From Candidatus Staskawiczbacteria bacterium RIFCSPHIGHO2_02_FULL_42_22 (GTDB lineage Bacteria; Patescibacteriota; Minisyncoccia; Minisyncoccales; Staskawiczbacteraceae), in the NCBI GenBank assembly GCA_001820175.1, contig MHOT01000018.1, positions 15,401 through 73,703 of the forward strand: a stretch of DNA of 58,303 bases, in the 5' to 3' direction. The notes under the pieces were generated by a model. The model made no database searches. It was not told the origin of the DNA and saw only the letters and a list, made by a program, of their open reading frames with translations. The position numbers and the translations under genes were made by a program. This document shows, piece after piece, positions 1 through 58,303 of this stretch. Every line of letters starts with the position of its first letter. Position 1 is the stretch's first letter.

Positions 1-19
1 GGGCGACGCGGCGATACCC

Positions 20-1477
20 TTATGCCTCCTTCAATAATTCCTTTTTCCGTAACTTTTTATGATAGGTAATGGCAAAGCGGTGTGCCTCATCATCAAGGTG
101 TACAATGAGGTTGTATACTTCTTGGGAAAGATTTTTTAAGGGGATATGTATTTTTTGATTTTCTATTAAAAGTTCTCGTTTTCCTTTTGCCATAGAAATT
201 ATTTTTATATTTTTAATATCTCGTACAAATCCGACGGCCGTCTGATTTGTACGAGTATTATTTTTCGCAGTTATCCCAACATTTAATTGTGCAATACCGC
301 CGTCAATAAGCATAATTTCCGGATACCCCCATTCAGGGTGCAGGAGGCGCCGCGTTAACACTTCTTTCAACATAGCAATATCATTGGGTCTGTTTTCCGT
401 TCTGATACGGAACTTTTTGTACTGACTCTTATCGGGTTTACCGCCAATAAATACGACCATGCTACCCACGGCTTGCTTGCCCTGGATGTTTGAAATATCA
501 TAGCACTCTATTTTTGAAATAGGGGTTTTAACTTGTAATAATTCCCGCAGTTTTTTTTCAGTTTTTTGCCAATACATATTTTTCCACAAATTTCCACGAT
601 CGTGGAAATTTGTGGAAAATGGATTTTTTGCTTCAGGGCTGTTTTCTATGACATTGGCGTGAGCCATGATGTTTTCCAGGGCCAATATTCTGTTTCGCAC
701 ATTTGCCGCCCCTTCGAATTTTTTTTCATCTGAAAGTTTTTGCATTTCTCTTTTTAGTGCGCGCAAAACCGTCTTTCTCTTTCCCTGTAAAATTAATATT
801 AGTTTTTTAATATTTTTTTTGTATGCCTGAATGTCCGAGTTCGGTCCGGGGCAAAGACCTAAATGGCACCAGGTACAATTTTTTTTCGAATGTCTGGGGC
901 TCGTATAAAATGGAAATATTTTGCGCAAATATTTTAAGGTTTTTTTCAAAGAAGTTCCATCCACAAATGGCCCAATATATTTTATTTTTTTCTCGTCATT
1001 GCGAGCCGCCCGCAGGCGGCGCGGCAATCTAGTTTTTAAAGAGATTGCTTCGCTGATGCTCGCAATGACGGAAAGTGTTCTTGGTTGATGAGTAATAAAA
1101 ATATACGGAAATATTTCCGCGTTGTTCTGCGTTAATTTCCGCGTAAGTCCGCGGCCGGAGGCGATCGCCACGTAAAAATAATGTTTGTCATCGCGCCACA
1201 CCGAATTAAATTTTGGTTGGTATTTTTTGATGAGTCGCGCTTCCAGTAGCAAGGCCTCAATTTCGGAATTTGTTGAAAGGAAGCGTATATTGGTAATTTT
1301 TTTTATAAAAAATGCGTCTTTATGGGTCGGCTGGAGAAAATGATTTTTAACCCGTTCTTTAATATTAATGGCCTTGCCGATATATACAATTTCTTTATTT
1401 TTACAAAACAAATACACTCCCGTCGTCACGGGAAGTCGATCGATATTTTTTCGAAGCAACACATTTTCTTTATCCAT
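20..1477 (-). CDS. uvrC: Excinuclease ABC subunit C-like (GIY-YIG + RNase H-like domain), with in-frame palindromic insertions
   Basis: GVYLF..IVYIGKAINIKERV (GIY-YIG), EALLLEARLIKKYQPKFN, IECYDISNIQG..VGSMVVF, LIDGG..Q, DEAHRFAITYH. Start placed at ATG 1477 (MDKENVLL); the longer ORF start lies in a repeat. No C-terminal HhH domain visible. Confidence 0.93.
   Translation of the reverse strand: MDKENVLLRKNIDRLPVTTGVYLFCKNKEIVYIGKAINIKERVKNHFLQPTHKDAFFIKKITNIRFLSTNSEIEALLLEARLIKKYQPKFNSVWRDDKHYFYVAIASGRGLTRKLTQNNAEIFPYIFITHQPRTLSVIASISEAISLKTRLPRRLRAARNDEKKIKYIGPFVDGTSLKKTLKYLRKIFPFYTSPRHSKKNCTWCHLGLCPGPNSDIQAYKKNIKKLILILQGKRKTVLRALKREMQKLSDEKKFEGAANVRNRILALENIMAHANVIENSPEAKNPFSTNFHDRGNLWKNMYWQKTEKKLRELLQVKTPISKIECYDISNIQGKQAVGSMVVFIGGKPDKSQYKKFRIRTENRPNDIAMLKEVLTRRLLHPEWGYPEIMLIDGGIAQLNVGITAKNNTRTNQTAVGFVRDIKNIKIISMAKGKRELLIENQKIHIPLKNLSQEVYNLIVHLDDEAHRFAITYHKKLRKKELLKEA
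580..619. repeat. 40-bp perfect palindrome TTTTCCACAAATTTCCACGATCGTGGAAATTTGTGGAAAA inside uvrC
   Basis: Exact self-complementary sequence; identical core at 16349-16390 and 17037-17078. Confidence 0.95.
994..1070. repeat. Family D REP-like palindrome (CGTCATTGCGAG...GCAATCT...AGATTGC...CTCGCAATGACG), in frame in uvrC
   Basis: 12-bp terminal inverted repeat plus internal stems; many relatives in the window. Confidence 0.92.
1113..1153. repeat. Family G (CGCGGAA-unit) half element in frame in uvrC
   Basis: Reverse complement matches 36962-37002 (CGCGGAAATTAACGCAGAAC); encodes RGLTRKLTQNNAEI. Confidence 0.8.
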
Positions 1478-1523
1478 TATGTTACCTTTAACACTAAATA
1501 AGATTTTTTCAATAGCTACGATT

Positions 1524-1673
1524 GTAACCCCCCTCCGCCTCATGCACCCACCCGTCGTCATTGCGAGGAGTCCCGACCGCAGTCGGGACGACGTGGCAAT
1601 CTAAATAAGAGTGACGATGGGATTGCTTCGGGCCTGCGGGCCCTCGCAATGACGGTGGAGGTGTGAGGGGTCA
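1524..1673. repeat. Family D palindrome with outer TAACCCC...GGTGTGAGGGG shell, between divergent uvrC and the giant gene
   Basis: GTCATTGCGAGG...CCTCGCAATGAC with internal hairpins; shell shared with 43639, 46370, ~53400 and 58255 copies. Confidence 0.9.
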
Positions 1674-1712
1674 TGTTTTATCCACAGCCAATCGTATATA
1701 TTTCCCCATTAA

Positions 1713-4700
1713 TTGTGTGGTACAATAAACAGAATTACTACTCGTAACGTTATTTTTTTAATGAAACGTAAACCAGTAACTCATTCCTTTGCTATACCTA
1801 TTAAACAGGCGAAAAAAGAGGCGCCGGTTTTTGTGAACGTGAGGATCATTGATAAGGATCGGTGGTTTTCCATCCGATCTTTTTTACGTTTCTTTGCCCG
1901 GGCAAAAAATTGGTATTGCAAACGGTTTGTTGGCTCTTTGTTGCCGTCATTGCGCGCGGCGGCGGCCGCCGCGCGGGTTGGACTTACTGTTTACAATCGT
2001 TTAAACGAGATTGCCACGGCGGCGCGCCCGCGGGCGCGCCGCCTCGCAATGACGTGTGGCAAAACGTTGCATTTGATGTACTTACACGCGTTAAAAAGAA
2101 TTTTCCCTTCCCGCCGCCTCTCCCTGCGCCAGTGGGTTGCCCTGGTACTCTTATTTGTTTCCTGCGCGACGGTTTCCGGTAATTTGCTTTTTTCGCGTGT
2201 CCAACGCTACGTGCTCGAAGGTAAAATAATTAAACAGGTGGCAACGGTGCAAACCGCTCCGGTGGTGGCCCATTTGCCCGTGCCATACACAACGCTGGTC
2301 AACCGCACCGCCATTACCAAAGACCGGTATTTAGTGGCCCTTCCCAAAGGGGCGACTAACATTACCGTCAAGCGAATTAGCCAGAAGGAAGCTCAAAAAA
2401 TTACCTCTTCAAATAATGAATTTTTAAGTGGCCAGCTAACTCTTTTAGAACGTCAGCAATTGGCGAGCGCCAACAGAAAAATTACCAGCGGTTCCCCCCT
2501 TAGCTTTATTAACTTCGGTCTTTTCGTTTCCGACGGATTAAGCGCCATGGTTGGCAGGTTTGCCAATATTTTTGCCAAAAAATTAATTGCCGCGGAAGCC
2601 AGCGCCAGCGAGGAAGCAGTTGTCCAAGAGCCGGCGCCCGAGGCGCCGGCTCCAGAAAGCGTAGCCCCCGAGCCGTCTGTCCCGGAATCTTCAGCCCCTG
2701 AACCAGTCGCACCCGAGGCGCCGCTCGTCGAAGTTCCCGTTCTGGACGAGGTCGGACCTCGTACAGCTTCCGAACTTCCCGATCCCATTGAATCGGAAAC
2801 AATTCCCGAAGTCCCGGAAAGCGAAACAATCCCCGCTGAATCCGCATCCGCCGACACCTCCACCAGCGACGATCCAACCGAATCCATCACCCCAGAAATA
2901 ATCGAAACTCCGGATGCTATTCTGGTTGATCTTTCAGAAGAAGGCCTTGATGAAAATATGCCTGACGAAACCGAAGCGCCAGCCACGGAAAACCGTGGAG
3001 GCCCGACGTCCACGGTTTCACAAGAACCTGTGTCATTTGCGCCATCAGGCGACCCCGTCTTTGAAAGTGCCGGACAGGTGCTGGGCGAATCAATTTCAAG
3101 TGCCGAGGCAATCCAAACCGTCTCTTCTTCTGACCAGCCGGTGGTTTCAAGTAATGAGATTGTCCCGATGCCAGAGCCATCAGGGATCCTCGATGAAGTC
3201 GGGACTTCGCCTTCGCCTCTGGACTCGGCTCGCAATGACGAGAGTGAGATTGCTTCGGATGCGCCTCGCAATGACGAAAGCAACGAAAGCGCGCCTGATC
3301 AAAACACAACAGACGATTCGTTATTGCCAGAAGCAGCGCAGAGTGACGAAGAGGAATTTATCCAAATTGATTACGAACTTCCCGCGCCGCAAATTACCGA
3401 GCAAGATACCGCCACTGGAAAGGAAGTAACGGTGTTTGCCGAAAACGAAGATCCAAAAAATCCTCTCACCAATGTATTGGCTTTCACTACCATACCGGAA
3501 ATTTTCAACGTGGGGCAGGAAAGTAAAATCCAAATAAAATGGGTTAATAATGACGGCCAAATAATGCCCTTTACCGCTCACGATACCGACCAAAATGGAA
3601 AACTGGATTACCTGGAATGGACTGTGCCGCATTTGTCCGAGCAAACTTTTAATATTATTTTCATTTCCAAGGCCTTCCAACTGGACCAGGATAAAAATAT
3701 TATTGCCGATATTTATGACCAGGTTTCGTTTCAAGACAATAACTATGCAACTATTGAAAACAATCAATACGTCCGAGTCACTTTTGAAATTCCCTTTACC
3801 AGCCAGAATAATATTAAATTATACGCAAAATCGGATACCATCGGCGCCATCGAAGTATATCCGGTGTACACTGATGCCGAAGGTAATCTGACCGAGGGGG
3901 ATATTATTGCCACTTCAGGCAATATTACCAATGAAGGATTTCATGAAATTTTGCTCACGAATTTGCAAACGCCAACGGAGGTTTTTGATTTGAAAATTAC
4001 GGGCGTCGCGCCGCCTGCGGGCGGCGCAGAGAGCGGCGCGACCCAAGCAATCTCCATCGACTACATCGTCTATGCCGATTTTGATTATAGTCCTAACAAA
4101 ATTCTCACCCCCACGGGCTATAAAAATATTTCAGAACTTAACATTGGTGACGAAATCATCGGTTACGAAAACGGCCAGCAAGTGGTCAATCAGGTGGAAA
4201 ACATAGAACAACGCAGACCAGAGGACTACCATTATTGGGAAAAAGATGAACAAGGAAATGAAACTAATTATACAGAAGTCCCTTTTACGTACTATTTAAT
4301 TAACGAGACATGGGAACTGTTTAAGGATCAATCCATTTTTACCAAAGATCGTTTGGTTCACGCTTCGGAACTAAATGTCGGTGACATCATCTACGATGCC
4401 AATCACCAGCCAATAAAAATTACCAGCATCCGTAATGGAGAAGATCACATCCAGTGGACTCGCTTTACGGTTTCGGGTAACCATACCTATATTGCCGATG
4501 GACTGTTAATGCACAACGCCAGCCGGTATTGGGTTGCATTGATAGATCCGTCAAACGTAAGTGAGGGTGGTTGGGGTAGCGATGCTCCGACGGGCGGCAG
4601 TTGCATGAGCCTTGTAGCCAGTGTTCCCGGCTCAAGCGATGTTGCTATATTTGATGCCGATTGTGATACATCCGCTAACATTGATGCCAACTGGAGTTTG

Positions 4701-7700
4701 GCCGGTTTTAGTATGGAAAGCGGGTACACCGGCACCGTCACCCAAAACACTACCATTACTTTGACGGTTGGCTCCAGTAATTATTCTCAATTGGGAGGAA
4801 CGTTTACCGTGGGTGATGCCGCCATTGACATTAACGGAAGTTTCACCCTTTCCAACGCCGGCACCGCTTTCACCAGCACCAGCGCCACCATGACTATTTC
4901 GGGAAGTTTAACCACTTCCAGCTCGCCGACGTTTACCCACAATTCGGGGACGGTGACCTTTGATGGAACTTCAACATCAAGCACTAGCGTTGATGCCTCT
5001 AGTGTTACGTTTAATGCAGTCACTATTAACAGGACAATTTCTACTGGTAGTTTTGCTCCGACTTTTACTGTAACCAGTAATACTACAATTCCCTTGGGCA
5101 ATTCTCCCACGCTTACATTAAATAATAGTGATACTGTTAATGGTGCCTACTATTTGACTAACAATGGTACTATTACCGTAGGAACCGGGACTTTTACCTC
5201 AACTGTAGATGGAGGTATTACTAATTCTGGGGGATCGACCATCTCCGGAAGCGTTACTTCTTGGACTCAGAACGGAAACATCACTAATAATGGAACCATT
5301 ACTCTGAGTAGTTTAGCTACCCTAGATGTTAATTCACAAACAAATGCCGCTGGAATTGCCTCAATTGGCTCGTTTACTAACGGTGCTAGTGATACCCTAA
5401 CTACTGCTTCTAGTCCCACTCTTACTATCAATGGGAGTTTAACCGTTGATAGCACCTCTACCTTTCCTACCAATGCCACCGTCACCTTTGATGGAGCCAT
5501 CGGTGCAAGTAGTACTGTCGATGCCTCAGGAGTTACCTTTACCTCGGTAACCATTAATCGTACTATCGCTACTGGCAGTTTGGCTCCCACTTTTACTGTA
5601 GCCAATGGTACTACCCTTCCCCTCGGTAACTCTCCAACTCTTACATTAAATAATACCGACACGGTAAATGGTCAGTATTACTTAACTAACAATGGTACCA
5701 TCACCGTAGGAACTGGAACTTTCACTTCAAATGTGGACGGGGGTATTACCAACTCTGTCACAACAGGAGTCATTTCAGGAAGCGTTACCGCCTGGACCCA
5801 AAATGGAAATATGACCAACAACGGCACGATTACCATGAGTAGCTTAGCCACGCTTGATGTTAATTCGGCTACCGGAACTGGTATCATTGGGTCGTTTACC
5901 AGTGGCTCCGCCTCGACATTAACCACCGCTGCCAGCCCCACAATGACTTTTAATGGGAGTTTGACGGTTACTTCTGGGGCCACCTTTCCCACCAATCCCA
6001 CCGTAACCTTTGACGGAGCCATTACTGCAAGTAGTACTGTTAATGCCTCAGGAGTTACCTTTGCCTCGGTAACTATTAACCGTAGCATTAGCAATGGTTC
6101 AGTTACCCCAACTTTCACGGTTACCTCTGGTACTACTTTGCCGTTAGGCAATTCTCCCACGCTTACATTGAATAACGCCGATACCGTAAATGGTCAGTAT
6201 TACTTAACTAACAATGGTACCATCACCGTAGGAACTGGAACTTTCACTTCAAATGTGGACGGGGGTATTACCAACTCTGTCACAACAGGAGTCATTTCAG
6301 GAAGCGTTACCGCCTGGACCCAAAATGGAAATATGACCAACAACGGCACGATTACCATGAGTAGCTTAGCCACGCTTGATGTTAATTCGGCTACCGGAAC
6401 TGGTATCATAGGATCCTTTACTGCCGGCGCAAGTTCTACCCTTACTACCGCCGCTACTCCTACGATGACTTTTAATGGGAGTTTAACGGTTACTTCTGGG
6501 GCTGTGTTTCCGGCCAGTTCAGCGGTTACTTTTGATGGCAGTACCACCAGTGGCACTTTAACTTGTGGAGGTGTGACGCTTGGCAGTTTTACGGTCAATA
6601 AAACCAGTTCGGGAACCGTTACGGTCGGTGATGATTGTACTATTTCCGGAGCCCTTACCCGAACCGATGGAGCCATTAACAATCCCGCCGCTGCCAAGGT
6701 TTGGACGGTGCAGGGAGCATTCAGCATGTCCACTACCGACACCTTTGGAGGCGCCAATCTTACCTTAACCATGGGCGGAAGCAGTGCCCAGACTATTACC
6801 CAAAACGCCGGCACGATGTCAGGCGTATTTAAAGTAGACAAAACCGGCAGCAACGCCGCCTCGCTTTCCACGAATTTTACCACCGGCACCACTTGCAATG
6901 TGGTGGAAGGGGCATTTGCTATTACCAATAAAACATTTACCTGTGGTTCGACTTTTACCGTGGAAGATGGTGGTACTTTTCAGCGCGCTGGTAGCGAAAC
7001 TACAACGGCGCCAACTCTAAACTCTGGTTCAACGGTTACCTACGTTGGGGATGGCGACGCCGCCACTGACACCATTACCATTACCGGCTCAAATACTGAT
7101 TATCATCATCTTATCCTTAACGCCACCGACGGCGCTTCAGATACTTTCCAGCTTGGAGCCGGCATTACCGTTGCCGGTAATTTTACCAATACGGCAGGTA
7201 CCTTTAATGCTAACACGCAAACGGTCACGTTGGACGGCACTGACCAGACCCTTGCAGGCAGTACTACCTTTGCCGCTTTAGTAAAACAGGAAACCACTAA
7301 CGATGCTACCAACAAAACGTTAACTTTTACTTCGGGAACTACAACGACCATTAGCAGCACCCTCATCTTAGATGGATTAGATGCCGACGATAACCTCATC
7401 ATCGCCGCTTCCGCCGCTAGTGCCGCCACCATTGACTTTACCGGATCCTCAACGTTTTCAACCACCGGCTACCTGACGGTTTCCTACAACACCGCCACCG
7501 ATAATTCAAGCGGGGTTTCGCTTCCCTTAAGCCCCGCCAATTCCACCGATTCGGGCAATACCACTGGCTGGTTTGCTCCCACGTATTCCATCGGCGGCAC
7601 CGTCTACACTGACGAAGGTGTTACCAATATAGGATCTTTAAAAACTGTGGCGATCTCTATCAACGGTGCGGCCGCAGCCGGCACCGACGACACCGATGCC

Positions 7701-10700
7701 AGCGGAGTATACTCCATCACCGGTCTTACCATCTCTGCCAACGACGTGCTCACTCTATATATAGACGGCGAAACCGAAAAGGGAGTAACGGTAACATTGG
7801 CCTCCGGGAGCGATCAAACCAGTGTTCATATTTTCCAAAACTATTTAATCACCCGTTGTGATAATGCCTGTTCGCTCACCAATACTAATTTAGACACTGG
7901 CGATAATAATGCTGATACCGATATTTCGGCAATTTATTCTGTTGTAAGTGACGATGACGGCGATCCCCTCACCATCGCCGCCGGCAAATCATTATACATT
8001 CCTGTTAGCCACACCTTCGCCCCGGGAGGTACGGTATCAGTTGGCGGCAACTTCTCCAACAACGGCACTTTCACCCACGGTTCTTCTACGGTAACTCTAA
8101 CCTCCACCTCCGCCAGCGCCACCTTAAAAACCAATGCTTCATCGTTGTATAATCTGACCCAAGACGGTTCTGAAGGCACTTACACCCTGCAGGATGCTTT
8201 AACGGTATCAAATAATCTAACCATTACCGCAGGAACTTTGGATACCAAGTCGGGCTCTAATTATGGCATTACCATCGGTAATAATTTTTTCAACGGCGGC
8301 ACCTTTACCGCTCAATCCGGCACCGTTACTTTCAATGCCACCGCCACTGGAAAAACCATCACTGATGCGGGAGGGGGGGCGCCCTTCTATAATTTAACTT
8401 TCAATGGCGTGGGAGGAGGGTGGACACTAGGAAATAATACAACAGTTAGCAATGTTTTAACCATTACGAATGGTACGTTAGCGCTAGGATTTAATATTAC
8501 CCTCACCTTATCCGGCACCACAGGTGCTCCCTTTTCGAATTCAGGCACCTTCACCGCGGGTACCAGTAGTGTCACTTATACTGGCAACAATACCGGAGGC
8601 AATACAACGATTGCCAATGTGACCTACAGCACCCTTCGGGTAAATAACGGAAGCGAAACCTACGTACTGGCCGGCGACACCACCGTCAATGCCAACCTTA
8701 CCATTTCGGCGGGAACGCTGGACGCGGTTGCCGGAAGTAATTACTCGTTGACCGTCGGCAATAACTATTCCAATGCAGGCACCTTTGCCGCACAGGAGGG
8801 TACCGTCACTTTCACCGCCACTGCTACAGGAAAAACCATTACTACTGGTGGTTCATCTTTTTACAATCTCACTTTCAATGGAGTAGGCGGCGGCTGGACT
8901 TTGCAAGATGCCGCCACGGTTTCAAATGTATTAACCATCACTAACGGAACCCTGGATGGGGGATCAGTTAATCTTACCCTTTCCGGGACCACCGGCACTC
9001 CCTTTACCAGTGCAGGTACCTTTACTGCCAACACCGGCACCGTTTTTTATACGGGCAACAACGCCGGCGGCAACACCACCATCGCCAATGTTACCTACTA
9101 CAATTTAGGTCCTGATAATGCCAGTGAAACGTTTGTTTTGGCGGGTAATACAACCGTTAACAATATTTTCGTGATGACTGCAAGCACCACTCTTGACGTC
9201 GTCAGCGGCCAGAATTATTCACTAAGTGTTGGTGGTAACTGGAATAACGCTGGTATTTTCACCGCCCGAAGCGGCACTGTCACTTTAACCTCCACCTCCG
9301 CCGGCGCCACACTCACTTCAGGCGGCTCCAGTTTTTACAACCTCACTCAAAACGGCTCGGGAGGAACGTATACGTTACAAGATGCCCTCGCCACCACCAA
9401 TAATTTGACCATCACCGCCGGAACTTTGGACACCAAGTCCGGCTCCGATTTTGGAGTAAGTATCGGTAATAATTATTCCAACTCCGGCACATTCACTCCT
9501 CGCTCCGGCACCGTCACCCTCACCGCCACCGCCACCGGCAAAACCATCACCTCGGGAACCGGGGGTTTCTACAACCTCACCTTCAATGGTTCCGGCGGCG
9601 GCTGGACTTTGCAAGATGCGACAACCGTCAGCAACGTATTAACGATTACCGCCGGCACCCTGGACGCCGGCTCTCAGACCCTCACGCTTTCCGGCACCAC
9701 CGGAACCCCCTTTAGCATTGCAGGCACTTTTACCGAATCCACCTCAACCGTAAGTTTTACCGGCAACAATGCTGGTGGTAATACCACCATTCCCGCCGAC
9801 ACCTACTATAACCTAACCGTCAATAATGCTTCGGAGGCCTATACTCTGGCAGGAGACATTACCGTCAGCCGCGTACTTACGGTCACCGCCGGCACCCTTG
9901 TTAGTACTTCGAAAACCATCACGCTTTCCGGCACCACCGGCACGCCATTTTCTGTTTCAGGCAGCTACAGCGTAACCACGGGAACCGTCACCTACACCGG
10001 CAACAATTCCATCGGCAACACCATCGTCGCCAATGTTATCTACAATAACTTGACGCTCAATAATGCATCGGAGACATTTGACTTGGCCGGAAATACCACT
10101 GTCGCCGCCAACCTCACCATCACCGCCGGAACCTTGGACGCGGTTTCGGGAAGCAACTATACATTAAATGTCGCCGGTAACTGGTCAAACTCCGGAACCT
10201 TTACCGCCCAAAATGGCACCGTCACCTTGGACGGCACCAATCAGTCAATCACCGGCACCACCACGTTTTACAATCTCTCCAAAACAGAAGGATTAAATGA
10301 CAGCACCGACGAAACCCTTACGTTCACGGCCTCCACCACCTATACCGTCAGCAACACATTAACCCTCGACGGCCGCGATGCCAACGACCGCATCAATATC
10401 GTTTCCAGTGCTGGGGGAACCAAGTTTACCCTAGACCTAACGGGCGCCGCCCAAACCGCCGACTTCCTCGATGTCATTGATTCCCAGACCTCAACCAACA
10501 ATAATACTTGCACCAGTTGTGTAAATTCGGGCAACACCGACAGCGCCGAGTCCGCCCCTCACTGGGTGTTTTCAGCGGGAACGGTCACCTGGACCGGCAC
10601 CACCTCAACGGTTTGGTCAACCGGTACCAATTGGGATTCGGGCTCAGCACCCAACGACACCGATAACGTGGTGATTGCCGATGTTACCAATGACCCCATT

Positions 10701-13700
10701 TTAGATGGCAACAAAACGGTTAATGATTTGACGATTAATACTGGGGGTGTGCTGGATGCCAATACCACCAGCAATTACGGTCTGACGCTGACGGGCAATT
10801 GGAGTAATGCTGGCACTTTTACCGCGCGGGCAGGGACGGTTAATTTAACTTCTACTTCTTCAAGCGCCACCCTCACCAGCGGAAGTTCTTCTTTCTACAA
10901 CCTCACCCAAAATGGTTCGGGAGGTACCTACACCCTGCAGGATCACTTAACTACTGCTGCTACCCTCACCCTTACCCAGGGAATCTTTGCTGCTAATGAC
11001 AAAAATGTAACAGTGAACGTATTTAGTTCTTCTAACTCCAATACAAGAACTATCACCATGGGAACAGGAACCTGGACGTTAACTGGTAATAATACTACCA
11101 TCTGGAATACTTCAACTAATACCAACTTAACGCTTAATAGAGGCAATGCGATTGTTTCTAATTATAGTGGCTCTACGGGAACTAGAACTATAACAGGGTC
11201 TTCCATAGATGAAGCCACGAGTGCTGATTTTAATATTACCGCAGGATCAGATTCGGTCTTTATTACCGATGGAACTTCCGTACGCAATTTAGATTTCACG
11301 GGGTTTACTGGAACACTGTCTTCAAGTGACTGGCATATCTACGGTAATTTGGTTCTAGCTTCGGGCATGACGATAACGGGAGCAGGCAACAATATTACAT
11401 TTCGTGCAACTTCAGGTCCAAAAACGATTACCAGTAACGGAAAAACCCTTGGATATTCCCTTATCTTTAATGGCACTGGAGGCAGTTGGCAGCTTGTCGA
11501 TGACCTTAGTCTTGATTCCGGCAGTACTTTAACGATTACCCGAGGCACCTTTGACGCTAATAACCAGAACCTAACGACAGGACGACTCTCTTCTTCAAAC
11601 TCGAATACCCGTACTATCACCATGGGAAGCGGCACATGGACGTTAGCTGGCACCACTGGCACGCCTTGGGATACTTCTACTAGTACCAATCTGACACTCA
11701 ATGTTAATACCTCTACGGTGGCCTACGCGGGTAATAATGCGGGTGGCAATACCACCGTCGCCAATGTCACCTACAATAACCTGACGCTCAACAATTCTTC
11801 TGAAACGTTTGACTTGGGCGGAAACACTACCGTCAATAATAATGTCACTATCACCGCGGGAACGCTGGATGCCGTATCTGGCTCAAACTACACCATGAGC
11901 GTCGGAGGCAACTTTGCCAACTCCGGAACCTTCACCGCCCGCAGCGGCACCGTCACCCTCACTTCAACCTCCGCCAGCGCCACACTCACTTCCGGCGGCT
12001 CCAGTTTTTACAATCTCACCCAAAACGGCTCGGGCGGCACCTACACGTTGCAGGATGCGTTAACCGCTTCAAATAATCTAACCATTACCGCCGGAACTCT
12101 GGACACCAAGTCCGGCTCCGATTTTGGAGTAAGTATCGGTAATAATTATTCCAACTCCGGCACCTTTACCGCCCGATCCGGCACCGTCACCCTCACTTCA
12201 ACCTCCGCCAGCGCCACACTCACTTCCGGCGGCTCCAGTTTTTACAATCTCACCCAAAACGGCTCGGGAGGAACTTATACATTGCAAGATGCCCTCGCCA
12301 CCACCAATAATTTAACCATCACCGCCGGCACGCTCGACACCAAATCGGGCAGCAATTTTGCAATTTCCGTCGGCGGCAACTTTGCAAACTCGGGAACGTT
12401 TACCGCCCGCGAAGGCACCGTCACCCTCACCTCAACCTCCGCCAGCGCCACGCTCGACCCCGGAGGAACCACCTTTTACAACCTCACCCAAAACGGCTCA
12501 GGCGGCACCTACACCTTGCAGGGCGGCCTTGGTACGAGCAACAATCTAACCATCACTGCCGGCACCCTCGACACCAAGTCCGGTTCAAACTACGGTGTCT
12601 CGGTCGGAGGCACCTGGTCACGATCGGGAACGTTTACCGCGCGCTCCGCCAATTTCACCCTTACCGGAACTTCCACCTTTTCAGATACCATGTCGTTTTA
12701 CAATTTCATCATTAATGGTTCGGGCATCACCGCCACGCTGGGAGCCGACCTGACTGCCACGGGTACCTTAACCGTCACTCAGGGAACCTTAACTGCGGTT
12801 ACCTACAATGTAACTGCCGCCAATGTTGCCTCCGCCAACACCAACACCCGAACTATTTCCATGGGCACGGGCACTTGGACCTTATCGGGCACGGGAACCG
12901 TGTGGGATACTTCAACGACTACTAACCTTACCTTAAACGAAAGCACCTCCACTATTTCTTTGACTGACACTTCTTCTACTGTCAAAACCTTTGCCGGCGG
13001 CGGTGAGACATTTTACAATGTAAGTATTACTGCCTCCGGCACTGGGGCAATTATCGTAAGCGGAAGCAACACTTTCAACAACTTCACCATCAATCCGCCC
13101 AAGACCGTCACCTTTACTTCATCAACGACGCAAACCATCGGTGGGACGTTTTCCTGTACGGGAACTTCAGGTAACGTCATCACCATTAACGCTTCAACGG
13201 GCGGAACCGCCGCTACGCTTTCTAAGTCCTCGGGCACCGTATCTTGCGACTACCTACACTTAACTGATTCGGCCGCTACGGGGGGAGCTACTTGGGACCC
13301 GGGAGACAATTCCACCGACAACGGCGGCAACAGCGGCTGGGTGTTTAACACTGCCCCCTCTATTTCCGCCGGTCCTTCGGACCTTGGGGCCCTGTCGTCT
13401 CCCGCCAACGCCGGCTCGAACGTGACGTTCACCGCCACCGCCACCGATACCCAATCAGACAATTATTATTTAGCCGTTTGTAAAACCAATAGCATCACCG
13501 CTGCCAATAGCGCCGCCCCTACCTGCGGCGGAGGCAGTTGGGCCATTTCCAGCGCCACCGCTGCGGGGAGCCAGGCCTCGGTAACCTATGCCACGGTAGC
13601 AGGCGACAGCGAATCAAACGTTTGGTACGCATTTGTCTGTGATCAAAATAGCAACTCCTTCTGTTCTTCTTCCAGCCAGGGTTTGGGCAGCAACGGCTCG

Positions 13701-15590
13701 CCTTTTGAGGTCAACCACGTTCCTGCTTTCACGGCCGTCTCTAATACCTCCGGGGCCGTTACCACGGGTAACGCGGTTTCGTTTACTTCAACGGCCTCTG
13801 ATTCCGACACCGATTCCTCTGCCGATACCGTCACATTATATATCTGCAAATCCAACGATTTCGCTTCCGGCGTCTGCGGCTCGGCCGGCACCTGGTGCAG
13901 TTCATCAGCCAGTTCCTCTGATCCCTCGTGCAATTACACCATTGTCCAAGACGACGGCGACAGCGACCACTCCTACTATGCTTATATCGTTGATAACCAC
14001 AGTTTTGAATCAACTTCCAATCCCCGCACCGGCACCTTCACCTCTGATGTCATCGTTTCGTTTGGCGGAGGTGGTGGTGGTGGTGGAGGAGGAGGCGGAG
14101 GAGGTGGTGGTGGCGGCGGCGGCTCCGGCGGCGGTGGCTCAACCACGCCCCCCGAAGAATCCACCCCGGCCAGCCCCATCACCCCTATTATTGACATCAT
14201 CTCGGGGCCCATCAGCCAGGCCGGAGAAATCATCCAGGATATCGGCCAGGAAATCATCGATATTATTTTACCAAAGCCCAAACCATTGTCCCTTCCTCCC
14301 ATTCAAGAAGTGGTTGACACAAAACCACCGTTGGCGCTTACGGGCGATTGGGATCTGCTCTTTGGAGCCCAGATCAGAGAGTTCCTCTTCCATCCGTTGC
14401 CCTCTGACTTGAGCACTCTGGCCCAAAAGTTGCCCGAGGTAAAAAAGACCTTCACCGACACAGGGGTATCCACTCTGAATATGGTGGTGCAAAAATTACA
14501 GGGAGTGGAGTTGGCTATTCCGGGGATAAACCAGCGAATTGCGGCCCAAGAAATCGCTCTGCAAAAAATCGCCGATTCCCCAATATTGCCAGGAACCGAA
14601 CTGGCGGCTCCGGCATTGCCTGATAAAAAACTGCCAGCCGGCCAGCTTGGTCTAAACCAGCTTACCCTGCCCAAGAACATTCCTCTGGCCGAACTTCCGG
14701 CCATCGTTAAAACCTCCCTCCCTGGCGAGGTGGTCTTTGCCAGAACCCAAAATGAACTGATTGATTTTAATATCATTGTTTCCTTAAACGACCGCGGGCA
14801 GGCCGAGCAAAGGATTAACGCGGTTTCCGGCACCAATTTAAAGTTTGCCGTAAAGCCCTTAGCTCCGGTCGAAAGCGTTAAAGGGTACCTGGTGCTTTTG
14901 TCGGCTCAAACCAAAAAAACTGTATTTGAAGCACCGCTCAAGTTCCTGAAGGCCTCACTGGCCTTTGCTAATCCGCAGTTTGCCAAAAATCTCGAGGGCG
15001 AACCCGCCATTGAAAAAAAGTTCCTCTTAGCCGAATTTGACTATGCCGATCCCGATGAAGATGGCATCTGGACTGCCGAGGTTACGGCTCCCGCAGTTGA
15101 GGGAGAGTACGAGGTGATTACCATTATGAATTACAAGGACGTTACCATTGGTAACAGGGAAGTGCGGCTGATTGTGGTGGTAGATCCCGAGGGCTATGTG
15201 TATAGTAATATCATGGGCGGAGAATTACGAATTAACCAAGCCGAGGTTTCTTTGTATTGGCTCAACCCCGTGACAAAAAATTATGAGCTTTGGCCCGGTG
15301 ATGGCTTCCAGCAAAAAAACCCCCAGGTAACTGATAAAACCGGACGCTACGCCTTTTTGGTGCCGGAGGGAATGTACTACCTGACCGCCACCGCCCAAAA
15401 CTACCAGAAATTCCAATCAGAGGAATTTGGGGTCAGTGAAAACAACGGTGTCCACATTAACATTGAGATGGAAAGCAAGCTGTGGTGGTGGCTTAAATAT
15501 CTAGATTGGAAAACCTTGGCCGTGGTGGGGATGTTTGTATTATTGTCTTATATTATTATTAGTGGTAAAATGAGGAAAAGAAATCGGTAA
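1713..15590 (+). CDS. Giant (~4,600 aa) surface/adhesin-like protein: N-terminal TM, Pro/Glu-rich linker, Hint domain, ~3,000 aa of Thr/Ser/Gly/Asn-rich beta-helix-like repeats, Cys-containing Ig-like domains, poly-Gly linker, carboxypeptidase-regulatory-like domain, C-terminal TM
   Basis: Uninterrupted ORF; hydrophobic segment WVALVLLFVSCATVSG; repeat TFTARSGTVTLTSTSASATLTSGGSSFYNLTQNGSGGTYTLQD; C-terminal hydrophobic helix followed by KMRKRNR. True start uncertain (GTG 1713, ATG 1761 or ATG 2076). Confidence 0.9.
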   Translation: MCGTINRITTRNVIFLMKRKPVTHSFAIPIKQAKKEAPVFVNVRIIDKDRWFSIRSFLRFFARAKNWYCKRFVGSLLPSLRAAAAAARVGLTVYNRLNEIATAARPRARRLAMTCGKTLHLMYLHALKRIFPSRRLSLRQWVALVLLFVSCATVSGNLLFSRVQRYVLEGKIIKQVATVQTAPVVAHLPVPYTTLVNRTAITKDRYLVALPKGATNITVKRISQKEAQKITSSNNEFLSGQLTLLERQQLASANRKITSGSPLSFINFGLFVSDGLSAMVGRFANIFAKKLIAAEASASEEAVVQEPAPEAPAPESVAPEPSVPESSAPEPVAPEAPLVEVPVLDEVGPRTASELPDPIESETIPEVPESETIPAESASADTSTSDDPTESITPEIIETPDAILVDLSEEGLDENMPDETEAPATENRGGPTSTVSQEPVSFAPSGDPVFESAGQVLGESISSAEAIQTVSSSDQPVVSSNEIVPMPEPSGILDEVGTSPSPLDSARNDESEIASDAPRNDESNESAPDQNTTDDSLLPEAAQSDEEEFIQIDYELPAPQITEQDTATGKEVTVFAENEDPKNPLTNVLAFTTIPEIFNVGQESKIQIKWVNNDGQIMPFTAHDTDQNGKLDYLEWTVPHLSEQTFNIIFISKAFQLDQDKNIIADIYDQVSFQDNNYATIENNQYVRVTFEIPFTSQNNIKLYAKSDTIGAIEVYPVYTDAEGNLTEGDIIATSGNITNEGFHEILLTNLQTPTEVFDLKITGVAPPAGGAESGATQAISIDYIVYADFDYSPNKILTPTGYKNISELNIGDEIIGYENGQQVVNQVENIEQRRPEDYHYWEKDEQGNETNYTEVPFTYYLINETWELFKDQSIFTKDRLVHASELNVGDIIYDANHQPIKITSIRNGEDHIQWTRFTVSGNHTYIADGLLMHNASRYWVALIDPSNVSEGGWGSDAPTGGSCMSLVASVPGSSDVAIFDADCDTSANIDANWSLAGFSMESGYTGTVTQNTTITLTVGSSNYSQLGGTFTVGDAAIDINGSFTLSNAGTAFTSTSATMTISGSLTTSSSPTFTHNSGTVTFDGTSTSSTSVDASSVTFNAVTINRTISTGSFAPTFTVTSNTTIPLGNSPTLTLNNSDTVNGAYYLTNNGTITVGTGTFTSTVDGGITNSGGSTISGSVTSWTQNGNITNNGTITLSSLATLDVNSQTNAAGIASIGSFTNGASDTLTTASSPTLTINGSLTVDSTSTFPTNATVTFDGAIGASSTVDASGVTFTSVTINRTIATGSLAPTFTVANGTTLPLGNSPTLTLNNTDTVNGQYYLTNNGTITVGTGTFTSNVDGGITNSVTTGVISGSVTAWTQNGNMTNNGTITMSSLATLDVNSATGTGIIGSFTSGSASTLTTAASPTMTFNGSLTVTSGATFPTNPTVTFDGAITASSTVNASGVTFASVTINRSISNGSVTPTFTVTSGTTLPLGNSPTLTLNNADTVNGQYYLTNNGTITVGTGTFTSNVDGGITNSVTTGVISGSVTAWTQNGNMTNNGTITMSSLATLDVNSATGTGIIGSFTAGASSTLTTAATPTMTFNGSLTVTSGAVFPASSAVTFDGSTTSGTLTCGGVTLGSFTVNKTSSGTVTVGDDCTISGALTRTDGAINNPAAAKVWTVQGAFSMSTTDTFGGANLTLTMGGSSAQTITQNAGTMSGVFKVDKTGSNAASLSTNFTTGTTCNVVEGAFAITNKTFTCGSTFTVEDGGTFQRAGSETTTAPTLNSGSTVTYVGDGDAATDTITITGSNTDYHHLILNATDGASDTFQLGAGITVAGNFTNTAGTFNANTQTVTLDGTDQTLAGSTTFAALVKQETTNDATNKTLTFTSGTTTTISSTLILDGLDADDNLIIAASAASAATIDFTGSSTFSTTGYLTVSYNTATDNSSGVSLPLSPANSTDSGNTTGWFAPTYSIGGTVYTDEGVTNIGSLKTVAISINGAAAAGTDDTDASGVYSITGLTISANDVLTLYIDGETEKGVTVTLASGSDQTSVHIFQNYLITRCDNACSLTNTNLDTGDNNADTDISAIYSVVSDDDGDPLTIAAGKSLYIPVSHTFAPGGTVSVGGNFSNNGTFTHGSSTVTLTSTSASATLKTNASSLYNLTQDGSEGTYTLQDALTVSNNLTITAGTLDTKSGSNYGITIGNNFFNGGTFTAQSGTVTFNATATGKTITDAGGGAPFYNLTFNGVGGGWTLGNNTTVSNVLTITNGTLALGFNITLTLSGTTGAPFSNSGTFTAGTSSVTYTGNNTGGNTTIANVTYSTLRVNNGSETYVLAGDTTVNANLTISAGTLDAVAGSNYSLTVGNNYSNAGTFAAQEGTVTFTATATGKTITTGGSSFYNLTFNGVGGGWTLQDAATVSNVLTITNGTLDGGSVNLTLSGTTGTPFTSAGTFTANTGTVFYTGNNAGGNTTIANVTYYNLGPDNASETFVLAGNTTVNNIFVMTASTTLDVVSGQNYSLSVGGNWNNAGIFTARSGTVTLTSTSAGATLTSGGSSFYNLTQNGSGGTYTLQDALATTNNLTITAGTLDTKSGSDFGVSIGNNYSNSGTFTPRSGTVTLTATATGKTITSGTGGFYNLTFNGSGGGWTLQDATTVSNVLTITAGTLDAGSQTLTLSGTTGTPFSIAGTFTESTSTVSFTGNNAGGNTTIPADTYYNLTVNNASEAYTLAGDITVSRVLTVTAGTLVSTSKTITLSGTTGTPFSVSGSYSVTTGTVTYTGNNSIGNTIVANVIYNNLTLNNASETFDLAGNTTVAANLTITAGTLDAVSGSNYTLNVAGNWSNSGTFTAQNGTVTLDGTNQSITGTTTFYNLSKTEGLNDSTDETLTFTASTTYTVSNTLTLDGRDANDRINIVSSAGGTKFTLDLTGAAQTADFLDVIDSQTSTNNNTCTSCVNSGNTDSAESAPHWVFSAGTVTWTGTTSTVWSTGTNWDSGSAPNDTDNVVIADVTNDPILDGNKTVNDLTINTGGVLDANTTSNYGLTLTGNWSNAGTFTARAGTVNLTSTSSSATLTSGSSSFYNLTQNGSGGTYTLQDHLTTAATLTLTQGIFAANDKNVTVNVFSSSNSNTRTITMGTGTWTLTGNNTTIWNTSTNTNLTLNRGNAIVSNYSGSTGTRTITGSSIDEATSADFNITAGSDSVFITDGTSVRNLDFTGFTGTLSSSDWHIYGNLVLASGMTITGAGNNITFRATSGPKTITSNGKTLGYSLIFNGTGGSWQLVDDLSLDSGSTLTITRGTFDANNQNLTTGRLSSSNSNTRTITMGSGTWTLAGTTGTPWDTSTSTNLTLNVNTSTVAYAGNNAGGNTTVANVTYNNLTLNNSSETFDLGGNTTVNNNVTITAGTLDAVSGSNYTMSVGGNFANSGTFTARSGTVTLTSTSASATLTSGGSSFYNLTQNGSGGTYTLQDALTASNNLTITAGTLDTKSGSDFGVSIGNNYSNSGTFTARSGTVTLTSTSASATLTSGGSSFYNLTQNGSGGTYTLQDALATTNNLTITAGTLDTKSGSNFAISVGGNFANSGTFTAREGTVTLTSTSASATLDPGGTTFYNLTQNGSGGTYTLQGGLGTSNNLTITAGTLDTKSGSNYGVSVGGTWSRSGTFTARSANFTLTGTSTFSDTMSFYNFIINGSGITATLGADLTATGTLTVTQGTLTAVTYNVTAANVASANTNTRTISMGTGTWTLSGTGTVWDTSTTTNLTLNESTSTISLTDTSSTVKTFAGGGETFYNVSITASGTGAIIVSGSNTFNNFTINPPKTVTFTSSTTQTIGGTFSCTGTSGNVITINASTGGTAATLSKSSGTVSCDYLHLTDSAATGGATWDPGDNSTDNGGNSGWVFNTAPSISAGPSDLGALSSPANAGSNVTFTATATDTQSDNYYLAVCKTNSITAANSAAPTCGGGSWAISSATAAGSQASVTYATVAGDSESNVWYAFVCDQNSNSFCSSSSQGLGSNGSPFEVNHVPAFTAVSNTSGAVTTGNAVSFTSTASDSDTDSSADTVTLYICKSNDFASGVCGSAGTWCSSSASSSDPSCNYTIVQDDGDSDHSYYAYIVDNHSFESTSNPRTGTFTSDVIVSFGGGGGGGGGGGGGGGGGGGGSGGGGSTTPPEESTPASPITPIIDIISGPISQAGEIIQDIGQEIIDIILPKPKPLSLPPIQEVVDTKPPLALTGDWDLLFGAQIREFLFHPLPSDLSTLAQKLPEVKKTFTDTGVSTLNMVVQKLQGVELAIPGINQRIAAQEIALQKIADSPILPGTELAAPALPDKKLPAGQLGLNQLTLPKNIPLAELPAIVKTSLPGEVVFARTQNELIDFNIIVSLNDRGQAEQRINAVSGTNLKFAVKPLAPVESVKGYLVLLSAQTKKTVFEAPLKFLKASLAFANPQFAKNLEGEPAIEKKFLLAEFDYADPDEDGIWTAEVTAPAVEGEYEVITIMNYKDVTIGNREVRLIVVVDPEGYVYSNIMGGELRINQAEVSLYWLNPVTKNYELWPGDGFQQKNPQVTDKTGRYAFLVPEGMYYLTATAQNYQKFQSEEFGVSENNGVHINIEMESKLWWWLKYLDWKTLAVVGMFVLLSYIIISGKMRKRNR
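1945..2054. repeat. Family D palindrome in the 5' end of the giant ORF
   Basis: CGTCATTGCG...CGCAATGACG termini with GC-rich internal hairpins. Confidence 0.85.
4077..4517 (+). other. Hint (intein-like/BIL) domain within the giant protein, aa ~789-935
   Basis: KILTPTGYKNISELNIGDEI (block A-like), ASELNVGDII, FTVSGNHTYIADGLLMHN (blocks F/G with terminal His-Asn). Confidence 0.88.
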
Positions 15591-15629
15591 TTTTTAAAGT
15601 AAAAAATTACGATATTTTTCTTGTCAATT

Positions 15630-15983
15630 ATGAATCTCATAAAAATTATCGTTATCATCGTTCTCGTGCTTTCTTTGGCGGCCAATGTGGTGCTGGGAAT
15701 GCAATTATATTCGGCCGGTAAAAAGAATCAAGATTTAGGTTCTGCCATTCGTCTTAACGATACGGTGGCCAATTTTGCCGACCTTTTTATTGCCAAGGTT
15801 TTGCGAGCCAACGGTGAAATTTCATTTGAAGACCGTCTAAAAATTGAAAACGCGGTTCGGGATACCGAAGACAAAGATATTTATGACCAATGGCAAAAAT
15901 TTGTGGGAGCCGGAACCGAAGCAGAGGGCAGGGAAGAAATTAAAAACCTTCTGCAGTTGATTGTTGATAAACTCTCTCGGTAA
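15630..15983 (+). CDS. Hypothetical membrane-anchored protein
   Basis: N-terminal hydrophobic helix, then helical acidic domain; ATG at 15630, 40 bp downstream of the giant gene stop. Confidence 0.75.
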   Translation: MNLIKIIVIIVLVLSLAANVVLGMQLYSAGKKNQDLGSAIRLNDTVANFADLFIAKVLRANGEISFEDRLKIENAVRDTEDKDIYDQWQKFVGAGTEAEGREEIKNLLQLIVDKLSR

Positions 15984-16008
15984 TTTTTTTATTTTTCTAT
16001 TTACGTAA

Positions 16009-16285
16009 TAGACCTGTTGCGTATTAAGGATTTACTGCAAATTGCATATTTCGGCCACAAATTTGCTATACCTAGTATAATGTGTCGCTCGTTCGGAAAG
16101 GAATAATTGCGATTTTTCCTTTCCTCTCTCGCTTAGCACATTATAATTTTTCGGTCAAGATGTGGGTAAATTTGTAGCAACAAATTTCCCCATCTCCGGG
16201 CCTGGAGGCAAGCCGAAAAATTCTATCAAATTTCTGCCACAAAATCTTCAATTTTCGTAACAATCCTTAATACGCAACAGGTCTA
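16009..16285. mobile_element. Family A MITE-like palindromic element (277 bp; TIR TAGACCTGTTGCGTATTAAGGA)
   Basis: 22-bp perfect TIRs, no ORF, near-identical copies elsewhere in either orientation. Confidence 0.9.
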
Positions 16286-16348
16286 ATCTTTAAAATTAGA
16301 AGGCCTCGGCCTTCTTTTTTTTGCCTAATTTCGCCCGAGAAATTATTC

Positions 16349-16390
16349 ATTTTCCACAAATTTCCACGATCGTGGAAATTTGTGGAAAAT
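16349..16390. repeat. 42-bp perfect palindrome upstream of the PaaX-like gene
   Basis: ATTTTCCACAAATTTCCACGATCGTGGAAATTTGTGGAAAAT, ending 18 bp before the ATG. Confidence 0.95.
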
Positions 16391-16407
16391 AATGGTACAA
16401 TTTAAAT

Positions 16408-16998
16408 ATGAAAAAAACAAAACTCAGAAAAAAAATAAAAAGAGTCAAGAATACGAACAAAGAAACTCTGTCTAAAAAAATCTTATTATATCTTGGGGAA
16501 AAATCAAAAGAAATGTTAGATTTAAGCGTAAGGATTATGTTTGATTTTAAGAGTATTCGGTCGGAATTTGGAGTAAATTTGTATGGAAACTCTTATTATT
16601 TGCCTCGGGAATTTTATCGCTTAAAAAAGAGTCCTTATTTCTCTTATAGTCCTACCGAAGAAAAATTCTACCTTACAGAAAAGGGGCGCATTAAGATCAT
16701 AGAAAGTGTTCTAAGAAATAAAAAAATGAATCAAAAAAGGTGGGATGGTTTCTGGCGGGCGATTATTTTTGATATTCCCGAGGCAAGCCGAAACGACAGA
16801 GACTTTTTAAGAAAAGAATTGCGTTGGATTGGCTGCAAAGAAATACAAAAGAGCGTCTGGGTAACGCCTTTTGATTTTGAAAAGGAACTTATGGCAATTC
16901 TCACGTTATGGAAGCGGGATTTTAGAGGGAATATCCAATTTTTAAAAATAGAAAAAATATCTGGCGAAGAAGAAATAAAACAGTATTTTAACATATAG
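16408..16998 (+). CDS. PaaX-like / Cas2-like-fold putative regulator
   Basis: FYLTEKGR wing motif, then WDGFWRAIIFDIPEASRNDRDFLRKELRWIGCKEIQKSVWVTP, typical of PaaX C-terminal/Cas2-like CPR proteins. Confidence 0.8.
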   Translation: MKKTKLRKKIKRVKNTNKETLSKKILLYLGEKSKEMLDLSVRIMFDFKSIRSEFGVNLYGNSYYLPREFYRLKKSPYFSYSPTEEKFYLTEKGRIKIIESVLRNKKMNQKRWDGFWRAIIFDIPEASRNDRDFLRKELRWIGCKEIQKSVWVTPFDFEKELMAILTLWKRDFRGNIQFLKIEKISGEEEIKQYFNI

Positions 16999-17036
16999 CC
17001 ATAACTTCATTAATCTCGATTATTTTATTTAAATTT

Positions 17037-17078
17037 ATTTTCCACAAATTTCCACGATCGTGGAAATTTGTGGAAAAT
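17037..17078. repeat. 42-bp perfect palindrome downstream of the PaaX-like gene
   Basis: Identical to 16349-16390. Confidence 0.95.
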
Positions 17079-17242
17079 GGAAATTTCAGCGGCATTTCTT
17101 TTATCGCCCTCCGCATCTTTCTTTAGTGGATAGCCGTGGGTAGCATGGATAGATAGAAACGTATGCTAGAACGTATGATTGAAATAATACCTAAAAAAAT
17201 GTACAATCAAGTGCAACCATAAAACATGCGCAACTATAAAAT

Positions 17243-20122
17243 ATGAAACTCGATGTTATTAAAATTCGCGGGGCCAGGGTGCATAACTTAAAAAATATTG
17301 ACCTGGACATCCCCAAAAATAAATTGGTGGTGATTACCGGGCTTTCGGGCAGCGGTAAATCATCATTAGCATTTGATACGTTGTATGCCGAAGGCCAGAG
17401 GCGCTATGTGGAAAGTTTATCGGCTTATGCCCGGCAATTTTTGGGGGTTATGGATAAGCCCGACGTTGATAAAATAGAAGGCATCAGTCCGGCTATTTCT
17501 ATTGACCAGCGCAAGTCAGTGCACAATCCCCGTAGTACCGTGGGGACTACCACGGAAATTTATGACTACCTGCGGCTTTTGTTTGCGCGTATCGGCAAGC
17601 CCCATTGCCCGAATTGCGGCAAACTAATTTCAAAGCAAACCGTGGATCAAATTGTTGACCAGGTATTAACCATTAAAGAAGGCGCGGAAATTTCAATACT
17701 GGGCCCCGTTATACGAGGAAAAAAGGGTGAACACACCGCAGTTTTGCAAGAAATTCAGCGGGCGGGTTTTGTGCGGGTAAGAATTGATAAAGATATGTAT
17801 CTAATAGAAGAAGCACTGCAAAAGCTACTAGATAAGCAAAAAAAACATGACATTGAAGCCGTTGTTGATCGGTTGGTATTGGTAAATGACTTGGATAGGT
17901 CTCGGTTAGTGGATTCCCTGGAAACCGCTTTAAAGTTAGGAAAAGGCATTGTCATACTTAATACCCAATACAAACCACCTAATACTAAAATTAAATCAGA
18001 AGATTTAATTTTTAGCGAACACTTCGCCTGTGAGGATTGCGGCATTTCCCTGGCCGAACTTGAACCCCGCATGTTTTCGTTTAATAATCCGTATGGCGCT
18101 TGCCCCGAATGCACGGGTCTTGGAGAAAAATTGGAGGTTTCGGCTGACTTGGTTATGCCCAATAAAAATTTGACGCTGGCTGAAGGCGCTATTTTTGCCT
18201 GGTCGAATGCCAGCCATAAAGTGGGTCGGCAGGGGTATTATCATTGGAATCTTTCGGAATTGGCACGTGCATACCACTTTTCTTTAGATGTGCCGGTCAA
18301 GAATTTACCCCCAAAAATTATTGATATTATCTTGCATGGAGATAATGCGGGTTTTGAGGGAGTCATTGCAAACTTGGAAAGACGATACCATGAAACTGAT
18401 TCCGAATGGACGCGTCAGGAAATTGACCAGTATATGGTAATTAAACAGTGCCCCATGTGTCAGGGAAAACGATTAAAACCGGAAGTGCTGGCGATTACCG
18501 TAGCCAGTGTTTCTGTTGATGTTATTGTCAAGATGCCCGTCGATGATTTGCAGAAATTTTTTTCCGCCTTGCCGAAACAACTGAGTGCTAATGATGTAAA
18601 AATCAGCACGCCGATTACCAAAGAAATTAATGATCGGCTTCAATTTTTGGTTGATGTGGGACTCGGGTATTTGAATTTAGACAGAAAGGCGGTTACCTTA
18701 GCGGGGGGAGAAGAACAACGGATACGCCTGGCCACCCAAATTGGATCAAAATTATCCGGAGTGCTATATATTTTAGACGAACCGTCAATTGGATTGCACG
18801 CGCGCGACCAGCACCGGTTAATTCATACGTTATTGCAACTGCGCGATTTAGGAAACACGGTGATTGTGGTAGAACACGATCCACAGACCATGATGGCGTC
18901 GGATTGGATTGTGGATATTGGGCCCGGTGCCGGCAAGCACGGGGGACGAGTTATCTTCCAGGGAACACCAGGGGCACTCCTCAAATCTAATACATTGACC
19001 GGACAATATCTATCAGGGAGGAAAACAGTTTCTGGAGAGGTATTAAGTAGTAAGTATAAAGTATTAAGCAAAGGCCAAAAAGTTGGTTTAAATACTAAAT
19101 ACCCAATACCAAATACCAAATACTTAACCGTCAAGGGTGCCAAAGAGCATAATTTAAAAAACATTGATGTGGCTTTTCCTTTGGGTAAATTTATTTGTGT
19201 GACCGGTGTTTCGGGCAGCGGCAAGTCGTCGCTTGTAAATGACATTCTGGCCCGCGCATTGCTAAAGCAATTTTACCGAGCAAAAGATGAACCTGGAATG
19301 CATACAAAAATTACCGGAACCGAACACATTAATAAGGTGGTCTTGGTTGACCAGTCGCCCATTGGTCGGACTCCGCGGTCAAACCCCGCAACTTATACTG
19401 GCGCATTTTCATTTATTCGTGATATTTTTACCCAAACGAAAGAATCGCGGATTCGCGGATATTTAGCGGGCCGTTTTAGTTTTAATGTAAAAGGCGGCCG
19501 GTGCGAGGCCTGTGAAGGACAGGGTACCAAAAAAGTAGAAATGTATTTTTTGCCGGATATTTATGTAGAATGCGAGGAGTGTCGCGGTAAGCGTTACAGC
19601 AAGGAGGTGCTGGAAATTACTTATAAAGATAAAAATATTGCCGACGTGCTCAAAATGACCATTGAAGAAGCCGGTGAGTTTTTCGAACATATCCCGGGGG
19701 TGTACGATAAAATGAAAACGTTAAAAGAGGTGGGGCTTTCTTACGTTGAACTCGGCCAGGCGGCCACTTCACTGTCGGGCGGAGAGGCCCAGCGGATAAA
19801 ACTGGCTACCGAACTTTCACGCCGCGACACCGGTAACACATTATATATTTTAGATGAACCAACCACCGGTTTGCACTTTGAAGATATTAAGAAACTGATT
19901 TCAGTATTAAGAAATTTGGTCGATAAAGGAAATACAGTATTAGTTATTGAACACAATATTTCGCTTATTGCTGTTTCGGATTGGATTATAGATTTAGGGC
20001 CAGAGGGAGGAGAAAAAGGTGGCGGGATTGTTGTCGAGGGAATTCCACAAGATATTGCAAAAAATAAAAAATCTTATACTGCCAAATTCTTAAGAGATGT
20101 TTTTTTTGGCAAGATTATATAA
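17243..20122 (+). CDS. uvrA: Excinuclease ABC subunit A
   Basis: [10 protein letters not shown], two Walker A motifs (GLSGSGKSS; GVSGSGKSS), zinc fingers, [12 protein letters not shown] and [12 protein letters not shown] signatures. Confidence 0.98.
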
Positions 20123-21290
20123 TTCTGTTATTTCTTTTAATAATATTTTTTTCTGCTTTTTTTAAATCTCTTAATCTTTTTGAATGCTTTAATAAAGGTT
20201 TTAACATTTTCAATAATTTTAATAAAGGTTTCTTTTTGCTTATGTATAAGTACCAGTGGTTTTGCTTATACATGGTTCCATCGTTTTTGACGTGACCTTT
20301 TTTAACTCGAATTTTTGGCGGATTGCAAGGGATCCCTATTTCTAATAAATTCTTGTAAATATACCACAGGATGTTTTTATCGTAAGAAGCTAGCGTAAAA
20401 CCGGCAACATTGCTTTTTGCGATAAAGATAGCACCTTCTGCATCTGTGTAACCTGCTAAAAAAGATAAAAAGTGGGCCTTATTTTTTTTAACCCAATCGG
20501 GCATCGAATCTTTTTTCAATAAAAGGAAGTCGAAAGACCTATTTAATAAAACTGTAAAAACTCTGTTGTTATCTTCCCTTGCCTTACTTACCCATACATG
20601 GCCATATTTCTCAAACAATTTTTTAAATAAATGAATTTGTTGGATTTTTGTAGAGGTTGTGCTAATTACAATTAATTTTTTAGAGGGTAATAGTTTTGCA
20701 TAAAGATCCCCCAATTTAAAGCCGATTAGATAAGCTTTTTCATGTAAATCATTTGAGAAATCATATTTTTTATACTTAGTATGATAAAAATCAGCACTTC
20801 TAGTTTTTAATCCATAATCTTTCATTAATTTTGAGACATAGACATGGTGGGTATTAAGTTTTTTCGCAATTTGTTTTTGGGTTAATTTGTTCTTATAGTA
20901 AAGATTAACCAACACCGTCCTCTTTATTCTTTTTTCCTGCCAACCAAGCTTTATCGATTCCAATATTGTTCTAAGGGGAATATCTTGTTTGATCATTTCT
21001 CTCCTTATAGTTTCTCTAGAATAATGTAATTTTTTAGCAATGACAATGATAGATAATTTATCTTCAAGGTATAACTTCTTGAGAATTCCTTTTGGTATAG
21101 ATATTATTTTCTTTTGACTCGCTATTCTTACTGCTACTTTTTGTTTTCTTGGAGTAATACCAAATTTTTCCATTCTTTTGTTTATGGTGGTTATATTACA
21201 ATTTAATAGAGAAGCGATTTCTTTTCTAGAAAGAAGATTTTGATTATAGAGTTCCTCAAGAATTTTTTTAGAAATATCATTTCTTCTCAT
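20115..21290 (-). CDS. Free-standing LAGLIDADG-type endonuclease-like protein with N-terminal HTH repeats
   Basis: [12 protein letters not shown] and [14 protein letters not shown] motifs; three L.xLY...LS..xIA..L units in the N-terminal half. Confidence 0.8.
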
Positions 21291-21378
21291 AGCTTTATTG
21301 TAACATAATACAGAGTTAATAAAAATAGTATAAAGTATTATTTATTTTAACCGGCGCTGTTTTTTAACTCCCTGATTT

Positions 21379-21461
21379 CGTCATTGCGAGAAGTCCCGAG
21401 CCGCAGCGAGGGGCGACGAAGCAATCTAAAAGTGGAGGAGATTGCTTCGGTTGCGGCCTCG
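21379..21461. repeat. Family D palindrome, right arm truncated
   Basis: CGTCATTGCGAG...GCGACGAAGCAATCT...AGATTGCTTCGG...CCTCG. Confidence 0.85.
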
Positions 21462-21475
21462 AAAAGCGATATCTA

Positions 21476-21504
21476 TTGACAAAGGTTTTTAAATTTTATA
21501 GATT
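21476..21504 (+). promoter_or_regulatory. sigma70-type promoter of groES-groEL
   Basis: TTGACA-17 bp-TAGATT. Confidence 0.6.
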
Positions 21505-21617
21505 GTAGTATCTTAACGAATTTTTAATTTCCAAATTTTTAATTTTTAAATAATGCGTTAATGTTTAAATTTTGAGAAATTAAGAAATTATTTACAAAAT
21601 TAAAAATTACAAAAATT

Positions 21618-21908
21618 ATGATAATAAAACCCCTTGCAGATCACATTTTAATAGAACCCATTAAGGAAGAAGAAAAAACCAAGTCGGGAATTTTTTTGCC
21701 CGACACCGCTCAAAAAGAAAAACCCGAACAAGGGTTGGTTATTGCCGTGGGCCAGGGCAGGAAAACCGATGATGGAAAAATAGTTCCCGTGTCGGTAAAA
21801 GCAGGGGACAAAGTGCTGTTTACCAAGTACGGCCCCAATGAAATAAAAATTGATGGGAAAGAATATTTAATTGCCCAAGAAAGCGATATTCTAGCAATTA
21901 TTGAATAA
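21618..21908 (+). CDS. groES: Co-chaperonin GroES
   Basis: IKPLADHILIEP, KTKSGIFLPDTAQKEKPEQGLVIAVG, ESDILAII. Confidence 0.98.
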   Translation: MIIKPLADHILIEPIKEEEKTKSGIFLPDTAQKEKPEQGLVIAVGQGRKTDDGKIVPVSVKAGDKVLFTKYGPNEIKIDGKEYLIAQESDILAIIE

Positions 21909-21912
21909 GGAA

Positions 21913-22020
21913 TGCGATGCTAATATACTAATTCATACTAATCATACCAATACGATACTAATCCGTCGTGCGTAGACTTTTATTAGTATTATTAGTATGC
22001 ATTCGTATATTGGCATCGCA
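21913..22020. repeat. Family F (ATACTAA-unit) palindrome between groES and groEL
   Basis: TGCGATGCTAATAT...ATATTGGCATCGCA; inverted relative at 36389-36477. Confidence 0.85.
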
Positions 22021-22024
22021 CTAA

Positions 22025-23668
<1,644 letters not shown>

Positions 23669-23719
23669 GGTCAGTAGGTACTGGGTAGTGAGTAGTTGGT
23701 AGTGAGTAGAAAAAAATAG

Positions 23720-23752
23720 AAAAAATCTTCCTTGATTCAAGGAAGATTTTTT
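23720..23752 (+). terminator. Intrinsic (likely bidirectional) terminator after groEL
   Basis: AAAAAATCTTCCTTGA-T-TCAAGGAAGATTTTTT. Confidence 0.8.
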
Positions 23753-23808
23753 GTTACATTAAGTGCAGAGTATAAGCAGCCCTTTGTAAAATATCCAGGA
23801 GGCGACCT

Positions 23809-24279
23809 ATGGCTAAGGAAATTCTTGGTTTGGGTATACGGGGCATTATTGCTTCAAGTATGTGCGATGACCAAGGGAAATATGAGGAAATTCCTGGTGC
23901 TTTTAAAATGTTGGCAAGGTTGCAACGGGAGAGATTTTCTGAAGGCATCTTTCTTGTTTCTTATGCCTGGGGGGAAACGCATCCAAAAATACTTCATTGG
24001 TTGTTTGATCATATATTCCATAAAGTAACCGGTATACCGGCTGGTAATGTTTACCTATTTCGTCACAAGGTTCAAGAAGTCGCAATCTGCCGCGAATTAG
24101 AAATTACCCATTTTATTTCCGATAGCACAGAACTTCTCGTAGCCCTTAATGACGCAGGTATAGAAAATCTATATCTTTTTCATGGGCCTGATCAAGAGCA
24201 GTCCTGTTCTGGAAGTATCTTGCGCCATGTCACGCAGGTTACCTCTTGGCAGGAAATTGCCAAAAACCTGCTTGGTTAG
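23809..24279 (+). CDS. HAD-fold-like hypothetical protein, catalytic motifs degenerate
   Basis: Resembles HAD-like proteins (PGAF..L..L, FLVS, WL, ICRELEITHFI), but the DxD and DD positions read GLG and SD. Confidence 0.55.
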   Translation: MAKEILGLGIRGIIASSMCDDQGKYEEIPGAFKMLARLQRERFSEGIFLVSYAWGETHPKILHWLFDHIFHKVTGIPAGNVYLFRHKVQEVAICRELEITHFISDSTELLVALNDAGIENLYLFHGPDQEQSCSGSILRHVTQVTSWQEIAKNLLG

Positions 24280-24479
24280 CCCTCTATGTCCGATGCTTTG
24301 CACCGGACTTTTTTTACTTACCCTTGTTTTTGCGTTAATTTTTAGGTAGAATGAAGTTGAATTTAAAAACCTAAATTTAAAATTCAAAAACAATTTAAAA
24401 GCACTAATTTAAAAACACGTTTTGAAATTTGATATTTAAAATTGTTTTTAAATTTATCATTTTAAATTTTAAATTCACT

Positions 24480-25013
24480 ATGTTCTGTCCTAACCATCAT
24501 AAAAATCCCTTAGAAAAGGTTTTATTCCATCACGTTGAGGTTGACTATTGCCCCGAGTGTCTTGGGGTCTGGTTTGATAAAGACGAATTGCGCCTGGCCA
24601 AAGATGATAATGATGCCAATCTTCAATGGCTCGATTTTGATATTTGGCGGGACAAGGGAAAATTTGCCGTGATGCGAATTGATAAGCGCTGTCCGGTGTG
24701 CAGAATTCCTTTTATGGAAGTAAACTACGACGACTCAAAGGTGAAGATTGATTTTTGCAAACGTTGCCAGGGGATTTGGCTGGACCGCGGGGAATTCAAG
24801 CAAATCATGATGTATTTGATACGAAAATCCGATTACGAATTACTGCACCAATATGCCAAGAATTTAGTAGTACAGTTATGGGAGGTGTTTTCAGGGCCCG
24901 AAAAATTCAGGGAAGAATTAGAGGATTTTCTTATATTATTAAAATTATTTAATTATAAATTTGTGGTGCAACATCCGCATATTAATAGTTTAATTGAGGA
25001 GTTACCAAAGTAA
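24480..25013 (+). CDS. Double zf-TFIIB-type zinc-ribbon protein
   Basis: CPNH..VDYCPECLGVWFDKDEL and CPVC..IDFCKRCQGIWLDRGEF. Confidence 0.85.
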   Translation: MFCPNHHKNPLEKVLFHHVEVDYCPECLGVWFDKDELRLAKDDNDANLQWLDFDIWRDKGKFAVMRIDKRCPVCRIPFMEVNYDDSKVKIDFCKRCQGIWLDRGEFKQIMMYLIRKSDYELLHQYAKNLVVQLWEVFSGPEKFREELEDFLILLKLFNYKFVVQHPHINSLIEELPK

Positions 25014-25136
25014 TAAAACTTGAATCTTGAATTTTGTATCTTGTAGCTTGAATAAAAAACGGAATCTGGAATTCCAGATTCATAGTTCTTTATTCTATTC
25101 CAGCTTCCAGCTACAAGATTCCAGATTCACAACATT

Positions 25137-25694
25137 ATGGCTTTATTAACCATCATCATCTTAGTCGTTTTAGTGGGTACCCTGCTTTGGGCCATCGGGG
25201 TCTTCAATGGTTTGGTGACTCTAAAAAACCGGGCCAAAGAGGCCTGGGCCGACATTGATGTGCAGTTAAAACGGCGATACGATTTAATTCCCAATTTAGT
25301 GGAAACGGTAAAGGGATATGCCACCCACGAAAAAGAATTATTTGAAAAGGTAACCCTAGCCCGAGCCAATGCCATGGGGGCTTCCGGAGTTGCCGCAAAA
25401 GCCGATGCGGAAAATATGCTTTCAAGTACACTAAAAAGTTTATTTGCTGTGTCTGAAAATTATCCTGATTTAAAGGCCTCGGTTAATTTTCTGGAATTAC
25501 AGCGGGAGCTTACCGATACGGAAGACAAAATCCAGGCCGCCCGAAGGTTTTACAACACTAACGTACGAGACCTGAACATTAAGATTGAAAGCTTTCCGGA
25601 CAACATGCTGGCCGGCGCCTTTGGTTTTACCAAAATGGACTTGTTCGAAATCACCACAGAGGCAGAACGCAATGCTGTGCCGGTTAAGTTTTAA
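25137..25694 (+). CDS. lemA: LemA family protein
   Basis: AWADIDVQLKRRYDLIPNLVETVKGYA, ENYPDLKA, ARRFYN. Confidence 0.97.
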   Translation: MALLTIIILVVLVGTLLWAIGVFNGLVTLKNRAKEAWADIDVQLKRRYDLIPNLVETVKGYATHEKELFEKVTLARANAMGASGVAAKADAENMLSSTLKSLFAVSENYPDLKASVNFLELQRELTDTEDKIQAARRFYNTNVRDLNIKIESFPDNMLAGAFGFTKMDLFEITTEAERNAVPVKF

Positions 25695-25707
25695 AAAAAT
25701 CCCAATA

Positions 25708-26700
25708 ATGTTAATGGAAAATAATTTTAGATCAAATGAAAGTGAAATAGGTCCACCTATTTTAGTTGAAAAAAAATCTAAGGGAAAGGAAAGTAGGAAG
25801 AGGAAATGGATGAATCTTGATGAATTTTGTGCCGCTCGTGGTTTTCGTCAGGAACCCCAAGCATGGAATCCTCCAGTACCTACACATCCCGACTATGTTG
25901 AAAATATTTATGAATACCATGAAGTATCCGGGCAGTTAATAGAAGGGGCTCGTAGCACCGATTGGATTGGGGTAGAATTGGAAATTGTACCCACTATTGA
26001 TAGGTATGAGTTAGCTGAGAAAATCTATCTTGCTGGTAGTGGTAAGTTATTTCTTTCAGAAGATAGAAGCCTTAAATATGCAACAGATCGTTATGGTTAT
26101 CCAGTAGGTAGTTCTGATGGATTTGAAATTGTGACTGATTATGGTGATTTATCACAGGTTATTCATGTCTGTGAAAATGTATCAAAAACAATTGAAGGAA
26201 AGGCGGTCAGTGAGGAAACTGAATGTTGTGGTTTGCATGTGCATCTTTCAAGAAATGAGGCGCCTCAATTAAACGTGGGCAGGATGGTTATTTTTTGGAA
26301 TTCTAAAAAAAATAAAGATTTTCTAAATTTATTTACACGCAGAAGTGATAGCAATTTTGCTAAAAGTAAAGATGTTGAAGGTAAAAGCGCTTTTGACCTT
26401 GACTTGTCATGGGGTGATAGGTATGAGCTTGTTAACTTGACTAATCCGCGTACTTTAGAATTACGAGGATTTCGTGGTGCAACCGATAAAGAAACTTTAT
26501 TAGCCTGCATCGAACTGGCATCAGCAACATGGTCTTTTGCTCGTGATAATAATGTTGCAGATACTGAGTTAACCCATGAAAGATTTATTCGGTGGCTAGT
26601 TGACCAACCAACCAGTAAGACGTATTATATTTGGCAATATTTATGGAAAGAAAAACCTGATTATTTACCCGCTTCTATTAGAGTTGCTATGGAAGAATAA
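25708..26700 (+). CDS. Putative amidoligase (COOH-NH2 ligase type 2-like)
   Basis: IGVELEI, EDRSL, GFEIVT, CCGLHVHLS, RYELVNL, TLELRGFRG. Start placed after the lemA stop. Confidence 0.75.
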   Translation: MLMENNFRSNESEIGPPILVEKKSKGKESRKRKWMNLDEFCAARGFRQEPQAWNPPVPTHPDYVENIYEYHEVSGQLIEGARSTDWIGVELEIVPTIDRYELAEKIYLAGSGKLFLSEDRSLKYATDRYGYPVGSSDGFEIVTDYGDLSQVIHVCENVSKTIEGKAVSEETECCGLHVHLSRNEAPQLNVGRMVIFWNSKKNKDFLNLFTRRSDSNFAKSKDVEGKSAFDLDLSWGDRYELVNLTNPRTLELRGFRGATDKETLLACIELASATWSFARDNNVADTELTHERFIRWLVDQPTSKTYYIWQYLWKEKPDYLPASIRVAMEE

Positions 26701-26780
26701 GCTGTTAAACTTTAATGGTATCAATTTTAGGTCGATAGAATCAGAGTGTCAATAATTATTTTTTATCATGACCAATATAT

Positions 26781-26990
26781 TTGCTTTTACCAAAATGGAT
26801 CTACTTGAAATCTCTGCTGGGATTCTGGCTGGTATTTGCTTCGCCCGTGTGGCTGATTCTTTTGCTGACCATTGTGTTTGAAATCATGGTGCTGGTGAAC
26901 ATCCGCGACGGATTGGTGCTGGGCACCCTTATGTTTTTACGCCCATTGTCGTCGGTTTTGAATTGGCAAGCAGCGTTAAGTATCCCTTAA
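26781..26990 (+). CDS. Small two-helix membrane protein (uncertain)
   Basis: Hydrophobic 69-aa ORF with TTG start, ending 4 bp before htpX. Confidence 0.4.
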   Translation: MLLPKWIYLKSLLGFWLVFASPVWLILLLTIVFEIMVLVNIRDGLVLGTLMFLRPLSSVLNWQAALSIP

Positions 26991-26994
26991 TTTT

Positions 26995-27897
26995 ATGCCA
27001 AGTATTTATACTCACGCTGATTCAAATAACAAAAAAACGTGGTTCCTTATCACGTTCTTTTTGGTTTTCGTTATCGCCGTTGGCTGGATTTTCAGCCAGG
27101 CCTTGCAAAGTGATGCCATTTTATATATCGCGGTATTTTTGAGCATTGCCATGAGCGTGGGCAGTTATTGGTTTTCAGATAAATTAGTGCTTTCCATGGC
27201 TCATGCCAAGTTGATACAAAAAAGCGATAGCCCCGAATTATATCGATTGGTGGAAAATTTGTGTATTACGGCTGGGCTTCCCTTGCCTAAAATATACATT
27301 ATTGAAGAAATGCAGTTGAATGCTTTTGCCACGGGGCGCGATAAAAACCATGCGGTGGTGGCAGTTACCCGCGGGCTTTTGGAAAAATTAAACAAAGTAG
27401 AACTGGAAGGAGTGATAGCTCATGAATTAAGTCATATCGGAAACAAAGATATGCTTTTGGGAACTGTAGTGGTGGTGTTGGCAGGAATCGTTTCTCTTTT
27501 GGCAAATTTCTTTTTGCGAATCAGTTTTTTTGGAGGGAGAGGCCGCAATTCAGACGACAATAGAGTAGGCGCATTATTGATGGTGCTGGGACTTGCCGCC
27601 GCTATTTTGGCGCCCATTGCCGCCACCTTAATTAAATTAGCCATTTCCCGAAAGCGAGAATTTTTAGCCGATGCCGACGGAGCGCTTTTAACCCGCTACC
27701 CGGAAGGTCTGGCCAGTGCCCTGGAAAAAATTTCCGCCGATATGACACCCATGAAAGTCGCTAACGCCGCTTCGGCTCATTTATATATTGATTCTCCGTT
27801 TAACGAAAAGCAAAGCAAGAATTGGTTTGTGGCGCTATTTCAAACCCACCCACCCGTGGAAGAAAGAATAAAAGCATTGCGTGATAAGGAGGTTTAA
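26995..27897 (+). CDS. htpX: Zinc metalloprotease HtpX (M48)
   Basis: NAFATG, ELEGVIAHELSH, SRKREFLADADG, THPPVEERI. Confidence 0.96.
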   Translation: MPSIYTHADSNNKKTWFLITFFLVFVIAVGWIFSQALQSDAILYIAVFLSIAMSVGSYWFSDKLVLSMAHAKLIQKSDSPELYRLVENLCITAGLPLPKIYIIEEMQLNAFATGRDKNHAVVAVTRGLLEKLNKVELEGVIAHELSHIGNKDMLLGTVVVVLAGIVSLLANFFLRISFFGGRGRNSDDNRVGALLMVLGLAAAILAPIAATLIKLAISRKREFLADADGALLTRYPEGLASALEKISADMTPMKVANAASAHLYIDSPFNEKQSKNWFVALFQTHPPVEERIKALRDKEV

Positions 27898-27912
27898 GTA
27901 ATATACCAATTT

Positions 27913-28776
27913 ATGAATGAGTCAGAATCAAAAAAAGTGGAAAACATTGTCTCTGAGCGAAAGTTTGAATTGTCCGTGAGTCCAGAAGGTAGAAAAATAA
28001 GGGAGCGCTTGGAAATGGAATGCGATAAAAGGGCGGATGTTTTGAGGGATGCATTAGTTGATTTAAAAATTCCAAATGAGTTAGTTAGTTTAAAGCCACC
28101 AGTTTTTGATAGAACGGATTTTGGGTATACTTCTGATATTGATTTAGTTTTTTTTGGTACCGACAAGCAAAAAGAAGAGCTATATGAAAAGCTATATAAT
28201 TCTTCAGTTCACCCATTTATCGTTCAAATTGATTTAGCCAGGTTGGGAGAAATTCAAGTAAAATTGCCAGAATTATATGAGTATTTAACACAGAGAAGAG
28301 GCAATTTCCCAATGAAAAAGCTAGAAACAGGAAATCCTATAACAGATTTTTGGGAAGAGGAACCTGAATTGGATAAGAGTGCAAGAGCGATTTTATCAAG
28401 TGAAGATAAACTTGTATTGAAAGAGCAGAGGTTGGAAATTGGCCGCAGATTTGTAGAAGAAGTGAAACAGAGGGTTCCAGTGGTTGGGTATAGTTTTTCG
28501 GGTTCAACGATGGGTGATATGAAAAGGTTTGGAATTAATTCCGATTTGGATATCGAACTTTTAGTTGATCCCAAGGACGAGGAAGATGAAAAGGATATCC
28601 AAGATTGGATTCATTTATATTTAAATTGGAAGTATGCAGAGCAATTTAGTATCAAGGTGGATGCAATGGAAATAAGCTTAGATTTTGCGAGACAAATGAT
28701 TTCCCGAGATCCAAAGACGGTCGTTTGGTATGAGAAAAAATTTGGTATTAATGCGTCTGAGTTAAAAGAAAAATGA
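27913..28776 (+). CDS. Protein with two Pol-beta-like nucleotidyltransferase domains
   Basis: Motifs DFGYTSDIDLVF and FSGSTMG....NSDLDIELLV, each followed by a third acidic strand (IVQIDL; IKVDAM). Confidence 0.6.
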   Translation: MNESESKKVENIVSERKFELSVSPEGRKIRERLEMECDKRADVLRDALVDLKIPNELVSLKPPVFDRTDFGYTSDIDLVFFGTDKQKEELYEKLYNSSVHPFIVQIDLARLGEIQVKLPELYEYLTQRRGNFPMKKLETGNPITDFWEEEPELDKSARAILSSEDKLVLKEQRLEIGRRFVEEVKQRVPVVGYSFSGSTMGDMKRFGINSDLDIELLVDPKDEEDEKDIQDWIHLYLNWKYAEQFSIKVDAMEISLDFARQMISRDPKTVVWYEKKFGINASELKEK

Positions 28777-28881
28777 TCAAATATATAGTAATAATGTAAG
28801 CCACTATTTTAGGAGTTATTGGGGGTGCGTGACAGAATTTTTACCTATTTTTATTCAGCGTTCAGTTTTAAAAATTTAACT

Positions 28882-29229
28882 ATGAAAATTATAAAAGATA
28901 CCATTACAATTTCCGAATTAAAAGAGCTTTGCGAGAAAGGCTTTTTTGTGAATGTGTTAAAGGCGGTCGTGGACATAGATAAAAAGGTTGTGGCAGTTGA
29001 CGCAGAGGTTCATGCTGAACTTATGGAGTTTTTGATAAAAGAAGAGCAGAGTGAGCCAAAAAATGTATGGGGCATTAATCTTGTTCCTTCCGAAGAAGAT
29101 GAAAAATTTATTGTTTTTGATTCACTTATCAATCTAAAACCAGGTTTAGGAAACAGAACAAGGGGGGTTGAAAGTCCAGAAATAAGACAAAAAATTACCG
29201 ATATTATTAATGTATTAGTAAAAAAATGA
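28882..29229 (+). CDS. DUF5674-like protein
   Basis: KAVVDI...VAVDAEVHAE, VWGINL.P, FDSLINLKP...NRTRGVESPEIR; family assignment from memory. Confidence 0.75.
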   Translation: MKIIKDTITISELKELCEKGFFVNVLKAVVDIDKKVVAVDAEVHAELMEFLIKEEQSEPKNVWGINLVPSEEDEKFIVFDSLINLKPGLGNRTRGVESPEIRQKITDIINVLVKK

Positions 29230-29561
29230 ACTATCAACATACGGGATTAGCGGCAGGTAAATGGAAAACATTTTCCTTTTTAGATCAAATGGGGAATGTT
29301 GGTTCAGAAATTTCAAGGACCGTCCATTGGCGTAAGAATGATCAATTACGAAGCAAAGAGGCTTTTGAGCGATCATTAGAACTGTTGGATATGACTATTG
29401 AGGATTCAAAAAATAAAAGCAAGTTAAAAGAATTATGCTTGTTGAGAGAAATGCTGGCAGATCATTTTTATTTTGATAACGAATATGCTTCTTCGGATCA
29501 GGGATGGGATGATTATTTCTATAATTTTGCGTACGCCTCTGCGATTGCTAAAGGATATTAA
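29226..29561 (+). CDS. Conserved all-helical hypothetical protein, coupled to the DUF5674-like gene
   Basis: ATGA overlap; QMGNVGSEISR, AFERSLELLD, LREMLAD. Confidence 0.75.
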   Translation: MNYQHTGLAAGKWKTFSFLDQMGNVGSEISRTVHWRKNDQLRSKEAFERSLELLDMTIEDSKNKSKLKELCLLREMLADHFYFDNEYASSDQGWDDYFYNFAYASAIAKGY

Positions 29562-29564
29562 CTC

Positions 29565-30350
29565 ATGACCATTATTCAAGCCATTATTTTAGGGGTTATT
29601 GAAGGCGTAACTGAATTTTTGCCCATTTCCTCTACAGGACATTTGATTTTAACCAGTAAGTTACTGGGGGTCAGCGACTCAAATTTTTTAAAAAGTTTTG
29701 AAATTACCATCCAATTTGGAGCGATTTTGGCGGTGGTGGTATTATACTGGAAAAGAATTATTTCCAGTAAGCAAATTTTCAAAAAAGTTTTTATTGCTTT
29801 TTTACCAACAGCGATTATTGGTTTTTTGCTCTATAAAATTCTAAAGCAGTACTTGCTTTCAAATGTGTATTTGGTGCTTTGGTCATTATTGGTTGGTGGC
29901 GCACTGCTTATTTTGTTTGAACTTTGGCACAAAAAGTACGGTCGCGTCGGCCTGGCTGAAGTTAGCCAGATTAGCGATAAAAAATCTTTTTTAACCGGAG
30001 TTTGGCAATCATTAGCTATTATTCCTGGGGTATCGCGCTCTGGCGCCACTATTGTCGGAGGATTGCTTATGGGAATCAGCCGCGAGGCCATTGTTGAATT
30101 TTCTTTTTTATTGGCTATTCCTACCATGGCCGCGGCCACCGGATATGATTTATTCAAAAGCGCCGGAAGCTTTTCTTTTAATGAATTCCATTTGCTGGCA
30201 ATAGGATTTATCACCTCTTTTTTGGTGGCCATGCTTGCAATCAAATGGTTTATTGGTTACATTAAAAACCACTCATTTATTTCATTTGGAATTTACCGTA
30301 TTATTATCGCTTTAGTTTTTTATCTCTTAATTTTTCAATTTAAGATTTAA
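29565..30350 (+). CDS. uppP: Undecaprenyl-diphosphatase
   Basis: GVIEGVTEFLPISSTGHL, IQFGAILAV, IPGVSRSGATI, EFSFLLAIP. Confidence 0.98.
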   Translation: MTIIQAIILGVIEGVTEFLPISSTGHLILTSKLLGVSDSNFLKSFEITIQFGAILAVVVLYWKRIISSKQIFKKVFIAFLPTAIIGFLLYKILKQYLLSNVYLVLWSLLVGGALLILFELWHKKYGRVGLAEVSQISDKKSFLTGVWQSLAIIPGVSRSGATIVGGLLMGISREAIVEFSFLLAIPTMAAATGYDLFKSAGSFSFNEFHLLAIGFITSFLVAMLAIKWFIGYIKNHSFISFGIYRIIIALVFYLLIFQFKI

Positions 30351-30354
30351 TTTT

Positions 30355-30438
30355 GGAGAGGTCGTATAGTGGCCATTACAATAGCTTGGAAAGCTATGAC
30401 CCGCAAGGGTCTCGTGGGTTCGAGTCCCACCCTCTCCG
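30355..30438 (+). tRNA. tRNA-Ser (GGA)
   Basis: Acceptor GGAGAGG/CCTCTCC, anticodon arm ATAGC-TTGGAAA-GCTAT, long variable arm GACCCGCAAGGGTC, T-loop GGTTCGAGTCC; CCA not encoded. Confidence 0.95.
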
Positions 30439-30458
30439 CAATTGAAAAGATATAAATA

Positions 30459-31118
30459 ATGATGAACTACCTAAAAATTTTATCATTCTTTAATAAGAGA
30501 AATAAGAGAAAATTTTTAAGAATAAATTACCAAGAAAAATTTGCTGGGGGAGTTTCAACATCTCCATTATTAATAGAAAGTGCGAAATTACTTTTAGAGC
30601 AATCTCGGCTCGAAAGTTCGACTACTTTTAAAGTAAAGAATAATCATTACTCTGAACATTTATTGGGTTGTATTATTTTAGCAACAGTTGCATTTGAAGC
30701 TTGGTTAAATGAACTTATCATTTCCCTATCTCAAGGGGATCAAGTTGAAAATATCAAGATAGATGATTTGGGATTAGATATTTTAGAAAAATACAGAAAA
30801 ATTTGTAAAAATTTTGAGATTGAATTTAATTCTATTAAAGTTCCTATTGTGCTGGTGGAGATAGTAAGCGCAAGAAATGAAATCACGCATTCTTATCTTT
30901 ACAATATGTTAAGAAATCCAAAACTAGAAAAACTTTCTAAATACATGGTTAACAATGGAAGGGTTTTAGGCAATCTCCTCGCCTCTTATGAGTTAGTCCA
31001 AAATATCTGTGTTTCGATAGCTAGATATGTTGAAGTGTTGAGAGAAGTAATACCAAAAAAAAGGGTATTCGGATTCTATGCTGCCGAAGTCGGGAAAAAT
31101 TTTTCAAATCTGCTTTAA
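30459..31118 (+). CDS. HEPN-like domain protein
   Basis: Helical pattern IILATVAFEAWLNE and an Rx4H motif RNEITH; AT-rich; 21 bp after the tRNA. Confidence 0.6.
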   Translation: MMNYLKILSFFNKRNKRKFLRINYQEKFAGGVSTSPLLIESAKLLLEQSRLESSTTFKVKNNHYSEHLLGCIILATVAFEAWLNELIISLSQGDQVENIKIDDLGLDILEKYRKICKNFEIEFNSIKVPIVLVEIVSARNEITHSYLYNMLRNPKLEKLSKYMVNNGRVLGNLLASYELVQNICVSIARYVEVLREVIPKKRVFGFYAAEVGKNFSNLL

Positions 31119-31275
31119 TCTTCATATTTTTAACTCTCGCCCTAGCCATTTCGGTATGAAAATTGTCGGCAATGCCGAATTTGTTCCTGAATTCTTAGTT
31201 CTAGTCATATATACAGCGGTATATAAAAAACCACGCGGTGAACTCTTGCCGCGTGGTATGTCTGATGACTACTTG

Positions 31276-32082
31276 TCATCCTGGGGGGATGGCCTTGGTC
31301 ATGTCAATCTGTTCGATTAATGTCCAGAGCTCATCGGTGCGGATTGCGATCGGGATGACGGCAATAAGTTCTGTCGTCCCCGTTTTTGTGAACCGTCGGA
31401 CTCCAACCTGAATTCCGATGACTTTGCCTGACGGACTTGCCATGATTGGCGCTCCGCTCTCGCCGTTGAGGACGGCAAGGTCGTGCTCGAACATCGGGCG
31501 CTTGGGAGTTTTTGATGTTGTACTGCCGTCGTAATCAAGCAGGCGGCGAACCACTCCGTGCCGGGTGACTGCCTCCGGGCTTTGTTGCTCACCGCCGAAC
31601 GTTGTGTAGTTGGGGAATCCCATCAAGATGATCTTCGCTCCCCTGAAATCCTCACCTGTATTGTTTTTTAGTAGGCGAAGCGGCGGAGCGAGTACATCCT
31701 TGGATGCCTCAAGTTCGAGCAGGGCGATGTCGGTGCTGTACGGATTTTTTCCGCCCTGGTCGGATTTGAAACCCTTGTGGATGTGTACCGATTTGACTTT
31801 CCTTAAAGTCCCTGTTTCGTTCTCCTGCACGATGATGGTTTCGGGTTTTTCCGCTTTTGAGGCGATGTGTGCCACAGTTGCCACCAGGGGCGGGTCGCGG
31901 CTGATGAGAAAACCCGTGCCATGCTCCCCGCCGACTCGGACCAGGAAAAGTGCCTTCTGGCTGCGCTCGCTGATCGTTTGGGTCTCGTCGGCACAGGCGA
32001 GATTCTCTGGTGTGTTTGCGGTGATGATGAGTGCCACCACCACGATTCCCACCGTCACGAAAGCCACTTTCTTGTGCGTCAT
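31276..32082 (-). CDS. Secreted trypsin-like (S1) serine protease
   Basis: Signal peptide; GTGFLI, TVAHI (His), DIALLEL (Asp), GESGAPI (Ser); visibly GC-richer than flanks. Confidence 0.88.
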   Translation of the reverse strand: MTHKKVAFVTVGIVVVALIITANTPENLACADETQTISERSQKALFLVRVGGEHGTGFLISRDPPLVATVAHIASKAEKPETIIVQENETGTLRKVKSVHIHKGFKSDQGGKNPYSTDIALLELEASKDVLAPPLRLLKNNTGEDFRGAKIILMGFPNYTTFGGEQQSPEAVTRHGVVRRLLDYDGSTTSKTPKRPMFEHDLAVLNGESGAPIMASPSGKVIGIQVGVRRFTKTGTTELIAVIPIAIRTDELWTLIEQIDMTKAIPPG

Positions 32083-32291
32083 AGAAATTCCCCTTTTGAC
32101 AGGTGTTTTTGAGGTCTGCTATCTCACTTCAGTGAGACGAGCATTTTAGAAACCAACTATTTGGCATCCAAAATGCTCGTCTCAGTTATCTCGGTTATTG
32201 TTAAGGAGCAATTGGGTCGTGTTTATTCTAATGCATAATTGTTATATGTCAATGAATAGTATTATGAATTTGGTGAATAATAACTCTTCCG

Positions 32292-32365
32292 TGTCATCCC
32301 CGCCAAAGCCCAGGATCCAGGATTTCACGTAAAAACGCTAGATTCCCGCTTTCGCGGGAATGACA
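32292..32365. repeat. GTCAT(T)CCCGC/GCGGGAATGAC palindrome containing an exact dRS3-type 20-mer
   Basis: ATTCCC-GCTTTCGC-GGGAAT at 32342-32361. Confidence 0.75.
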
Positions 32366-32466
32366 ATAAGAGTGGCATTTGGTGTTATTTACCAATCTTA
32401 TTGTATAATATTGGTTTGGAAAGAGATTAGTTTTTCTTATTCTATTTTTTAGGTTATTATGGAAAT

Positions 32467-32895
32467 ATGGAACATCAAAAAGAACTACGCCCTAAAGTTG
32501 GTATTGGGGTTATTGTGGTCAAGGATGGTAAAATTCTTTTGGGTAAGCGGAAAAATTCGCATGGTGATGGGGAATACGCAGGAACCGGCGGGCATGTGGA
32601 ATACATGGAATCATTTGAGGAATGTGCCAAGCGCGAGACCCTGGAAGAAGCCGGCATTGAAATTGAAAATATCCGGTTTTTGTGTTTGGTGAATGTAAAG
32701 GACTATGCACCAAAACACTATGTTGATATAGGGCTAGTCGCTGATTGGAAAAGCGGCCAACCAACGGTATTGGAGCCAGACAAATTAGAGGGTTGGGATT
32801 GGTATGATGTTGATAACTTGCCAAGTCCGTTGTTTGGCATGATTCCAAATTACATTGAGGCCTACAAGACCGGCCGACATTTTTGGGATAACTGA
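32467..32895 (+). CDS. Nudix hydrolase (NUDT15/MutT-like)
   Basis: Nudix box GGHVEYMESFEECAKRETLEEAG. Confidence 0.93.
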   Translation: MEHQKELRPKVGIGVIVVKDGKILLGKRKNSHGDGEYAGTGGHVEYMESFEECAKRETLEEAGIEIENIRFLCLVNVKDYAPKHYVDIGLVADWKSGQPTVLEPDKLEGWDWYDVDNLPSPLFGMIPNYIEAYKTGRHFWDN

Positions 32896-32908
32896 AAATC
32901 ATTATTCT

Positions 32909-32998
32909 GTCATTGCGAGGAGCCCTAAGCCGCGCCGAAGGGCGACGAAGCAATCTAAAGTTGTCAGGGGATTGCTTCGGTTGTGACCTCGCAATGAC
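32909..32998. repeat. Family D palindrome
   Basis: GTCATTGCGAGG...CCTCGCAATGAC. Confidence 0.92.
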
Positions 32999-33017
32999 GA
33001 AGAAAAGAGATTGAAAT

Positions 33018-33584
33018 ATGAAAAAAATTTTCAAAATTCTCTACGCCATATTTTTTATCCTCTTGGCCTTAGTGTTGTTTAAGTTTTTTATTATTTTGCT
33101 GGCGATAGCGCTGCTTTTGCTATGGTTGCGCACTTTTCAAATGAAAAAAGAACCAAACCAGCAAGAGTTTTTACTGGGTAAATTGCCTAATCCGAGGCCC
33201 GATGGATTTTACCGGGGCGATGTGGGATTTAAAACTTCTTGGGTTGGTAAAACATTTAATGCAGAAAACTTAACCGGGATTAATGTATTTGAGGGCAAAA
33301 AGAAATCCTTTTTTGCGTCTATCTTTGCCCATTCTTTCGAAAATCAAACAGTTAAGATAGAAAAGGAAAAATACCCCTTTAAAACCTACGTTAGTAATGG
33401 GTTATTTGACCAGCACTTGTTGGTGTTAAAAATTGATTATAATGTGAAGAGCAATCCCTTCTGGATTAAATGGGTATTGGATGAAATTGTGGAAGTCGCT
33501 CCTAATACCTTTTTAGGAAAGGCACATCTTAGAATTATTCCCGGTTTTCCGTTTAGTGTATTGTATTTTGAGCTTAAAAGATAA
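33018..33584 (+). CDS. Hypothetical membrane-anchored protein
   Basis: Two N-terminal hydrophobic segments; soluble domain with WVGKTF, KIDYN...NP, DEIVEV.P..FLGK. Confidence 0.75.
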   Translation: MKKIFKILYAIFFILLALVLFKFFIILLAIALLLLWLRTFQMKKEPNQQEFLLGKLPNPRPDGFYRGDVGFKTSWVGKTFNAENLTGINVFEGKKKSFFASIFAHSFENQTVKIEKEKYPFKTYVSNGLFDQHLLVLKIDYNVKSNPFWIKWVLDEIVEVAPNTFLGKAHLRIIPGFPFSVLYFELKR

Positions 33585-33712
33585 GCGATCCGAATAATCC
33601 GAATTTGCATCCGAATGTTCCGAATAACGAGATTGCTTCGGGCCTGTTGGCCCTCGCAATGACGGCGTAAATTCGGATTATTCGGATGAAGATTCGGATT
33701 ATTCGGATCGCT
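33584..33712. repeat. Family E (TCCGAAT-unit) palindrome with a nested family D right half
   Basis: AGCGATCCGAAT...ATTCGGATCGCT; D half at ~33628-33664; relative at 48085-48177. Confidence 0.85.
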
Positions 33713-33720
33713 CTATAAAA

Positions 33721-35262
33721 ATGATTTTAACCAAAACTGACTATCTTATCTGGCGGGAGTGCAAGAAAAATGTCTGGCTGAAACTTCACAAGCCCGAGAT
33801 TTATGATGCAAAGGAACTTTCTGAATTTGAACAGCAAATCATTGAAACGGGAAACGAAGTTGAATTGGTGGCCCGTAAATTATTCCCCAGAGGGTTTTTG
33901 GTTGAGGGTAGGGGAGATGAGGCCCGGCAAATAACCCAGGATTTAATTGCTAAAAAGAAAGAGGCAATTTTTCAGGCAAATTTTTTGCGTGACAATCTAA
34001 ATGCCGCTGTGGACATATTAGAATTAAATTCCGATGGCAGTTATACTATTTACGAAGTAAAATCCACCACCGATGTTGATAAGAAAACTCACTACCATGA
34101 TTTGGCGTTTCAAGTAAATTTACTGGAGAAATTTGATTTGGATATTACCAAGGCGTACGTCATTCATTTAAATTCCGAATACGTTCGCCAGGGGCCCATT
34201 GAAATATCTAAGCTTTTTCATGTAGAAGACGTTACTGAAACTGTGAAAGCAATTGCCTGGACGGTGGGAAAGGAAATGACGTTTGCATTAAAATATATAG
34301 AGCAAGAAAATGAACCCTTTGGCCACTGTGATTGCGTATATAAAGGTAGGTCAAACCACTGTGCCACCTTTGCCTATTCAAATCCCGGTGTGCCCGAGTA
34401 CGGCGTGCATGATATTTCTAGGATCGGACTCAGTAAGCTAAAGCTTCAAGAAATGATTGATGTGAACATCTTTGAATTTAAAGATATCCCCAGCCATATT
34501 GAATTTTCTCTGACTCAAAAAAACCAGATTGAAGTATATAGGGAAGATAAAACGCTCATTGATCCGCCAACTATTAAAAAAGAACTGGACTCGCTTATTT
34601 TCCCCTTATATTTTTTGGATTACGAAACGTTTCCCTGCGCCATTCCGCGCTTTGACGGGTTTTCGCCCTACCAGCAAATTCCGTTTCAATATTCGCTATA
34701 TGTTTTAGAGTCATCCGAGGCCCGACGTCGGATAGCTATCCGACGTCGGGCCTCGGATGACTCGGATGATTTACGTGATGAATTAAAGCACTTCGAATTT
34801 ATATTTACCGAAAAAACCGATCCAACGGCGGACTTTGTAAATTCCTTGAAAAAAGATATTGGCGACGAGGGCAGTATTATTGTTTGGAATAAAGGGTTTG
34901 AATGTAAAATAAATAACGAAATTGCCGCGCGTTTGCCGGAATACAAATTATTCATCGATGCGGTAAATAGCAGGGTGTATGATTTAATGAATATATTTTC
35001 AAAACAATTATATGTTCACAGGGACTTTCGGGGCAAGGTCTCCATCAAAAATGTGTTGCCGGTGCTGGTTCCGGAATTAAGTTATAAAGATTTGGAAATT
35101 AAAGAAGGGGGGAGCGCCAGTCGGAAGTGGAACGAAATGATTCAAGGTGGGTTAAGCCCAGAGCAAAAACAAAAAATTATTCAAGATCTAAAGACGTATT
35201 GCGGACTCGATACGTATGCGATGTACGCCATCTGGAAACATTTATATGAATTAATCCATTAA
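33721..35262 (+). CDS. DUF2779-family protein (PD-(D/E)xK nuclease-like + RNase H-like domain)
   Basis: VDILEL...IYEVKS; LYFLDYETF..AIPRFDGFSPYQQIPFQYSL; YCGLDTYAM. Confidence 0.85.
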   Translation: MILTKTDYLIWRECKKNVWLKLHKPEIYDAKELSEFEQQIIETGNEVELVARKLFPRGFLVEGRGDEARQITQDLIAKKKEAIFQANFLRDNLNAAVDILELNSDGSYTIYEVKSTTDVDKKTHYHDLAFQVNLLEKFDLDITKAYVIHLNSEYVRQGPIEISKLFHVEDVTETVKAIAWTVGKEMTFALKYIEQENEPFGHCDCVYKGRSNHCATFAYSNPGVPEYGVHDISRIGLSKLKLQEMIDVNIFEFKDIPSHIEFSLTQKNQIEVYREDKTLIDPPTIKKELDSLIFPLYFLDYETFPCAIPRFDGFSPYQQIPFQYSLYVLESSEARRRIAIRRRASDDSDDLRDELKHFEFIFTEKTDPTADFVNSLKKDIGDEGSIIVWNKGFECKINNEIAARLPEYKLFIDAVNSRVYDLMNIFSKQLYVHRDFRGKVSIKNVLPVLVPELSYKDLEIKEGGSASRKWNEMIQGGLSPEQKQKIIQDLKTYCGLDTYAMYAIWKHLYELIH

Positions 35263-35355
35263 AAAAGTTATGCACTCTATTTATTTTTTTGACGGTTGTT
35301 ATAATAAAGTAAAGGCCGAAGAAAAAATAAAAATAAAAATAATTTTACTAATACC

Positions 35356-35406
35356 ATGCCAGCAAAAAAGAAAAAAGCAAAAGCAGGAAAAAAGAAAAAG
35401 AGATAA
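35356..35406 (+). CDS. Candidate 16-aa Lys-rich peptide MPAKKKKAKAGKKKKR
   Basis: ATG..TAA in frame, followed by a hairpin; below the ORF-track cutoff. Confidence 0.45.
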   Translation: MPAKKKKAKAGKKKKR

Positions 35407-35464
35407 TTTCTTTGTCAAAGAATCGGCTTTCTTTGAATGACCGATTTTTTGATGAAAAAAGTAT

Positions 35465-36388
35465 ATGAAAGCAATTCAAATAAATAAACATGGCAATAGT
35501 GATGTGCTGGAAATGGTAGATATTGAAAAACCAAAGCCGGGGCCAGGCCAGGTGCTTATTGAAGTACATGCTTCGTGCGTTAACCCTATTGATATTAAAA
35601 TTATGGAAGGCGCCATACCCGTAAAGTTTCCTTTTACATTGGGAAGTGATGTATCGGGGGTGGTAGTAGAAATTGATGAAGGTGTGGAAAATATAAATGT
35701 GGGGGATAAGGTGTATGGTTCGGCCATTGTCTTGGCGGGGGCCACTGGCGCCTTTGCAGAATTTACGGCAGTGCCGGCTGCGCTGGTGGCTCCCATACCG
35801 AAGAATACGAGCTTTAATGAAGCGGCCGCGGCGGTGTTAACTGGGGCTAGCGCCCTGCAGGCCTTGGCAGAGCACATGAATTTGCAGGCGGGCCAACGAT
35901 TATTAATTCATGGCGGCGCCGGCGGCATCGGCACCATGGCCATTCAAATTGCTAAAAAATTGGGGGCATACGTGGCAACCACGGCAGCCGAAGATGAAGT
36001 GGATTATGCAAAGAATTTGGGAACCGATTACGTCATTAACTATAACACTCAATCATTCGAGGATATGATTTCCGGTTACGATGCGGTGCTTGATACCGTG
36101 GGGCAAGAAACCTATAAAAAATCATTTCAGGTTCTAAAAAAGGGAGGCATGATTGTTTCTATGATTGAAAAACCTAATGAAGATTTAATGAAGCAATATG
36201 GCGTAACCGCCATTTCACAGTTTACTAAAGTAACAACAGAGCATCTTATGATGCTAAGTAAATATATTGAAAGGGGCGACGTAAGGGTGTATATTGATAG
36301 AGTATTTCCTTTGGACAATATTAAAGAGGCCTTCTTGGCAAAAGAACAAGGGCGTGTAAAAGGAAAAATCGTTATTCAAATTAAGTAA
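35465..36388 (+). CDS. NADPH:quinone reductase / MDR-family oxidoreductase
   Basis: VLIEVHASCVNPID, TLGSDVSGVV, LIHGGAGGIGTMAIQIAK, GKIVI. Confidence 0.92.
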   Translation: MKAIQINKHGNSDVLEMVDIEKPKPGPGQVLIEVHASCVNPIDIKIMEGAIPVKFPFTLGSDVSGVVVEIDEGVENINVGDKVYGSAIVLAGATGAFAEFTAVPAALVAPIPKNTSFNEAAAAVLTGASALQALAEHMNLQAGQRLLIHGGAGGIGTMAIQIAKKLGAYVATTAAEDEVDYAKNLGTDYVINYNTQSFEDMISGYDAVLDTVGQETYKKSFQVLKKGGMIVSMIEKPNEDLMKQYGVTAISQFTKVTTEHLMMLSKYIERGDVRVYIDRVFPLDNIKEAFLAKEQGRVKGKIVIQIK

Positions 36389-36477
36389 TGCGATGCCAAT
36401 ATGCAAATGCATACTAATGATGCGAATAACGTTTCCGCATTAGTATTATTAGCATGAATTAGTATATTAGCATCGCA
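36389..36477. repeat. Family F palindrome
   Basis: TGCGATGCCAATAT...ATATTAGCATCGCA. Confidence 0.85.
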
Positions 36478-36484
36478 CTCAACC

Positions 36485-36679
36485 ATGGAACCGGAAACCC
36501 AAAAAATTATATCATTGCTTGAAGATCTAGTACAATCACAAAAGGCCAACCAGGCCGCTATGGTAGAAATGACTCGCAAGGATAAAAAATATAAAAAAGT
36601 TATCGGAGGATTGCTTATTGTTGTGTTAGTGTCTTTTTTGTATGCAATCGTGATATCATTGTTGTATTATTATAAATAG
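36485..36679 (+). CDS. Small C-terminally anchored hypothetical protein
   Basis: 64 aa with one TM; stop codon TAG coincides with the first bases of a family A element. Confidence 0.6.
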   Translation: MEPETQKIISLLEDLVQSQKANQAAMVEMTRKDKKYKKVIGGLLIVVLVSFLYAIVISLLYYYK

Positions 36680-36954
36680 ACCTGTTGCGTATTAAGGATT
36701 GTCGCGAAAATTACAGATTTTGAGCTGGAAATTTGATAGAATTTTTCGGCTTGCCCTCTGGGCCCGGAGATGGGGAAATTTGTTGCTACAAATTTACCCA
36801 CATCTTGACCGAAAAATTATAATTTGCTAAGCGAGAGAGAAAAAGAAGAATAGCAATTATTCTTTTTCGAACGAGCGACAAATTATACTAGGTATAGCAA
36901 ATTTCTGGCCAAAATATGCAATTTGCAGCAAATCCTTAATACGCAACAGGTCTA
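36677..36954. mobile_element. Family A element (278 bp), opposite orientation to the 16009 copy
   Basis: Same TIRs and internal modules. Confidence 0.9.
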
Positions 36955-36960
36955 ATAAAT

Positions 36961-37090
36961 CCCGCGGAAATCCGCGGAAATTAACGCAGAACCGCGCGGA
37001 AAGATTCCGCGTTATTCCGGAGACGGAGCGAATTGGTTGTGACCAATTACGCTTCGCGTCTTAACGTAATATTCCGCATAATTCTGCGAT
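36961..37090. repeat. Family G (CGCGGAA-unit) palindrome carrying the 45-bp hairpin module at 37020-37064
   Basis: CGCGGAAA units left, TTCCGC units right; module visible inside. Confidence 0.8.
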
Positions 37091-37097
37091 CAAAACC

Positions 37098-37958
37098 ATG
37101 GAACAGGAAAATAAAACAACACATACTATAGAAGTCGCTCCCTCGCTGGAAACTACCCATACGTTAGATTTATCGGACAAGTTGTACAAAGTAATGCTCG
37201 GATTGATTGCCCTGGCCGTCGTGTTTGGCGCAGGGGAATTATTGTATCAATTCAGGTCGCTTCCCCAAAATATGCCGCGAGAAATCATGGTAAGCGGAGA
37301 GGGCAAGGCCTATGCCAAGCCCGATGTTGCTATGGTGAATTTTGGCGTGACGACGGAGGCCAAAAAGAGCCAGGATGCGGTTAATCAAAACAATGAAAAA
37401 ATGAATACGGTCATAAAAGCAATAAAGGACTTAGGGGTGGTAGACCAAGATATCCAAACCACCCTGTATAATTTAACTCCCATGTATGACTATCCAGGTG
37501 TTGCCTTGCCTATGGATTCCGGAAGGGGAGAAGGCGCTTCTTTTCCGGTGTATGGCAGTGGTAGCAGGGTGTTAACCGGTTATTTATTAGAGCAACAGGT
37601 ATCGGTGAAAATACGGAATTTCGATAGCATTAATGCCATCATAGACCAGGCAACGGCCAAGGGCGCCACCAACGTTGGCAGCTTATGGTTTACTATTGAT
37701 AATCCGGAAAAAGTGCAAGCCGAGGCGCGGGCCATGGCTATTGCTAAAGCCAAAGAAAAATTACAGAACATGGCAAAGGCATCGGGCTTGAGTGTCGGTA
37801 AATTAGTGAATATTTCCGAGGGCTATAATAACTACCCACAGCCCATGTATGCCGAAGGTTTTGGCGGCGCCAAGGACTCGACAAGCGTTGCTCCCCAAAT
37901 AGAGGCTGGCCAGCAAGAAGTGAACGCGACAGTGACGTTAACGTACCAGATAAGATAA
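37098..37958 (+). CDS. SIMPL domain (DUF541/BP26) protein
   Basis: IMVSGEGKAYAKPDVAMVNFGV, AIAKAKEK, GQQEVNATVTLTYQI. Confidence 0.92.
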   Translation: MEQENKTTHTIEVAPSLETTHTLDLSDKLYKVMLGLIALAVVFGAGELLYQFRSLPQNMPREIMVSGEGKAYAKPDVAMVNFGVTTEAKKSQDAVNQNNEKMNTVIKAIKDLGVVDQDIQTTLYNLTPMYDYPGVALPMDSGRGEGASFPVYGSGSRVLTGYLLEQQVSVKIRNFDSINAIIDQATAKGATNVGSLWFTIDNPEKVQAEARAMAIAKAKEKLQNMAKASGLSVGKLVNISEGYNNYPQPMYAEGFGGAKDSTSVAPQIEAGQQEVNATVTLTYQIR

Positions 37959-38044
37959 CGAAATCCTAAACTCTAAATCCTAAACTCTAAACCTTTTAGA
38001 ATTTAGTGTTTTGAATTTAGAATTTCTTTTGCTTCGCAAAAGCT

Positions 38045-38452
38045 ATGGATTGCATATTCTGCAAAATTGTAAGCGGCGAAATTGACTCGGCCAAGGTTTT
38101 TGAAGACGAACACGTTTTGGCATTTTTGGATGTAAATCCCAATACCCGTGGGCATTGCCTGGTTATTCCCAAGATACATGTTGAGGATATTTTTGATATC
38201 AGTGAAGATGTGTTGCAAAAAGTTATTGTTGTGGGCAGAGCCCTCGCTATAAAAATGAAAGATGCTTTAAATGCAGACGGAGTGCATTTGAGTAATAATA
38301 ACGGTATCCATGCCGGACAAATTGTTCATCATTTTCACTTGCATGTGATCCCGAGGTATAAAGACGATGCTTTGGTGATGTATGGCCCTCGCCCCGACAA
38401 TAGCGCAGACATGGAAGAGCTCAAAAAACTGGCAAAAGAAATTAGCGGTTAG
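38045..38452 (+). CDS. HIT family protein
   Basis: DCIFCKI, AFLDVNP..GHCLVIPK, HFHLHVIPR. Confidence 0.95.
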   Translation: MDCIFCKIVSGEIDSAKVFEDEHVLAFLDVNPNTRGHCLVIPKIHVEDIFDISEDVLQKVIVVGRALAIKMKDALNADGVHLSNNNGIHAGQIVHHFHLHVIPRYKDDALVMYGPRPDNSADMEELKKLAKEISG

Positions 38453-38761
38453 GTTTTCTATTCAAAACCAAAAAATCAGCGCACGCTGATTTTTGGTTTT
38501 AGGAAATCGATGAGGTTTGATTTTTCAGGGATTTGTGGTAATATACAGTTAATTTGAAATTTTAAATTTATCCCGATGGCAAGCCATCGAGGACCCACGA
38601 TAAAATCGAGGCAATTTGAAATCAATTTAAATTTGTTAAATATTTAAAAACGTCAACATTTTGCGTTGTCGAAATATTGACACTTACTTATTGAAAATTG
38701 AAAATTGAAAATTGAAAATTCAATTTTAAACTAAGTTTAAAATTGCTATGGACTTTCAACC

Positions 38762-39032
38762 AGTTCCTCATTCATATAATTTTAAATCCCTAGTAGCATT
38801 CCCATGGCTTGCCTTCTAGGCGCGAGGAGCGGCGCGTACCCTCTGTGGTACGAGAGCGACGAGCAACAACGAAGACAGGCCATGGGAATGCTACCCATTG
38901 GGAACCCAAAAATTACTCCATTTTCTTCTTTGCTCCTCCTCAAGGTGGCGCAAGGCCACCCTTCGTTGTCGCGCATCGAAACTGAAGCAATTTTTAGGTT
39001 CTAGGGGTTTAAAATTATATGAATGAGGAACT
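38762..39032 (+). promoter_or_regulatory. Structured dnaG leader closed by a 32-bp inverted repeat overlapping the dnaG start codon
   Basis: 38762-38793 is the reverse complement of 39001-39032 (one T.G); inner 16-bp IR at 38793-38808/38879-38894. Confidence 0.6.
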
Positions 39033-40833
39033 TGAAGAAATTAAAAACAAGCTCAATGTGGTTGATGTGGTTGGCAGCTATGTTAAATTAACCAAAACAG
39101 GAGCTAATTTGCGGGGCATTTGCCCTTTTCATTCAGAGAAAAGTCCATCGTTTTTTGTAAATCCCGCCCGCCAACTATGGCATTGTTTTGGGTGCGGATC
39201 CGGTTCATCTATCTTTGACTTTGTCATGAAAATTGAAGGCGTCGAATTTGGGGATGCCCTTCGAATCCTGGCCGCCAAAGCGGGGGTTCAGTTAAAACGG
39301 GAAAATGTTCAGTTGCGCACCGAGCGCCAGCGTTTGTACGAAATTTGCGAACTGGCCTGTAAGTTTTTTGAAAAGCAATTAGAGGGGAGCGCCATGGGCA
39401 AGGAAGCCGAGGCCTATTTATTAAAACGCGGCATTAGTAAAGAAAGCATCAAAAAGTGGCGCCTGGGCTATTCTCCTGATACCTGGAATGGCTTGACGGA
39501 TTTTTTGATTGGTAAAGGATATGCTCGCCAGGAAATTGTAAAAACAGGACTTGCCATTGAAAAAGAGAACAATAAAAATGATTCCTATGACCGGTTTCGC
39601 GGCCGAATCATGTTTCCGGTGTTTGGCTTAAATTCTGAAGTGGTGGGTTTTGGCGGCAGGGTGTTTAAGCAGGCCGATAATAAAGAAATTGCAAAATATA
39701 TCAATACGCCCCAGACCTTGCTATACGATAAAAGCGGTATTCTCTACGGACTTAATTATGCAAAACTTGCCGTGCGGAAACAAAATCAGTGTGTGGTGGT
39801 AGAAGGATACACCGATGTGATTATGTGCCATCAGGCCGGATATGAAAATACGGTAGCCGCTTCAGGAACCGCATTGACGGCGCACCATTTAACTATTTTA
39901 AAACGGTATTCTGAAAATTTAGTGTTGGCCTTTGATATGGATATTGCCGGGGATTCGGCCACCAAACGGGGAATCAACGGGGCCCAGGAACAGGGTTTTA
40001 ATATTAAGATTATTGAAAGCTATGGTTTTGGCAATGAAAAGTCCGACCCGGCCGATATTATTTTAAAAGATCCAAAGCAGTGGGAAGAATCCCTTGCAAA
40101 AGCAAAATCAATCATGGATTACTATATTGATTCCGCTTTTTTGCATTTTGATGCCAAGACCCCTGAAGGGAAAAAAGAAATCGGTAATGTAGTTTTGCCG
40201 GCTATCAAGCGCCTGGCAAACAAAATAGAACAATCATTTTGGGTGCAAACATTATCACAAAAATTAGGCGTAAAAGAGGAAGCCATTTTAGAGGAATTAT
40301 CTAAAATAAAGTTCCAGCAAAGGGCGTCAGAAGTTGCGCCGCCGGCCCCAATATCTGGTTTTGAAAATAAGGAAATATTAGGCCAGGAGGGCCGAAAAAA
40401 GTTAATTGAAGAAAAAATAATTTCTCTCATTTTAAAAAATCCAGGATACATAACATTAATACCGGAAGCGGACTACGGAATATTTTCCCATAAAATCCGG
40501 CAGTTTATTGAAGAGATAAAAAAAGTGGTCCAGCTTCAAAAGCCGGCCGAGGAAGGCCGGTTAAAAGAAGATTTTAAAATTATTTTTAATAGCGAAGAAT
40601 TGAATGTTGAGTTAAAAAATTTTTTGGCGGCGCTAGCTTTAAGCGCTGAACTGCAATACCAGGAAGATGGCCAAGAAGAAGTGCTTTTGTGCCTGCTTCA
40701 ATTAAAAAATATAGCATTAAAAAATAACCTTAACGTTGTTTCGGACGATATTAAAAAAGCGGAGGGGGAAAGCGATTCAAAAAAAGTAGCTGAATTAATT
40801 GCCAAATTTAATCAATTAACTAAAGAGTTATAA
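39019..40833 (+). CDS. dnaG: DNA primase
   Basis: CPFHSEKSPSF..WHCFGC zinc finger, DRFRGRIMFP, KYINTP, VVVEGYTDVI, FDMDIAG. Confidence 0.98.
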   Translation: MNEELEEIKNKLNVVDVVGSYVKLTKTGANLRGICPFHSEKSPSFFVNPARQLWHCFGCGSGSSIFDFVMKIEGVEFGDALRILAAKAGVQLKRENVQLRTERQRLYEICELACKFFEKQLEGSAMGKEAEAYLLKRGISKESIKKWRLGYSPDTWNGLTDFLIGKGYARQEIVKTGLAIEKENNKNDSYDRFRGRIMFPVFGLNSEVVGFGGRVFKQADNKEIAKYINTPQTLLYDKSGILYGLNYAKLAVRKQNQCVVVEGYTDVIMCHQAGYENTVAASGTALTAHHLTILKRYSENLVLAFDMDIAGDSATKRGINGAQEQGFNIKIIESYGFGNEKSDPADIILKDPKQWEESLAKAKSIMDYYIDSAFLHFDAKTPEGKKEIGNVVLPAIKRLANKIEQSFWVQTLSQKLGVKEEAILEELSKIKFQQRASEVAPPAPISGFENKEILGQEGRKKLIEEKIISLILKNPGYITLIPEADYGIFSHKIRQFIEEIKKVVQLQKPAEEGRLKEDFKIIFNSEELNVELKNFLAALALSAELQYQEDGQEEVLLCLLQLKNIALKNNLNVVSDDIKKAEGESDSKKVAELIAKFNQLTKEL

Positions 40834-40867
40834 TTTACCTTCACATCAAACAGGTGGGGTAATATAA

Positions 40868-41144
40868 TAGACCTGTTGCGTATTAAGGATTGTCGCGAAA
40901 ATTGAAGATTTTGGATCAGAAATTTGATAGAATTTTTCGGCTTGCCCATAGGCCCGGAGATGGGGAAATTTGTTGCTACAAATTTGCCCACATCTTGACC
41001 GAAAAATTATAATGTGCTAAGCGAGAGAGAAAAAGAAGAATATCAATTATTCTTTTTCGAACGAGCGACACATTATACTAGGTATAGCAAATTTCTGGCC
41101 AAAATATGCAATTTGCAGTAAATCCTTAATACGCAACAGGTCTA
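40868..41144. mobile_element. Family A element (277 bp) between dnaG and rpoD
   Basis: TIRs and modules as above. Confidence 0.9.
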
Positions 41145-41170
41145 ATAATACAAACAAGTAAAAGTTTAAA

Positions 41171-41343
41171 AACCTTGAGTTACGAAATGCTTTCGCGGGA
41201 TTTTCTCTAAATTCCAGAGCGAAAAATTGATAGAAATCCGAGGCATAGCGCGCTATGCCGAGGATTTATAGCAATTTTGCAGCTGGAATTTAGAGAAAAG
41301 ACCCGAAAAGTCCTTTAAAACGGGCATTTCGTAATTCAAGGTT
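41171..41343. mobile_element. Family B palindromic element (TIR AACCTTGAGTTACGAAATGC)
   Basis: 20-bp TIR with one G.T; relatives at 57584-57757 and 57825-58000. Confidence 0.85.
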
Positions 41344-41358
41344 TAAAAAACAATACAC

Positions 41359-42555
41359 TTGTTTGGTGTGGGGGTGAAAAAAAATAAAAAACCGGTAAAA
41401 GGGGCAAAAATCCACAAAAAAATCCCGAAAAAGAAGGTGGTAAAAAAGCAAAAGAAAGCTAAAAAAATGCGAGTTTTAAGCCCCAAGGTAAAAATTACCC
41501 AGGCCCAAATTGACGCTCTCTTACAAAAAGGCCATGAGCGTGGTTTTATCACCACCTCAGAAATTTTATACGCTTTTCCTTATATCGAAAATAACGTAGA
41601 TGACTTGGAAAACATTTACGACCAGTTAAAAGAGAGTGGAGTTGAGGTAAAAGATGTCCGTGAATTTTTAGAAGTAAAAAGTAAAAAGACCAAAAAAGAT
41701 AAAAAAGTGCTGCAAAGCAAAATTGACCCTATCCAGATGTATCTACGAGAAATTGGGAAATCAAGCTTTTTATCTGCTAAAGAAGAAAAGGAGTTAGCCA
41801 AAAAAATCGAACATGGGGACGAGGAAGCCAAAAATCGCCTGGCGCTGGCTAACTTGCGTCTCGTGGTTTCTATTGCTAAAAAATATGTGGGTCGGTCGCC
41901 TAATTTGACGTTGCTGGACTTAATTCAAGAAGGAAATTTAGGCCTTTTTAAAGCAGTTAAAAAATTTGACTGGCGCCGGGGATATAAATTTTCCACCTAT
42001 GCTACTTGGTGGATCCGTCAATCCATTACGCGCGCCTTGGCCGACCAGGCCAGGACTATTCGGATTCCCGTGCACATGATTGAAACTATTTCAAAGTATA
42101 CCAAAGTTAGGAAATCCCTTTTGCAGGAACTTGGCAGAGAGGCGCTGGCCGAAGAAATTGCCGCGGAAATGGGTTTGGACGTCGACAAAGTGCACCACAT
42201 CAGAAAAATTGCCCAAAAAGCGGTATCGCTTGAAACGCCGATTGGCGAAGATAAAGATAAGCAGGATAGCGTACTGGCAGAATTTATTAAAGACGATAAA
42301 ACCGTTGCTCCCAATACCGAGGCGGCCAGGAAAATGTTGAAAGAACGGTTTCGGGAAATTTCAAGCGAGCTGACTCCGCGGGAATTAAAAATTCTTGGTA
42401 TGCGTTTTGGTTTAGACGATGGCGTTATGCATACCCTAGAAGAAACCGGGGAAGAATTCGGTGTTACCCGCGAAAGAATCCGGCAAATCCAGGCAAAGTC
42501 ATTGGAAAAATTACGAAAGCACGCCGATTTAAAGAAGGTGAAGGATTATTACTAG
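41359..42555 (+). CDS. rpoD: RNA polymerase primary sigma factor
   Basis: [64 protein letters not shown]; exact start uncertain. Confidence 0.97.
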
Positions 42556-42710
42556 ACAACTAATTTGAAATTTACAATTTGAAATTTGAAATCAATGCTT
42601 GAATTTTAAATGACTAAATTTTAAAACGTGACGGCGTGTTTCAATTATTTTAAATTCGCTTTTTTTCAAATTGAATTCAAATTGTAAATTTCAAATTTCA
42701 AATTAAAAAT

Positions 42711-43184
42711 ATGGCACTGAAAATAGGCGACTCTGCCCCTAACTTTACTCTGCCCGACCAGGATAATAAAATCCATTCATTGTCTGAATATCAGGGCGCA
42801 TGGCTCTTATTGTATTTTTACCCAAAAGATAATACCACGGGCTGCATAAAGGAGGCGTGTGAATTACGGGATGATTTTTTGGGTTTTAAGAAGTTAAAAG
42901 TAGCAGTGGTTGGGGTAAGCATAGATTCTCCAAAAAGCCATAAAAAATTTGCCGATGAATACAATTTGCCATTTACCTTATTGTCGGATGAACAAAAGGA
43001 AGCGGTAAATAAGTATGGCGTTTGGCAAGAAAAATCCATGTATGGCAAAAAATACATGGGTACGTTCAGGATATCGTTTTTAATTAATCCAAAAGGCGTT
43101 ATCGAAAAAATATACGAAGCCGTAAAACCGGCGGAACACAGCAAAGAGGTGTTAAGGGATTTAAAAAAGATACCGCGATATTAA
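42711..43184 (+). CDS. bcp: Thioredoxin-dependent peroxiredoxin BCP/PrxQ
   Basis: YFYPKDNTTGCIKEAC, VGVSID, RISFLINPKG. Confidence 0.94.
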   Translation: MALKIGDSAPNFTLPDQDNKIHSLSEYQGAWLLLYFYPKDNTTGCIKEACELRDDFLGFKKLKVAVVGVSIDSPKSHKKFADEYNLPFTLLSDEQKEAVNKYGVWQEKSMYGKKYMGTFRISFLINPKGVIEKIYEAVKPAEHSKEVLRDLKKIPRY

Positions 43185-43200
43185 GGGCTCTTCCATGAGT

Positions 43201-43244
43201 ACAAAAAAACAACCCCGAGTTTTATCAAGGGGTTGTTTTTTTGT
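43201..43244. terminator. Bidirectional terminator between bcp and the cold-shock gene
   Basis: ACAAAAAAACAACCCC-loop-GGGGTTGTTTTTTTGT. Confidence 0.85.
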
Positions 43245-43257
43245 AATACAGCAAAAA

Positions 43258-43488
43258 CTACATTTTTACTATATCAACGGCGTTTGGTCCTTTTGGAGAA
43301 TCGGCTTCCTCGAATGAAACCATATCATCAACCTTAAGATCATTGAATAATCTCAATTTTTCATCTTGATCCTCCGGATTTTCGGTTTTCATTGAATTTT
43401 TGTGAAAGAAAAGATCTTTTTCTCGTCCTTCAACTTTAATGAAACCAAAAAATTTATCGCCAACCAAATTCTTAATTGTTCCTTCCAT
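43258..43488 (-). CDS. Cold-shock domain protein
   Basis: MEGTIK, FFGFI (RNP1), DLFFHKN (RNP2), KGPNAVDI. Confidence 0.92.
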   Translation of the reverse strand: MEGTIKNLVGDKFFGFIKVEGREKDLFFHKNSMKTENPEDQDEKLRLFNDLKVDDMVSFEEADSPKGPNAVDIVKM

Positions 43489-43638
43489 GTGAATGCGTAA
43501 ATTAAATTTTATTTTTATAAAGTATAGTGTGCAATTAACAAACTCGACCAATGGAGCTTTACAATAAAACCCCCTTTGAAGCAACTAACTTAGTTTACAG
43601 TATAGCATGTAATGGTCTGCAAGTCAATAGACCTCTAA

Positions 43639-43799
43639 TAACCCCTCACACCTCGTGCGCCTTTCTGCCGTCATTGCGAGGAGTCCCGATCGCAATCGTG
43701 GACGACGCGGCAATCTCAAATTAAACGAGATTGCTTCCCGCCACGCTTCGCTCGCGGCTAAAGGCACGGGCTCGCAATGACGGAAGGTGTGAGGGGTTA
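43639..43799. repeat. Family D palindrome with TAACCCCTCACACCT shell
   Basis: 15-bp outer TIR plus D core. Confidence 0.9.
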
Positions 43800-43804
43800 C
43801 ACCC

Positions 43805-44782
43805 CTAAATCACTGCCACGGTTTTTTCTTTTATAATTTCGTTAAGCATCTTTTTAACGCCATCCAAACTTTCCGGATTAATGATGGAAATTTCAGTGAT
43901 GTCTTTTTTAATGCTGGCAAAGTCCTTTTTTATCTGTTCAATTTTTTCTTGGCTTGCCGTATCACTCTTACTTAAAAATAGGTATTCTTTTTTTGCCAAA
44001 AGCAGGGGATTGTACTCTTGCAATTCTTTCTTTACGATAGCATAATCTTTCATGGGGTTTTGTGAGTCAGTGGAAATTAAATGAAACAGTACGCGGGTGC
44101 GTTCCACATGGCGCAAGAATTTTATACCAAGGCCTTTCCCTTCTGATGCACCTTCAATTAACCCGGGAATATCGGCTAAAATTAATTCAAAGTACACCCC
44201 CAAATTTGGCTCAAGGGTGGTAAACGGGTAATTGGCCACTTTGGCGCTGGCCCGGGTTAATTCGTTTAGTAAACTGGATTTGCCGACATTGGGCAGTCCG
44301 ATAAATCCCACATCAGCGATCATTTTTAGTTCAAGGCGCATGGAAAATGCGTCTCCTAATACTCCCTTGCCCGCTTGCAGGGGAGTGGTGTTGGTGGCTG
44401 ACCTGAATAAAAAGTTTCCCTTGCCCCCCTTACCACCGCGGGCAATTAATTCGGTCTGGCCAATTTGGTTAATTTCTAAAGATCCACCTTGTTTTAGGTT
44501 GTGGGCAATAGTGCCAACGGGTACTAGCAATATCGTATCTTTTGCATTAGCGCCATCGTGAAGTTGGTTTCTGCCGGTCTCCCCATTATCTGCTTGTATG
44601 TCTTTCCTGAAACGAAACTGCTTAAGTGCAGTTAAGTCAGAAACGCCTTGTAAATAAACATCGCCGCCGTTTCCGCCGTTTCCGCCCGTAGGTCCCAAAG
44701 ACATTTTGGTTTTATTGAATCTTACGATTCCATTGCCGCCATTTCCGGCAGTGACCGTGATGGTTACGTCGTCGATAATCAT
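43805..44782 (-). CDS. obgE: GTPase ObgE (short form)
   Basis: AGNGGNG, GGNGGNGGDV, ADVGFIGLPNVGKSSLL, YPFTTLEPNLG, ADIPGLIEGA. Confidence 0.97.
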   Translation of the reverse strand: MIIDDVTITVTAGNGGNGIVRFNKTKMSLGPTGGNGGNGGDVYLQGVSDLTALKQFRFRKDIQADNGETGRNQLHDGANAKDTILLVPVGTIAHNLKQGGSLEINQIGQTELIARGGKGGKGNFLFRSATNTTPLQAGKGVLGDAFSMRLELKMIADVGFIGLPNVGKSSLLNELTRASAKVANYPFTTLEPNLGVYFELILADIPGLIEGASEGKGLGIKFLRHVERTRVLFHLISTDSQNPMKDYAIVKKELQEYNPLLLAKKEYLFLSKSDTASQEKIEQIKKDFASIKKDITEISIINPESLDGVKKMLNEIIKEKTVAVI

Positions 44783-44787
44783 GGATG

Positions 44788-46290
44788 TTACTTTTCTAAA
44801 AACTTCCCCAAATCCAGGATCTGGTCAATTCGAATTTGTTCGACAAAATCCTGTGAGTGGCTGACTAATATTATCGCCCCTTCAAATTCATTGATGGCCT
44901 TGGCGATAATGGGGATGTGGCGGAAGTTAATGTGGTTAGTCGGTTCGTCTAAAATGAGTAGTCCGGGCCGCTCGAGCGATATGGCGGCAAATGCCACCAA
45001 ACCCTTTTGACCTTCAGAAAGTGAACCGATTGTGGCTTTTAGAATTTCGGCGTCTATCAAAAAGCCGGCGGCATGAGCCCGTAAATTTTGTTCGGTGCCT
45101 CGGTTTTCCATGGCTCTTTGCAGGACTTGATACACGGTGGCGTTAAAATCCAGGTTGCTAAAATCCTGCCGGTAGTAACTGATATGGGTGTCTTCCTTGA
45201 CGTGTTCGCCCTTGGCGTGTCCAGCCGCCCCTTTTGGGGCGAGCCTCGCCTCTTGGCGGGATGCCAGTTTTTCTAGTAAGGTGGTTTTACCAATGCCATT
45301 GGGGCCTTGTAGTAATAATCGTTCTTTTTTAGTAAGCCGAATATTTACTTTTTTATCAATGAATTTGTGGTTTTTAGCTATGGTAACCGAGTCCAAGACC
45401 AAAATATCTCCGCCAGAATTCTCTTGGCAGATAATCTGAAAATTCCTGATGGTCTTATCTTCCCTTCGAACTTCCACAATATCTTCTTCCAGGGCCGCAA
45501 TTTGCTTACGCATTTTACTGGACACATCCCGCAAGTGACCGCCTTTTTGGGCAAAGAAATTGGCCTGCTCTTTTCTATGGGAAATATCTTTTTCTAAACG
45601 CGCATTTTTCATACGTTCCCGTTCTAAACGGTTTTGAATTTCCTTAACTACCGTGAAATAATCACCCGTATATTGTTCTACTTTTTTGGTAAAAATATCC
45701 AAGTACAAAACGCCTTCCGTAAATGAATTCAAAAAGTCGGCATCGTGACTGATAACAATGCAGGTCTTTTGGTAGTCCTTAATAAACTGAGTCAAGTGGG
45801 CGATGCCGGCCTTGTCTAAATTATTAGTTGGTTCGTCTAATAACAATACGTCGGGGTTTTGAATTAACGCCGAGGCCAGCGATATTCGGGCCTGCTGTCC
45901 GCCCGATAAACTTTTGATAATTCTATCCAGTGGTACGCTTAAATTGGTAATTTCCAGCGTCTCTTTTATTTTAACATCAATATCATATACTTTTTTTGCA
46001 AAACACTTTTCAAAAAATTCTCGTACGGTAAGTTCCAATTCCGGGCGGGGGATAACCTGGCGGGCCGTGGCAATGGTGATATTTTGGGAAAGGTTTATGG
46101 CCCCCGATTCGGGCTGCGCGCCACTCATAATTAACTCAAAAATGGTGCTTTTACCGGCACCATTTTGCCCCATGAGGGTAATTTTTGATCCTCTACGCAC
46201 CGCAAAATTGGCCTCATCCAAAATGGGTTTGCCCGATTCCCATTGAAAGGAAACATTGTTGAATTTTATGATGGTTTCATTTGACGACAT
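44788..46290 (-). CDS. ABC-F family ATPase
   Basis: Two ABC cassettes (GQNGAGKST/LSGGQQ/LLDEPTN; GPNGIGKTT/LSEGQK/ILDEPTN); no TM. Confidence 0.93.
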   Translation of the reverse strand: MSSNETIIKFNNVSFQWESGKPILDEANFAVRRGSKITLMGQNGAGKSTIFELIMSGAQPESGAINLSQNITIATARQVIPRPELELTVREFFEKCFAKKVYDIDVKIKETLEITNLSVPLDRIIKSLSGGQQARISLASALIQNPDVLLLDEPTNNLDKAGIAHLTQFIKDYQKTCIVISHDADFLNSFTEGVLYLDIFTKKVEQYTGDYFTVVKEIQNRLERERMKNARLEKDISHRKEQANFFAQKGGHLRDVSSKMRKQIAALEEDIVEVRREDKTIRNFQIICQENSGGDILVLDSVTIAKNHKFIDKKVNIRLTKKERLLLQGPNGIGKTTLLEKLASRQEARLAPKGAAGHAKGEHVKEDTHISYYRQDFSNLDFNATVYQVLQRAMENRGTEQNLRAHAAGFLIDAEILKATIGSLSEGQKGLVAFAAISLERPGLLILDEPTNHINFRHIPIIAKAINEFEGAIILVSHSQDFVEQIRIDQILDLGKFLEK

Positions 46291-46369
46291 AATAAAAATA
46301 ATACCTTATTTTTTGAAAAATAGCCAGCCCTAATTTGGCGACGTCAGACGTCGCCAAAGCGTCGCCAAA

Positions 46370-46742
46370 GTAACCCCGCGCGTCCCGTCATTGCGAGGAA
46401 TGCGTATAGAACAAACATTATCACTTTGCACTAAAGTCGCCGGCGGTTTGGCAATATTGGGCGGATTGGAGCAAAAAATATGTTTGGCGTAGCCGTAGCT
46501 ACGGCAAACATATTTTTTGTGAAAACTGCCCAAGATTGGCAAAGCCGCCAAGACCTTGGAGTGCAAAGTGATAATGTTTGTTCTATAGATGACGAAGCAA
46601 TCTCTGGATGAAATGACGAGATTGCCGCGTCGCCCTTCGCTGTCCAGACGCGAGGCGCAATTTATCGCAACAAATTCGCCCCGTCTCTAGCTCAGGGCTC
46701 CTTGCAATGACGGTGGTGAAAAAGGAAGGTGTGAGGGGTTAC
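46370..46742. repeat. Composite: GTAACCCC shell containing a family D palindrome, itself containing a family C element and the 45-bp module
   Basis: See the nested-element finding. Confidence 0.85.
46405..46587. mobile_element. Family C element (TIR TATAGAACAAACATTATCACTTTGCACT), 183 bp
   Basis: 28-bp perfect TIR; longer inverted copy at 52932-53235. Confidence 0.9.
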
Positions 46743-46753
46743 TCGCCAAATAA

Positions 46754-46864
46754 TTGACTATTTGTAATTAATATGGTAAATTACTGATAGTTCTTTTACC
46801 CTACCTCATAGTTCAGTCATAACCAAAAGCCCTTTGCATTGCCGAGGATTTCTGGCTATGACTG
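46754..46864 (+). promoter_or_regulatory. Promoter, boxA-like motif and leader hairpin
   Basis: TTGACT-17-TAAATT (TG extension), GTTCTTTTAC at 46790-46799, hairpin at 46814-46864. Confidence 0.55.
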
Positions 46865-46908
46865 CTACTTTGGAGCAAGCACTCTCTTTACAGGAAAGGG
46901 ATGACGCC

Positions 46909-47520
46909 ATGACCAAGATCATGATCGCATCGCAACCGATGACCGACGGTCAGATGGAGAATCTGGTCGACAAGTTCCGCGCCGCGGTGCGCAGGCATCG
47001 TGCGGAGTTTTCGCTCGATGCCGTCCAACAGGTTCTTGGAATCGAGAACCTTGGCATGGAGTGCCTGGCTCCTTTCCGTGCACGCGTGGAGGCGATCAGC
47101 AACCTGATTGTCCGCCGCGTCACCGTCAACCGCACCTGCACTCCACAGGAGGCAATCGACGCCACCGGCCGCACGCAGTACACCGACCGCACGATCGTGG
47201 ACGCCATGCCCCGCGGCGAAGGCGAAGAGACGGAGGTCATCTTCTTCAACCTTGGCCGCTATGTCAGCGACGACAACCTCGACAAGGAGTACGAACTGTG
47301 CGGCCTCATACCCGCCGATCCGTACTCGCTCGCGGCCGTCAACGAAGCCGACCCGACCTTCGCGGACGATCACCCCAATGCCACTCACTGGAAAGATTCC
47401 AGTGGCAAGTGGTGTTACGCCGCTTTCGACCGCTTCGACGATGACGAGCGCGGCGTGTTCGTCAGCCGTAGCGGCGACGGTTGGCATGACGCCTGGTGGT
47501 TCGCCGGCCTTCGCAAGTAA
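46909..47520 (+). CDS. GC-rich hypothetical protein
   Basis: AGGAAAGGG SD before ATG 46909; strongly C/G-ending codons; terminator at ~47587-47628. Confidence 0.8.
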   Translation: MTKIMIASQPMTDGQMENLVDKFRAAVRRHRAEFSLDAVQQVLGIENLGMECLAPFRARVEAISNLIVRRVTVNRTCTPQEAIDATGRTQYTDRTIVDAMPRGEGEETEVIFFNLGRYVSDDNLDKEYELCGLIPADPYSLAAVNEADPTFADDHPNATHWKDSSGKWCYAAFDRFDDDERGVFVSRSGDGWHDAWWFAGLRK

Positions 47521-47801
47521 GTTCTTGGTGCTTAGAACCTTGGGTTGTTTGACCCTTGGGAACTTTGCACTTTGAATCGTCGTTTTAAACCCCGCATTTG
47601 CGTTTGCAAATGCGGGGGTATTTTTTTGTACTATTTTTTTAATGTAGTATAATAATACTAAATCCGAAATCCGAATAGGAACAAGTTCGGCTCCGGCCAC
47701 GAAATTCGAAACAATTCGCCAGCTGGCGAACGAATTTTCAAAATCCAAATTTTCAAAATATGTTTAGAATTTAGAGTTTAGGATTTAGGATTTCATACAT
47801 T

Positions 47802-48086
47802 ATGGACACTACCATTATTACCAATATTTTGTTTTCACTGCTCAGTATTTTTATAATACTTATTATTATTGTTTTTTTGATGGCAATAGTATATGCTATT
47901 AAAATTGCTAAGCGGCTCCAGGAAATTTTGTCCATTATTAAAGAAGAAACAGAAAAAATTACCCATGACGTTGATGCGGTTCGTGAAAGAATAAAAAACG
48001 GCGGCAGCCAGTTTGTTTCGTTTGTGTCGTACCTGTGGTCGTTTTTTAATAAAAGTAACAAAAAAAGTCGAAAAAACAATAAATAG
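47802..48086 (+). CDS. Hypothetical membrane protein (TM + coiled coil)
   Basis: Long hydrophobic N-terminus, then amphipathic helix. Confidence 0.7.
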   Translation: MDTTIITNILFSLLSIFIILIIIVFLMAIVYAIKIAKRLQEILSIIKEETEKITHDVDAVRERIKNGGSQFVSFVSYLWSFFNKSNKKSRKNNK

Positions 48087-48177
48087 CGATCCGAATTATC
48101 CGAATCCGCATCCGAATGTTCCGAATAGCGTTACCGTATTAGGATCATTCGGATGATATTCGTAAATTAGGATTGCA
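48085..48177. repeat. Family E palindrome
   Basis: AGCGATCCGAAT-type heptamer arms like 33584-33712. Confidence 0.75.
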
Positions 48178-48183
48178 TAATAC

Positions 48184-48549
48184 ATGCAAAAGAAAAATAA
48201 TTTAGTTAAGGATGTGGTGATTGGAGCGGGGATTGCAGCAGCGGTAGCTGCAGCTGCGGGCGTGTATTTTTTGTACGGTTCAAAAAATGCCGCGAAAAAT
48301 CGTAAAATGGTAAAGGGTTGGATGTTGAAAGCCAAGGGCGAAGTATTGGAGAAACTGGAAAATGTAAAAGAGGTAAATGAAGAAATTTACCACAAAATCA
48401 TAGACCAGGTGTCAAAGAAGTACCAGGCAATGAAAAGCGTTGACCGCAAGGATATTGCCGAATTTGTCCGCGAATTGAAGAGCCATTGGCAGGGCCTTGC
48501 TAAGGAAATTGCGGCCTTCCATAAAGCAAAGAGCAAAGGGAAAAAGTAA
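48184..48549 (+). CDS. YtxH-like hypothetical protein
   Basis: GAGIAAAVAAAAGVYFLYG followed by a Lys/Glu-rich helical region. Confidence 0.7.
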   Translation: MQKKNNLVKDVVIGAGIAAAVAAAAGVYFLYGSKNAAKNRKMVKGWMLKAKGEVLEKLENVKEVNEEIYHKIIDQVSKKYQAMKSVDRKDIAEFVRELKSHWQGLAKEIAAFHKAKSKGKK

Positions 48550-48555
48550 TCTTGT

Positions 48556-48598
48556 AATAAAAAATCGCTCTTCGACTTCGCTCAGAGCGATTTTTTAT
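48556..48598. terminator. Bidirectional terminator
   Basis: AATAAAAAATCGCTC-loop-GAGCGATTTTTTATT between convergent genes. Confidence 0.85.
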
Positions 48599-48978
48599 TA
48601 CAAGATTACTTTTTTAAATTGCTTTCTTATTGCCCTATAGTTTGGCATAGATTTGGCGACTATGTTCCAAAAATGAGGGGAGTGATTAAATTCTCCCAAG
48701 TGGCACAGTTCATGCAGGATAACGTAGTCCGATAATTTCTGGGGTAGTAGGGCGATTTTATAGTTAAAATTTAAGTTCCCTTTTTTAGAACAGCTACCCC
48801 AGCGGCTTTTTTGGTTTTTAATGGTAATTTTATTTACCTTAAATTGATAGAAGGTATTGAAATAGGTAATGCGGTTTTTTGCAAGTTCCATGGCTTCATT
48901 TTTGTAGCGGAGAAATTCGACACGGTTGCCCTTTTTTCTTTTTACTTTTACTCTGCGCCAAACGATTTTATATTTCAT
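48598..48978 (-). CDS. YgjP/DUF45-like metallopeptidase (short)
   Basis: KSRWGSCS, LNFN, DYVILHELCHL..FNHS..FW. Confidence 0.88.
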   Translation of the reverse strand: MKYKIVWRRVKVKRKKGNRVEFLRYKNEAMELAKNRITYFNTFYQFKVNKITIKNQKSRWGSCSKKGNLNFNYKIALLPQKLSDYVILHELCHLGEFNHSPHFWNIVAKSMPNYRAIRKQFKKVIL

Positions 48979-49098
48979 TAAAATCAACTATACCATAAAA
49001 TTCGCGGTCGCGAATTTTATGGTATCAGTGCACTAGTGACAATATTCTAAAAATATCATACGATGAGACAGGTTCTTTAACCTATCAAGGAGGTGGTT

Positions 49099-49839
49099 AT
49101 GCGCCAGTCGGTCAAGCGTGCGGTCCTTAGGCAGTTGAAAAAACGAGAAAAGAAAACCCTTATTAATGCCGATCGCATAAACCAATTTACAGTACTCATT
49201 CCAATGGGCCACAGAAAATATCGGTGGTCGGCCCGGCCAGAAAAATTGTATGGAGATGCCAGAAATATTCGGGGTGATGCTTCAAAGATCTGGGGTGATT
49301 GTTCTCATATTTCTGGCAATGTTTCCGAAATTAGGGGTAATGTGAGCCGTATCCGGGGAGATGTTACCAATCTTTCCGGAGATGTAAGCCGCTTATTTGG
49401 CGATGTCACCGATATACACGGAGATGTTACCAATCTTTCGGGAGACGCCAGTGGATTATGGGGAGACGTCACGCGGCTCCGGGGAAACATCACCGCTATC
49501 ATTGGAGATGTAAGCAACCTCCGAGGCGATTGTTCAGGAATTGAGGGCGATATCTCTAAAATTACCGGAGATTTGTCGGGAATTTTAGGGGATTTTTCCC
49601 ACATCACCGGCGATGTCACCAATATTTACGGTGATGTAACTCACATCCAGGGAGATGTTTCCTGTATTTCTGGCGATGTTTCAGGGCTGCGAGGCAACAT
49701 TTCTTCTATTTGCGGTGATGTCACCAAGATTTGGGGAGATGTTTCAGGTATTAAAGGTGACGTTTCGGAAATTTGCGGCGACATGACGGGAATTAAGGCA
49801 ATCGCCCAAGAAATACTGCTGGTGCTTCAGAATCGTTAA
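49099..49839 (+). CDS. Heptad-repeat protein, 26 x G[DN]xxxxx
   Basis: AAGGAGGT SD; perfectly phased 7-aa units at 49252-49797. Confidence 0.85.
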   Translation: MRQSVKRAVLRQLKKREKKTLINADRINQFTVLIPMGHRKYRWSARPEKLYGDARNIRGDASKIWGDCSHISGNVSEIRGNVSRIRGDVTNLSGDVSRLFGDVTDIHGDVTNLSGDASGLWGDVTRLRGNITAIIGDVSNLRGDCSGIEGDISKITGDLSGILGDFSHITGDVTNIYGDVTHIQGDVSCISGDVSGLRGNISSICGDVTKIWGDVSGIKGDVSEICGDMTGIKAIAQEILLVLQNR

Positions 49840-49938
49840 TGCAACTGTTTGACTGAGGTGTTCAAACGCCTATCATCAGGGCCCTTTGGTTTGCCAAGGG
49901 GTCTTTTTTAAATTCACTGCGACCTGAACTTGGGCGCG

Positions 49939-50334
49939 CTATATTTCCATTACCAAACTTGCTATTAGGACTGCCAAAGATAGTATAAATATAAATGCAG
50001 AGTTAAATCGTGCCTTAGAGGTGAGGGTGGTTTTAGTTAAATACACCAGAGCTAATTTTTTATCTTCTTCTATATCGCTTGCTCGCAGCGCTTGAACTAA
50101 TCGAAGGTTTTTTACCAGGTTAGCTCTTTTTGTTTCAATGTGGGTCCGGTGGCCGAAGTATAAAACAAATCCAATGGTTCCGATATACCAGGCCACTTTA
50201 ATTCAAAAGGGATCCAGTAAAAAAATAATCCGGTAGGCGATGGTGGCTGCGAGGCCAGATAAAAAGAAAAACCAGCGCCAAAAAGGGGCGCTCGCCTCAA
50301 TTTTTTCCCCTGCGGTATCTTTTTTTGATTTCAT
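49939..50334 (-). pseudogene. Membrane-protein gene interrupted by one in-frame TGA (codon 44)
   Basis: Single frame from ATG 50334: ...GLAATIAYRIIFLLDPF*IKVAWYIGTIGFVLYFGHR...; stop at 50203-50205. Confidence 0.6.
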
Positions 50335-51034
50335 TTTTTGAACGTAAATAATATTTTCTTTTTTGGGGTGAGAATTTTTCAATGGCGTAACGCAGCATCG
50401 TTCTTGGCATGCTCCGGTAGTGTTTATTTAAAAACATTATTTCCGTTTTTGGTGAGCGTTTTCCTACTTCGCGCAACATCCATCCGGTTGCTTTGTGGAT
50501 TAAATCATGTTGGTCACCAAGCAAAATGTTTGCAATTTTTAAGGTTTCGTTAAATTTGTTTTTCTTGATGAAATGAAATGTTGCAACGATTGCCATTCTC
50601 CGTTCCCATAGATTTTTTGACCGCGCCATCTTTAAAAGTATTTTTTTGCTTCTACCAAAAAAACAATCCCCCAATATATATTCTGCTGAAGTATCAACCA
50701 GATCCCAGTTATTAACGCATTTTTTATTTTTCAGATAAGAATGAACAATTTCTTTTTTAATTTTTTGGTCGCCCTTTTCATATTTGGCGACCAGAATTTC
50801 AAGGCCCACAAATCGGTATTCGTGAATAGGGCTTTTTAGTAGTTTCTCAACATCGTTTAAGGGTAAAGACACAAATGCATGAGATATGTTTCGCTGCACA
50901 GGAACCGTAATGCCTAAAAATATATCGCCGTAACCGTACTGGCCCTCGCCGGTCTTAAAAAACCGCGACGAAGTTTTAGCCCTCTTGGGATCAGCCAATT
51001 TTTTAAGCTCATCAATTAATGCTTTTATTTTCAT
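50297..51034 (-). CDS. AlkD-like DNA alkylation repair protein
   Basis: FFKTG.GQYG.GD.FLGITVP, NNWDLVD, LWERRMAIV, DLIHKA.GWMLREVGK, MPRTMLRYAIEK. Confidence 0.9.
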   Translation of the reverse strand: MKIKALIDELKKLADPKRAKTSSRFFKTGEGQYGYGDIFLGITVPVQRNISHAFVSLPLNDVEKLLKSPIHEYRFVGLEILVAKYEKGDQKIKKEIVHSYLKNKKCVNNWDLVDTSAEYILGDCFFGRSKKILLKMARSKNLWERRMAIVATFHFIKKNKFNETLKIANILLGDQHDLIHKATGWMLREVGKRSPKTEIMFLNKHYRSMPRTMLRYAIEKFSPQKRKYYLRSKNEIKKRYRRGKN

Positions 51035-51077
51035 ATGGTTGAATTGTTTAAAAATATCCTAAACCAAAAAATCTTCG

Positions 51078-52187
51078 TTACCTGGTAGTTTCTTTAAGCT
51101 CGATTTTTTCTTTTACCCTCTTTACCTGGAATGTTATTCTGCCCAGCACTTGTCCGCGTTCATTTTCCACGTATATTCGCCACGCCCCCGCTTCCAGGTC
51201 GCTTTCAAAAGAATATCCCTTGTAACCCTCTTTCCGTCCGCCGACAATGGCAAATGACAGCAATCCTCGGTCTACCCAGTCCTTTTTGATTGGGTCGTAA
51301 TATTGCCAATGGTGAACGATGGTAGTTTGCAATTTTGCGGGAGCAAAAATAGCCGTGTATAAATATATTTTTTCGCCCGACTTTGTGTGTACCGTTTGGC
51401 CGGGAATCAATCGTTGCCATAACGTTTCCGGTTCGCCTTGCATAATGTAAGATCCGCGGGAAACCATGATGCCATGGTAAAGCCCTGCTTCCCTAAGCGA
51501 TAGGGGAATTGGCGGAATAATGTTGGTAAAATATAATACATTCATTAATAGTAAGACGGCAAAAATTCCAATGAGCATTTTTTGTTTTACGCGCCTTTCT
51601 TTTATTGGCAGCAAAAACACAATAAATGGGTAAAAAATACCAATGCTCAAAACGCCGGCCAAAAGGAAAACCCAGGACCCAAGCGAGTTAAACATAAACG
51701 GCAGCATCAAAGAAAGCAACGACAGGGTGGTAAAAAAATAAATGCCGATTTGGATGATCGGATTTAAAAAATAATGCCGGAAAATATCGTTTGATGCCAT
51801 TAGCACCACCACAATAGTGATAATCGGCCAACTGACCGACAGGGTTCCGGAAAGCCAGTAGAAAACCAGGGAACTTCCCAGGAGCGCGCCGAAGGTAAAT
51901 TGGATTGCCAGGGGGGCAAACAGCCGGAGGTACTTTAATTTTTGAGGCAGTGCGCCGGCATCAAAGAAGTGTATAAAAACAATGGTGGCACCTAAAACCA
52001 GCCAGTATAGCAGAAGTAGAGCAAAAGTAGTGGTGAGGCGAATACTGGTAAAGGTGAAATAATCAATCAAAAAACCCACCACCAAAGTGACTGGCATCAG
52101 CAACCTTTCGTAGCGCATATAAAAGGATTTAATTTGCCGGTAGTGCGATGAAAAATCTAAGAGTCGTTGCATATGATTCAAATTCAT
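51078..52187 (-). CDS. Multi-TM protein with a C-terminal DUF2914-like domain
   Basis: About 7 hydrophobic helices; YTAIFAP..L.T.I.H.W, GGRKEGYKGYS, GAWRIYVENERGQVLGR. Confidence 0.8.
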   Translation of the reverse strand: MNLNHMQRLLDFSSHYRQIKSFYMRYERLLMPVTLVVGFLIDYFTFTSIRLTTTFALLLLYWLVLGATIVFIHFFDAGALPQKLKYLRLFAPLAIQFTFGALLGSSLVFYWLSGTLSVSWPIITIVVVLMASNDIFRHYFLNPIIQIGIYFFTTLSLLSLMLPFMFNSLGSWVFLLAGVLSIGIFYPFIVFLLPIKERRVKQKMLIGIFAVLLLMNVLYFTNIIPPIPLSLREAGLYHGIMVSRGSYIMQGEPETLWQRLIPGQTVHTKSGEKIYLYTAIFAPAKLQTTIVHHWQYYDPIKKDWVDRGLLSFAIVGGRKEGYKGYSFESDLEAGAWRIYVENERGQVLGRITFQVKRVKEKIELKETTR

Positions 52188-52210
52188 TATACCAAATAAA
52201 ATTTAAACAA

Positions 52211-52370
52211 TAGACCTGTTGCGTATTAAGGATTGTTACGAAAATTGAAGATTTTGAGCCAGAAATTTGATAGAATTTTTCGGCTTGCCTCCAGGCCCGC
52301 CGAAAAATTATAGCAAATTTCTGGCCGAAATATGCAATTTGCAGTAAATCCTTAATACGCAACAGGTCTA
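52211..52370. mobile_element. Family A short form (160 bp; lacks both internal modules)
   Basis: Same TIRs; equals the long form minus the 42-bp and 75-bp inserts. Confidence 0.9.
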
Positions 52371-52417
52371 ATAAAAATACCTGCAAAAATATAAAATATC
52401 TTTGCAGGTACTGGTTA

Positions 52418-52840
52418 TTAGTGGGTCGTTGCTATTTTGGCGCGGCGCTGTCTTTGATAGCATACCCAACAAAGCGGTGGATGAGATGTTGTAATAATCT
52501 TCGTCTTTTTGCACTGGTTGCAACATCCAACCCTACTTTTGTTGTGGCAGTTCGAGCAGATGGGACCGTCTTCAGTCCGCTTTCGCACTTGCTTGACCTC
52601 CTTGCACCGAGAGCACTGCTCGCGTTTGGAAGGGTCCTTGTTGTAGCAGTTCGAGCAGACGGGACCATCTTTAGTCCGCTCCGCCACTCGCTTGACCTCC
52701 TTGCACCGAGAGCACTGCTCGCGTTTGGAAGGATCGTGGTAACGATCCTTGTCGTAGCAGCTCGGGCAGATCAATTTTTTGGTCTTGCGACTGCGATGAA
52801 CGGTTTTCCATTTCTTGCAAACATTGCAAATGTCCAGCAT
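52418..52840 (-). CDS. Cys-rich repeat (multi zinc-finger-like) protein
   Basis: Eight CxxC motifs; 99-bp tandem duplication; AGAGGAGGT SD. Confidence 0.8.
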   Translation of the reverse strand: MLDICNVCKKWKTVHRSRKTKKLICPSCYDKDRYHDPSKREQCSRCKEVKRVAERTKDGPVCSNCYNKDPSKREQCSRCKEVKQVRKRTEDGPICSNCHNKSRVGCCNQCKKTKIITTSHPPLCWVCYQRQRRAKIATTH

Positions 52841-52931
52841 TTATCACCTCCTCTTGGTTGAAGTTTTGTGAAAGAACGAGTTGATCAATGTTACTTTAAA
52901 CTATTATTTATTATTTGTCAAAAAACGGTGG

Positions 52932-53235
52932 TATAGAACAAACATTATCACTTCGCACTCCAATTCTTGACGGATTTGCCAATCTTGGGCAGTTTTCGCA
53001 AAAAATATGTTTGCCGTAGCTACGGCTACGCCAAACATATTTTTTGGAGACGGGGCGAATTTGTTGTGACAAATTACGCCTCGCGTCTTGACTCCAAGCC
53101 GCCCAATATTCGAGGATAGCGAAGGGAGTAAATATGCCGCAGTATATTTACTCCCAAGCGACGCAGAATATATGCTTATCATATATTGCCAAACCGCCGG
53201 CGACTTTAGTGCAAAGTGATAATGTTTGTTCTATA
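52932..53235. mobile_element. Family C long form (304 bp) with two inserted hairpin modules
   Basis: Inverted copy of 46405-46587 plus inserts at 53047-53091 and 53111-53187. Confidence 0.9.
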
Positions 53236-53264
53236 GATTCCGTGTCAATCTTTTGTAAAGTTTA

Positions 53265-53430
53265 ACGAGATTGCTTCGTCGCCCTTCGCTGTCCAGACAC
53301 GAGGCGTAATTTGTCGCAACAAATTTAACCGTCTCTGGCTCAGGGCTCTAAAGTCGCGAGATTTTTCTCGCCTTTCGGGCGGGAAAAATCTGGCGACTTT
53401 ACGTAATGACGGTGGGGCGCGAGGGGTTAC
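53265..53430. repeat. Family D right arm with two inserted modules and GGGGTTAC shell end
   Basis: Modules at 53292-53335 and 53349-53401. Confidence 0.8.
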
Positions 53431-53476
53431 AAATTAAAAAATTGATATCATGCAATAAAAATTGTACAATGAACAC

Positions 53477-54646
53477 ATGAAAATAGAAAACATCTCTTTG
53501 GGGATATGGATACCCCGGGCATCAATGCATCTAAAAGAAATGTATCACTTTTTCAGTGGAGAAAAGATGCCGATCGCGGGTCTTGGCGCCCAGAAATTAG
53601 CAAAATTAAGAGAATCATTGGGAATTATAAAAGTTGATTTTATCACCAAGGCCGAGTTTGACGAAGTCCATGTGCTATGCCAAGCGATCTATATTACCAT
53701 ATCGTCAGAAGGGACCATTATTTTGCAATTAAGGAAAGATGACAAAGGGGATTTGGCTTTTGAAAATGCGGCAATGCTCGAGCATTTTTTTATTGAAAAA
53801 CTTTCTCCGGCGGTTAATTATCTTTTTAGTTTGGGGGCGCCTTTGCCCAAGGAATTGCAGAATATACGAGAGGCGTATCCCACCATTGTCATCGTAAAAG
53901 ATGCTTTTGAACAAGAACTAAATCAATTTATTAAAACCCAAAAGATTGAAATCTATTCCAGGGATATTTCTGAAAAATTGGATTTCTTTTTCGGGGAAAA
54001 AACTAGCATTATTAATGTGAAGCATGACGCGGTTCCTAAAGATATTTTGCTGCAAGAGATGATATTTCTAAAGGAATTTCCCATGCAGCTTAAAAATTAC
54101 CTTGCGGTACACCGGATGGTATGGGAAAAAGTAGATAACATCAGGGAAGTAAAAAGCATTGCATACAAGGATTTTACCCGCATCAGGGAGCAAATGAACG
54201 GTTTCCTAAAAACACTTTCACTCATGAAAGCCCGACTGGCGCAAATGGAGGATATTATAGAAACCAAAAAGGAAATAAACAATGCGATGTCTCAAGAAGG
54301 GTTGAAAGATATCAATATCCATAGAATTAATAATTTCATCGGGGACGTCAAATATGTTAAGGATTTATGGGAAATGACCATTGACTATGTCAAAGATACT
54401 TTAAATTTGATAGAATCAGTGTCGCGAGAAAATATCCAGCGAGAACTGAGCGCATTGAAGTTCGTTGCCTTAATCGGCGCCATTACCAGTTTCTTTGGCA
54501 TGAATATTGCATTTCCCTGGGAAGACCGTTGGGATGCGATTTTTTTGAGTTCCCTGGCCGTCATTGGTATTATTATTTTTGTTTCATTTACCTTCTATTA
54601 TTTTTTAAAGATATTTATTTACAACAGAAAATTTAACATGAAGTAG
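53477..54646 (+). CDS. CorA-like divalent cation transporter (divergent)
   Basis: Long helical region followed by two C-terminal TMs with the GMN signature (FFGMNI). Confidence 0.6.
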   Translation: MKIENISLGIWIPRASMHLKEMYHFFSGEKMPIAGLGAQKLAKLRESLGIIKVDFITKAEFDEVHVLCQAIYITISSEGTIILQLRKDDKGDLAFENAAMLEHFFIEKLSPAVNYLFSLGAPLPKELQNIREAYPTIVIVKDAFEQELNQFIKTQKIEIYSRDISEKLDFFFGEKTSIINVKHDAVPKDILLQEMIFLKEFPMQLKNYLAVHRMVWEKVDNIREVKSIAYKDFTRIREQMNGFLKTLSLMKARLAQMEDIIETKKEINNAMSQEGLKDINIHRINNFIGDVKYVKDLWEMTIDYVKDTLNLIESVSRENIQRELSALKFVALIGAITSFFGMNIAFPWEDRWDAIFLSSLAVIGIIIFVSFTFYYFLKIFIYNRKFNMK

Positions 54647-54650
54647 ATAT

Positions 54651-54971
54651 TAGACCTGTTGCGTATTAAGGATTTGCTCGAGACGCGAGGGTTACCGGCT
54701 CAGCCGGAACCCCCGTCTGTAGCAAATTGCATATTTTGGCCAGAAATTTGCTATACCTAGTATAATGTGTCGCTCGTTCGGAAAGGAATAATTGCGATTT
54801 TTCCTTTCCTCTCTCGCTTAGCACATTATAATTTTTCGGTCAAGATGTGGGTAAATTTGTAGCAACAAATTTCCCCATCTCCGGGCCCTCTAGGCAAGCC
54901 GAAAAATTCTATCAAATTTCTGATCCAAAATCTTCAATTTTCGTAACAATCCTTAATACGCAACAGGTCTA
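54651..54971. mobile_element. Family A element (321 bp) with an extra 43-bp hairpin
   Basis: Long form plus insert at ~54678-54721. Confidence 0.9.
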
Positions 54972-55029
54972 TTCAAAATATGGCAAAGGTCGAGTTATAA
55001 TATGCAAAAATATATTTAAATTTAAAAAA

Positions 55030-55190
55030 TAGACCTGTTGCGTAATAAGATTATATGCGAAACGCAGCAATTTTTAGGTAAAAAATCAGAAAAATCTGGA
55101 GGTTTGCCCAAGGGCAAGCCGACAGATTTTTATGGTTTTTGAACGAAAATTGCAAGTTGCAGCGTAAATCCTTATTACGCAACAGGTCTA
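55030..55190. mobile_element. Divergent family A element (161 bp)
   Basis: TIR TAGACCTGTTGCGTAATAAG / CTTATTACGCAACAGGTCTA; different but still palindromic interior. Confidence 0.85.
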
Positions 55191-55195
55191 ATATC

Positions 55196-56674
55196 ATGGA
55201 AAAAATAAATAAGTTATTGAACATTAAAAACATTTTATTGCTTTCAGTGTTGGTTTTTTCTTTGCTGGTATTTGTTAATCCCGGTATTCTTTTTGGACAA
55301 GCTGCGCCGCAAAAAGAAATCTGCAATGGTGTGGACGACAATGGCGATGGACGGGTTGATGAAGGGGTAAATTGCGACCATTATCTAAGTTATCTTATCG
55401 ACAAATCTATTAATCCGGTTAACGTTGTTTTGCGCGATCAATTTATTCAACCCACGGATTTTCAGGCGGTTTCCATTGAGCGGCTCTTTAATCCGGCGGT
55501 AAAAACTCACGGAGGCATAAAATTCAAAGCAAGCAGACCAGACCTTCACTACTTGGCCTATAGAGTCAAAACCCCTGCTACATTCACGCCGCGCTCCGTG
55601 ATTATAGAAAACCAATTTGAGCGTAATGTTATATCAGTCACCAATCCTCGGTACTTATTGACTCCAACCGGTAAACGGAAAATAGGCATTACCGACCAAA
55701 CACTTTCTTTAATGCCCGTATCAGCGGCTAAGAAATTACTTGAAGCAGTTGCGCCATCGATTCCGAAAAATGCCAATCATTACCTTTGCTATGATATAGA
55801 GCCCTACGATGTTTCTTTGGCGGCGTCTGTGAAAGATCAATTCCAAAATAGGGGATTTGAAGTGGTCCGGGCGCGTTATTTTTGCAACCCCGTAGAAAAA
55901 ATGCATAATGGAAAGGTGAGTGAGATTATTGATAGAAATAACCATTTGACCTGTTATGAAGTGATTCCCCATAACAAGGTGAACCGAAAAGTGGTGACCC
56001 GCGATCAATTTGGGGCGAAATTACAGACCGCAATTAGGACGGAAGAAATCTGTGTTCCAACCATTAAAACCCACATAGATGAACCCGTCTGCGTCCAGCC
56101 CGATGATCAGGGTACGGCCGTTATTTTTGCCAGTGACAAAAAATTCCAAACCACCGACGGCCACTTGGTTGTTATTCAACCATCAATGGGATCAAATGGC
56201 CTGACGGCCGACGGCATCCTCATGAGTGGTCCCGATACGGTTATTAATCGAGGTGGCAGTCCATCTGAAGGGGAAACATATACATTTGAAACCGAAATAC
56301 TCCAAATGTCGCTTTCAAGCGGACGTGTTTTGAATGTTCCCATGAACGGGCAAATAACCACAGAGCCGCGTACGCCCGGCGAGGCAATTCAGTCCTTTGA
56401 TACTGAAATGTTGCAACTGCAAGGGCAATTACCTCCAGGCGACCCTGACTTTGATTTGCTGCGCATTACCGCAGGGAGCGGCTTTGGCCTGCCAAGCCCT
56501 GGCCACACGACGCTCACGCGTAGCGGCACCAAGTACTGGCATGTGGACAGCTTTTTTGACATCACCTACCGCATTGATTTTGTCGGCGCTCCTGGCGGAG
56601 CATACGCGGGTATGAGCGGCTCAACCACCGCCACCATCAGAATGCAGGGCTCTTGCTCAATGCCGAATTCATAA
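55196..56674 (+). CDS. Secreted multidomain protein
   Basis: Signal peptide; EICNGVDDNGDGRVDE motif; repeated HY/HL-x-CY and (N/D)QF units; distinct C-terminal domain. Confidence 0.8.
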   Translation: MEKINKLLNIKNILLLSVLVFSLLVFVNPGILFGQAAPQKEICNGVDDNGDGRVDEGVNCDHYLSYLIDKSINPVNVVLRDQFIQPTDFQAVSIERLFNPAVKTHGGIKFKASRPDLHYLAYRVKTPATFTPRSVIIENQFERNVISVTNPRYLLTPTGKRKIGITDQTLSLMPVSAAKKLLEAVAPSIPKNANHYLCYDIEPYDVSLAASVKDQFQNRGFEVVRARYFCNPVEKMHNGKVSEIIDRNNHLTCYEVIPHNKVNRKVVTRDQFGAKLQTAIRTEEICVPTIKTHIDEPVCVQPDDQGTAVIFASDKKFQTTDGHLVVIQPSMGSNGLTADGILMSGPDTVINRGGSPSEGETYTFETEILQMSLSSGRVLNVPMNGQITTEPRTPGEAIQSFDTEMLQLQGQLPPGDPDFDLLRITAGSGFGLPSPGHTTLTRSGTKYWHVDSFFDITYRIDFVGAPGGAYAGMSGSTTATIRMQGSCSMPNS

Positions 56675-56716
56675 TGGTTTATCGCCAATAGTATCGATAA
56701 AATTAATAAAGGATAC

Positions 56717-56956
56717 CAGTGCCTCACTAATATAATTTTGAACCCTGGTTCAAAATTATATTAGGGCGCTTCCGTAAATACCTTCCCCAAAATTAGGTTC
56801 AATGCGCCCTGAATATCAGTACTGTAATTGAGCAAAATCTTGAGCCCTACCTTGGGTAGGGCGAAGGACTTTGCGATTGAGTAGTGCTGATAGTCAGGGA
56901 TGCGGTGGGCGTAAGATGGGGAAGCTATTTACGGAAGCGCCCTTAGTGAGGCACTG
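56717..56956 (+). ncRNA. Candidate rod-shaped structured RNA
   Basis: Nested inverted repeats with several G.U-compatible pairs on the + strand and a central unpaired bubble. Confidence 0.5.
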
Positions 56957-56992
56957 ACTCGAGGCACAGACTTCTTGAGTAATCCTGTGCAA

Positions 56993-57037
56993 TAGATCTG
57001 TTGCACAATATGTTTTGCATATTTCGCAACAGGTCTA
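56993..57037. mobile_element. Minimal family A relic (45 bp)
   Basis: TAGATCTGTTGC...GCAACAGGTCTA. Confidence 0.75.
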
Positions 57038-57045
57038 ATAAATAT

Positions 57046-57498
57046 ATGGAAAAACTTCGTATGCAACCGTGGATTTGGGTGCTCGTTGCCCTTTTTGCGG
57101 TTGCGGCTATTATTTTTTTTGTTTTTAACAATAAATCAGCGTCAAATCCGGTAACAACCGAAAGCGAATCAGTCCAAGATATTAGTCCCCAGGACACCGG
57201 TGTTATGGCTAGCGCAATTTCGTATGCCAATGCATTGGTAAAATACGCGGATCGAAGAATCCAACTTGATACCATGTGTCAAGCGCATCCCAGTAACGTA
57301 ACCTACAAAGATAATACCGGTATCATGATTGACAACCGGTCTCCGCAAACCCGCACCGTTAAAATCGGCACTACATTCACCATAAAGCCATGGGGATTTA
57401 AAATCGTCGTTTTACCCGATGTTTACCTAAAATCAAACACCATTTTAGTGGATTGTGATAATTCCCAAAACGTAGCCACCATTTTGGTTCAAGAATAA
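57046..57498 (+). CDS. Membrane-anchored hypothetical protein
   Basis: N-terminal TM; C-terminal beta-rich domain with two Cys; terminator hairpin at ~57525-57566. Confidence 0.75.
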   Translation: MEKLRMQPWIWVLVALFAVAAIIFFVFNNKSASNPVTTESESVQDISPQDTGVMASAISYANALVKYADRRIQLDTMCQAHPSNVTYKDNTGIMIDNRSPQTRTVKIGTTFTIKPWGFKIVVLPDVYLKSNTILVDCDNSQNVATILVQE

Positions 57499-57583
57499 TA
57501 TCAAGCGCATTGGTAACACTTTGCCGCAAAAAGAAAATCCCCACTATCGGGGATTTTCTTTTTGCGGTAAATGAATTTTTTTC

Positions 57584-57757
57584 AACCGTGAATTACGAAA
57601 TGCCTTCGCAAGATTTTTTCTTAATTTTGAGCGAAAATTCGATAGAATTTTTTATCGTGGCCAAGGGCTACGATAAAAAATTATTGCGAATTTGCAGCCA
57701 AAATTAAGAAAAAAGATGCGAAAGTTATTTTATACGGGCATTTCGTAATTCACGGTT
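57584..57757. mobile_element. Family B element
   Basis: TIR AACCGTGAATTACGAAATGCC / GGCATTTCGTAATTCACGGTT. Confidence 0.85.
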
Positions 57758-57824
57758 CATAAAAAACCTCAGTTGTTTGAACTGAGGTCTGCCGTAATGA
57801 AAATTCCTTTCCAAGCATTCTTGT

Positions 57825-58000
57825 AGCTGTGAATTACGAAACCCCTCGGAGCTATTTTTTTCAGATTTTGAGCTAGAAATTTGATAGAATTTTTCGGCTT
57901 GCCCAAAGGGCCCGCCGAAAAATTATAGCAAATTTGTGGCCAAAATCTGGAAAAAAGAGCCCGAAACTCTTTTAACATGGGGGTTTCGTAATTCACAGCT
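57825..58000. mobile_element. Family B element carrying a family A-type core
   Basis: TIR AGCTGTGAATTACGAAACCCC / GGGGTTTCGTAATTCACAGCT; interior nearly identical to 52253-52330. Confidence 0.85.
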
Positions 58001-58075
58001 TGTAGGAGAAACCAGTAATGAAGGTGTTTCCGGAAAGTGCCGTTGTTTCTGGCGCTGTTCGGAAAGGGTCTTTAT

Positions 58076-58215
58076 CGTCATTGCGTAAAGTCGCCAGATT
58101 CATCCCGCCCGAAAGGCGGGAAAATCCCGACTCAGGATCCAGTAGGCGACGTGGCAATCTCTACTTTTGTGCGGGGATTGCTTCGCCCCGCCTGCTGGCG
58201 GGGCTCGCAATGACG
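58076..58215. repeat. Family D palindrome with a TAAAGTCGCC hairpin module
   Basis: CGTCATTGCG^TAAAGTCGCC...CTCGCAATGACG. Confidence 0.85.
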
Positions 58216-58254
58216 GTGGAGGAGATTGTTCTTGAACAGCGCCGTTGTTTCAGT

Positions 58255-58303
58255 GTAACCCCTCACACCCCACCGTCATTGCGTCAAGTCGCGAGAATTT
58301 CTA
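58255..58303. repeat. Shell plus family D left arm, cut by the window edge
   Basis: GTAACCCCTCACACC..CCGTCATTGCG^TCAAGTCGCGAG. Confidence 0.75.

Follow-up and report, generated by a model that had tools for sequence, protein, structure and literature searches.

Introduction

MITEs and the Rickettsia palindromic elements (RPEs) sit in open reading frames and alter the expression of neighboring genes (review PMC10969869). In the Correia/NEMIS elements of Neisseria and in other MITEs, such as RUP and ERIC, the units are small, non-coding, and present in multiple copies, and their terminal inverted repeats form long stems in transcripts; the TIR stems of the Correia elements are cleaved by RNase III (review PMC10969869). 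The element described here, situated at the start of the primase gene dnaG in Candidatus Staskawiczbacteria bacterium RIFCSPHIGHO2_02_FULL_42_22, is similar in its build, and also in its gene-adjacent and intragenic copies, its frequent CTAG or TA ends, and its possible effect on the adjacent gene. It shares with MITEs a non-coding body of 271 nt, 32-bp terminal arms in every full copy, and dispersed copies with presence/absence differences, but termini common with an autonomous IS are absent from the host assembly (G000). There are further significant differences between this element and the Correia elements and other MITEs. The element is approximately 270 nt long with a conserved three-way-junction core; its termini differ completely between lineages, yet remain paired and constant in length; no matching IS or transposase and no clean TA duplication were found for it; and it spans many families of one CPR order instead of one genus.

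RPEs are also palindromic repeats of reduced genomes lying inside protein genes, sometimes in frame, as is one copy of the present element in a GT2 gene. However, most copies of the element contain stops in all frames and encode no conserved peptide, and the dnaG copy, whose 271 nt break the frame and reach a TAG after 19 codons, would be bypassed by a new start and not translated. The intervening sequences (IVS) of 23S rRNA resemble the element in the long closing stem and the structured insert, and two copies (L038 and L053, not the dnaG copy) are situated in 23S rRNA in the sense orientation. Compared with IVS, the family also occupies mRNAs and intergenic DNA in both orientations, and its 23S site is, to our knowledge, not among the classical IVS sites at helices 9, 25, and 45. 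Group I and group II introns are characterized by a match to their core models and by an always-sense orientation, and the element shows neither. In the case of REP/REPIN sequences with their RAYT (Y1/HUH) enzymes, the likeness lies in an end structure conserved in shape rather than in sequence, two inverted hairpin modules, TAG heads, the absence of a clean target duplication, and Y1_Tnp genes that are commoner in element-bearing genomes. In contrast to REPINs, the element is much larger, twelve element-bearing genomes, including G000, are without Y1_Tnp, and no copy was seen flanking such a gene. Leader-ORF coupling, as in the erm-type leader peptides, is similar in that translation of a short upstream ORF would melt a helix sequestering the start; at dnaG, however, the arrangement would be an accident of insertion, with an orphaned native start and no known signal input.

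The dnaG element belongs to a MITE/RPE/IVS-like family that is widespread in Patescibacteria and has no Rfam match.

Results

Structure of the element at the dnaG locus

The window is the whole stretch of DNA that was analyzed, 58,303 nt of contig MHOT01000018.1 (assembly GCA_001820175.1, positions 15,401 to 73,703, forward strand). The features around the start of dnaG are listed below in the coordinates of the window.

38677..38705, + strand: promoter-like site (TTGACA, 17 nt, GAAAAT) upstream of the native dnaG start; consensus scan only
38748..38761, + strand: orphaned native dnaG start ATG GAC TTT CAA CC (M D F Q and 2 nt of codon 5), from comparison with 22 congeners
38748..38819, + strand: remnant ORF of 23 codons, MDFQPVPHSYNFKSLVAFPWLAF followed by a stop, which begins at the native start, crosses the entire left arm, and reaches P2; translation
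38762..39032, + strand: whole element, 271 nt; covariance model R1, positions 1-270 of 270, 260.9 bits
38762..38793, + strand: P1 left arm (5' strand of the closing stem); inverted-repeat search and folding
38793..38894, + strand: P2 domain, with a 24-bp stem (38793-38816 / 38871-38894)
38814-38831, 38834-38854, and 38857-38876, + strand: conserved block A, variable hairpin, and conserved block B, respectively, within P2
38894..38904, + strand: junction segment CCCATTGGGAA, with conserved CCC..GGGAA
38905..39000, + strand: P3 domain, with stem 38905-38919 / 38984-39000
38920-38943, 38944-38960, and 38961-38982, + strand: block C, hairpin GGTGGC-GCAA-GGCCACC, and block D, respectively, within P3
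39001..39032, + strand: P1 right arm, containing an in-frame stop TAA (39010-39012), the present dnaG ATG (39019-39021), and the codons N, E, E, and L (positions 1-2)
39019..40833, + strand: dnaG (primase) ORF as it stands today, 604 aa, MNEEL followed by EEIKNKL...; ORF list

The element is closed by a 32-bp helix between 38762-38793 and 39001-39032. This pairing, which the preliminary description had proposed as a means of sequestering the dnaG start codon, is borne out, with one U.G (T.G) position and the remainder perfect. A repeat search of the window finds it within an inverted repeat whose 40-nt arms are 90% complementary (38754-38793 / 39001-39040). The two 32-mers as a duplex reach -47.0 kcal/mol, and the folding energy of the 296-nt region is -131.4 kcal/mol, compared with a mean of -75.7 for 200 shuffled sequences (z = -11.4), none of which folds as well. 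The dnaG ATG at 39019 and the codons AAT GAG GAA do reside in the right arm, as had been noted, and the ATG together with the 18 nt upstream of it is wholly within the helix. Translation of the minus strand likewise returns the mirror ORF MNEELVESP and its stop. The inner inverted repeat starting with GTAG is present, but it is longer than the 16 bp first given, with 24-nt arms (38793-38816 / 38871-38894) that are 92% complementary. The 207 nt enclosed by the closing stem have a G+C content of 50-60%, compared with 23-28% in the flanking spacer.

A HIT gene with a terminator-like hairpin after it is located upstream of dnaG, as is the promoter-like TTGACA-17-GAAAAT at 38677-38705. No promoter-like site was found inside the element on the + strand (consensus scan only).

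The probability that the locus is a fold-back chimera of assembly, a source of error already considered in the preliminary description, is vanishingly small. Palindromic repeats do break assembly elsewhere, and three contig ends of G000 lie inside copies of the element. However, both junctions are reproduced without a single difference in independent Logan contigs of four metagenome runs (38697-38842 and 38813-39308), and full-length copies of the same architecture also occur in complete single-contig genomes, e.g., G237 and G280. In the four metagenome runs examined, the insertion is fixed throughout; empty-site or excision alleles were looked for in the reads of these runs and none were found.

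Insertion in codon 5 of dnaG and the probable present start

Among the congeners with a dnaG match, the gene is uninterrupted in 22 of 22 and starts with M(A)DSQ[I/V/L]EEIKNKL, encoded as ATG/GTG GAY TCN CAA ATN/TTA GAR GAR in all 22. In the window, ATG GAC TTT CAA CC is followed directly by the element and then by T GAA GAA ATT AAA; comparison of this remnant with the congener starts places the element within ancestral codon 5. Deletion of 38762-39032 (271 nt) restores the frame as MDFQP-EEIKNKL. The earlier suggestion of an inverted duplication created by an element inserted at the gene start stands as regards the insertion, which both the empty sites and the repeat family bear out, but no gene sequence was duplicated: the repeat is the element's own terminal stem.

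From EEIKNKL onward, DnaG is 79-93% identical to its congeners, and this segment is therefore still translated. Reading upstream in frame from EEIKNKL gives L E E N M, then Y N, and then the stop at 39010-39012, which leaves ATG 39019 as the sole in-frame start before the conserved EEIKNKL, barring RNA removal. The primase is thus probably translated from ATG 39019 in the right arm of the element, and the new N-terminus MNEEL is equal in length (five residues) to MDSQI. The codons for MNEE are derived from the element, because sibling copies end with ATT/GTT/GTG-AnT-GAG-GCA-CT. Two changes distinguish the dnaG right arm from its siblings, a T>G making the ATG and a C>A at GAA, and both are compensated in the left arm; these changes were either already in the donor copy, or the pairing was selected in place. 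Meanwhile, the remnant start is altered at two of its 4 2/3 codons (S3F, and codon 5 from ATT/TTA to CC-), and MDSQ is invariant in the 22 relatives. Judged from the sequence, this drift fits relaxed constraint and would argue against a primase that still includes the remnant.

The preliminary description had also interpreted the stem as a cis translational switch on primase, for which the same pairing with covariation was to be sought in related dnaG leaders. This interpretation is not supported: the element and the pairing are found in the upstream regions of none of the 22 congeners (0/22), and the same unit lies at unrelated sites in G000 and in 46 of 401 genomes. The 271-nt element at dnaG is not a dedicated, conserved dnaG device.

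Distribution and covariation of the repeat family

The 271-letter unit at dnaG is one copy of a repeat family that is widespread in ultra-small bacteria (Patescibacteria). The 821-kb assembly G000 contains at least eight copies. Full copies are located at C16:32710-32980 (87% identical) and C2:5972-6242 (76%), with more distant full copies at C18:78676-78948, C13:37461-37731, and C13:8345-8615. In the alignment of these copies, four sequence blocks are almost invariant, and the stems vary yet stay paired. Both C13 copies possess an entirely different 32-bp closing stem, which is still perfectly paired.

BLAST, followed by covariance model R1 built from 16 copies, was used to search 401 sampled genomes of the order, with at most four matches scored per genome. 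The 46 genomes with R1 matches belong to 33 of the 245 genera of the order, and the length of most family copies is 265-280 nt. In an alignment of 74 copies to the model, 96.5% of the 4144 pair cells are standard pairs, changes on both sides are seen in 44 of 56 pairs, and the covariation score is 0.59, compared with 0.18 for shuffled and below 0.10 for slid partners; this alignment was fitted to the model, which favors structure. In a MAFFT alignment, for which no structure model was used, 38 of the 56 pairs are already compensated. The counts of G.U versus A.C pairs, taken as a strand indicator, are approximately 98 and 76 when three near-invariant G.U columns are set aside, and do not discriminate between the strands.

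The family architecture is a three-way junction, in which a 31-33-bp closing stem (P1) is joined by the two arms P2 and P3. In each of these arms, the stem contains a large internal loop that is conserved, and the hairpin at the tip varies. Block C is approximately the reverse complement of block B, and block D that of block A; hence, P2 and P3 look like inverted copies of one module. An invariant TAG heads each module, at the P1/P2 and the P3/P1 junctions.

No relevant Rfam match was obtained, either for the whole window at the gathering threshold or for 801 nt at E <= 10, which rules out a known riboswitch, leader, intron, ribozyme, 6S, tmRNA, or HEARO-type RNA. A published description of the family was looked for and none was found. 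A coding function of the element was likewise rejected: 96 of 100 copies, including the dnaG copy, contain stops in all six frames, and only four are stop-free in any frame.

Copies in protein genes, rRNA, and intergenic DNA

Approximately 100 copies were inspected together with their flanks. Most are intergenic and lie in either orientation relative to their neighbors. One copy is situated between rplC and rplD, two genomes carry copies after trxB (one per orientation), one copy lies within the loop of a terminator hairpin (L050), and copies often adjoin tRNA genes (e.g., L087, L107, and L136). Others are nested with further palindromic elements (C12:73489-73664 and L119). At C12:73461-73807 of G000, a second, unrelated palindromic element of approximately 175 nt (TAGAACAAACATTATCACTTTGCACT...AGTGCAAAGTGATAATGTTTGTTCTA) is located in the P2 stem of an element copy, with TA on both sides.

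Once the element is removed, one continuous Pfam domain again spans the junction in the rarA (MgsA_C), Nudix, alpha/beta hydrolase, and HIT genes. The copies in genes and rRNA other than that in dnaG are as follows.

rarA, G000, sense: MgsA_C restored on deletion
Nudix box, G019, sense: domain restored on deletion
alpha/beta hydrolase, GxSxG elbow (L046), G237, antisense: domain restored on deletion
HIT gene (L095), G362, antisense: domain restored on deletion
zincin gene end, G258, sense: junction at the very end of the Zincin_1 match, less secure
GT2 gene, codon 5 (L012; G020:C14:8017-8246 region), G020, sense
23S rRNA (L038), G034:C2:120508-120778, sense: approximately 220 nt from the 23S 5' end
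23S rRNA (L053), G036:C8:34784-35061, sense: approximately 220 nt from the 23S 5' end

The two genomes with 23S copies represent two genera of the same family. Copies in genes or rRNA are counted as five or six sense and two antisense, a ratio still compatible, to some extent, with an RNA process confined to one strand.

With its 273 nt, the copy in the GT2 gene contains no stop and stays in the host frame (MKQP-[91 aa]-VSVIIPSYN), so that MKQP is predicted to be followed by 91 inserted residues in the GT2 protein of G020. In the HIT gene, the copy is likewise free of stops in the frame of the downstream half. Since only 4 of 100 copies are stop-free overall, the stop-free, in-frame GT2 and HIT copies point to selection on translation through the element.

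In G000 (C2:5734-7138), the element splits rarA/mgsA into ORFs of 302 aa and 83 aa, the downstream one of which starts at a GTG in the element arm. The intact rarA of G014 reads GINLAH, and that of G000 reads GIN-P[element]-AH. Loss of rarA is tolerated, as only 2 of 26 congeners possess the gene. Around the right end, the codon 14 nt from the terminus is ATG in dnaG, GTG in rarA, and GTG in the Nudix gene, which are the three stop-bearing sense intragenic copies. Elsewhere in the arm lineage, the same codon is GTT/ATT/ATA/TTT/GCC in 12 of 13 copies and a start codon in 1 of 13, an enrichment (Fisher p = 0.007) drawn from a small sample, post hoc, and within this arm lineage only. The G of the rarA GTG faces an A in the other arm, forming an unpaired A.G mismatch, which indicates that the change to GTG came after the insertion.

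Termini, target sites, and mobilizing enzyme

The closing stems are hypervariable in sequence between lineages and constant in length (31-33 bp), and such termini are unlike the classical TIRs recognized by transposases. Outside the AGTGCC lineage of G000, most arms copy tRNA positions G53-N72 (GTTCGAATCCCGCACTCC) paired with the complement; in most lineages, the closing stem is a copy of the T-loop, T-stem, and acceptor 3' strand of tRNA (GTTCGAATCCnGCnnnCC) paired with its complement. A tRNA origin of the arms was rejected for G000, in which no arm matches any of its 34 tRNA genes. The arm sequence occurs in G000 only at copies of the element and at one solo hairpin. At 56718-56775 of the window, an arm-only ("empty") hairpin of the same lineage, AGTGCCTCACTAATATAATTTTGAACCC-TG-GTTCAAAATTATATTAGGGCGCT, stands without the 207-nt core, and a similar empty hairpin lies beside the filled copy L019 in G024.

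The junction dinucleotides are CA...TT in dnaG and CA...TA in rarA, and neither shows a clean duplication against the orthologous empty sites. Several copies (C16, C18b, L031, and L084) are flanked by TA...TA or CTAG. The left junctions of dnaG and rarA both read CAACC(C) with the A of the element following, and the orthologues do not read so. No exact rule for the junctions or for a duplication emerged from the copies compared.

In G000, an arm-sequence search and the transposase profile Y1_Tnp revealed no IS with matching termini that would supply a transposase. Y1_Tnp (PF01797) has no match in G000 or in 11 other element-bearing genomes, and no copy of the element was seen flanking a Y1_Tnp gene, the nearest being 1.9 kb away in G139. 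Across the sample, Y1_Tnp genes are present in 34 of 46 element-bearing genomes and in 169 of 355 others (48%), with p = 0.0009 uncorrected for phylogeny. A Y1/RAYT partner was set aside, as it is a statistical enrichment only and is absent from G000. Y1_Tnp-type genes occur in 203 of the 401 genomes, and many of them are ORFs of 230-260 aa that match only the C-terminal two-thirds of the profile.

It is conceivable, albeit unlikely, that the family represents a class of mobile elements recognized by shape. A host enzyme or one of the Y1/HUH type would bind the junction core, in single-stranded DNA or in RNA, and cleave a set distance away from it, where the 31-33-bp stem has its base; the sequence of that stem would be arbitrary and often similar to a tRNA minihelix. 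Insertion, and perhaps also excision from DNA or RNA, could then proceed without a footprint, even where the target is an essential gene or 23S rRNA, and the dnaG copy could be lost from part of the transcripts or genomes.

Discussion

The element belongs to a dispersed family, it lies in codon 5 of dnaG, and the native reading frame of the gene is lost. These features are probably explained by the insertion of a non-coding, MITE-like palindromic element of 271 nt, with a new start drawn from its right arm and the burial of that start in the stem as a side effect. A mobile hairpin, with its three-way-junction core and 32-bp closing stem, would have inserted into codon 5 and severed dnaG from its native start, ATG 38748. 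The primase start would then have moved to ATG 39019 in the right arm, replacing the first five residues MDSQI with MNEEL. Transcription from the upstream promoter-like site would generate an mRNA containing the orphaned start, the whole element, and dnaG, and the closing stem would form in such an mRNA, burying ATG 39019. Pairing characterizes the family wherever a copy lies; hence, its presence at dnaG does not in itself demonstrate local regulatory selection. On this reading, the burial of the ATG is incidental to the insertion rather than a primase switch shaped by evolution.

Certain features sit uneasily with an insertion followed by start-codon replacement. An essential gene whose sole start is buried in a helix of -47 kcal/mol uncomfortably counts against it, and the MITE-like reading has against it the absence of a clean target-site duplication, the absence of a partner transposase, and the hypervariable termini. 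A possible way out lies in the remnant ORF. Ribosomes loading at the orphaned native start could translate its 23 codons through the left arm and thereby melt the stem, which would expose ATG 39019 and couple the translation of dnaG to the leader ORF. When the remnant-ORF region is held open in folding, the right arm retains weak local structure only. The opening of the stem by such translation is put forward tentatively, as a minority prospect.

In the alternative of exaptation, the element would be mobile in origin and its stem now kept as a translational throttle on primase, with possible roles in keeping primase low or in tying it to translation capacity. The dnaG arms are still perfectly paired, including the compensated changes at the ATG and at GAA, the ATG and its preceding 18 nt are fully enclosed in the helix, the native translation start and the 23-codon ORF across the left arm are preserved, and the insertion is fixed in the four metagenome runs examined. 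However, this is a single species-level event absent from the 22 congeners, pairing is seen at every family locus, intergenic ones included, with no need for local selection, and the compensated changes may predate the insertion, which together make exaptation rather improbable. A long duplex in the leader also raises the prospect of processing as in Correia/NEMIS, since a perfect duplex of 32 bp is a textbook substrate of RNase III; cleavage of the stem would yield a dnaG mRNA with a short leader or a destabilized mRNA. The RNase III gene is present in 22 of 26 congeners, but the profiles PF14622 and PF00636 find no such gene in the G000 assembly (95% complete), and RNase III was rejected as the processor on this ground. 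Moreover, cleavage in the right arm would cut away or shorten the sequence around the ATG, so that processing of this kind has an equally low probability.

Removal at the RNA level would dispense with the new start altogether. The element would be similar to an rRNA IVS or a new type of intron, cut at the base of the stem, and the exons rejoined to give MDFQP-EEIKNKL from the native start. An intron was at one time the main reading, prompted by the restored frame and by the first four intragenic cases being sense. A precise 271-nt deletion does restore the frame in dnaG and in rarA, sense copies lie inside the 23S rRNA of two genera, the intragenic copies are mostly sense, the core is strongly conserved and structured with a closing stem constant at 31-33 bp, and many arms mimic the tRNA acceptor/T minihelix, which processing enzymes could recognize. 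Restoration of the frame, however, is expected of any insertion without duplication and is therefore no argument for splicing. The element has no group I, group II, or other Rfam match even at E < 10, and two intragenic copies are antisense (the hydrolase copy L046 and the HIT copy L095). The open frame maintained in the GT2 copy would serve no purpose under splicing; in interrupted genes, the arms have gained start codons or are enriched in them; and the codons of the dnaG remnant have drifted from the otherwise invariant MDSQ. The antisense copies, the in-frame GT2 copy, the arm start codons, and the remnant drift led to the intron being dropped, and we know of no mRNA ligation pathway in bacteria. 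RNA-level removal is accordingly very improbable.

With an insertion and a start-codon replacement at dnaG, an essential replication gene would have survived a hit in its fifth codon by borrowing the start codon of the invader. A dnaG start enclosed in a 32-bp helix behind an orphaned leader ORF would constitute a natural test of translation against structure in a minimal cell. The family of approximately 270 nt extends over dozens of Patescibacteria genera, in intergenic DNA, ORFs, terminator loops, and 23S rRNA, and it raises the concrete question of what mobilizes the element. Knowledge of the family prevents mis-annotation in CPR genomes, namely split genes, false starts, and "riboswitch-like" leaders.

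Other repeats around dnaG

A stutter of the heptamer TTGAAAA occupies 38687-38727, just upstream of the native dnaG start. The word depth of this array in metagenome contigs is approximately 68,000, compared with approximately 25 for its flanks, and the array is therefore common to very many loci or organisms. Other word stutters occupy the same place upstream of dnaG in congeners. In addition, a repeat of approximately 150-200 nt brackets the region, with one copy at 36670-36881, upstream of a 286-aa gene, and the other at 40812-41071, after dnaG. The two copies appear as near-identical spurious ORFs (MGKFVATNFPISGP..., MSLVRKRII.ILLFLSRLA.YNFSVKMW.NL), and this bracketing repeat probably belongs to the other hairpin families of the window.

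Follow-up and report, generated by a model that had tools for sequence, protein, structure and literature searches.

REPs have been described as targets of ISs, among them IS1397 and ISKpn1, which enter REP loops, as well as ISPpu9, ISPpu10, ISPa11, and ISRm22 (Tobes & Pareja 2006, PMC1525189). REPs that lie within longer palindromes are also known (PMC3733652). The CGTC-tagged REP superfamily (Di Nocera et al. 2013) takes in dRS3/NTS of Neisseria and RPE-4/6 of Rickettsia and, according to that 2013 survey, has no dedicated transposase (PMC3733652). Its CGTC motifs have been renamed Ssn-related motifs (SRMs) and connected with GIY-YIG single-strand nucleases of small size (Chenal et al. 2025, PMC11893778). 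IS66 inverted repeats begin GTAAGCG and the family generates 8-bp repeats (PMC11946415); ISDge4 from Deinococcus geothermalis, a member of the ISBst12 group, combines the terminal inverted repeat (TIR) GTAACTGCTCAGCA with a 449-aa transposase and an 8-bp repeat (PMC12898284). Neither IS66-derived MITEs, nor nesting, nor CPR are mentioned in the MITE surveys PMC11602168 and PMC10969869.

The locus described here lies in a window of 58,303 nt (C18:15401-73703) from G000, a 95%-complete genome of 821 kb in 30 contigs with ~41% GC. It resembles the REP-targeting ISs in that mobile DNA enters extragenic palindromes, sometimes precisely the loop; however, the invaders at this locus are non-autonomous (183 bp and 45 nt) and not full ISs, and IS3- or IS110-type enzymes of the REP-targeting kind are not present in G000. 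It also resembles the BIMEs of E. coli and the NIMEs of Neisseria, in which small repeat families are combined in intergenic mosaics. Nostoc is said to carry very small dispersed repeats (SDR, 21-27 nt), reportedly the work of Elhai et al. 2008, and the likeness to these lies in very short elements at fixed contexts within other repeats. Unlike such mosaics, the layers of this locus can be separated by their insertion signatures, and its 45-nt module has a defined entry point (CTG^CGG) and empty paralogues. Precedents exist for MITEs that use the ends of a resident IS, for REP doublets, for insertion into REPs, for nested REPs, and for mosaic regions. What is new is the occurrence, in a CPR bacterium, of an IS66/ISBst12-type MITE with a doublet of CGTC-tagged REPs as cargo, together with a 45-nt module for which the target in hairpin tips is a single bond. 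Overall, we consider it quite probable that three kinds of mobile DNA, all without genes, inserted one after the other to build the 373-bp stretch.

The composite repeat and its genomic setting

The features of the locus are listed in Table 1. An earlier note on this DNA had described an outer shell, GTAACCCC…GGGGTTAC, around a D palindrome, the left arm of which is split by a complete C element and the right arm by a 45-nt module, with a separate palindrome just upstream. All of these parts are present as quoted: the shell at 46369-46377 / 46735-46743, the D arms (15 nt, 93% complementary) at 46385-46399 / 46699-46713, and the perfect inverted repeat of the C element at 46405-46432 / 46560-46587. 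The three nesting levels reduce to two, since shell and D palindrome together form one MITE, with a TIR beside the D arms and 8-bp duplications, which has received two separate inserts. Further observations absent from that description are the 8-bp direct repeat TCGCCAAA around the whole element, the unity of shell and D, and the position of both inserts at hairpin tips.

Table 1. Features of the composite repeat and its neighbours (window positions; a dot marks features without strand)
Feature	Position	Strand	Details
ABC-F family ATPase gene, 500 aa	44788..46290	-	Pfam ABC_tran 3e-45; transcription directed away from the repeat
Ancestral promoter-proximal ABC-F spacer, retained beside the gene	46291..46333	-	alignable to DNA upstream of ABC-F in congeners G019 and G013
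Perfect palindrome TTTGGCGACGTC-A-GACGTCGCCAAA, 12-nt arms, single-copy	46334..46358	.	no second copy in the genome
8-bp target-site duplication TCGCCAAA, left copy	46362..46369	.	8/8 match to 46743-46750
D MITE with two nested inserts, IS66/ISBst12-type ends	46370..46742	.	373 bp as found; 147 bp after removal of inserts
Left D TIR GTAACCCCGCGCGTC, decayed GTAACCCCTCACACC ('shell' of the earlier note)	46370..46384	+	
Left CGTC-tagged REP-like unit, CGTCATTGCGAGGAATGCG / C insert / GATGACGAAGCAATCTC, broken at tip	46386..46604	+	
C-family MITE, 183 bp with TA at both ends	46405..46587	.	28-nt perfect TIRs; central 22-bp hairpin 46472-46519
Central loop between the two REP-like units of D	46605..46617	.	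from fold and alignment
Right CGTC-tagged REP-like unit, inverted, AGATTGCCGCGTCGCCCTTCGCTG / 45-nt module / TAGCTCAGGGCTCCTTGCAATGACG	46619..46712	-	
45-nt hairpin module: 3 variable nt TCC + 42-nt core AGACG…CGTCTC	46643..46687	+	at CTG^CGG tip, no target duplication
Right D TIR GGTGTGAGGGGTTAC	46728..46742	-	
8-bp target-site duplication TCGCCAAA, right copy	46743..46750	.	8/8 match to 46362-46369
Orphan gene, 203 aa, GC-rich (56-62%), without family match	46909..47520	+	within a ~1.29-kb block absent from congeners
Terminator-like hairpin CCCCGCATTTGC-GTT-TGCAAATGCGGGG + T run, closes the lineage-specific block	47577..47625	+	read from sequence

As single-stranded DNA, positions 46365-46747 (383 nt) fold into one branched hairpin of -121.1 kcal/mol, compared with -52.6 +/- 4.3 for shuffled sequences (z = -15.9), and the branches agree with those described earlier. 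Contigs from independent public runs cross the junctions between D and C without mismatch; therefore, the nesting is not an assembly chimera. The sequence was found in public metagenome runs from groundwater and soil. All components of the composite are multi-copy in the 821-kb genome, while the composite as a whole is unique, and the stacking of repeats in this genome reaches four deep. A scan of 45500-47500 against Rfam (E <= 1) gave just chance matches of mir-190 on the C hairpin.

Since the ABC-F gene starts on the minus strand and the orphan gene lies on the plus strand, the spacer between them is a divergent promoter region. The ABC-F protein scores 304 bits with the NCBIfam model for ribosomal-protection-like ABC-F, which is under the cut-off of that model. 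Its closest matches are in Candidatus Staskawiczbacteria / Paceibacteria MAGs, which places the organism among the CPR/Patescibacteria. In the congeners G019, G013, and G020, the ABC-F proteins of which are 84-85% identical, an AT-rich spacer of ~275 bp leads from ABC-F to the homologue of the ORF at 47802-48086, and the final ~45 bp upstream of ABC-F are conserved. Compared with these congeners, G000 has an additional ~1.29 kb (46334-47625) that holds the single-copy palindrome, the D composite, the orphan gene with its GC content of 56-62%, and the terminator hairpin. D was absent from the orthologous ABC-F site in 80 loci of the genome collection (closest 77% aa) and in five congeners (71-85% aa). 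An orthologous empty site was found for none of D, C, and the 45-nt module, as the congeners are without the entire ~1.29-kb block and the public contigs break inside repeats. Likewise, the public runs (Logan contigs, which break inside repeats) yielded no orthologous empty allele, and one 'skip' record turned out to be another D copy. Therefore, the case for mobility rests on comparisons between paralogues and on target duplications.

The tandem 11-mer CGTCGCCAAAG x2 follows the upstream palindrome, at 46349-46370. The octamer duplicated by the D MITE is also found in the right arm of this palindrome, so that it occurs three times altogether; the threefold octamer may be the footprint of an earlier event.

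The D element, its IS66-family relative, and its REP-like interior

After removal of both inserts, the restored 147-bp D aligns end to end with uninterrupted members of its family at a mean column identity of 79%. The members are gene-less and 132-200 bp long. The sequence GTAACCCC occurs 82 times in the genome against 16 expected, and 53 of the 82 copies have a CGTCATTGCGAG arm in the correct orientation next to them on the inner side, with fixed spacings between the two, and unique AT-rich DNA on the outer side. The TCATTGCGAG arms themselves number 270 in the genome, where ~1.4 exact matches are expected. Judged by this arrangement of its copies, GTAACCCC(TCACACC) is the D family's own TIR. 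Where GTAAC…GTTAC ends could be paired, the 8-bp target-site duplication (TSD) was exact in 8 of 15 cases; with the second end type added, it was exact in 10 of 21 pairs and matched at 6 or more of the 8 positions in 16 of 21. A literature search with the D arm sequence returned merely chance primer matches.

The GTAA start of the ends and the 8-bp duplication pointed to the IS66 family, a prediction that a search of the genome then confirmed. An intact cognate IS is present at C10:40470-41917, with the TIR GTAACTGCTCACAAC (also written GTAACTGCTCACAACCCCGAG), the 8-bp TSD GCTCGGCG, and one DDE_Tnp_IS66 ORF of 449 aa at C10:40560-41909, which matches PF03050 at 1e-34. Twenty MITE ends (GTAACTGCTCAC) reproduce the first 12 nt of the IS TIR exactly, while 51 ends of the GTAACCCCTC[AG]C type have 12/15 identity to it. 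MITEs with one end of each type and exact TSDs occur, and one of them adjoins the IS and has the same octamer. By these ends D can be identified as a MITE with the termini of a resident single-ORF IS66-family (ISBst12-group) IS. Presumably the 449-aa transposase moves the D MITE in trans. The GTAACCCC end departs from the IS end at 3 of 15 positions, and its recognition by the 449-aa transposase is assumed.

D and the IS66/ISBst12 ISs such as ISDge4 are alike in their GTAA-starting ends and 8-bp duplication, and the resident IS likewise has a 449-aa ORF. In contrast to these ISs, D is gene-less and 141-200 bp long, and its interior is a CGTC-tagged REP-like doublet rather than a scrap of an IS. 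It also differs from the resident IS in the variant end GTAACCCC…, which most D copies have. The D copy of this locus is decaying: one pair in the D arm is G·T, the left TIR has degenerated, and the stem pairing at 46664 is lost.

The two units in the interior of D form an inverted pair, each in the format CGTC-ATTGCGAGG-(inner stem)-CGAAGCAAT-CTC. A pattern scan for (A/G)GATTGC…TCGCAATGA(CG) found 217 such units in the genome, with inner stems that are variable in sequence but keep their complementarity and with tips that are near constant (CTGCGG, CTGTGG, TTGCGA). Uninterrupted paralogues of the left unit read GAGGAATCCGCAGATGACGAAGCAATCT (C18:92604, C18:11047, C23:28059), and the nearest empty paralogue of the right unit, at C13:28521, is 4 edits away. 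Several features of REPs are found in the units, namely CGTC-ATTGCGAG…GCAAT-CT(C), an unpaired CGTC tag, an A/T-first stem, a short tail, and a high copy number. The units in D have an outer stem of 5-9 bp, an asymmetric internal loop, and a second, variable inner stem. They do not fit CGTC-1 to CGTC-4, which have a simple stem of 8-9 bp and a loop of 4-5 nt, being longer and made of two stems. On these motifs, the D units resemble the CGTC-tagged REP superfamily and fall outside its four described families.

The likeness to CGTC-tagged REPs or SRMs extends to the CGTC tag, the ATTGC…GCAAT stem, the short tail, the copy number, inverted doublets, and mosaic clustering. The D units differ from them in their length of 27-47 nt, the variable second inner stem, and the constant CTGCGG-type tip, and also in that they ride inside a TIR-bounded MITE with a TSD. 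As to an association with Ssn, the 91-aa GIY-YIG ORF at C10:27929-28135 has no flanking D-type units. The hairpin formed by the inverted REP doublet of D is a REPIN-like trait. A REPIN/RAYT system was rejected, as the tag is CGTC and not GTAG and no RAYT (Y1, PF01797) match was obtained in G000; matches to PF01797 are found in 16 of 25 relatives of G000.

The two inserts and their order

The C family comprises ~37 loci of ~182 bp, with three TIR types around a common core. Of 37 copies, 33 begin and end with TA and show no longer duplication, and the flanks are biased towards C-TA-G. Formally, the TA at the ends of C could belong to the TIR. The site is empty in paralogues of D, which read GAGGAATCCG-CA-GATGACG, and filled at this locus, GAGGAATGCG-TA[…]TA-GATGACG, where C occupies the tip of the left REP-like unit of D. 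From its TA flanks and CTAG-like bias, C appears to be an IS630-like element, i.e. a MITE of IS630/Tc1 style. It shares with IS630/Tc1-mariner-type MITEs (e.g. MITEEc1, PMC11602168) the TA ends, the CTAG-like bias, long perfect TIRs, a length of ~180 bp, and a hairpin. It differs from them in that one core is combined with three TIR types and that these TIRs are unlike those of the resident IS630-family IS. That IS, intact with its transposase, is located on C30 and was considered as the parent of C; its TIR TATAGCCTGTTAAAAACAAAATG occurs at its own two ends only and has only TATAG in common with C. A search of the genome for C-type TIR pairs 1-3 kb apart found no autonomous partner.

The 45-nt module is present at 22 loci in the genome, all 22 inside other repeats. 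Thirteen of them are in REP-like units of at least six subfamilies, always between CTG and (C/T/A)GG of the tip, six are at a single site of the C family (GGAG^CAAAAA), and one is in another palindrome. The REP subfamilies that carry the module have empty paralogues 0-4 edits away, including filled and empty pairs at 0 edits (C13:63348 vs C5:2771; C28:11536 vs C12:55244), and the difference between filled and empty paralogues is exactly 45 nt, without any duplication. One identical 42-nt core is shared by 7 copies across 4 host subfamilies. The copy at this locus has a private A at 46664, which breaks the stem and is G in nearly all other copies. Modules were also found in congeners (9 in G013, 7 in G020, and 1 each in G003 and G012), within other repeats and at the CTG^CGG site of REP units among others, and G stands at position -1 in 38 of 38 module copies. 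The claim that the module is always at a hairpin tip was dropped, as local palindromy at the junctions is like that at random positions (median 4 against 3); many copies in the congeners are at sites without a local palindrome. As far as these sites indicate, the rule for the module is fixed sites inside repeats, and 'hairpin tip' applies to REP-like units only.

In having no TSD and a hairpin at its end, the module is similar to miniature elements of the IS200/IS605 type. An assignment to that type was rejected, since only the G at -1 is constant, there is no fixed target of 4-5 nt, and G000 has no Y1_Tnp. Neither a Y1/RAYT nor an IS110 transposase that could drive the module is present in the 95%-complete G000.

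According to the earlier note, the order of insertion can be read from the nesting. This is the case for C and D. C came after D, because D paralogues with the same left unit are uninterrupted, the ends of C are perfect, and a 134-nt stretch of C matches the copy at C19:40822-40955 with 100% identity. Since no other D copy of the same subtype has C, the perfect 28-nt ends and the 134-nt identity also point to C as the youngest layer. The order of C and the module, on the other hand, is unreadable from nesting. The module is common to five other D copies of the subtype, and the right unit of this locus is nearer to module-bearing D copies than to empty ones, which suggests that the module probably arrived within the D element.

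A history of the locus can be potentially described as follows. A 147-bp D MITE would have entered the octamer TCGCCAAA and duplicated it. As the interior of D is an inverted pair of REP-like hairpins, the whole element would then fold as a long hairpin. For the module in the tip of the right unit, the most likely route is insertion into an ancestral D copy and transport to this locus with the MITE; the left unit would later have received the 183-bp C MITE, at a TA in its tip. For the module, a single-strand, structure-guided cut-and-join at exposed hairpin loops may be imagined; it is the weakest step of this history. The families and boundaries of the layers, the target duplications, the empty paralogous sites, and the intact transposases of the IS66 and IS630 families can be read directly in the genome. 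From these we infer the pairing of enzymes with elements, the timing, and the enzyme and chemistry of the module.

Targeting, alternative explanations, and significance

The earlier note proposed that elements preferentially land in other palindromes and that nested insertions be counted against the expectation from intergenic length. For C, both C and the module were excised in silico, a crude coding annotation was used, and C insertion points were compared with random non-coding positions. Territory 'inside paired D arms' under-counted interrupted D copies and was replaced by the distance to the nearest arm. For six of the 37 C copies the nearest D arm is no more than 20 nt away, and for 10 (27%) no more than 50 nt. 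The 50-nt zone holds 11%, 14%, or 17% of non-coding positions depending on the ORF cut-off (P = 0.006, 0.03, 0.08); among non-coding TA sites its share is 6.5-9% (P = 1e-4 to 1e-3). The nested C copies differ in their position within D (left tip, central loop, unit tail, inside a further module) and therefore represent separate events.

It could be that there is no targeting at all, and that the few tolerant places in a small, gene-dense genome are already filled with repeats, so that selection piles insertions up there. We regard this as rather unlikely. It would agree with the C family, the excess of which over the length null is small and dependent on how non-coding DNA is defined, and in which 27 of the 37 copies have no D arm within 50 nt; such a modest excess could reflect selection for safe sites. 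However, the excess is 3-4 fold against the available TA sites, and for the module permissive space is insufficient, as all 22 copies are nested and one exact phosphodiester bond is used in at least six REP subfamilies. The module is thus clearly targeted to specific, fixed sites, and the count for C gives a modest excess that depends on the null. The preference for palindromes is strong in the former and weak to moderate in the latter (10/37).

Another explanation is that the module entered each host family once or a few times and that the composites then multiplied, with 'empty' copies resulting from gene conversion or precise loss. This is a real possibility, to which we give less than even weight. 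The module variants and their 3 variable nt follow the host family (tcc in D1, gcc in the GGC subfamily, tca/tta in C), six D1 copies have the same composite, and several copies in congeners clearly belong to one amplified composite family (L118, L120, L121). Yet the hosts of the module include the C family and further MITE families besides at least six subfamilies of REPs, each with empty paralogues 0-4 edits away, and an identical 42-nt core spans four host subfamilies; co-amplification would still require at least 7-8 independent entries at the CTG^CGG bond. It has also been considered that the 373-nt rod is a selected functional unit, for instance an RNA with a defined structure or a DNA hairpin that influences the divergent promoters, instead of a selfish stack. 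The extreme stability of the fold (z = -15.9) and the position between divergent genes, immediately upstream of the conserved ABC-F promoter segment, are in line with a function. Nevertheless, we find it very improbable, since each layer has copies elsewhere with other partners and its own signature (8-bp TSD, TA duplication, none), the composite is unique and has no match in Rfam, congeners with the same gene pair are without it, and the D arm, the left TIR, and the pair at 46664 show the decay noted above.

Within the account of successive insertions, a further and more speculative reading, which we hold with low confidence, joins two proposals. IS66/ISBst12 ends would be the vehicle by which CGTC-tagged REP doublets spread, and the 45-nt module would be a mobile 'hyperparasite' of selfish repeats in at least five species of one CPR genus. 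Such a module may use exactly CTG^CGG as its entry site in REP/SRM-type hairpins, and fixed sites in several MITE families; entry may take place 3' of a G at exposed loops, without a TSD and by a putative single-strand-DNA enzyme.

Genomes of CPR/Patescibacteria are usually called streamlined and poor in mobile DNA. G000 (0.82 Mb) departs from that, with a load of at least 217 REP-like units, ~37 TA-type MITEs, dozens of IS66-type MITEs, and the 45-nt module. The locus is a clean worked example in which the layers can be assigned by insertion signature and in which selfish DNA parasitises selfish DNA. Such repeats break metagenome assemblies and produce spurious ORFs, and a catalogue of them would lead to better annotation of CPR genomes. 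The locus also links CGTC-tagged REP/SRM hairpins with a concrete transposon vehicle and its intact enzyme, which can be tested in E. coli with GTAACTGC or GTAACCCC ends. If the module is truly mobile, it would point to a structure-guided DNA insertion activity of a new kind.

Lineage-specific block beside the ABC-F gene

The D composite, a mini-transposon with IS66/ISBst12-type ends, belongs to a block of ~1.29 kb beside the ABC-F gene that is specific to the lineage and missing in the congeners G019, G013, and G020. The orphan gene within the block had no match in Pfam or NCBIfam and is followed by a terminator hairpin of its own, after which the ancestral AT-rich spacer resumes. This spacer (window 47650-47800; 1200-1450 in the relatives' loci L124 and L125) is a long, imperfect hairpin made of short repeated words (aaatccgaaat…, ctaaactctaaattc…), a form common to the source genome and its congeners.

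Features of the lineage-specific block and of the D composite's target site (window positions)
Feature	Position	GC	Remark
Lineage-specific block	46334-47625		includes the single-copy palindrome and the D composite
Orphan gene	46909-47520	56-62%	within the block
Terminator hairpin	47577-47625		of the orphan gene itself
Octamer TCGCCAAA, three copies	46334-46370 and 46743-46750		palindrome arm; tandem 11-mer CGTCGCCAAAG (two copies); 3' of the MITE

The copy number of the octamer is one above that needed for a simple target duplication, and the surplus copy may be a footprint left when an earlier element inserted and was then excised.

D MITEs and other hairpins in the source genome

Outside the window, a 200-bp D MITE adjoins an intact IS66-family IS (G000, the source genome: G000:C10:40462-42133), and the octamer GCTCGGCG is found there in three copies. 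The left end of this MITE is of the IS type, and its right end is of the variant GTAACCCC type. Genome-wide, GTAACCCC-ended shells also enclose other dRS3/NTS-style CGTC-type hairpins, GTCATTCCCGCGCAAGCGGGAATC and GTCATCCCGGGCTTTTGACCCGGGATCC. Two other MITE-like palindromes surround a gene for a 91-aa GIY-YIG protein (G000:C10:27700-28440); the downstream one has the TIR TAGACCTGTCCCTAAATAAG and, at its centre, the 45-nt module (a small hairpin insert) in a diverged form.

Y1 transposases and deeper stacks

Of the 25 related genomes, 16 encode homologues, 210-300 aa long, of Y1 (IS200/RAYT-like) transposases; none was found in the source genome, though no other genome of the set is as rich in repeats. 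At window 52932-53430 (C18:68332-68830), a 304-bp C element (an IS630-like MITE) holds a 45-nt module and a further hairpin insert of ~80 bp, while the adjoining D copy has its own 45-nt module and an 'E' hairpin (~48 bp) inserted 3' of CATTGCG. Another stack, at C18:82578-83092, is four-level with an exact TSD, GGACGCGC, and at G000:C27:17769-18178 a 214-bp unit, composed of a C element and 48 bp of flank, is duplicated in tandem. Just past the window end (C18:~73704), a run of N lies inside a D copy with an E-type hairpin; the assembly is broken by nested repeats such as this one.

Follow-up and report, generated by a model that had tools for sequence, protein, structure and literature searches.

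The short repeats of the window, by which we mean the entire 58,303-nucleotide stretch of DNA from Candidatus Staskawiczbacteria bacterium RIFCSPHIGHO2_02_FULL_42_22 analysed here, are foldback MITEs built in two layers, since they join exchangeable ends derived from insertion sequences (ISs) to a shared hairpin. The outer layer, or shell, consists of terminal inverted repeats (TIRs) that are copies of IS ends. The inner layer, or core, is a hairpin of ~90 nt that is foreign to both of the parent ISs and common at least to the shells A, B, C and D. On balance, this core is probably a module directed at RNA polymerase. The identity of the elements as MITEs is apparent from their TIRs and target-site duplications (TSDs), from the sharing of these TIRs with ISs and from the occurrence of filled and empty sites.

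Elements of the window and spread of the core

The elements are multi-copy, non-coding (no ORF being required) and 157-172 bp in length, with A elements measuring 157-160 bp and B elements 163-169 bp across genomes. In the window (Table 1), the short A element and the three B copies each form one end-to-end hairpin, the z-scores relative to shuffled sequence lying between -12.6 and -15.2. A prior sequence-only reading had reported the same hairpin in two terminal-repeat families, and its coordinates and sequences were borne out: the short A element and the B element at 57827 share ~90 nt at 90% identity, beyond which there is no similarity between them. An Rfam search of the window recovered tRNA only.

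Table 1. MITEs of the window and their parts (position 1 is the first nucleotide of the window)
Feature	Position	Strand	Remarks
A-short element	52211-52370	+	shell A TAGACCTGTTGCGTATTAAGG...CCTTAATACGCAACAGGTCTA
A-short element proper (AGACC..GGTCT)	52212-52369	+	3-bp duplication AAT/AAT on either side
Core hairpin of A-short	52249-52332	+	90% identity to 57863-57948; fold
Left box of A-short, TTTGATAGAAT	52266-52276	+	extended -10-like TGATAGAAT, directed towards apex
Right box of A-short	52307-52315	-	ATTATAGCA on top strand; TGCTATAAT on bottom strand, which matches the extended -10 perfectly and is directed towards apex
B element with A-type core	57827-57998	+	shell B CTGTGAATTACGAAACCCC...GGGGTTTCGTAATTCACAG
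7-bp target duplication of the 57827 B element	57820-57826 (left), 57999-58005 (right)		CTTGTAG
Core hairpin of the 57827 B element	57863-57948	+	left box 57880-57890, right box 57922-57930
B element with its own apical stem	57586-57755	+	stem TTATCGTGGCC/GGCTACGATAA; GATAGAAT at 57641-57648
B element between dnaG and rpoD	41173-41341	+	TTTAAAAA on each flank; variant core GATAGAAAT / TTTATAGC
Long A between dnaG and rpoD	40868-41144	+	TSD AAT; shell A and core, the latter interrupted by two nested hairpin modules
Long A copy	36677-36954	+	TSD AAT
Long A copy, inverted orientation	16009-16285	-	TSD AAT
Long A copy with one more insert (319 bp)	54651-54971	-	TSD ATT
Shell A with a different core (type 2)	55030-55190	+	ATCAGAAAAAT / TTTTTATGG; TSD AAT

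The core is found at 74 loci in the 821-kb genome of the source organism. Of 25 further genomes from this CPR genus (MAGs labelled Staskawiczbacteria), 16 contain it, and it was recovered from none of the 16 sister families searched, a patchy distribution limited to one genus. As a control, the reversed pattern produced no match in 41 genomes, as against 30 matches of the unreversed one within the present genome. The intergenic context of the elements is that of the baseline. A search for enrichment upstream of genes found none, and their orientation relative to neighbouring genes is unbiased (co- versus anti-directional 25/13 in this genome and 38/47 in the others).

Shells, parent insertion sequences and exchange of cores

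Shells A and B could both be traced to ISs located in sister genomes, a connection that is new here. Shell B corresponds to the terminal 15-19 bp of an IS982-like element of ~1.0 kb that generates a 7-bp target duplication, and shell A to the terminal 22-24 bp of an IS5-family (DDE_Tnp_4) element of ~1.1 kb with a 3-bp duplication. The arms come from the termini of two IS families that are unrelated to each other and differ in the length of their target duplications. The IS of ~1.02 kb in L106 has B TIRs, a 7-bp duplication (TTTTATA) and a 286-aa transposase ORF, which recovered DDE_Tnp_1_3 at 3.9e-30 (105 bits against a Pfam cut-off of 27), while its best NCBIfam match, the IS982 model, scored 121.8 bits, under the cut-off of 130 bits for that model. 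A further IS with B TIRs in L109 has a duplication of 6-7 bp (TAATTA) and a 280-aa transposase. The A-type IS, of which a sole copy was found (in L143), is interrupted by a 79-bp mini-MITE; it has A TIRs, the duplication ACT/ACT and a DDE_Tnp_4 transposase (1.1e-25; PF13359 at 90.5 bits, with the cut-off at 24.8) of the PIF/Harbinger-like branch of the IS5 family, with the NCBIfam IS5 model scoring 53.5, far under its cut-off of 140. Neither of the parental transposases, IS982-like or DDE_Tnp_4, is encoded in the present assembly. In both cases the similarity between MITE and IS is limited to the termini, and a search for homology to the core inside the two parent ISs found none in either. An origin of the MITEs as deletion derivatives of their parent IS was considered and rejected, as the match is limited to 15-18 nt (B) or 22-24 nt (A) at the ends and the interior has no homology to the subterminal IS regions.

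The duplications flanking the MITEs follow the shell: identical 3-bp flanks, mainly AAT or ATT, accompany 63 of the 90 copies of shell A, and an exact 7-bp duplication 25 of the 89 copies of shell B (35/89 with at most one mismatch), while shell C has a 5-bp duplication in 3/6 copies and shell D a 3-bp duplication in 8/9. Empty sites are provided by the dnaG|rpoD junction, where in most of the genus the two genes are separated by 0-12 nt with no insert. This junction is filled in the present genome by a long A and a B element, and in one other genome (G020) by another A-shell element with an AAT duplication.

Cores and shells are not bound to each other. B shells with the A-type apical stem GGCTTGCC...GGCCCGCC are present at three further sites in this genome (C2:9677, C1:6327 and C26:26403) and in other genomes (L002, L058 and L074), so that the A-type core in a B shell is not a one-off. 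More than one shell class is present in 5 of 39 apical-stem clusters, and hybrid elements combine an A1 left end with an A2 right end or, in L016, have A2 and A3 right ends stacked. Conversely, shell A with the type 2 core in the window indicates that shells also occur with other cores, which were found in 11/51 A shells and in a few B shells, so that the modularity runs in both directions. These observations support the core as the unit common to the families and the outer arms as exchangeable, as had been proposed from the sequence. The accompanying proposal, that the core is conserved rather than the ends, needs some qualification, for within a single shell the ends and the core motif are conserved to the same degree and it is the stems between them that drift, with compensation; the shells with other cores likewise qualify it. 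The shell would determine which transposase, acting in trans, moves the element, and cores and apical stems might cross between shells by recombination or gene conversion over shared sequence.

Conservation and possible functions of the core

Inspection of the core revealed a near-invariant TTTGATAGAAT on the 5' arm, facing ATTnTnGC on the 3' arm. The internal pattern formed by GATAGA and TTATAGC (A.G, U-A, A-U, G.A) is read directly from the sequence, and its conservation extends to the larger alignment of 59 sequences, in which the seven columns G57, A58, T59, A60, A62, A63 and T65 are invariant. Among elements retrieved by their TIRs alone, GATAGAAT is present in nearly all of the B elements listed, from 14 genomes, and GATAGAA in 40/51 canonical-length A shells. 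Paired cells make up 97.5%, and changes on both sides affect 38/58 pairs, compared with 22.1 pairs for shuffled and 8-20 for slid controls. The covariation noticed earlier in the B TIRs was recovered in pairs 2-177 (UA 35, CG 24), 3-176 (UA 37, GC 12, CG 6) and likewise 16-18 with 161-163. With its near-invariant box, compensatory stems, fixed length and wobble pairs favoring one strand, the core looks to be under selection.

As for what is selected, the core boxes match TGnTAnnnT, the sigma-70 extended -10 sequence, on both strands. The core could accordingly be viewed as a portable module for RNA polymerase, in which two inward-facing extended -10 boxes, TGATAGAAT on the top strand and TGCTATAAT on the bottom strand, surround a GC stem-loop and transcription would exit the element both ways. 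Such two-way outward transcription would leave insertions viable at near-gapless operon junctions like dnaG|rpoD, and the end-to-end foldback would also bring both transposon ends together. Outside the elements, TGNTANAAT followed by ATG at 5-7 nt (peak 6) opens ORFs of at least 100 aa in 15/26 cases, the extended -10 being the promoter type of leaderless genes in this genome; the A-type IS itself employs TGGTATAAT-N6-ATG. In the left arm the T of the TG is kept in 57/59 copies although the opposite base is G in 38, and in the bottom-strand box the -11 A and -7 T show little or no variation, in contrast to -12. However, the top box is always TAGAAT, a hexamer used by 0/26 native leaderless promoters, and the fixed G must therefore stem from something besides promoter strength. 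Two internal promoters also leave the one-strand wobble bias unexplained, because neither transcript would span both hairpin arms.

A simple -35/-10 scan did not call the core boxes, and AT-rich stems can resemble -10 boxes by chance, which counts against reading them as promoters. So do the lack of gene-upstream enrichment or orientation bias noted above, the private mutations, whose frequency in the boxes is not significantly lowered (in a test of low power), and the long A copies, in which the right box and apical stem are split and which nevertheless reached at least nine copies.

The asymmetry between the strands favors a less likely but live rival, the one already proposed from the sequence, namely that the core works in single-stranded folded form, as RNA or ssDNA of one specific strand, with its internal motif as a protein-binding or cleavage signal that the element would need for propagation or processing; in a variant the hairpin would be a promoter or priming site on ssDNA, with the 5' arm as non-template -10. 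Wobble cells are G.U rather than A.C at 65:15 in A and 115:24 in B, about 5:1 for one strand, counts that are inflated by shared ancestry, and the bias lies mainly inside the TIRs (about 149:19 inner versus 26:16 outer). The top strand is the more stable in 88/95 copies (33/36 A and 55/59 B), by ~8 kcal/mol on average. In B, conserved A.G mismatches occupy three places (alignment columns 28/133, 60/104 and 63/101), and the box on the 5' arm is invariant, with variation at two positions of its counterpart on the 3' arm. The absent orientation bias would also fit selection on the life cycle of the element itself and not on host mRNAs. Against this, we know of no strand-specific single-stranded stage in DDE transposition by IS5- or IS982-type enzymes, and the target duplications, together with the failure to find a Y1 gene in this genome, speak against HUH/Y1-type ssDNA transposition. 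Nor does shell A display an evident promoter for the whole hairpin, the candidate in shell B (TTGAAT-N18-TATTTT, as read from the sequence) being weak; Rfam matches to the elements are limited to sub-threshold miRNA-precursor models on both strands, i.e. generic hairpin noise, and the long A copies multiplied with a disrupted core.

It is rather unlikely that the core, far from being transposon scrap, is a free-standing functional module repeatedly captured by unrelated transposons and working as a strand-specific single-strand hairpin, either an ssDNA promoter or priming site or an element-encoded structured RNA. In the ssDNA case the invariant 5' arm TGATAGAAT would be the non-template -10, pre-opened by the conserved A.G mismatches, for which the Frpo of the F plasmid and rolling-circle single-strand origins offer analogues. 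If true, some bacterial MITEs would carry a 'payload' boosting their own propagation, for which shells compete.

We consider it improbable that the core is bound by an IHF/HU-type architectural protein of the host, which would bend the element such that any DDE transposase can pair its ends, on the model of the IHF sites located centrally in Correia elements and subterminally in IS10. A host factor as partner would make the core independent of the shell, a strict length constraint would fit, and the bottom strand of the left box, TATCAAATTTCTR, is close to WATCAANNNNTTR, which we take to be the IHF-type consensus. This match is imperfect, the consensus may not be that of CPR HU/IHF proteins, and both the strand-biased wobble pairs and the asymmetry of the arms are left unexplained.

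Least probable, by a little, is a functionless core, conserved in appearance through youth, horizontal spread and homogenization by gene conversion, its palindrome a by-product of the way foldback MITEs originate, through duplication of a single IS end in inverted orientation. In its favor, there is clear activity of gene conversion and recombination, shell A is similar on its right side to the A-type IS right end over ~38 nt, with the left shell mirroring it, and singleton mutations show no significant depletion in the boxes (a low-power test). Against it, the RpoD proteins of the host species diverge by 12-23%, a block of 8-11 nt is fixed amid stems changed on both sides, the wobble bias towards one strand calls for selection or for a process that distinguishes the strands, and neither parent IS has the core.

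Relation to other repeat families

Textbook MITEs are defined by their ends, with the interior treated as disposable. Here the interior is the constant part, kept by compensatory evolution across species and common to elements answering to at least two unrelated transposases, of IS5 and IS982 type. This makes testable what a MITE interior contributes, be it promoter donation, end synapsis or a single-strand signal; whether new MITE families arise by end-swapping on an existing body; and how ultra-compact CPR genomes with junctions of 0-12 nt bear inserts of 150-500 bp that separate co-transcribed essential genes, dnaG and rpoD for instance. For a lineage that has been little studied, it also provides the first candidate promoter motifs and pairs of transposon and host.

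A close parallel is the ~240-bp IS982-derived MITE of the Cardinium endosymbiont, maintained by the parental IS982-family ISCca4 (PMC9769881). Both are short, non-coding, multi-copy elements with IS982-family inverted repeats dependent on a transposase in trans. Unlike the Cardinium MITE, which is described as parent-derived, shell B has no more than the terminal 15-19 bases in common with its IS, and the interior is a foreign hairpin also found in MITEs that belong to a different IS family.

The Correia elements (CREE/NEMIS), whose host is Neisseria, have 26-bp TIRs of a single family, duplicate TA, contain an IHF site at their center and are not known to have a parent IS. Like the present elements they are intergenic foldback MITEs, of ~100-160 bp, with promoter-like boxes and recombining subtypes; for their promoters, PMC11602168 cites Siddique et al. 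2011 (PMC3024310). The present elements differ in having several shells, two parent ISs and inward boxes in mid-element, and membership in the Correia group was rejected on account of duplications of 3, 5 and 7 bp in place of TA, unrelated TIRs and the CPR host.

REPINs and REP elements, which are moved by RAYT (Y1) transposases (PMC3116915, PMC3733652), are likewise intergenic hairpin repeats with co-evolving arms, and their recognition is strand-specific and single-stranded. They have no target duplication, and are marked by GTAG/CGTC tags and a RAYT gene, in contrast to the clear duplications and untagged ends seen here. A search for PF01797 (Y1) gave no match in this genome, with the domain present in 16/26 genomes of the genus; given this and the target duplications, a REPIN/RAYT affiliation was rejected.

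The combination of conserved sub-units in varied arrangements is further reminiscent of BIMEs and BOX elements. The modules of the latter are not bracketed by identifiable IS ends and are without family-specific target duplications, whereas those described here are bracketed by IS ends and flanked by duplications specific to each family.

Core and shells of the elements

The best account of the elements is that of a two-layer foldback MITE in which the core, a hairpin of ~90 nt, is a selected module and the shell, i.e. the terminal inverted repeat (TIR) layer, varies around it. They were analyzed in a genome of 821 kb in 30 contigs, with ~41% G+C, of which the window covers C18:15401-73703. 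The sequences quoted in the sequence-only reading are present where it had placed them in the window, and its central observation, that shells A and B house a nearly identical core, was confirmed: short A and the B element at 57827 have ~90 nt in common at 90% identity, beyond which no similarity is seen. A single end-to-end hairpin is predicted for each element (z-scores -12.6 to -15.2), with fold energies of -98.5 and -89.7 kcal/mol for the top and bottom strands of B and -88.5 and -83.3 kcal/mol for those of A, the top strand being defined as the one with GATAGAAT in its 5' arm.

Coordinates of the elements and associated features
Feature	Sequence	Coordinates
Short A	window	52211-52370
B	window	41173-41341
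B	window	57586-57755
B	window	57827-57998
Long A	window	16009-16285
Long A	window	36677-36954
Long A	window	40868-41144
Long A	window	54651-54971
Nested module in long A at 40868	window	40957-40998
Nested module in long A at 40868	window	41006-41085
A shell with other interior	window	55030-55190
dnaG/rpoD junction	window	40834-41375
Extended -10 exactly 6 nt before ATG	window (C18:31793)	16393-16401
ORF of 4625 aa	window	1713-15590
Mini-A MITE splitting or abutting the A-type IS	L143 (G020:C25)	1088-1166, 2052-2130
Related but distinct DDE IS	L108 (G013:C10)	1441-2443

In the long A copies the core holds two nested small hairpin modules, of which one (~45 nt) sits in the apical stem and the other (~77 nt) splits the right box between TTATA and GC, with a duplicated TATA plus CTAGG. 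This composite multiplied as one unit after the nested insertions.

For the analysis of conservation 59 distinct B copies were aligned, which were recognized by their TIRs at loci originally fetched by a core pattern; a core-independent check came from 14 genomes in which B elements had been located by their TIRs only. In the alignment 97.5% of the cells are paired, and 38 of the 58 pairs changed on both sides, where shuffles gave 22.1 and slid controls 8-20. The columns of GATAGAAT are invariant or nearly so, and in the right arm A95, T97, T98, T100, G102 and C103 are invariant. Likewise, GATAGAAT and GC[TAC]A[TG]AAT stand on opposite strands in nearly all of the TIR-only elements listed, so that the conservation which the sequence-only reading had proposed for its GATAG/ATAGC motif holds in the larger set. 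Within one shell, conservation of the TIRs equals that of the boxes, and it is the stems that drift, with compensation; lengths across genomes are 157-160 for A and 163-169 for B. The core looks selected. It is not obligatory, since other interiors occur in 11 of the 51 canonical-length A shells and in a few B shells. A singleton-mutation test for selection on individual copies, which has low power, was not significant.

Parent insertion sequences and exchange between shells

A search of the genus with DDE_Tnp_1 recovered two ~1.0-kb elements with exact B TIRs (L106 and L109). The first is bounded by CTGTGAATTACGAAATGC...GCATTTCGTAATTCAAAG with a TTTTATA duplication and contains a 286-aa ORF; the second has an ORF of 280 aa. 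Among Pfam domains the L106 protein hits DDE_Tnp_1_3 at 3.9e-30, and in NCBIfam it scores best with the IS982 model (121.8 bits, slightly below the 130-bit cut-off). A corresponding search with DDE_Tnp_4 recovered L143, a ~1.1-kb element bounded by TAGACCTGTCCCTAAATAAC... and an ACT duplication, whose transposase matches DDE_Tnp_4 at 1.1e-25 and has the IS5 family as its best, sub-threshold NCBIfam match. The similarity between MITEs and ISs is confined to the tips (15-18 nt in B, 22-24 nt in A), and the core is absent from both the B-type and the A-type parent. The arms of the A and B MITEs are the ends of unrelated ISs, newly recognized here, which sharpens the earlier proposal of a constant core with exchangeable arms. 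In the genome under study neither parent was found, tblastn with both transposases being negative or near-negative. As candidate parents of shell A, rve-type transposases yielded none with A TIRs. A 1.7-kb 'B-flanked' stretch in the locus L022 proved to have ends paired by chance, with the obg and ABC-F genes between them.

The one A-type IS recovered has a 79-bp mini-A MITE inserted in it, which interrupts the transposase gene, and a second copy of this MITE abuts it, indicating that the MITEs attack their own parent. A further ~1.0-kb DDE IS (L108), with ends GAGCTTGGTGAATAATACC, is related but distinct, and suggests a separate cognate IS for each of the diverged B-like shells of other genomes.

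The same core is found in two additional shells, C (AAACTGTCTAATAAG...; three of six copies have a 5-bp CTAAG duplication) and D (GAGATGGTTGCAAAAG...; eight of nine have one of 3 bp). As a second layer directly inside the TIR (GCTTTYGAGG...) is common to B, C and D, the architecture is onion-like.

Apical-stem types are partly tied to the shell, and 5 of 39 clusters span shells: the CGGCTTGCC/GGCCCGCCG type occurs in 21 A and two B copies, and a related type in four B and three A copies of other genomes. Such sharing of apical stems by different shells in several genomes excludes a one-off chimera or misassembly. The B element at 57827 matches the A-type cores of its own genome over ~88 nt, including flanks absent from B elsewhere, and we read this stretch as a probable conversion tract. 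Hybrid elements, A1 at the left end and A2 at the right, are seen at C27:14237 and C10:30489-30790, and in L016 an A3 right end encloses a stacked A2 right end.

Mobility and phyletic range

Of 90 copies of shell A (counted as AGACC...GGTCT), 63 are flanked by identical 3-bp sequences, chiefly ATT (30) and AAT (22); all six A copies of the window have such flanks, which are direct rather than inverted repeats. For shell B (counted as C[CT]NTGAATT...), 89 copies include 25 whose 7-bp duplication is exact and 35 in which it has no more than one mismatch, at sites with palindromic ends (CTnnnAG or TAnnnTA); CTTGTAG flanks the element at 57827 on both sides. Empty sites also exist: the interval from the dnaG stop to the rpoD start is 0-12 nt or overlapping in most of the genus, whereas the genome under study has ~480 nt of long A plus B there, and genome G020 has a different A-shell element with an AAT duplication. 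Across the genus this junction (loci L118, L119, L121, L136, L138) is a recurrent landing site of several unrelated palindromic elements, among them MITEs of shells A and B and 'word-repeat' hairpins (GATACCAAT... and GCCTGCCTGAC..., for instance); the gene downstream of them, for sigma-70, is essential and must still be expressed.

Short B forms (33-105 bp) are independent internal deletions, since their junctions are heterogeneous, which excludes their being 'empty shells' that receive the core. The 33-bp 'TIR-loop-TIR' mini elements consist of two B ends only (C8:28500, C14:5250, L012:285 and others); some retain intact 7-bp duplications, making this the smallest unit that is still transposon-like.

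Iterated nhmmer searches with the core recovered 74 distinct loci in this genome. Among public MAGs over 100 loci match the two-box pattern, in assemblies that bear the labels Candidatus Staskawiczbacteria, Patescibacteria or, in the case of third-party assemblies, 'uncultured Saccharibacteria'. When whole genomes were searched, 16 of 25 others in this GTDB genus contained the pattern, it was absent from 16 other families of the order, and a reversed-pattern control gave zero matches. The core elements are accordingly a genus-restricted, patchy, multi-copy family and not a conserved host gene. Third-party MAGs labelled 'uncultured Candidatus Saccharibacteria' (L003, L005, L008 and others) share element families with Staskawiczbacteria MAGs; these labels are probably wrong, because the whole-genome search puts all carriers in one GTDB genus. 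No Rfam family corresponds to the core elements, and literature searches on MITEs found no published description of such elements in CPR/Patescibacteria; among the nearest precedents are the IS982-derived MITEs of Cardinium (PMC9769881) and the promoter-bearing Correia elements.

Of 26 genomes in the genus, 16 (among G001-G021) have Y1/HUH genes (RAYT-like, 220-270 aa); this one has none. Such transposases might mobilize the small hairpin modules that lack a duplication. A part for them in moving the core finds no support, there being no such gene in this genome and no correlation across the genus.

Candidate roles of the core

The most likely role of the core is a putative donation of promoters combined with foldback, a tentative assignment of appreciably less than even probability. 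The left arm reads TTTGATAGAAT and the right arm, on the bottom strand, TTTGCTATAAT; both boxes have the form of an extended -10 sequence (TGnTAnAAT) directed towards the apex, or hairpin tip. This promoter type is in use in the genome: outside the elements TGNTANAAT is most often followed by ATG after 6 nt, and of the 26 cases with ATG at 5-7 nt, 15 open an ORF of at least 100 aa, which indicates leaderless genes. In the A-type IS, TGGTATAAT-N6-ATG precedes the transposase gene, and in B 57 of 59 copies retain the left T of the TG, even though it pairs with G in 38. Against promoters speak the occurrence of TAGAAT in none of the 26 native extended -10 examples, the lack of element enrichment upstream of genes or of any context signal, the lack of orientation bias (25/13 in this genome, 38/47 in other genomes) and the persistence, in at least nine copies, of long A with its right box and apical stem split by nested inserts. 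A simple -35/-10 scan did not call the boxes.

A close rival is that the core acts as a strand-specific RNA or ssDNA signal, as the sequence-only reading had supposed for its motif. In A 33 of 36 copies, and in B 55 of 59, fold more stably on the top strand, the mean difference being ~8 kcal/mol, and G.U cells outnumber A.C cells (65:15 in A, 115:24 in B). This bias lies mostly inside the TIRs, at ~149:19 for inner against 26:16 for outer cells, counts that are inflated by shared ancestry, so that the safer figure is by pairs (inner G.U above A.C in 24, the opposite in five). Three A.G mismatches are also conserved in B. The strand-biased folding and wobble imply that some single-stranded form of one strand matters or that a strand-specific process acts on it; a pair of internal promoters does not account for the excess of wobble on a single strand. 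A conserved host RNA gene is excluded by the patchy one-genus range, multiple copies, target duplications and empty sites.

Independently of the elements, an extended -10 of the form TGnTA[ATC]AAT stands exactly 6 nt before the ATG of many apparently leaderless genes, and the combination of extended -10, 6 nt and ATG can serve as a promoter model in this CPR lineage. TAGAAT was rejected as the preferred -10 of the genome: its upstream excess (149 sense and 71 antisense against 42 expected) is artefactual, coming from tandem repeats of the 7-nt word 'TTAGAAT', and was therefore dropped as evidence. Arrays of such words are common upstream of genes (e.g. in the flank of C23:12098), with a strong 7-nt periodicity around TAGAAT that mimics promoter enrichment. 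The window further contains an ORF of 4625 aa made of ~78-aa (234-nt) repeats, whose product recalls a giant surface protein of beta-helix or adhesin-like type.
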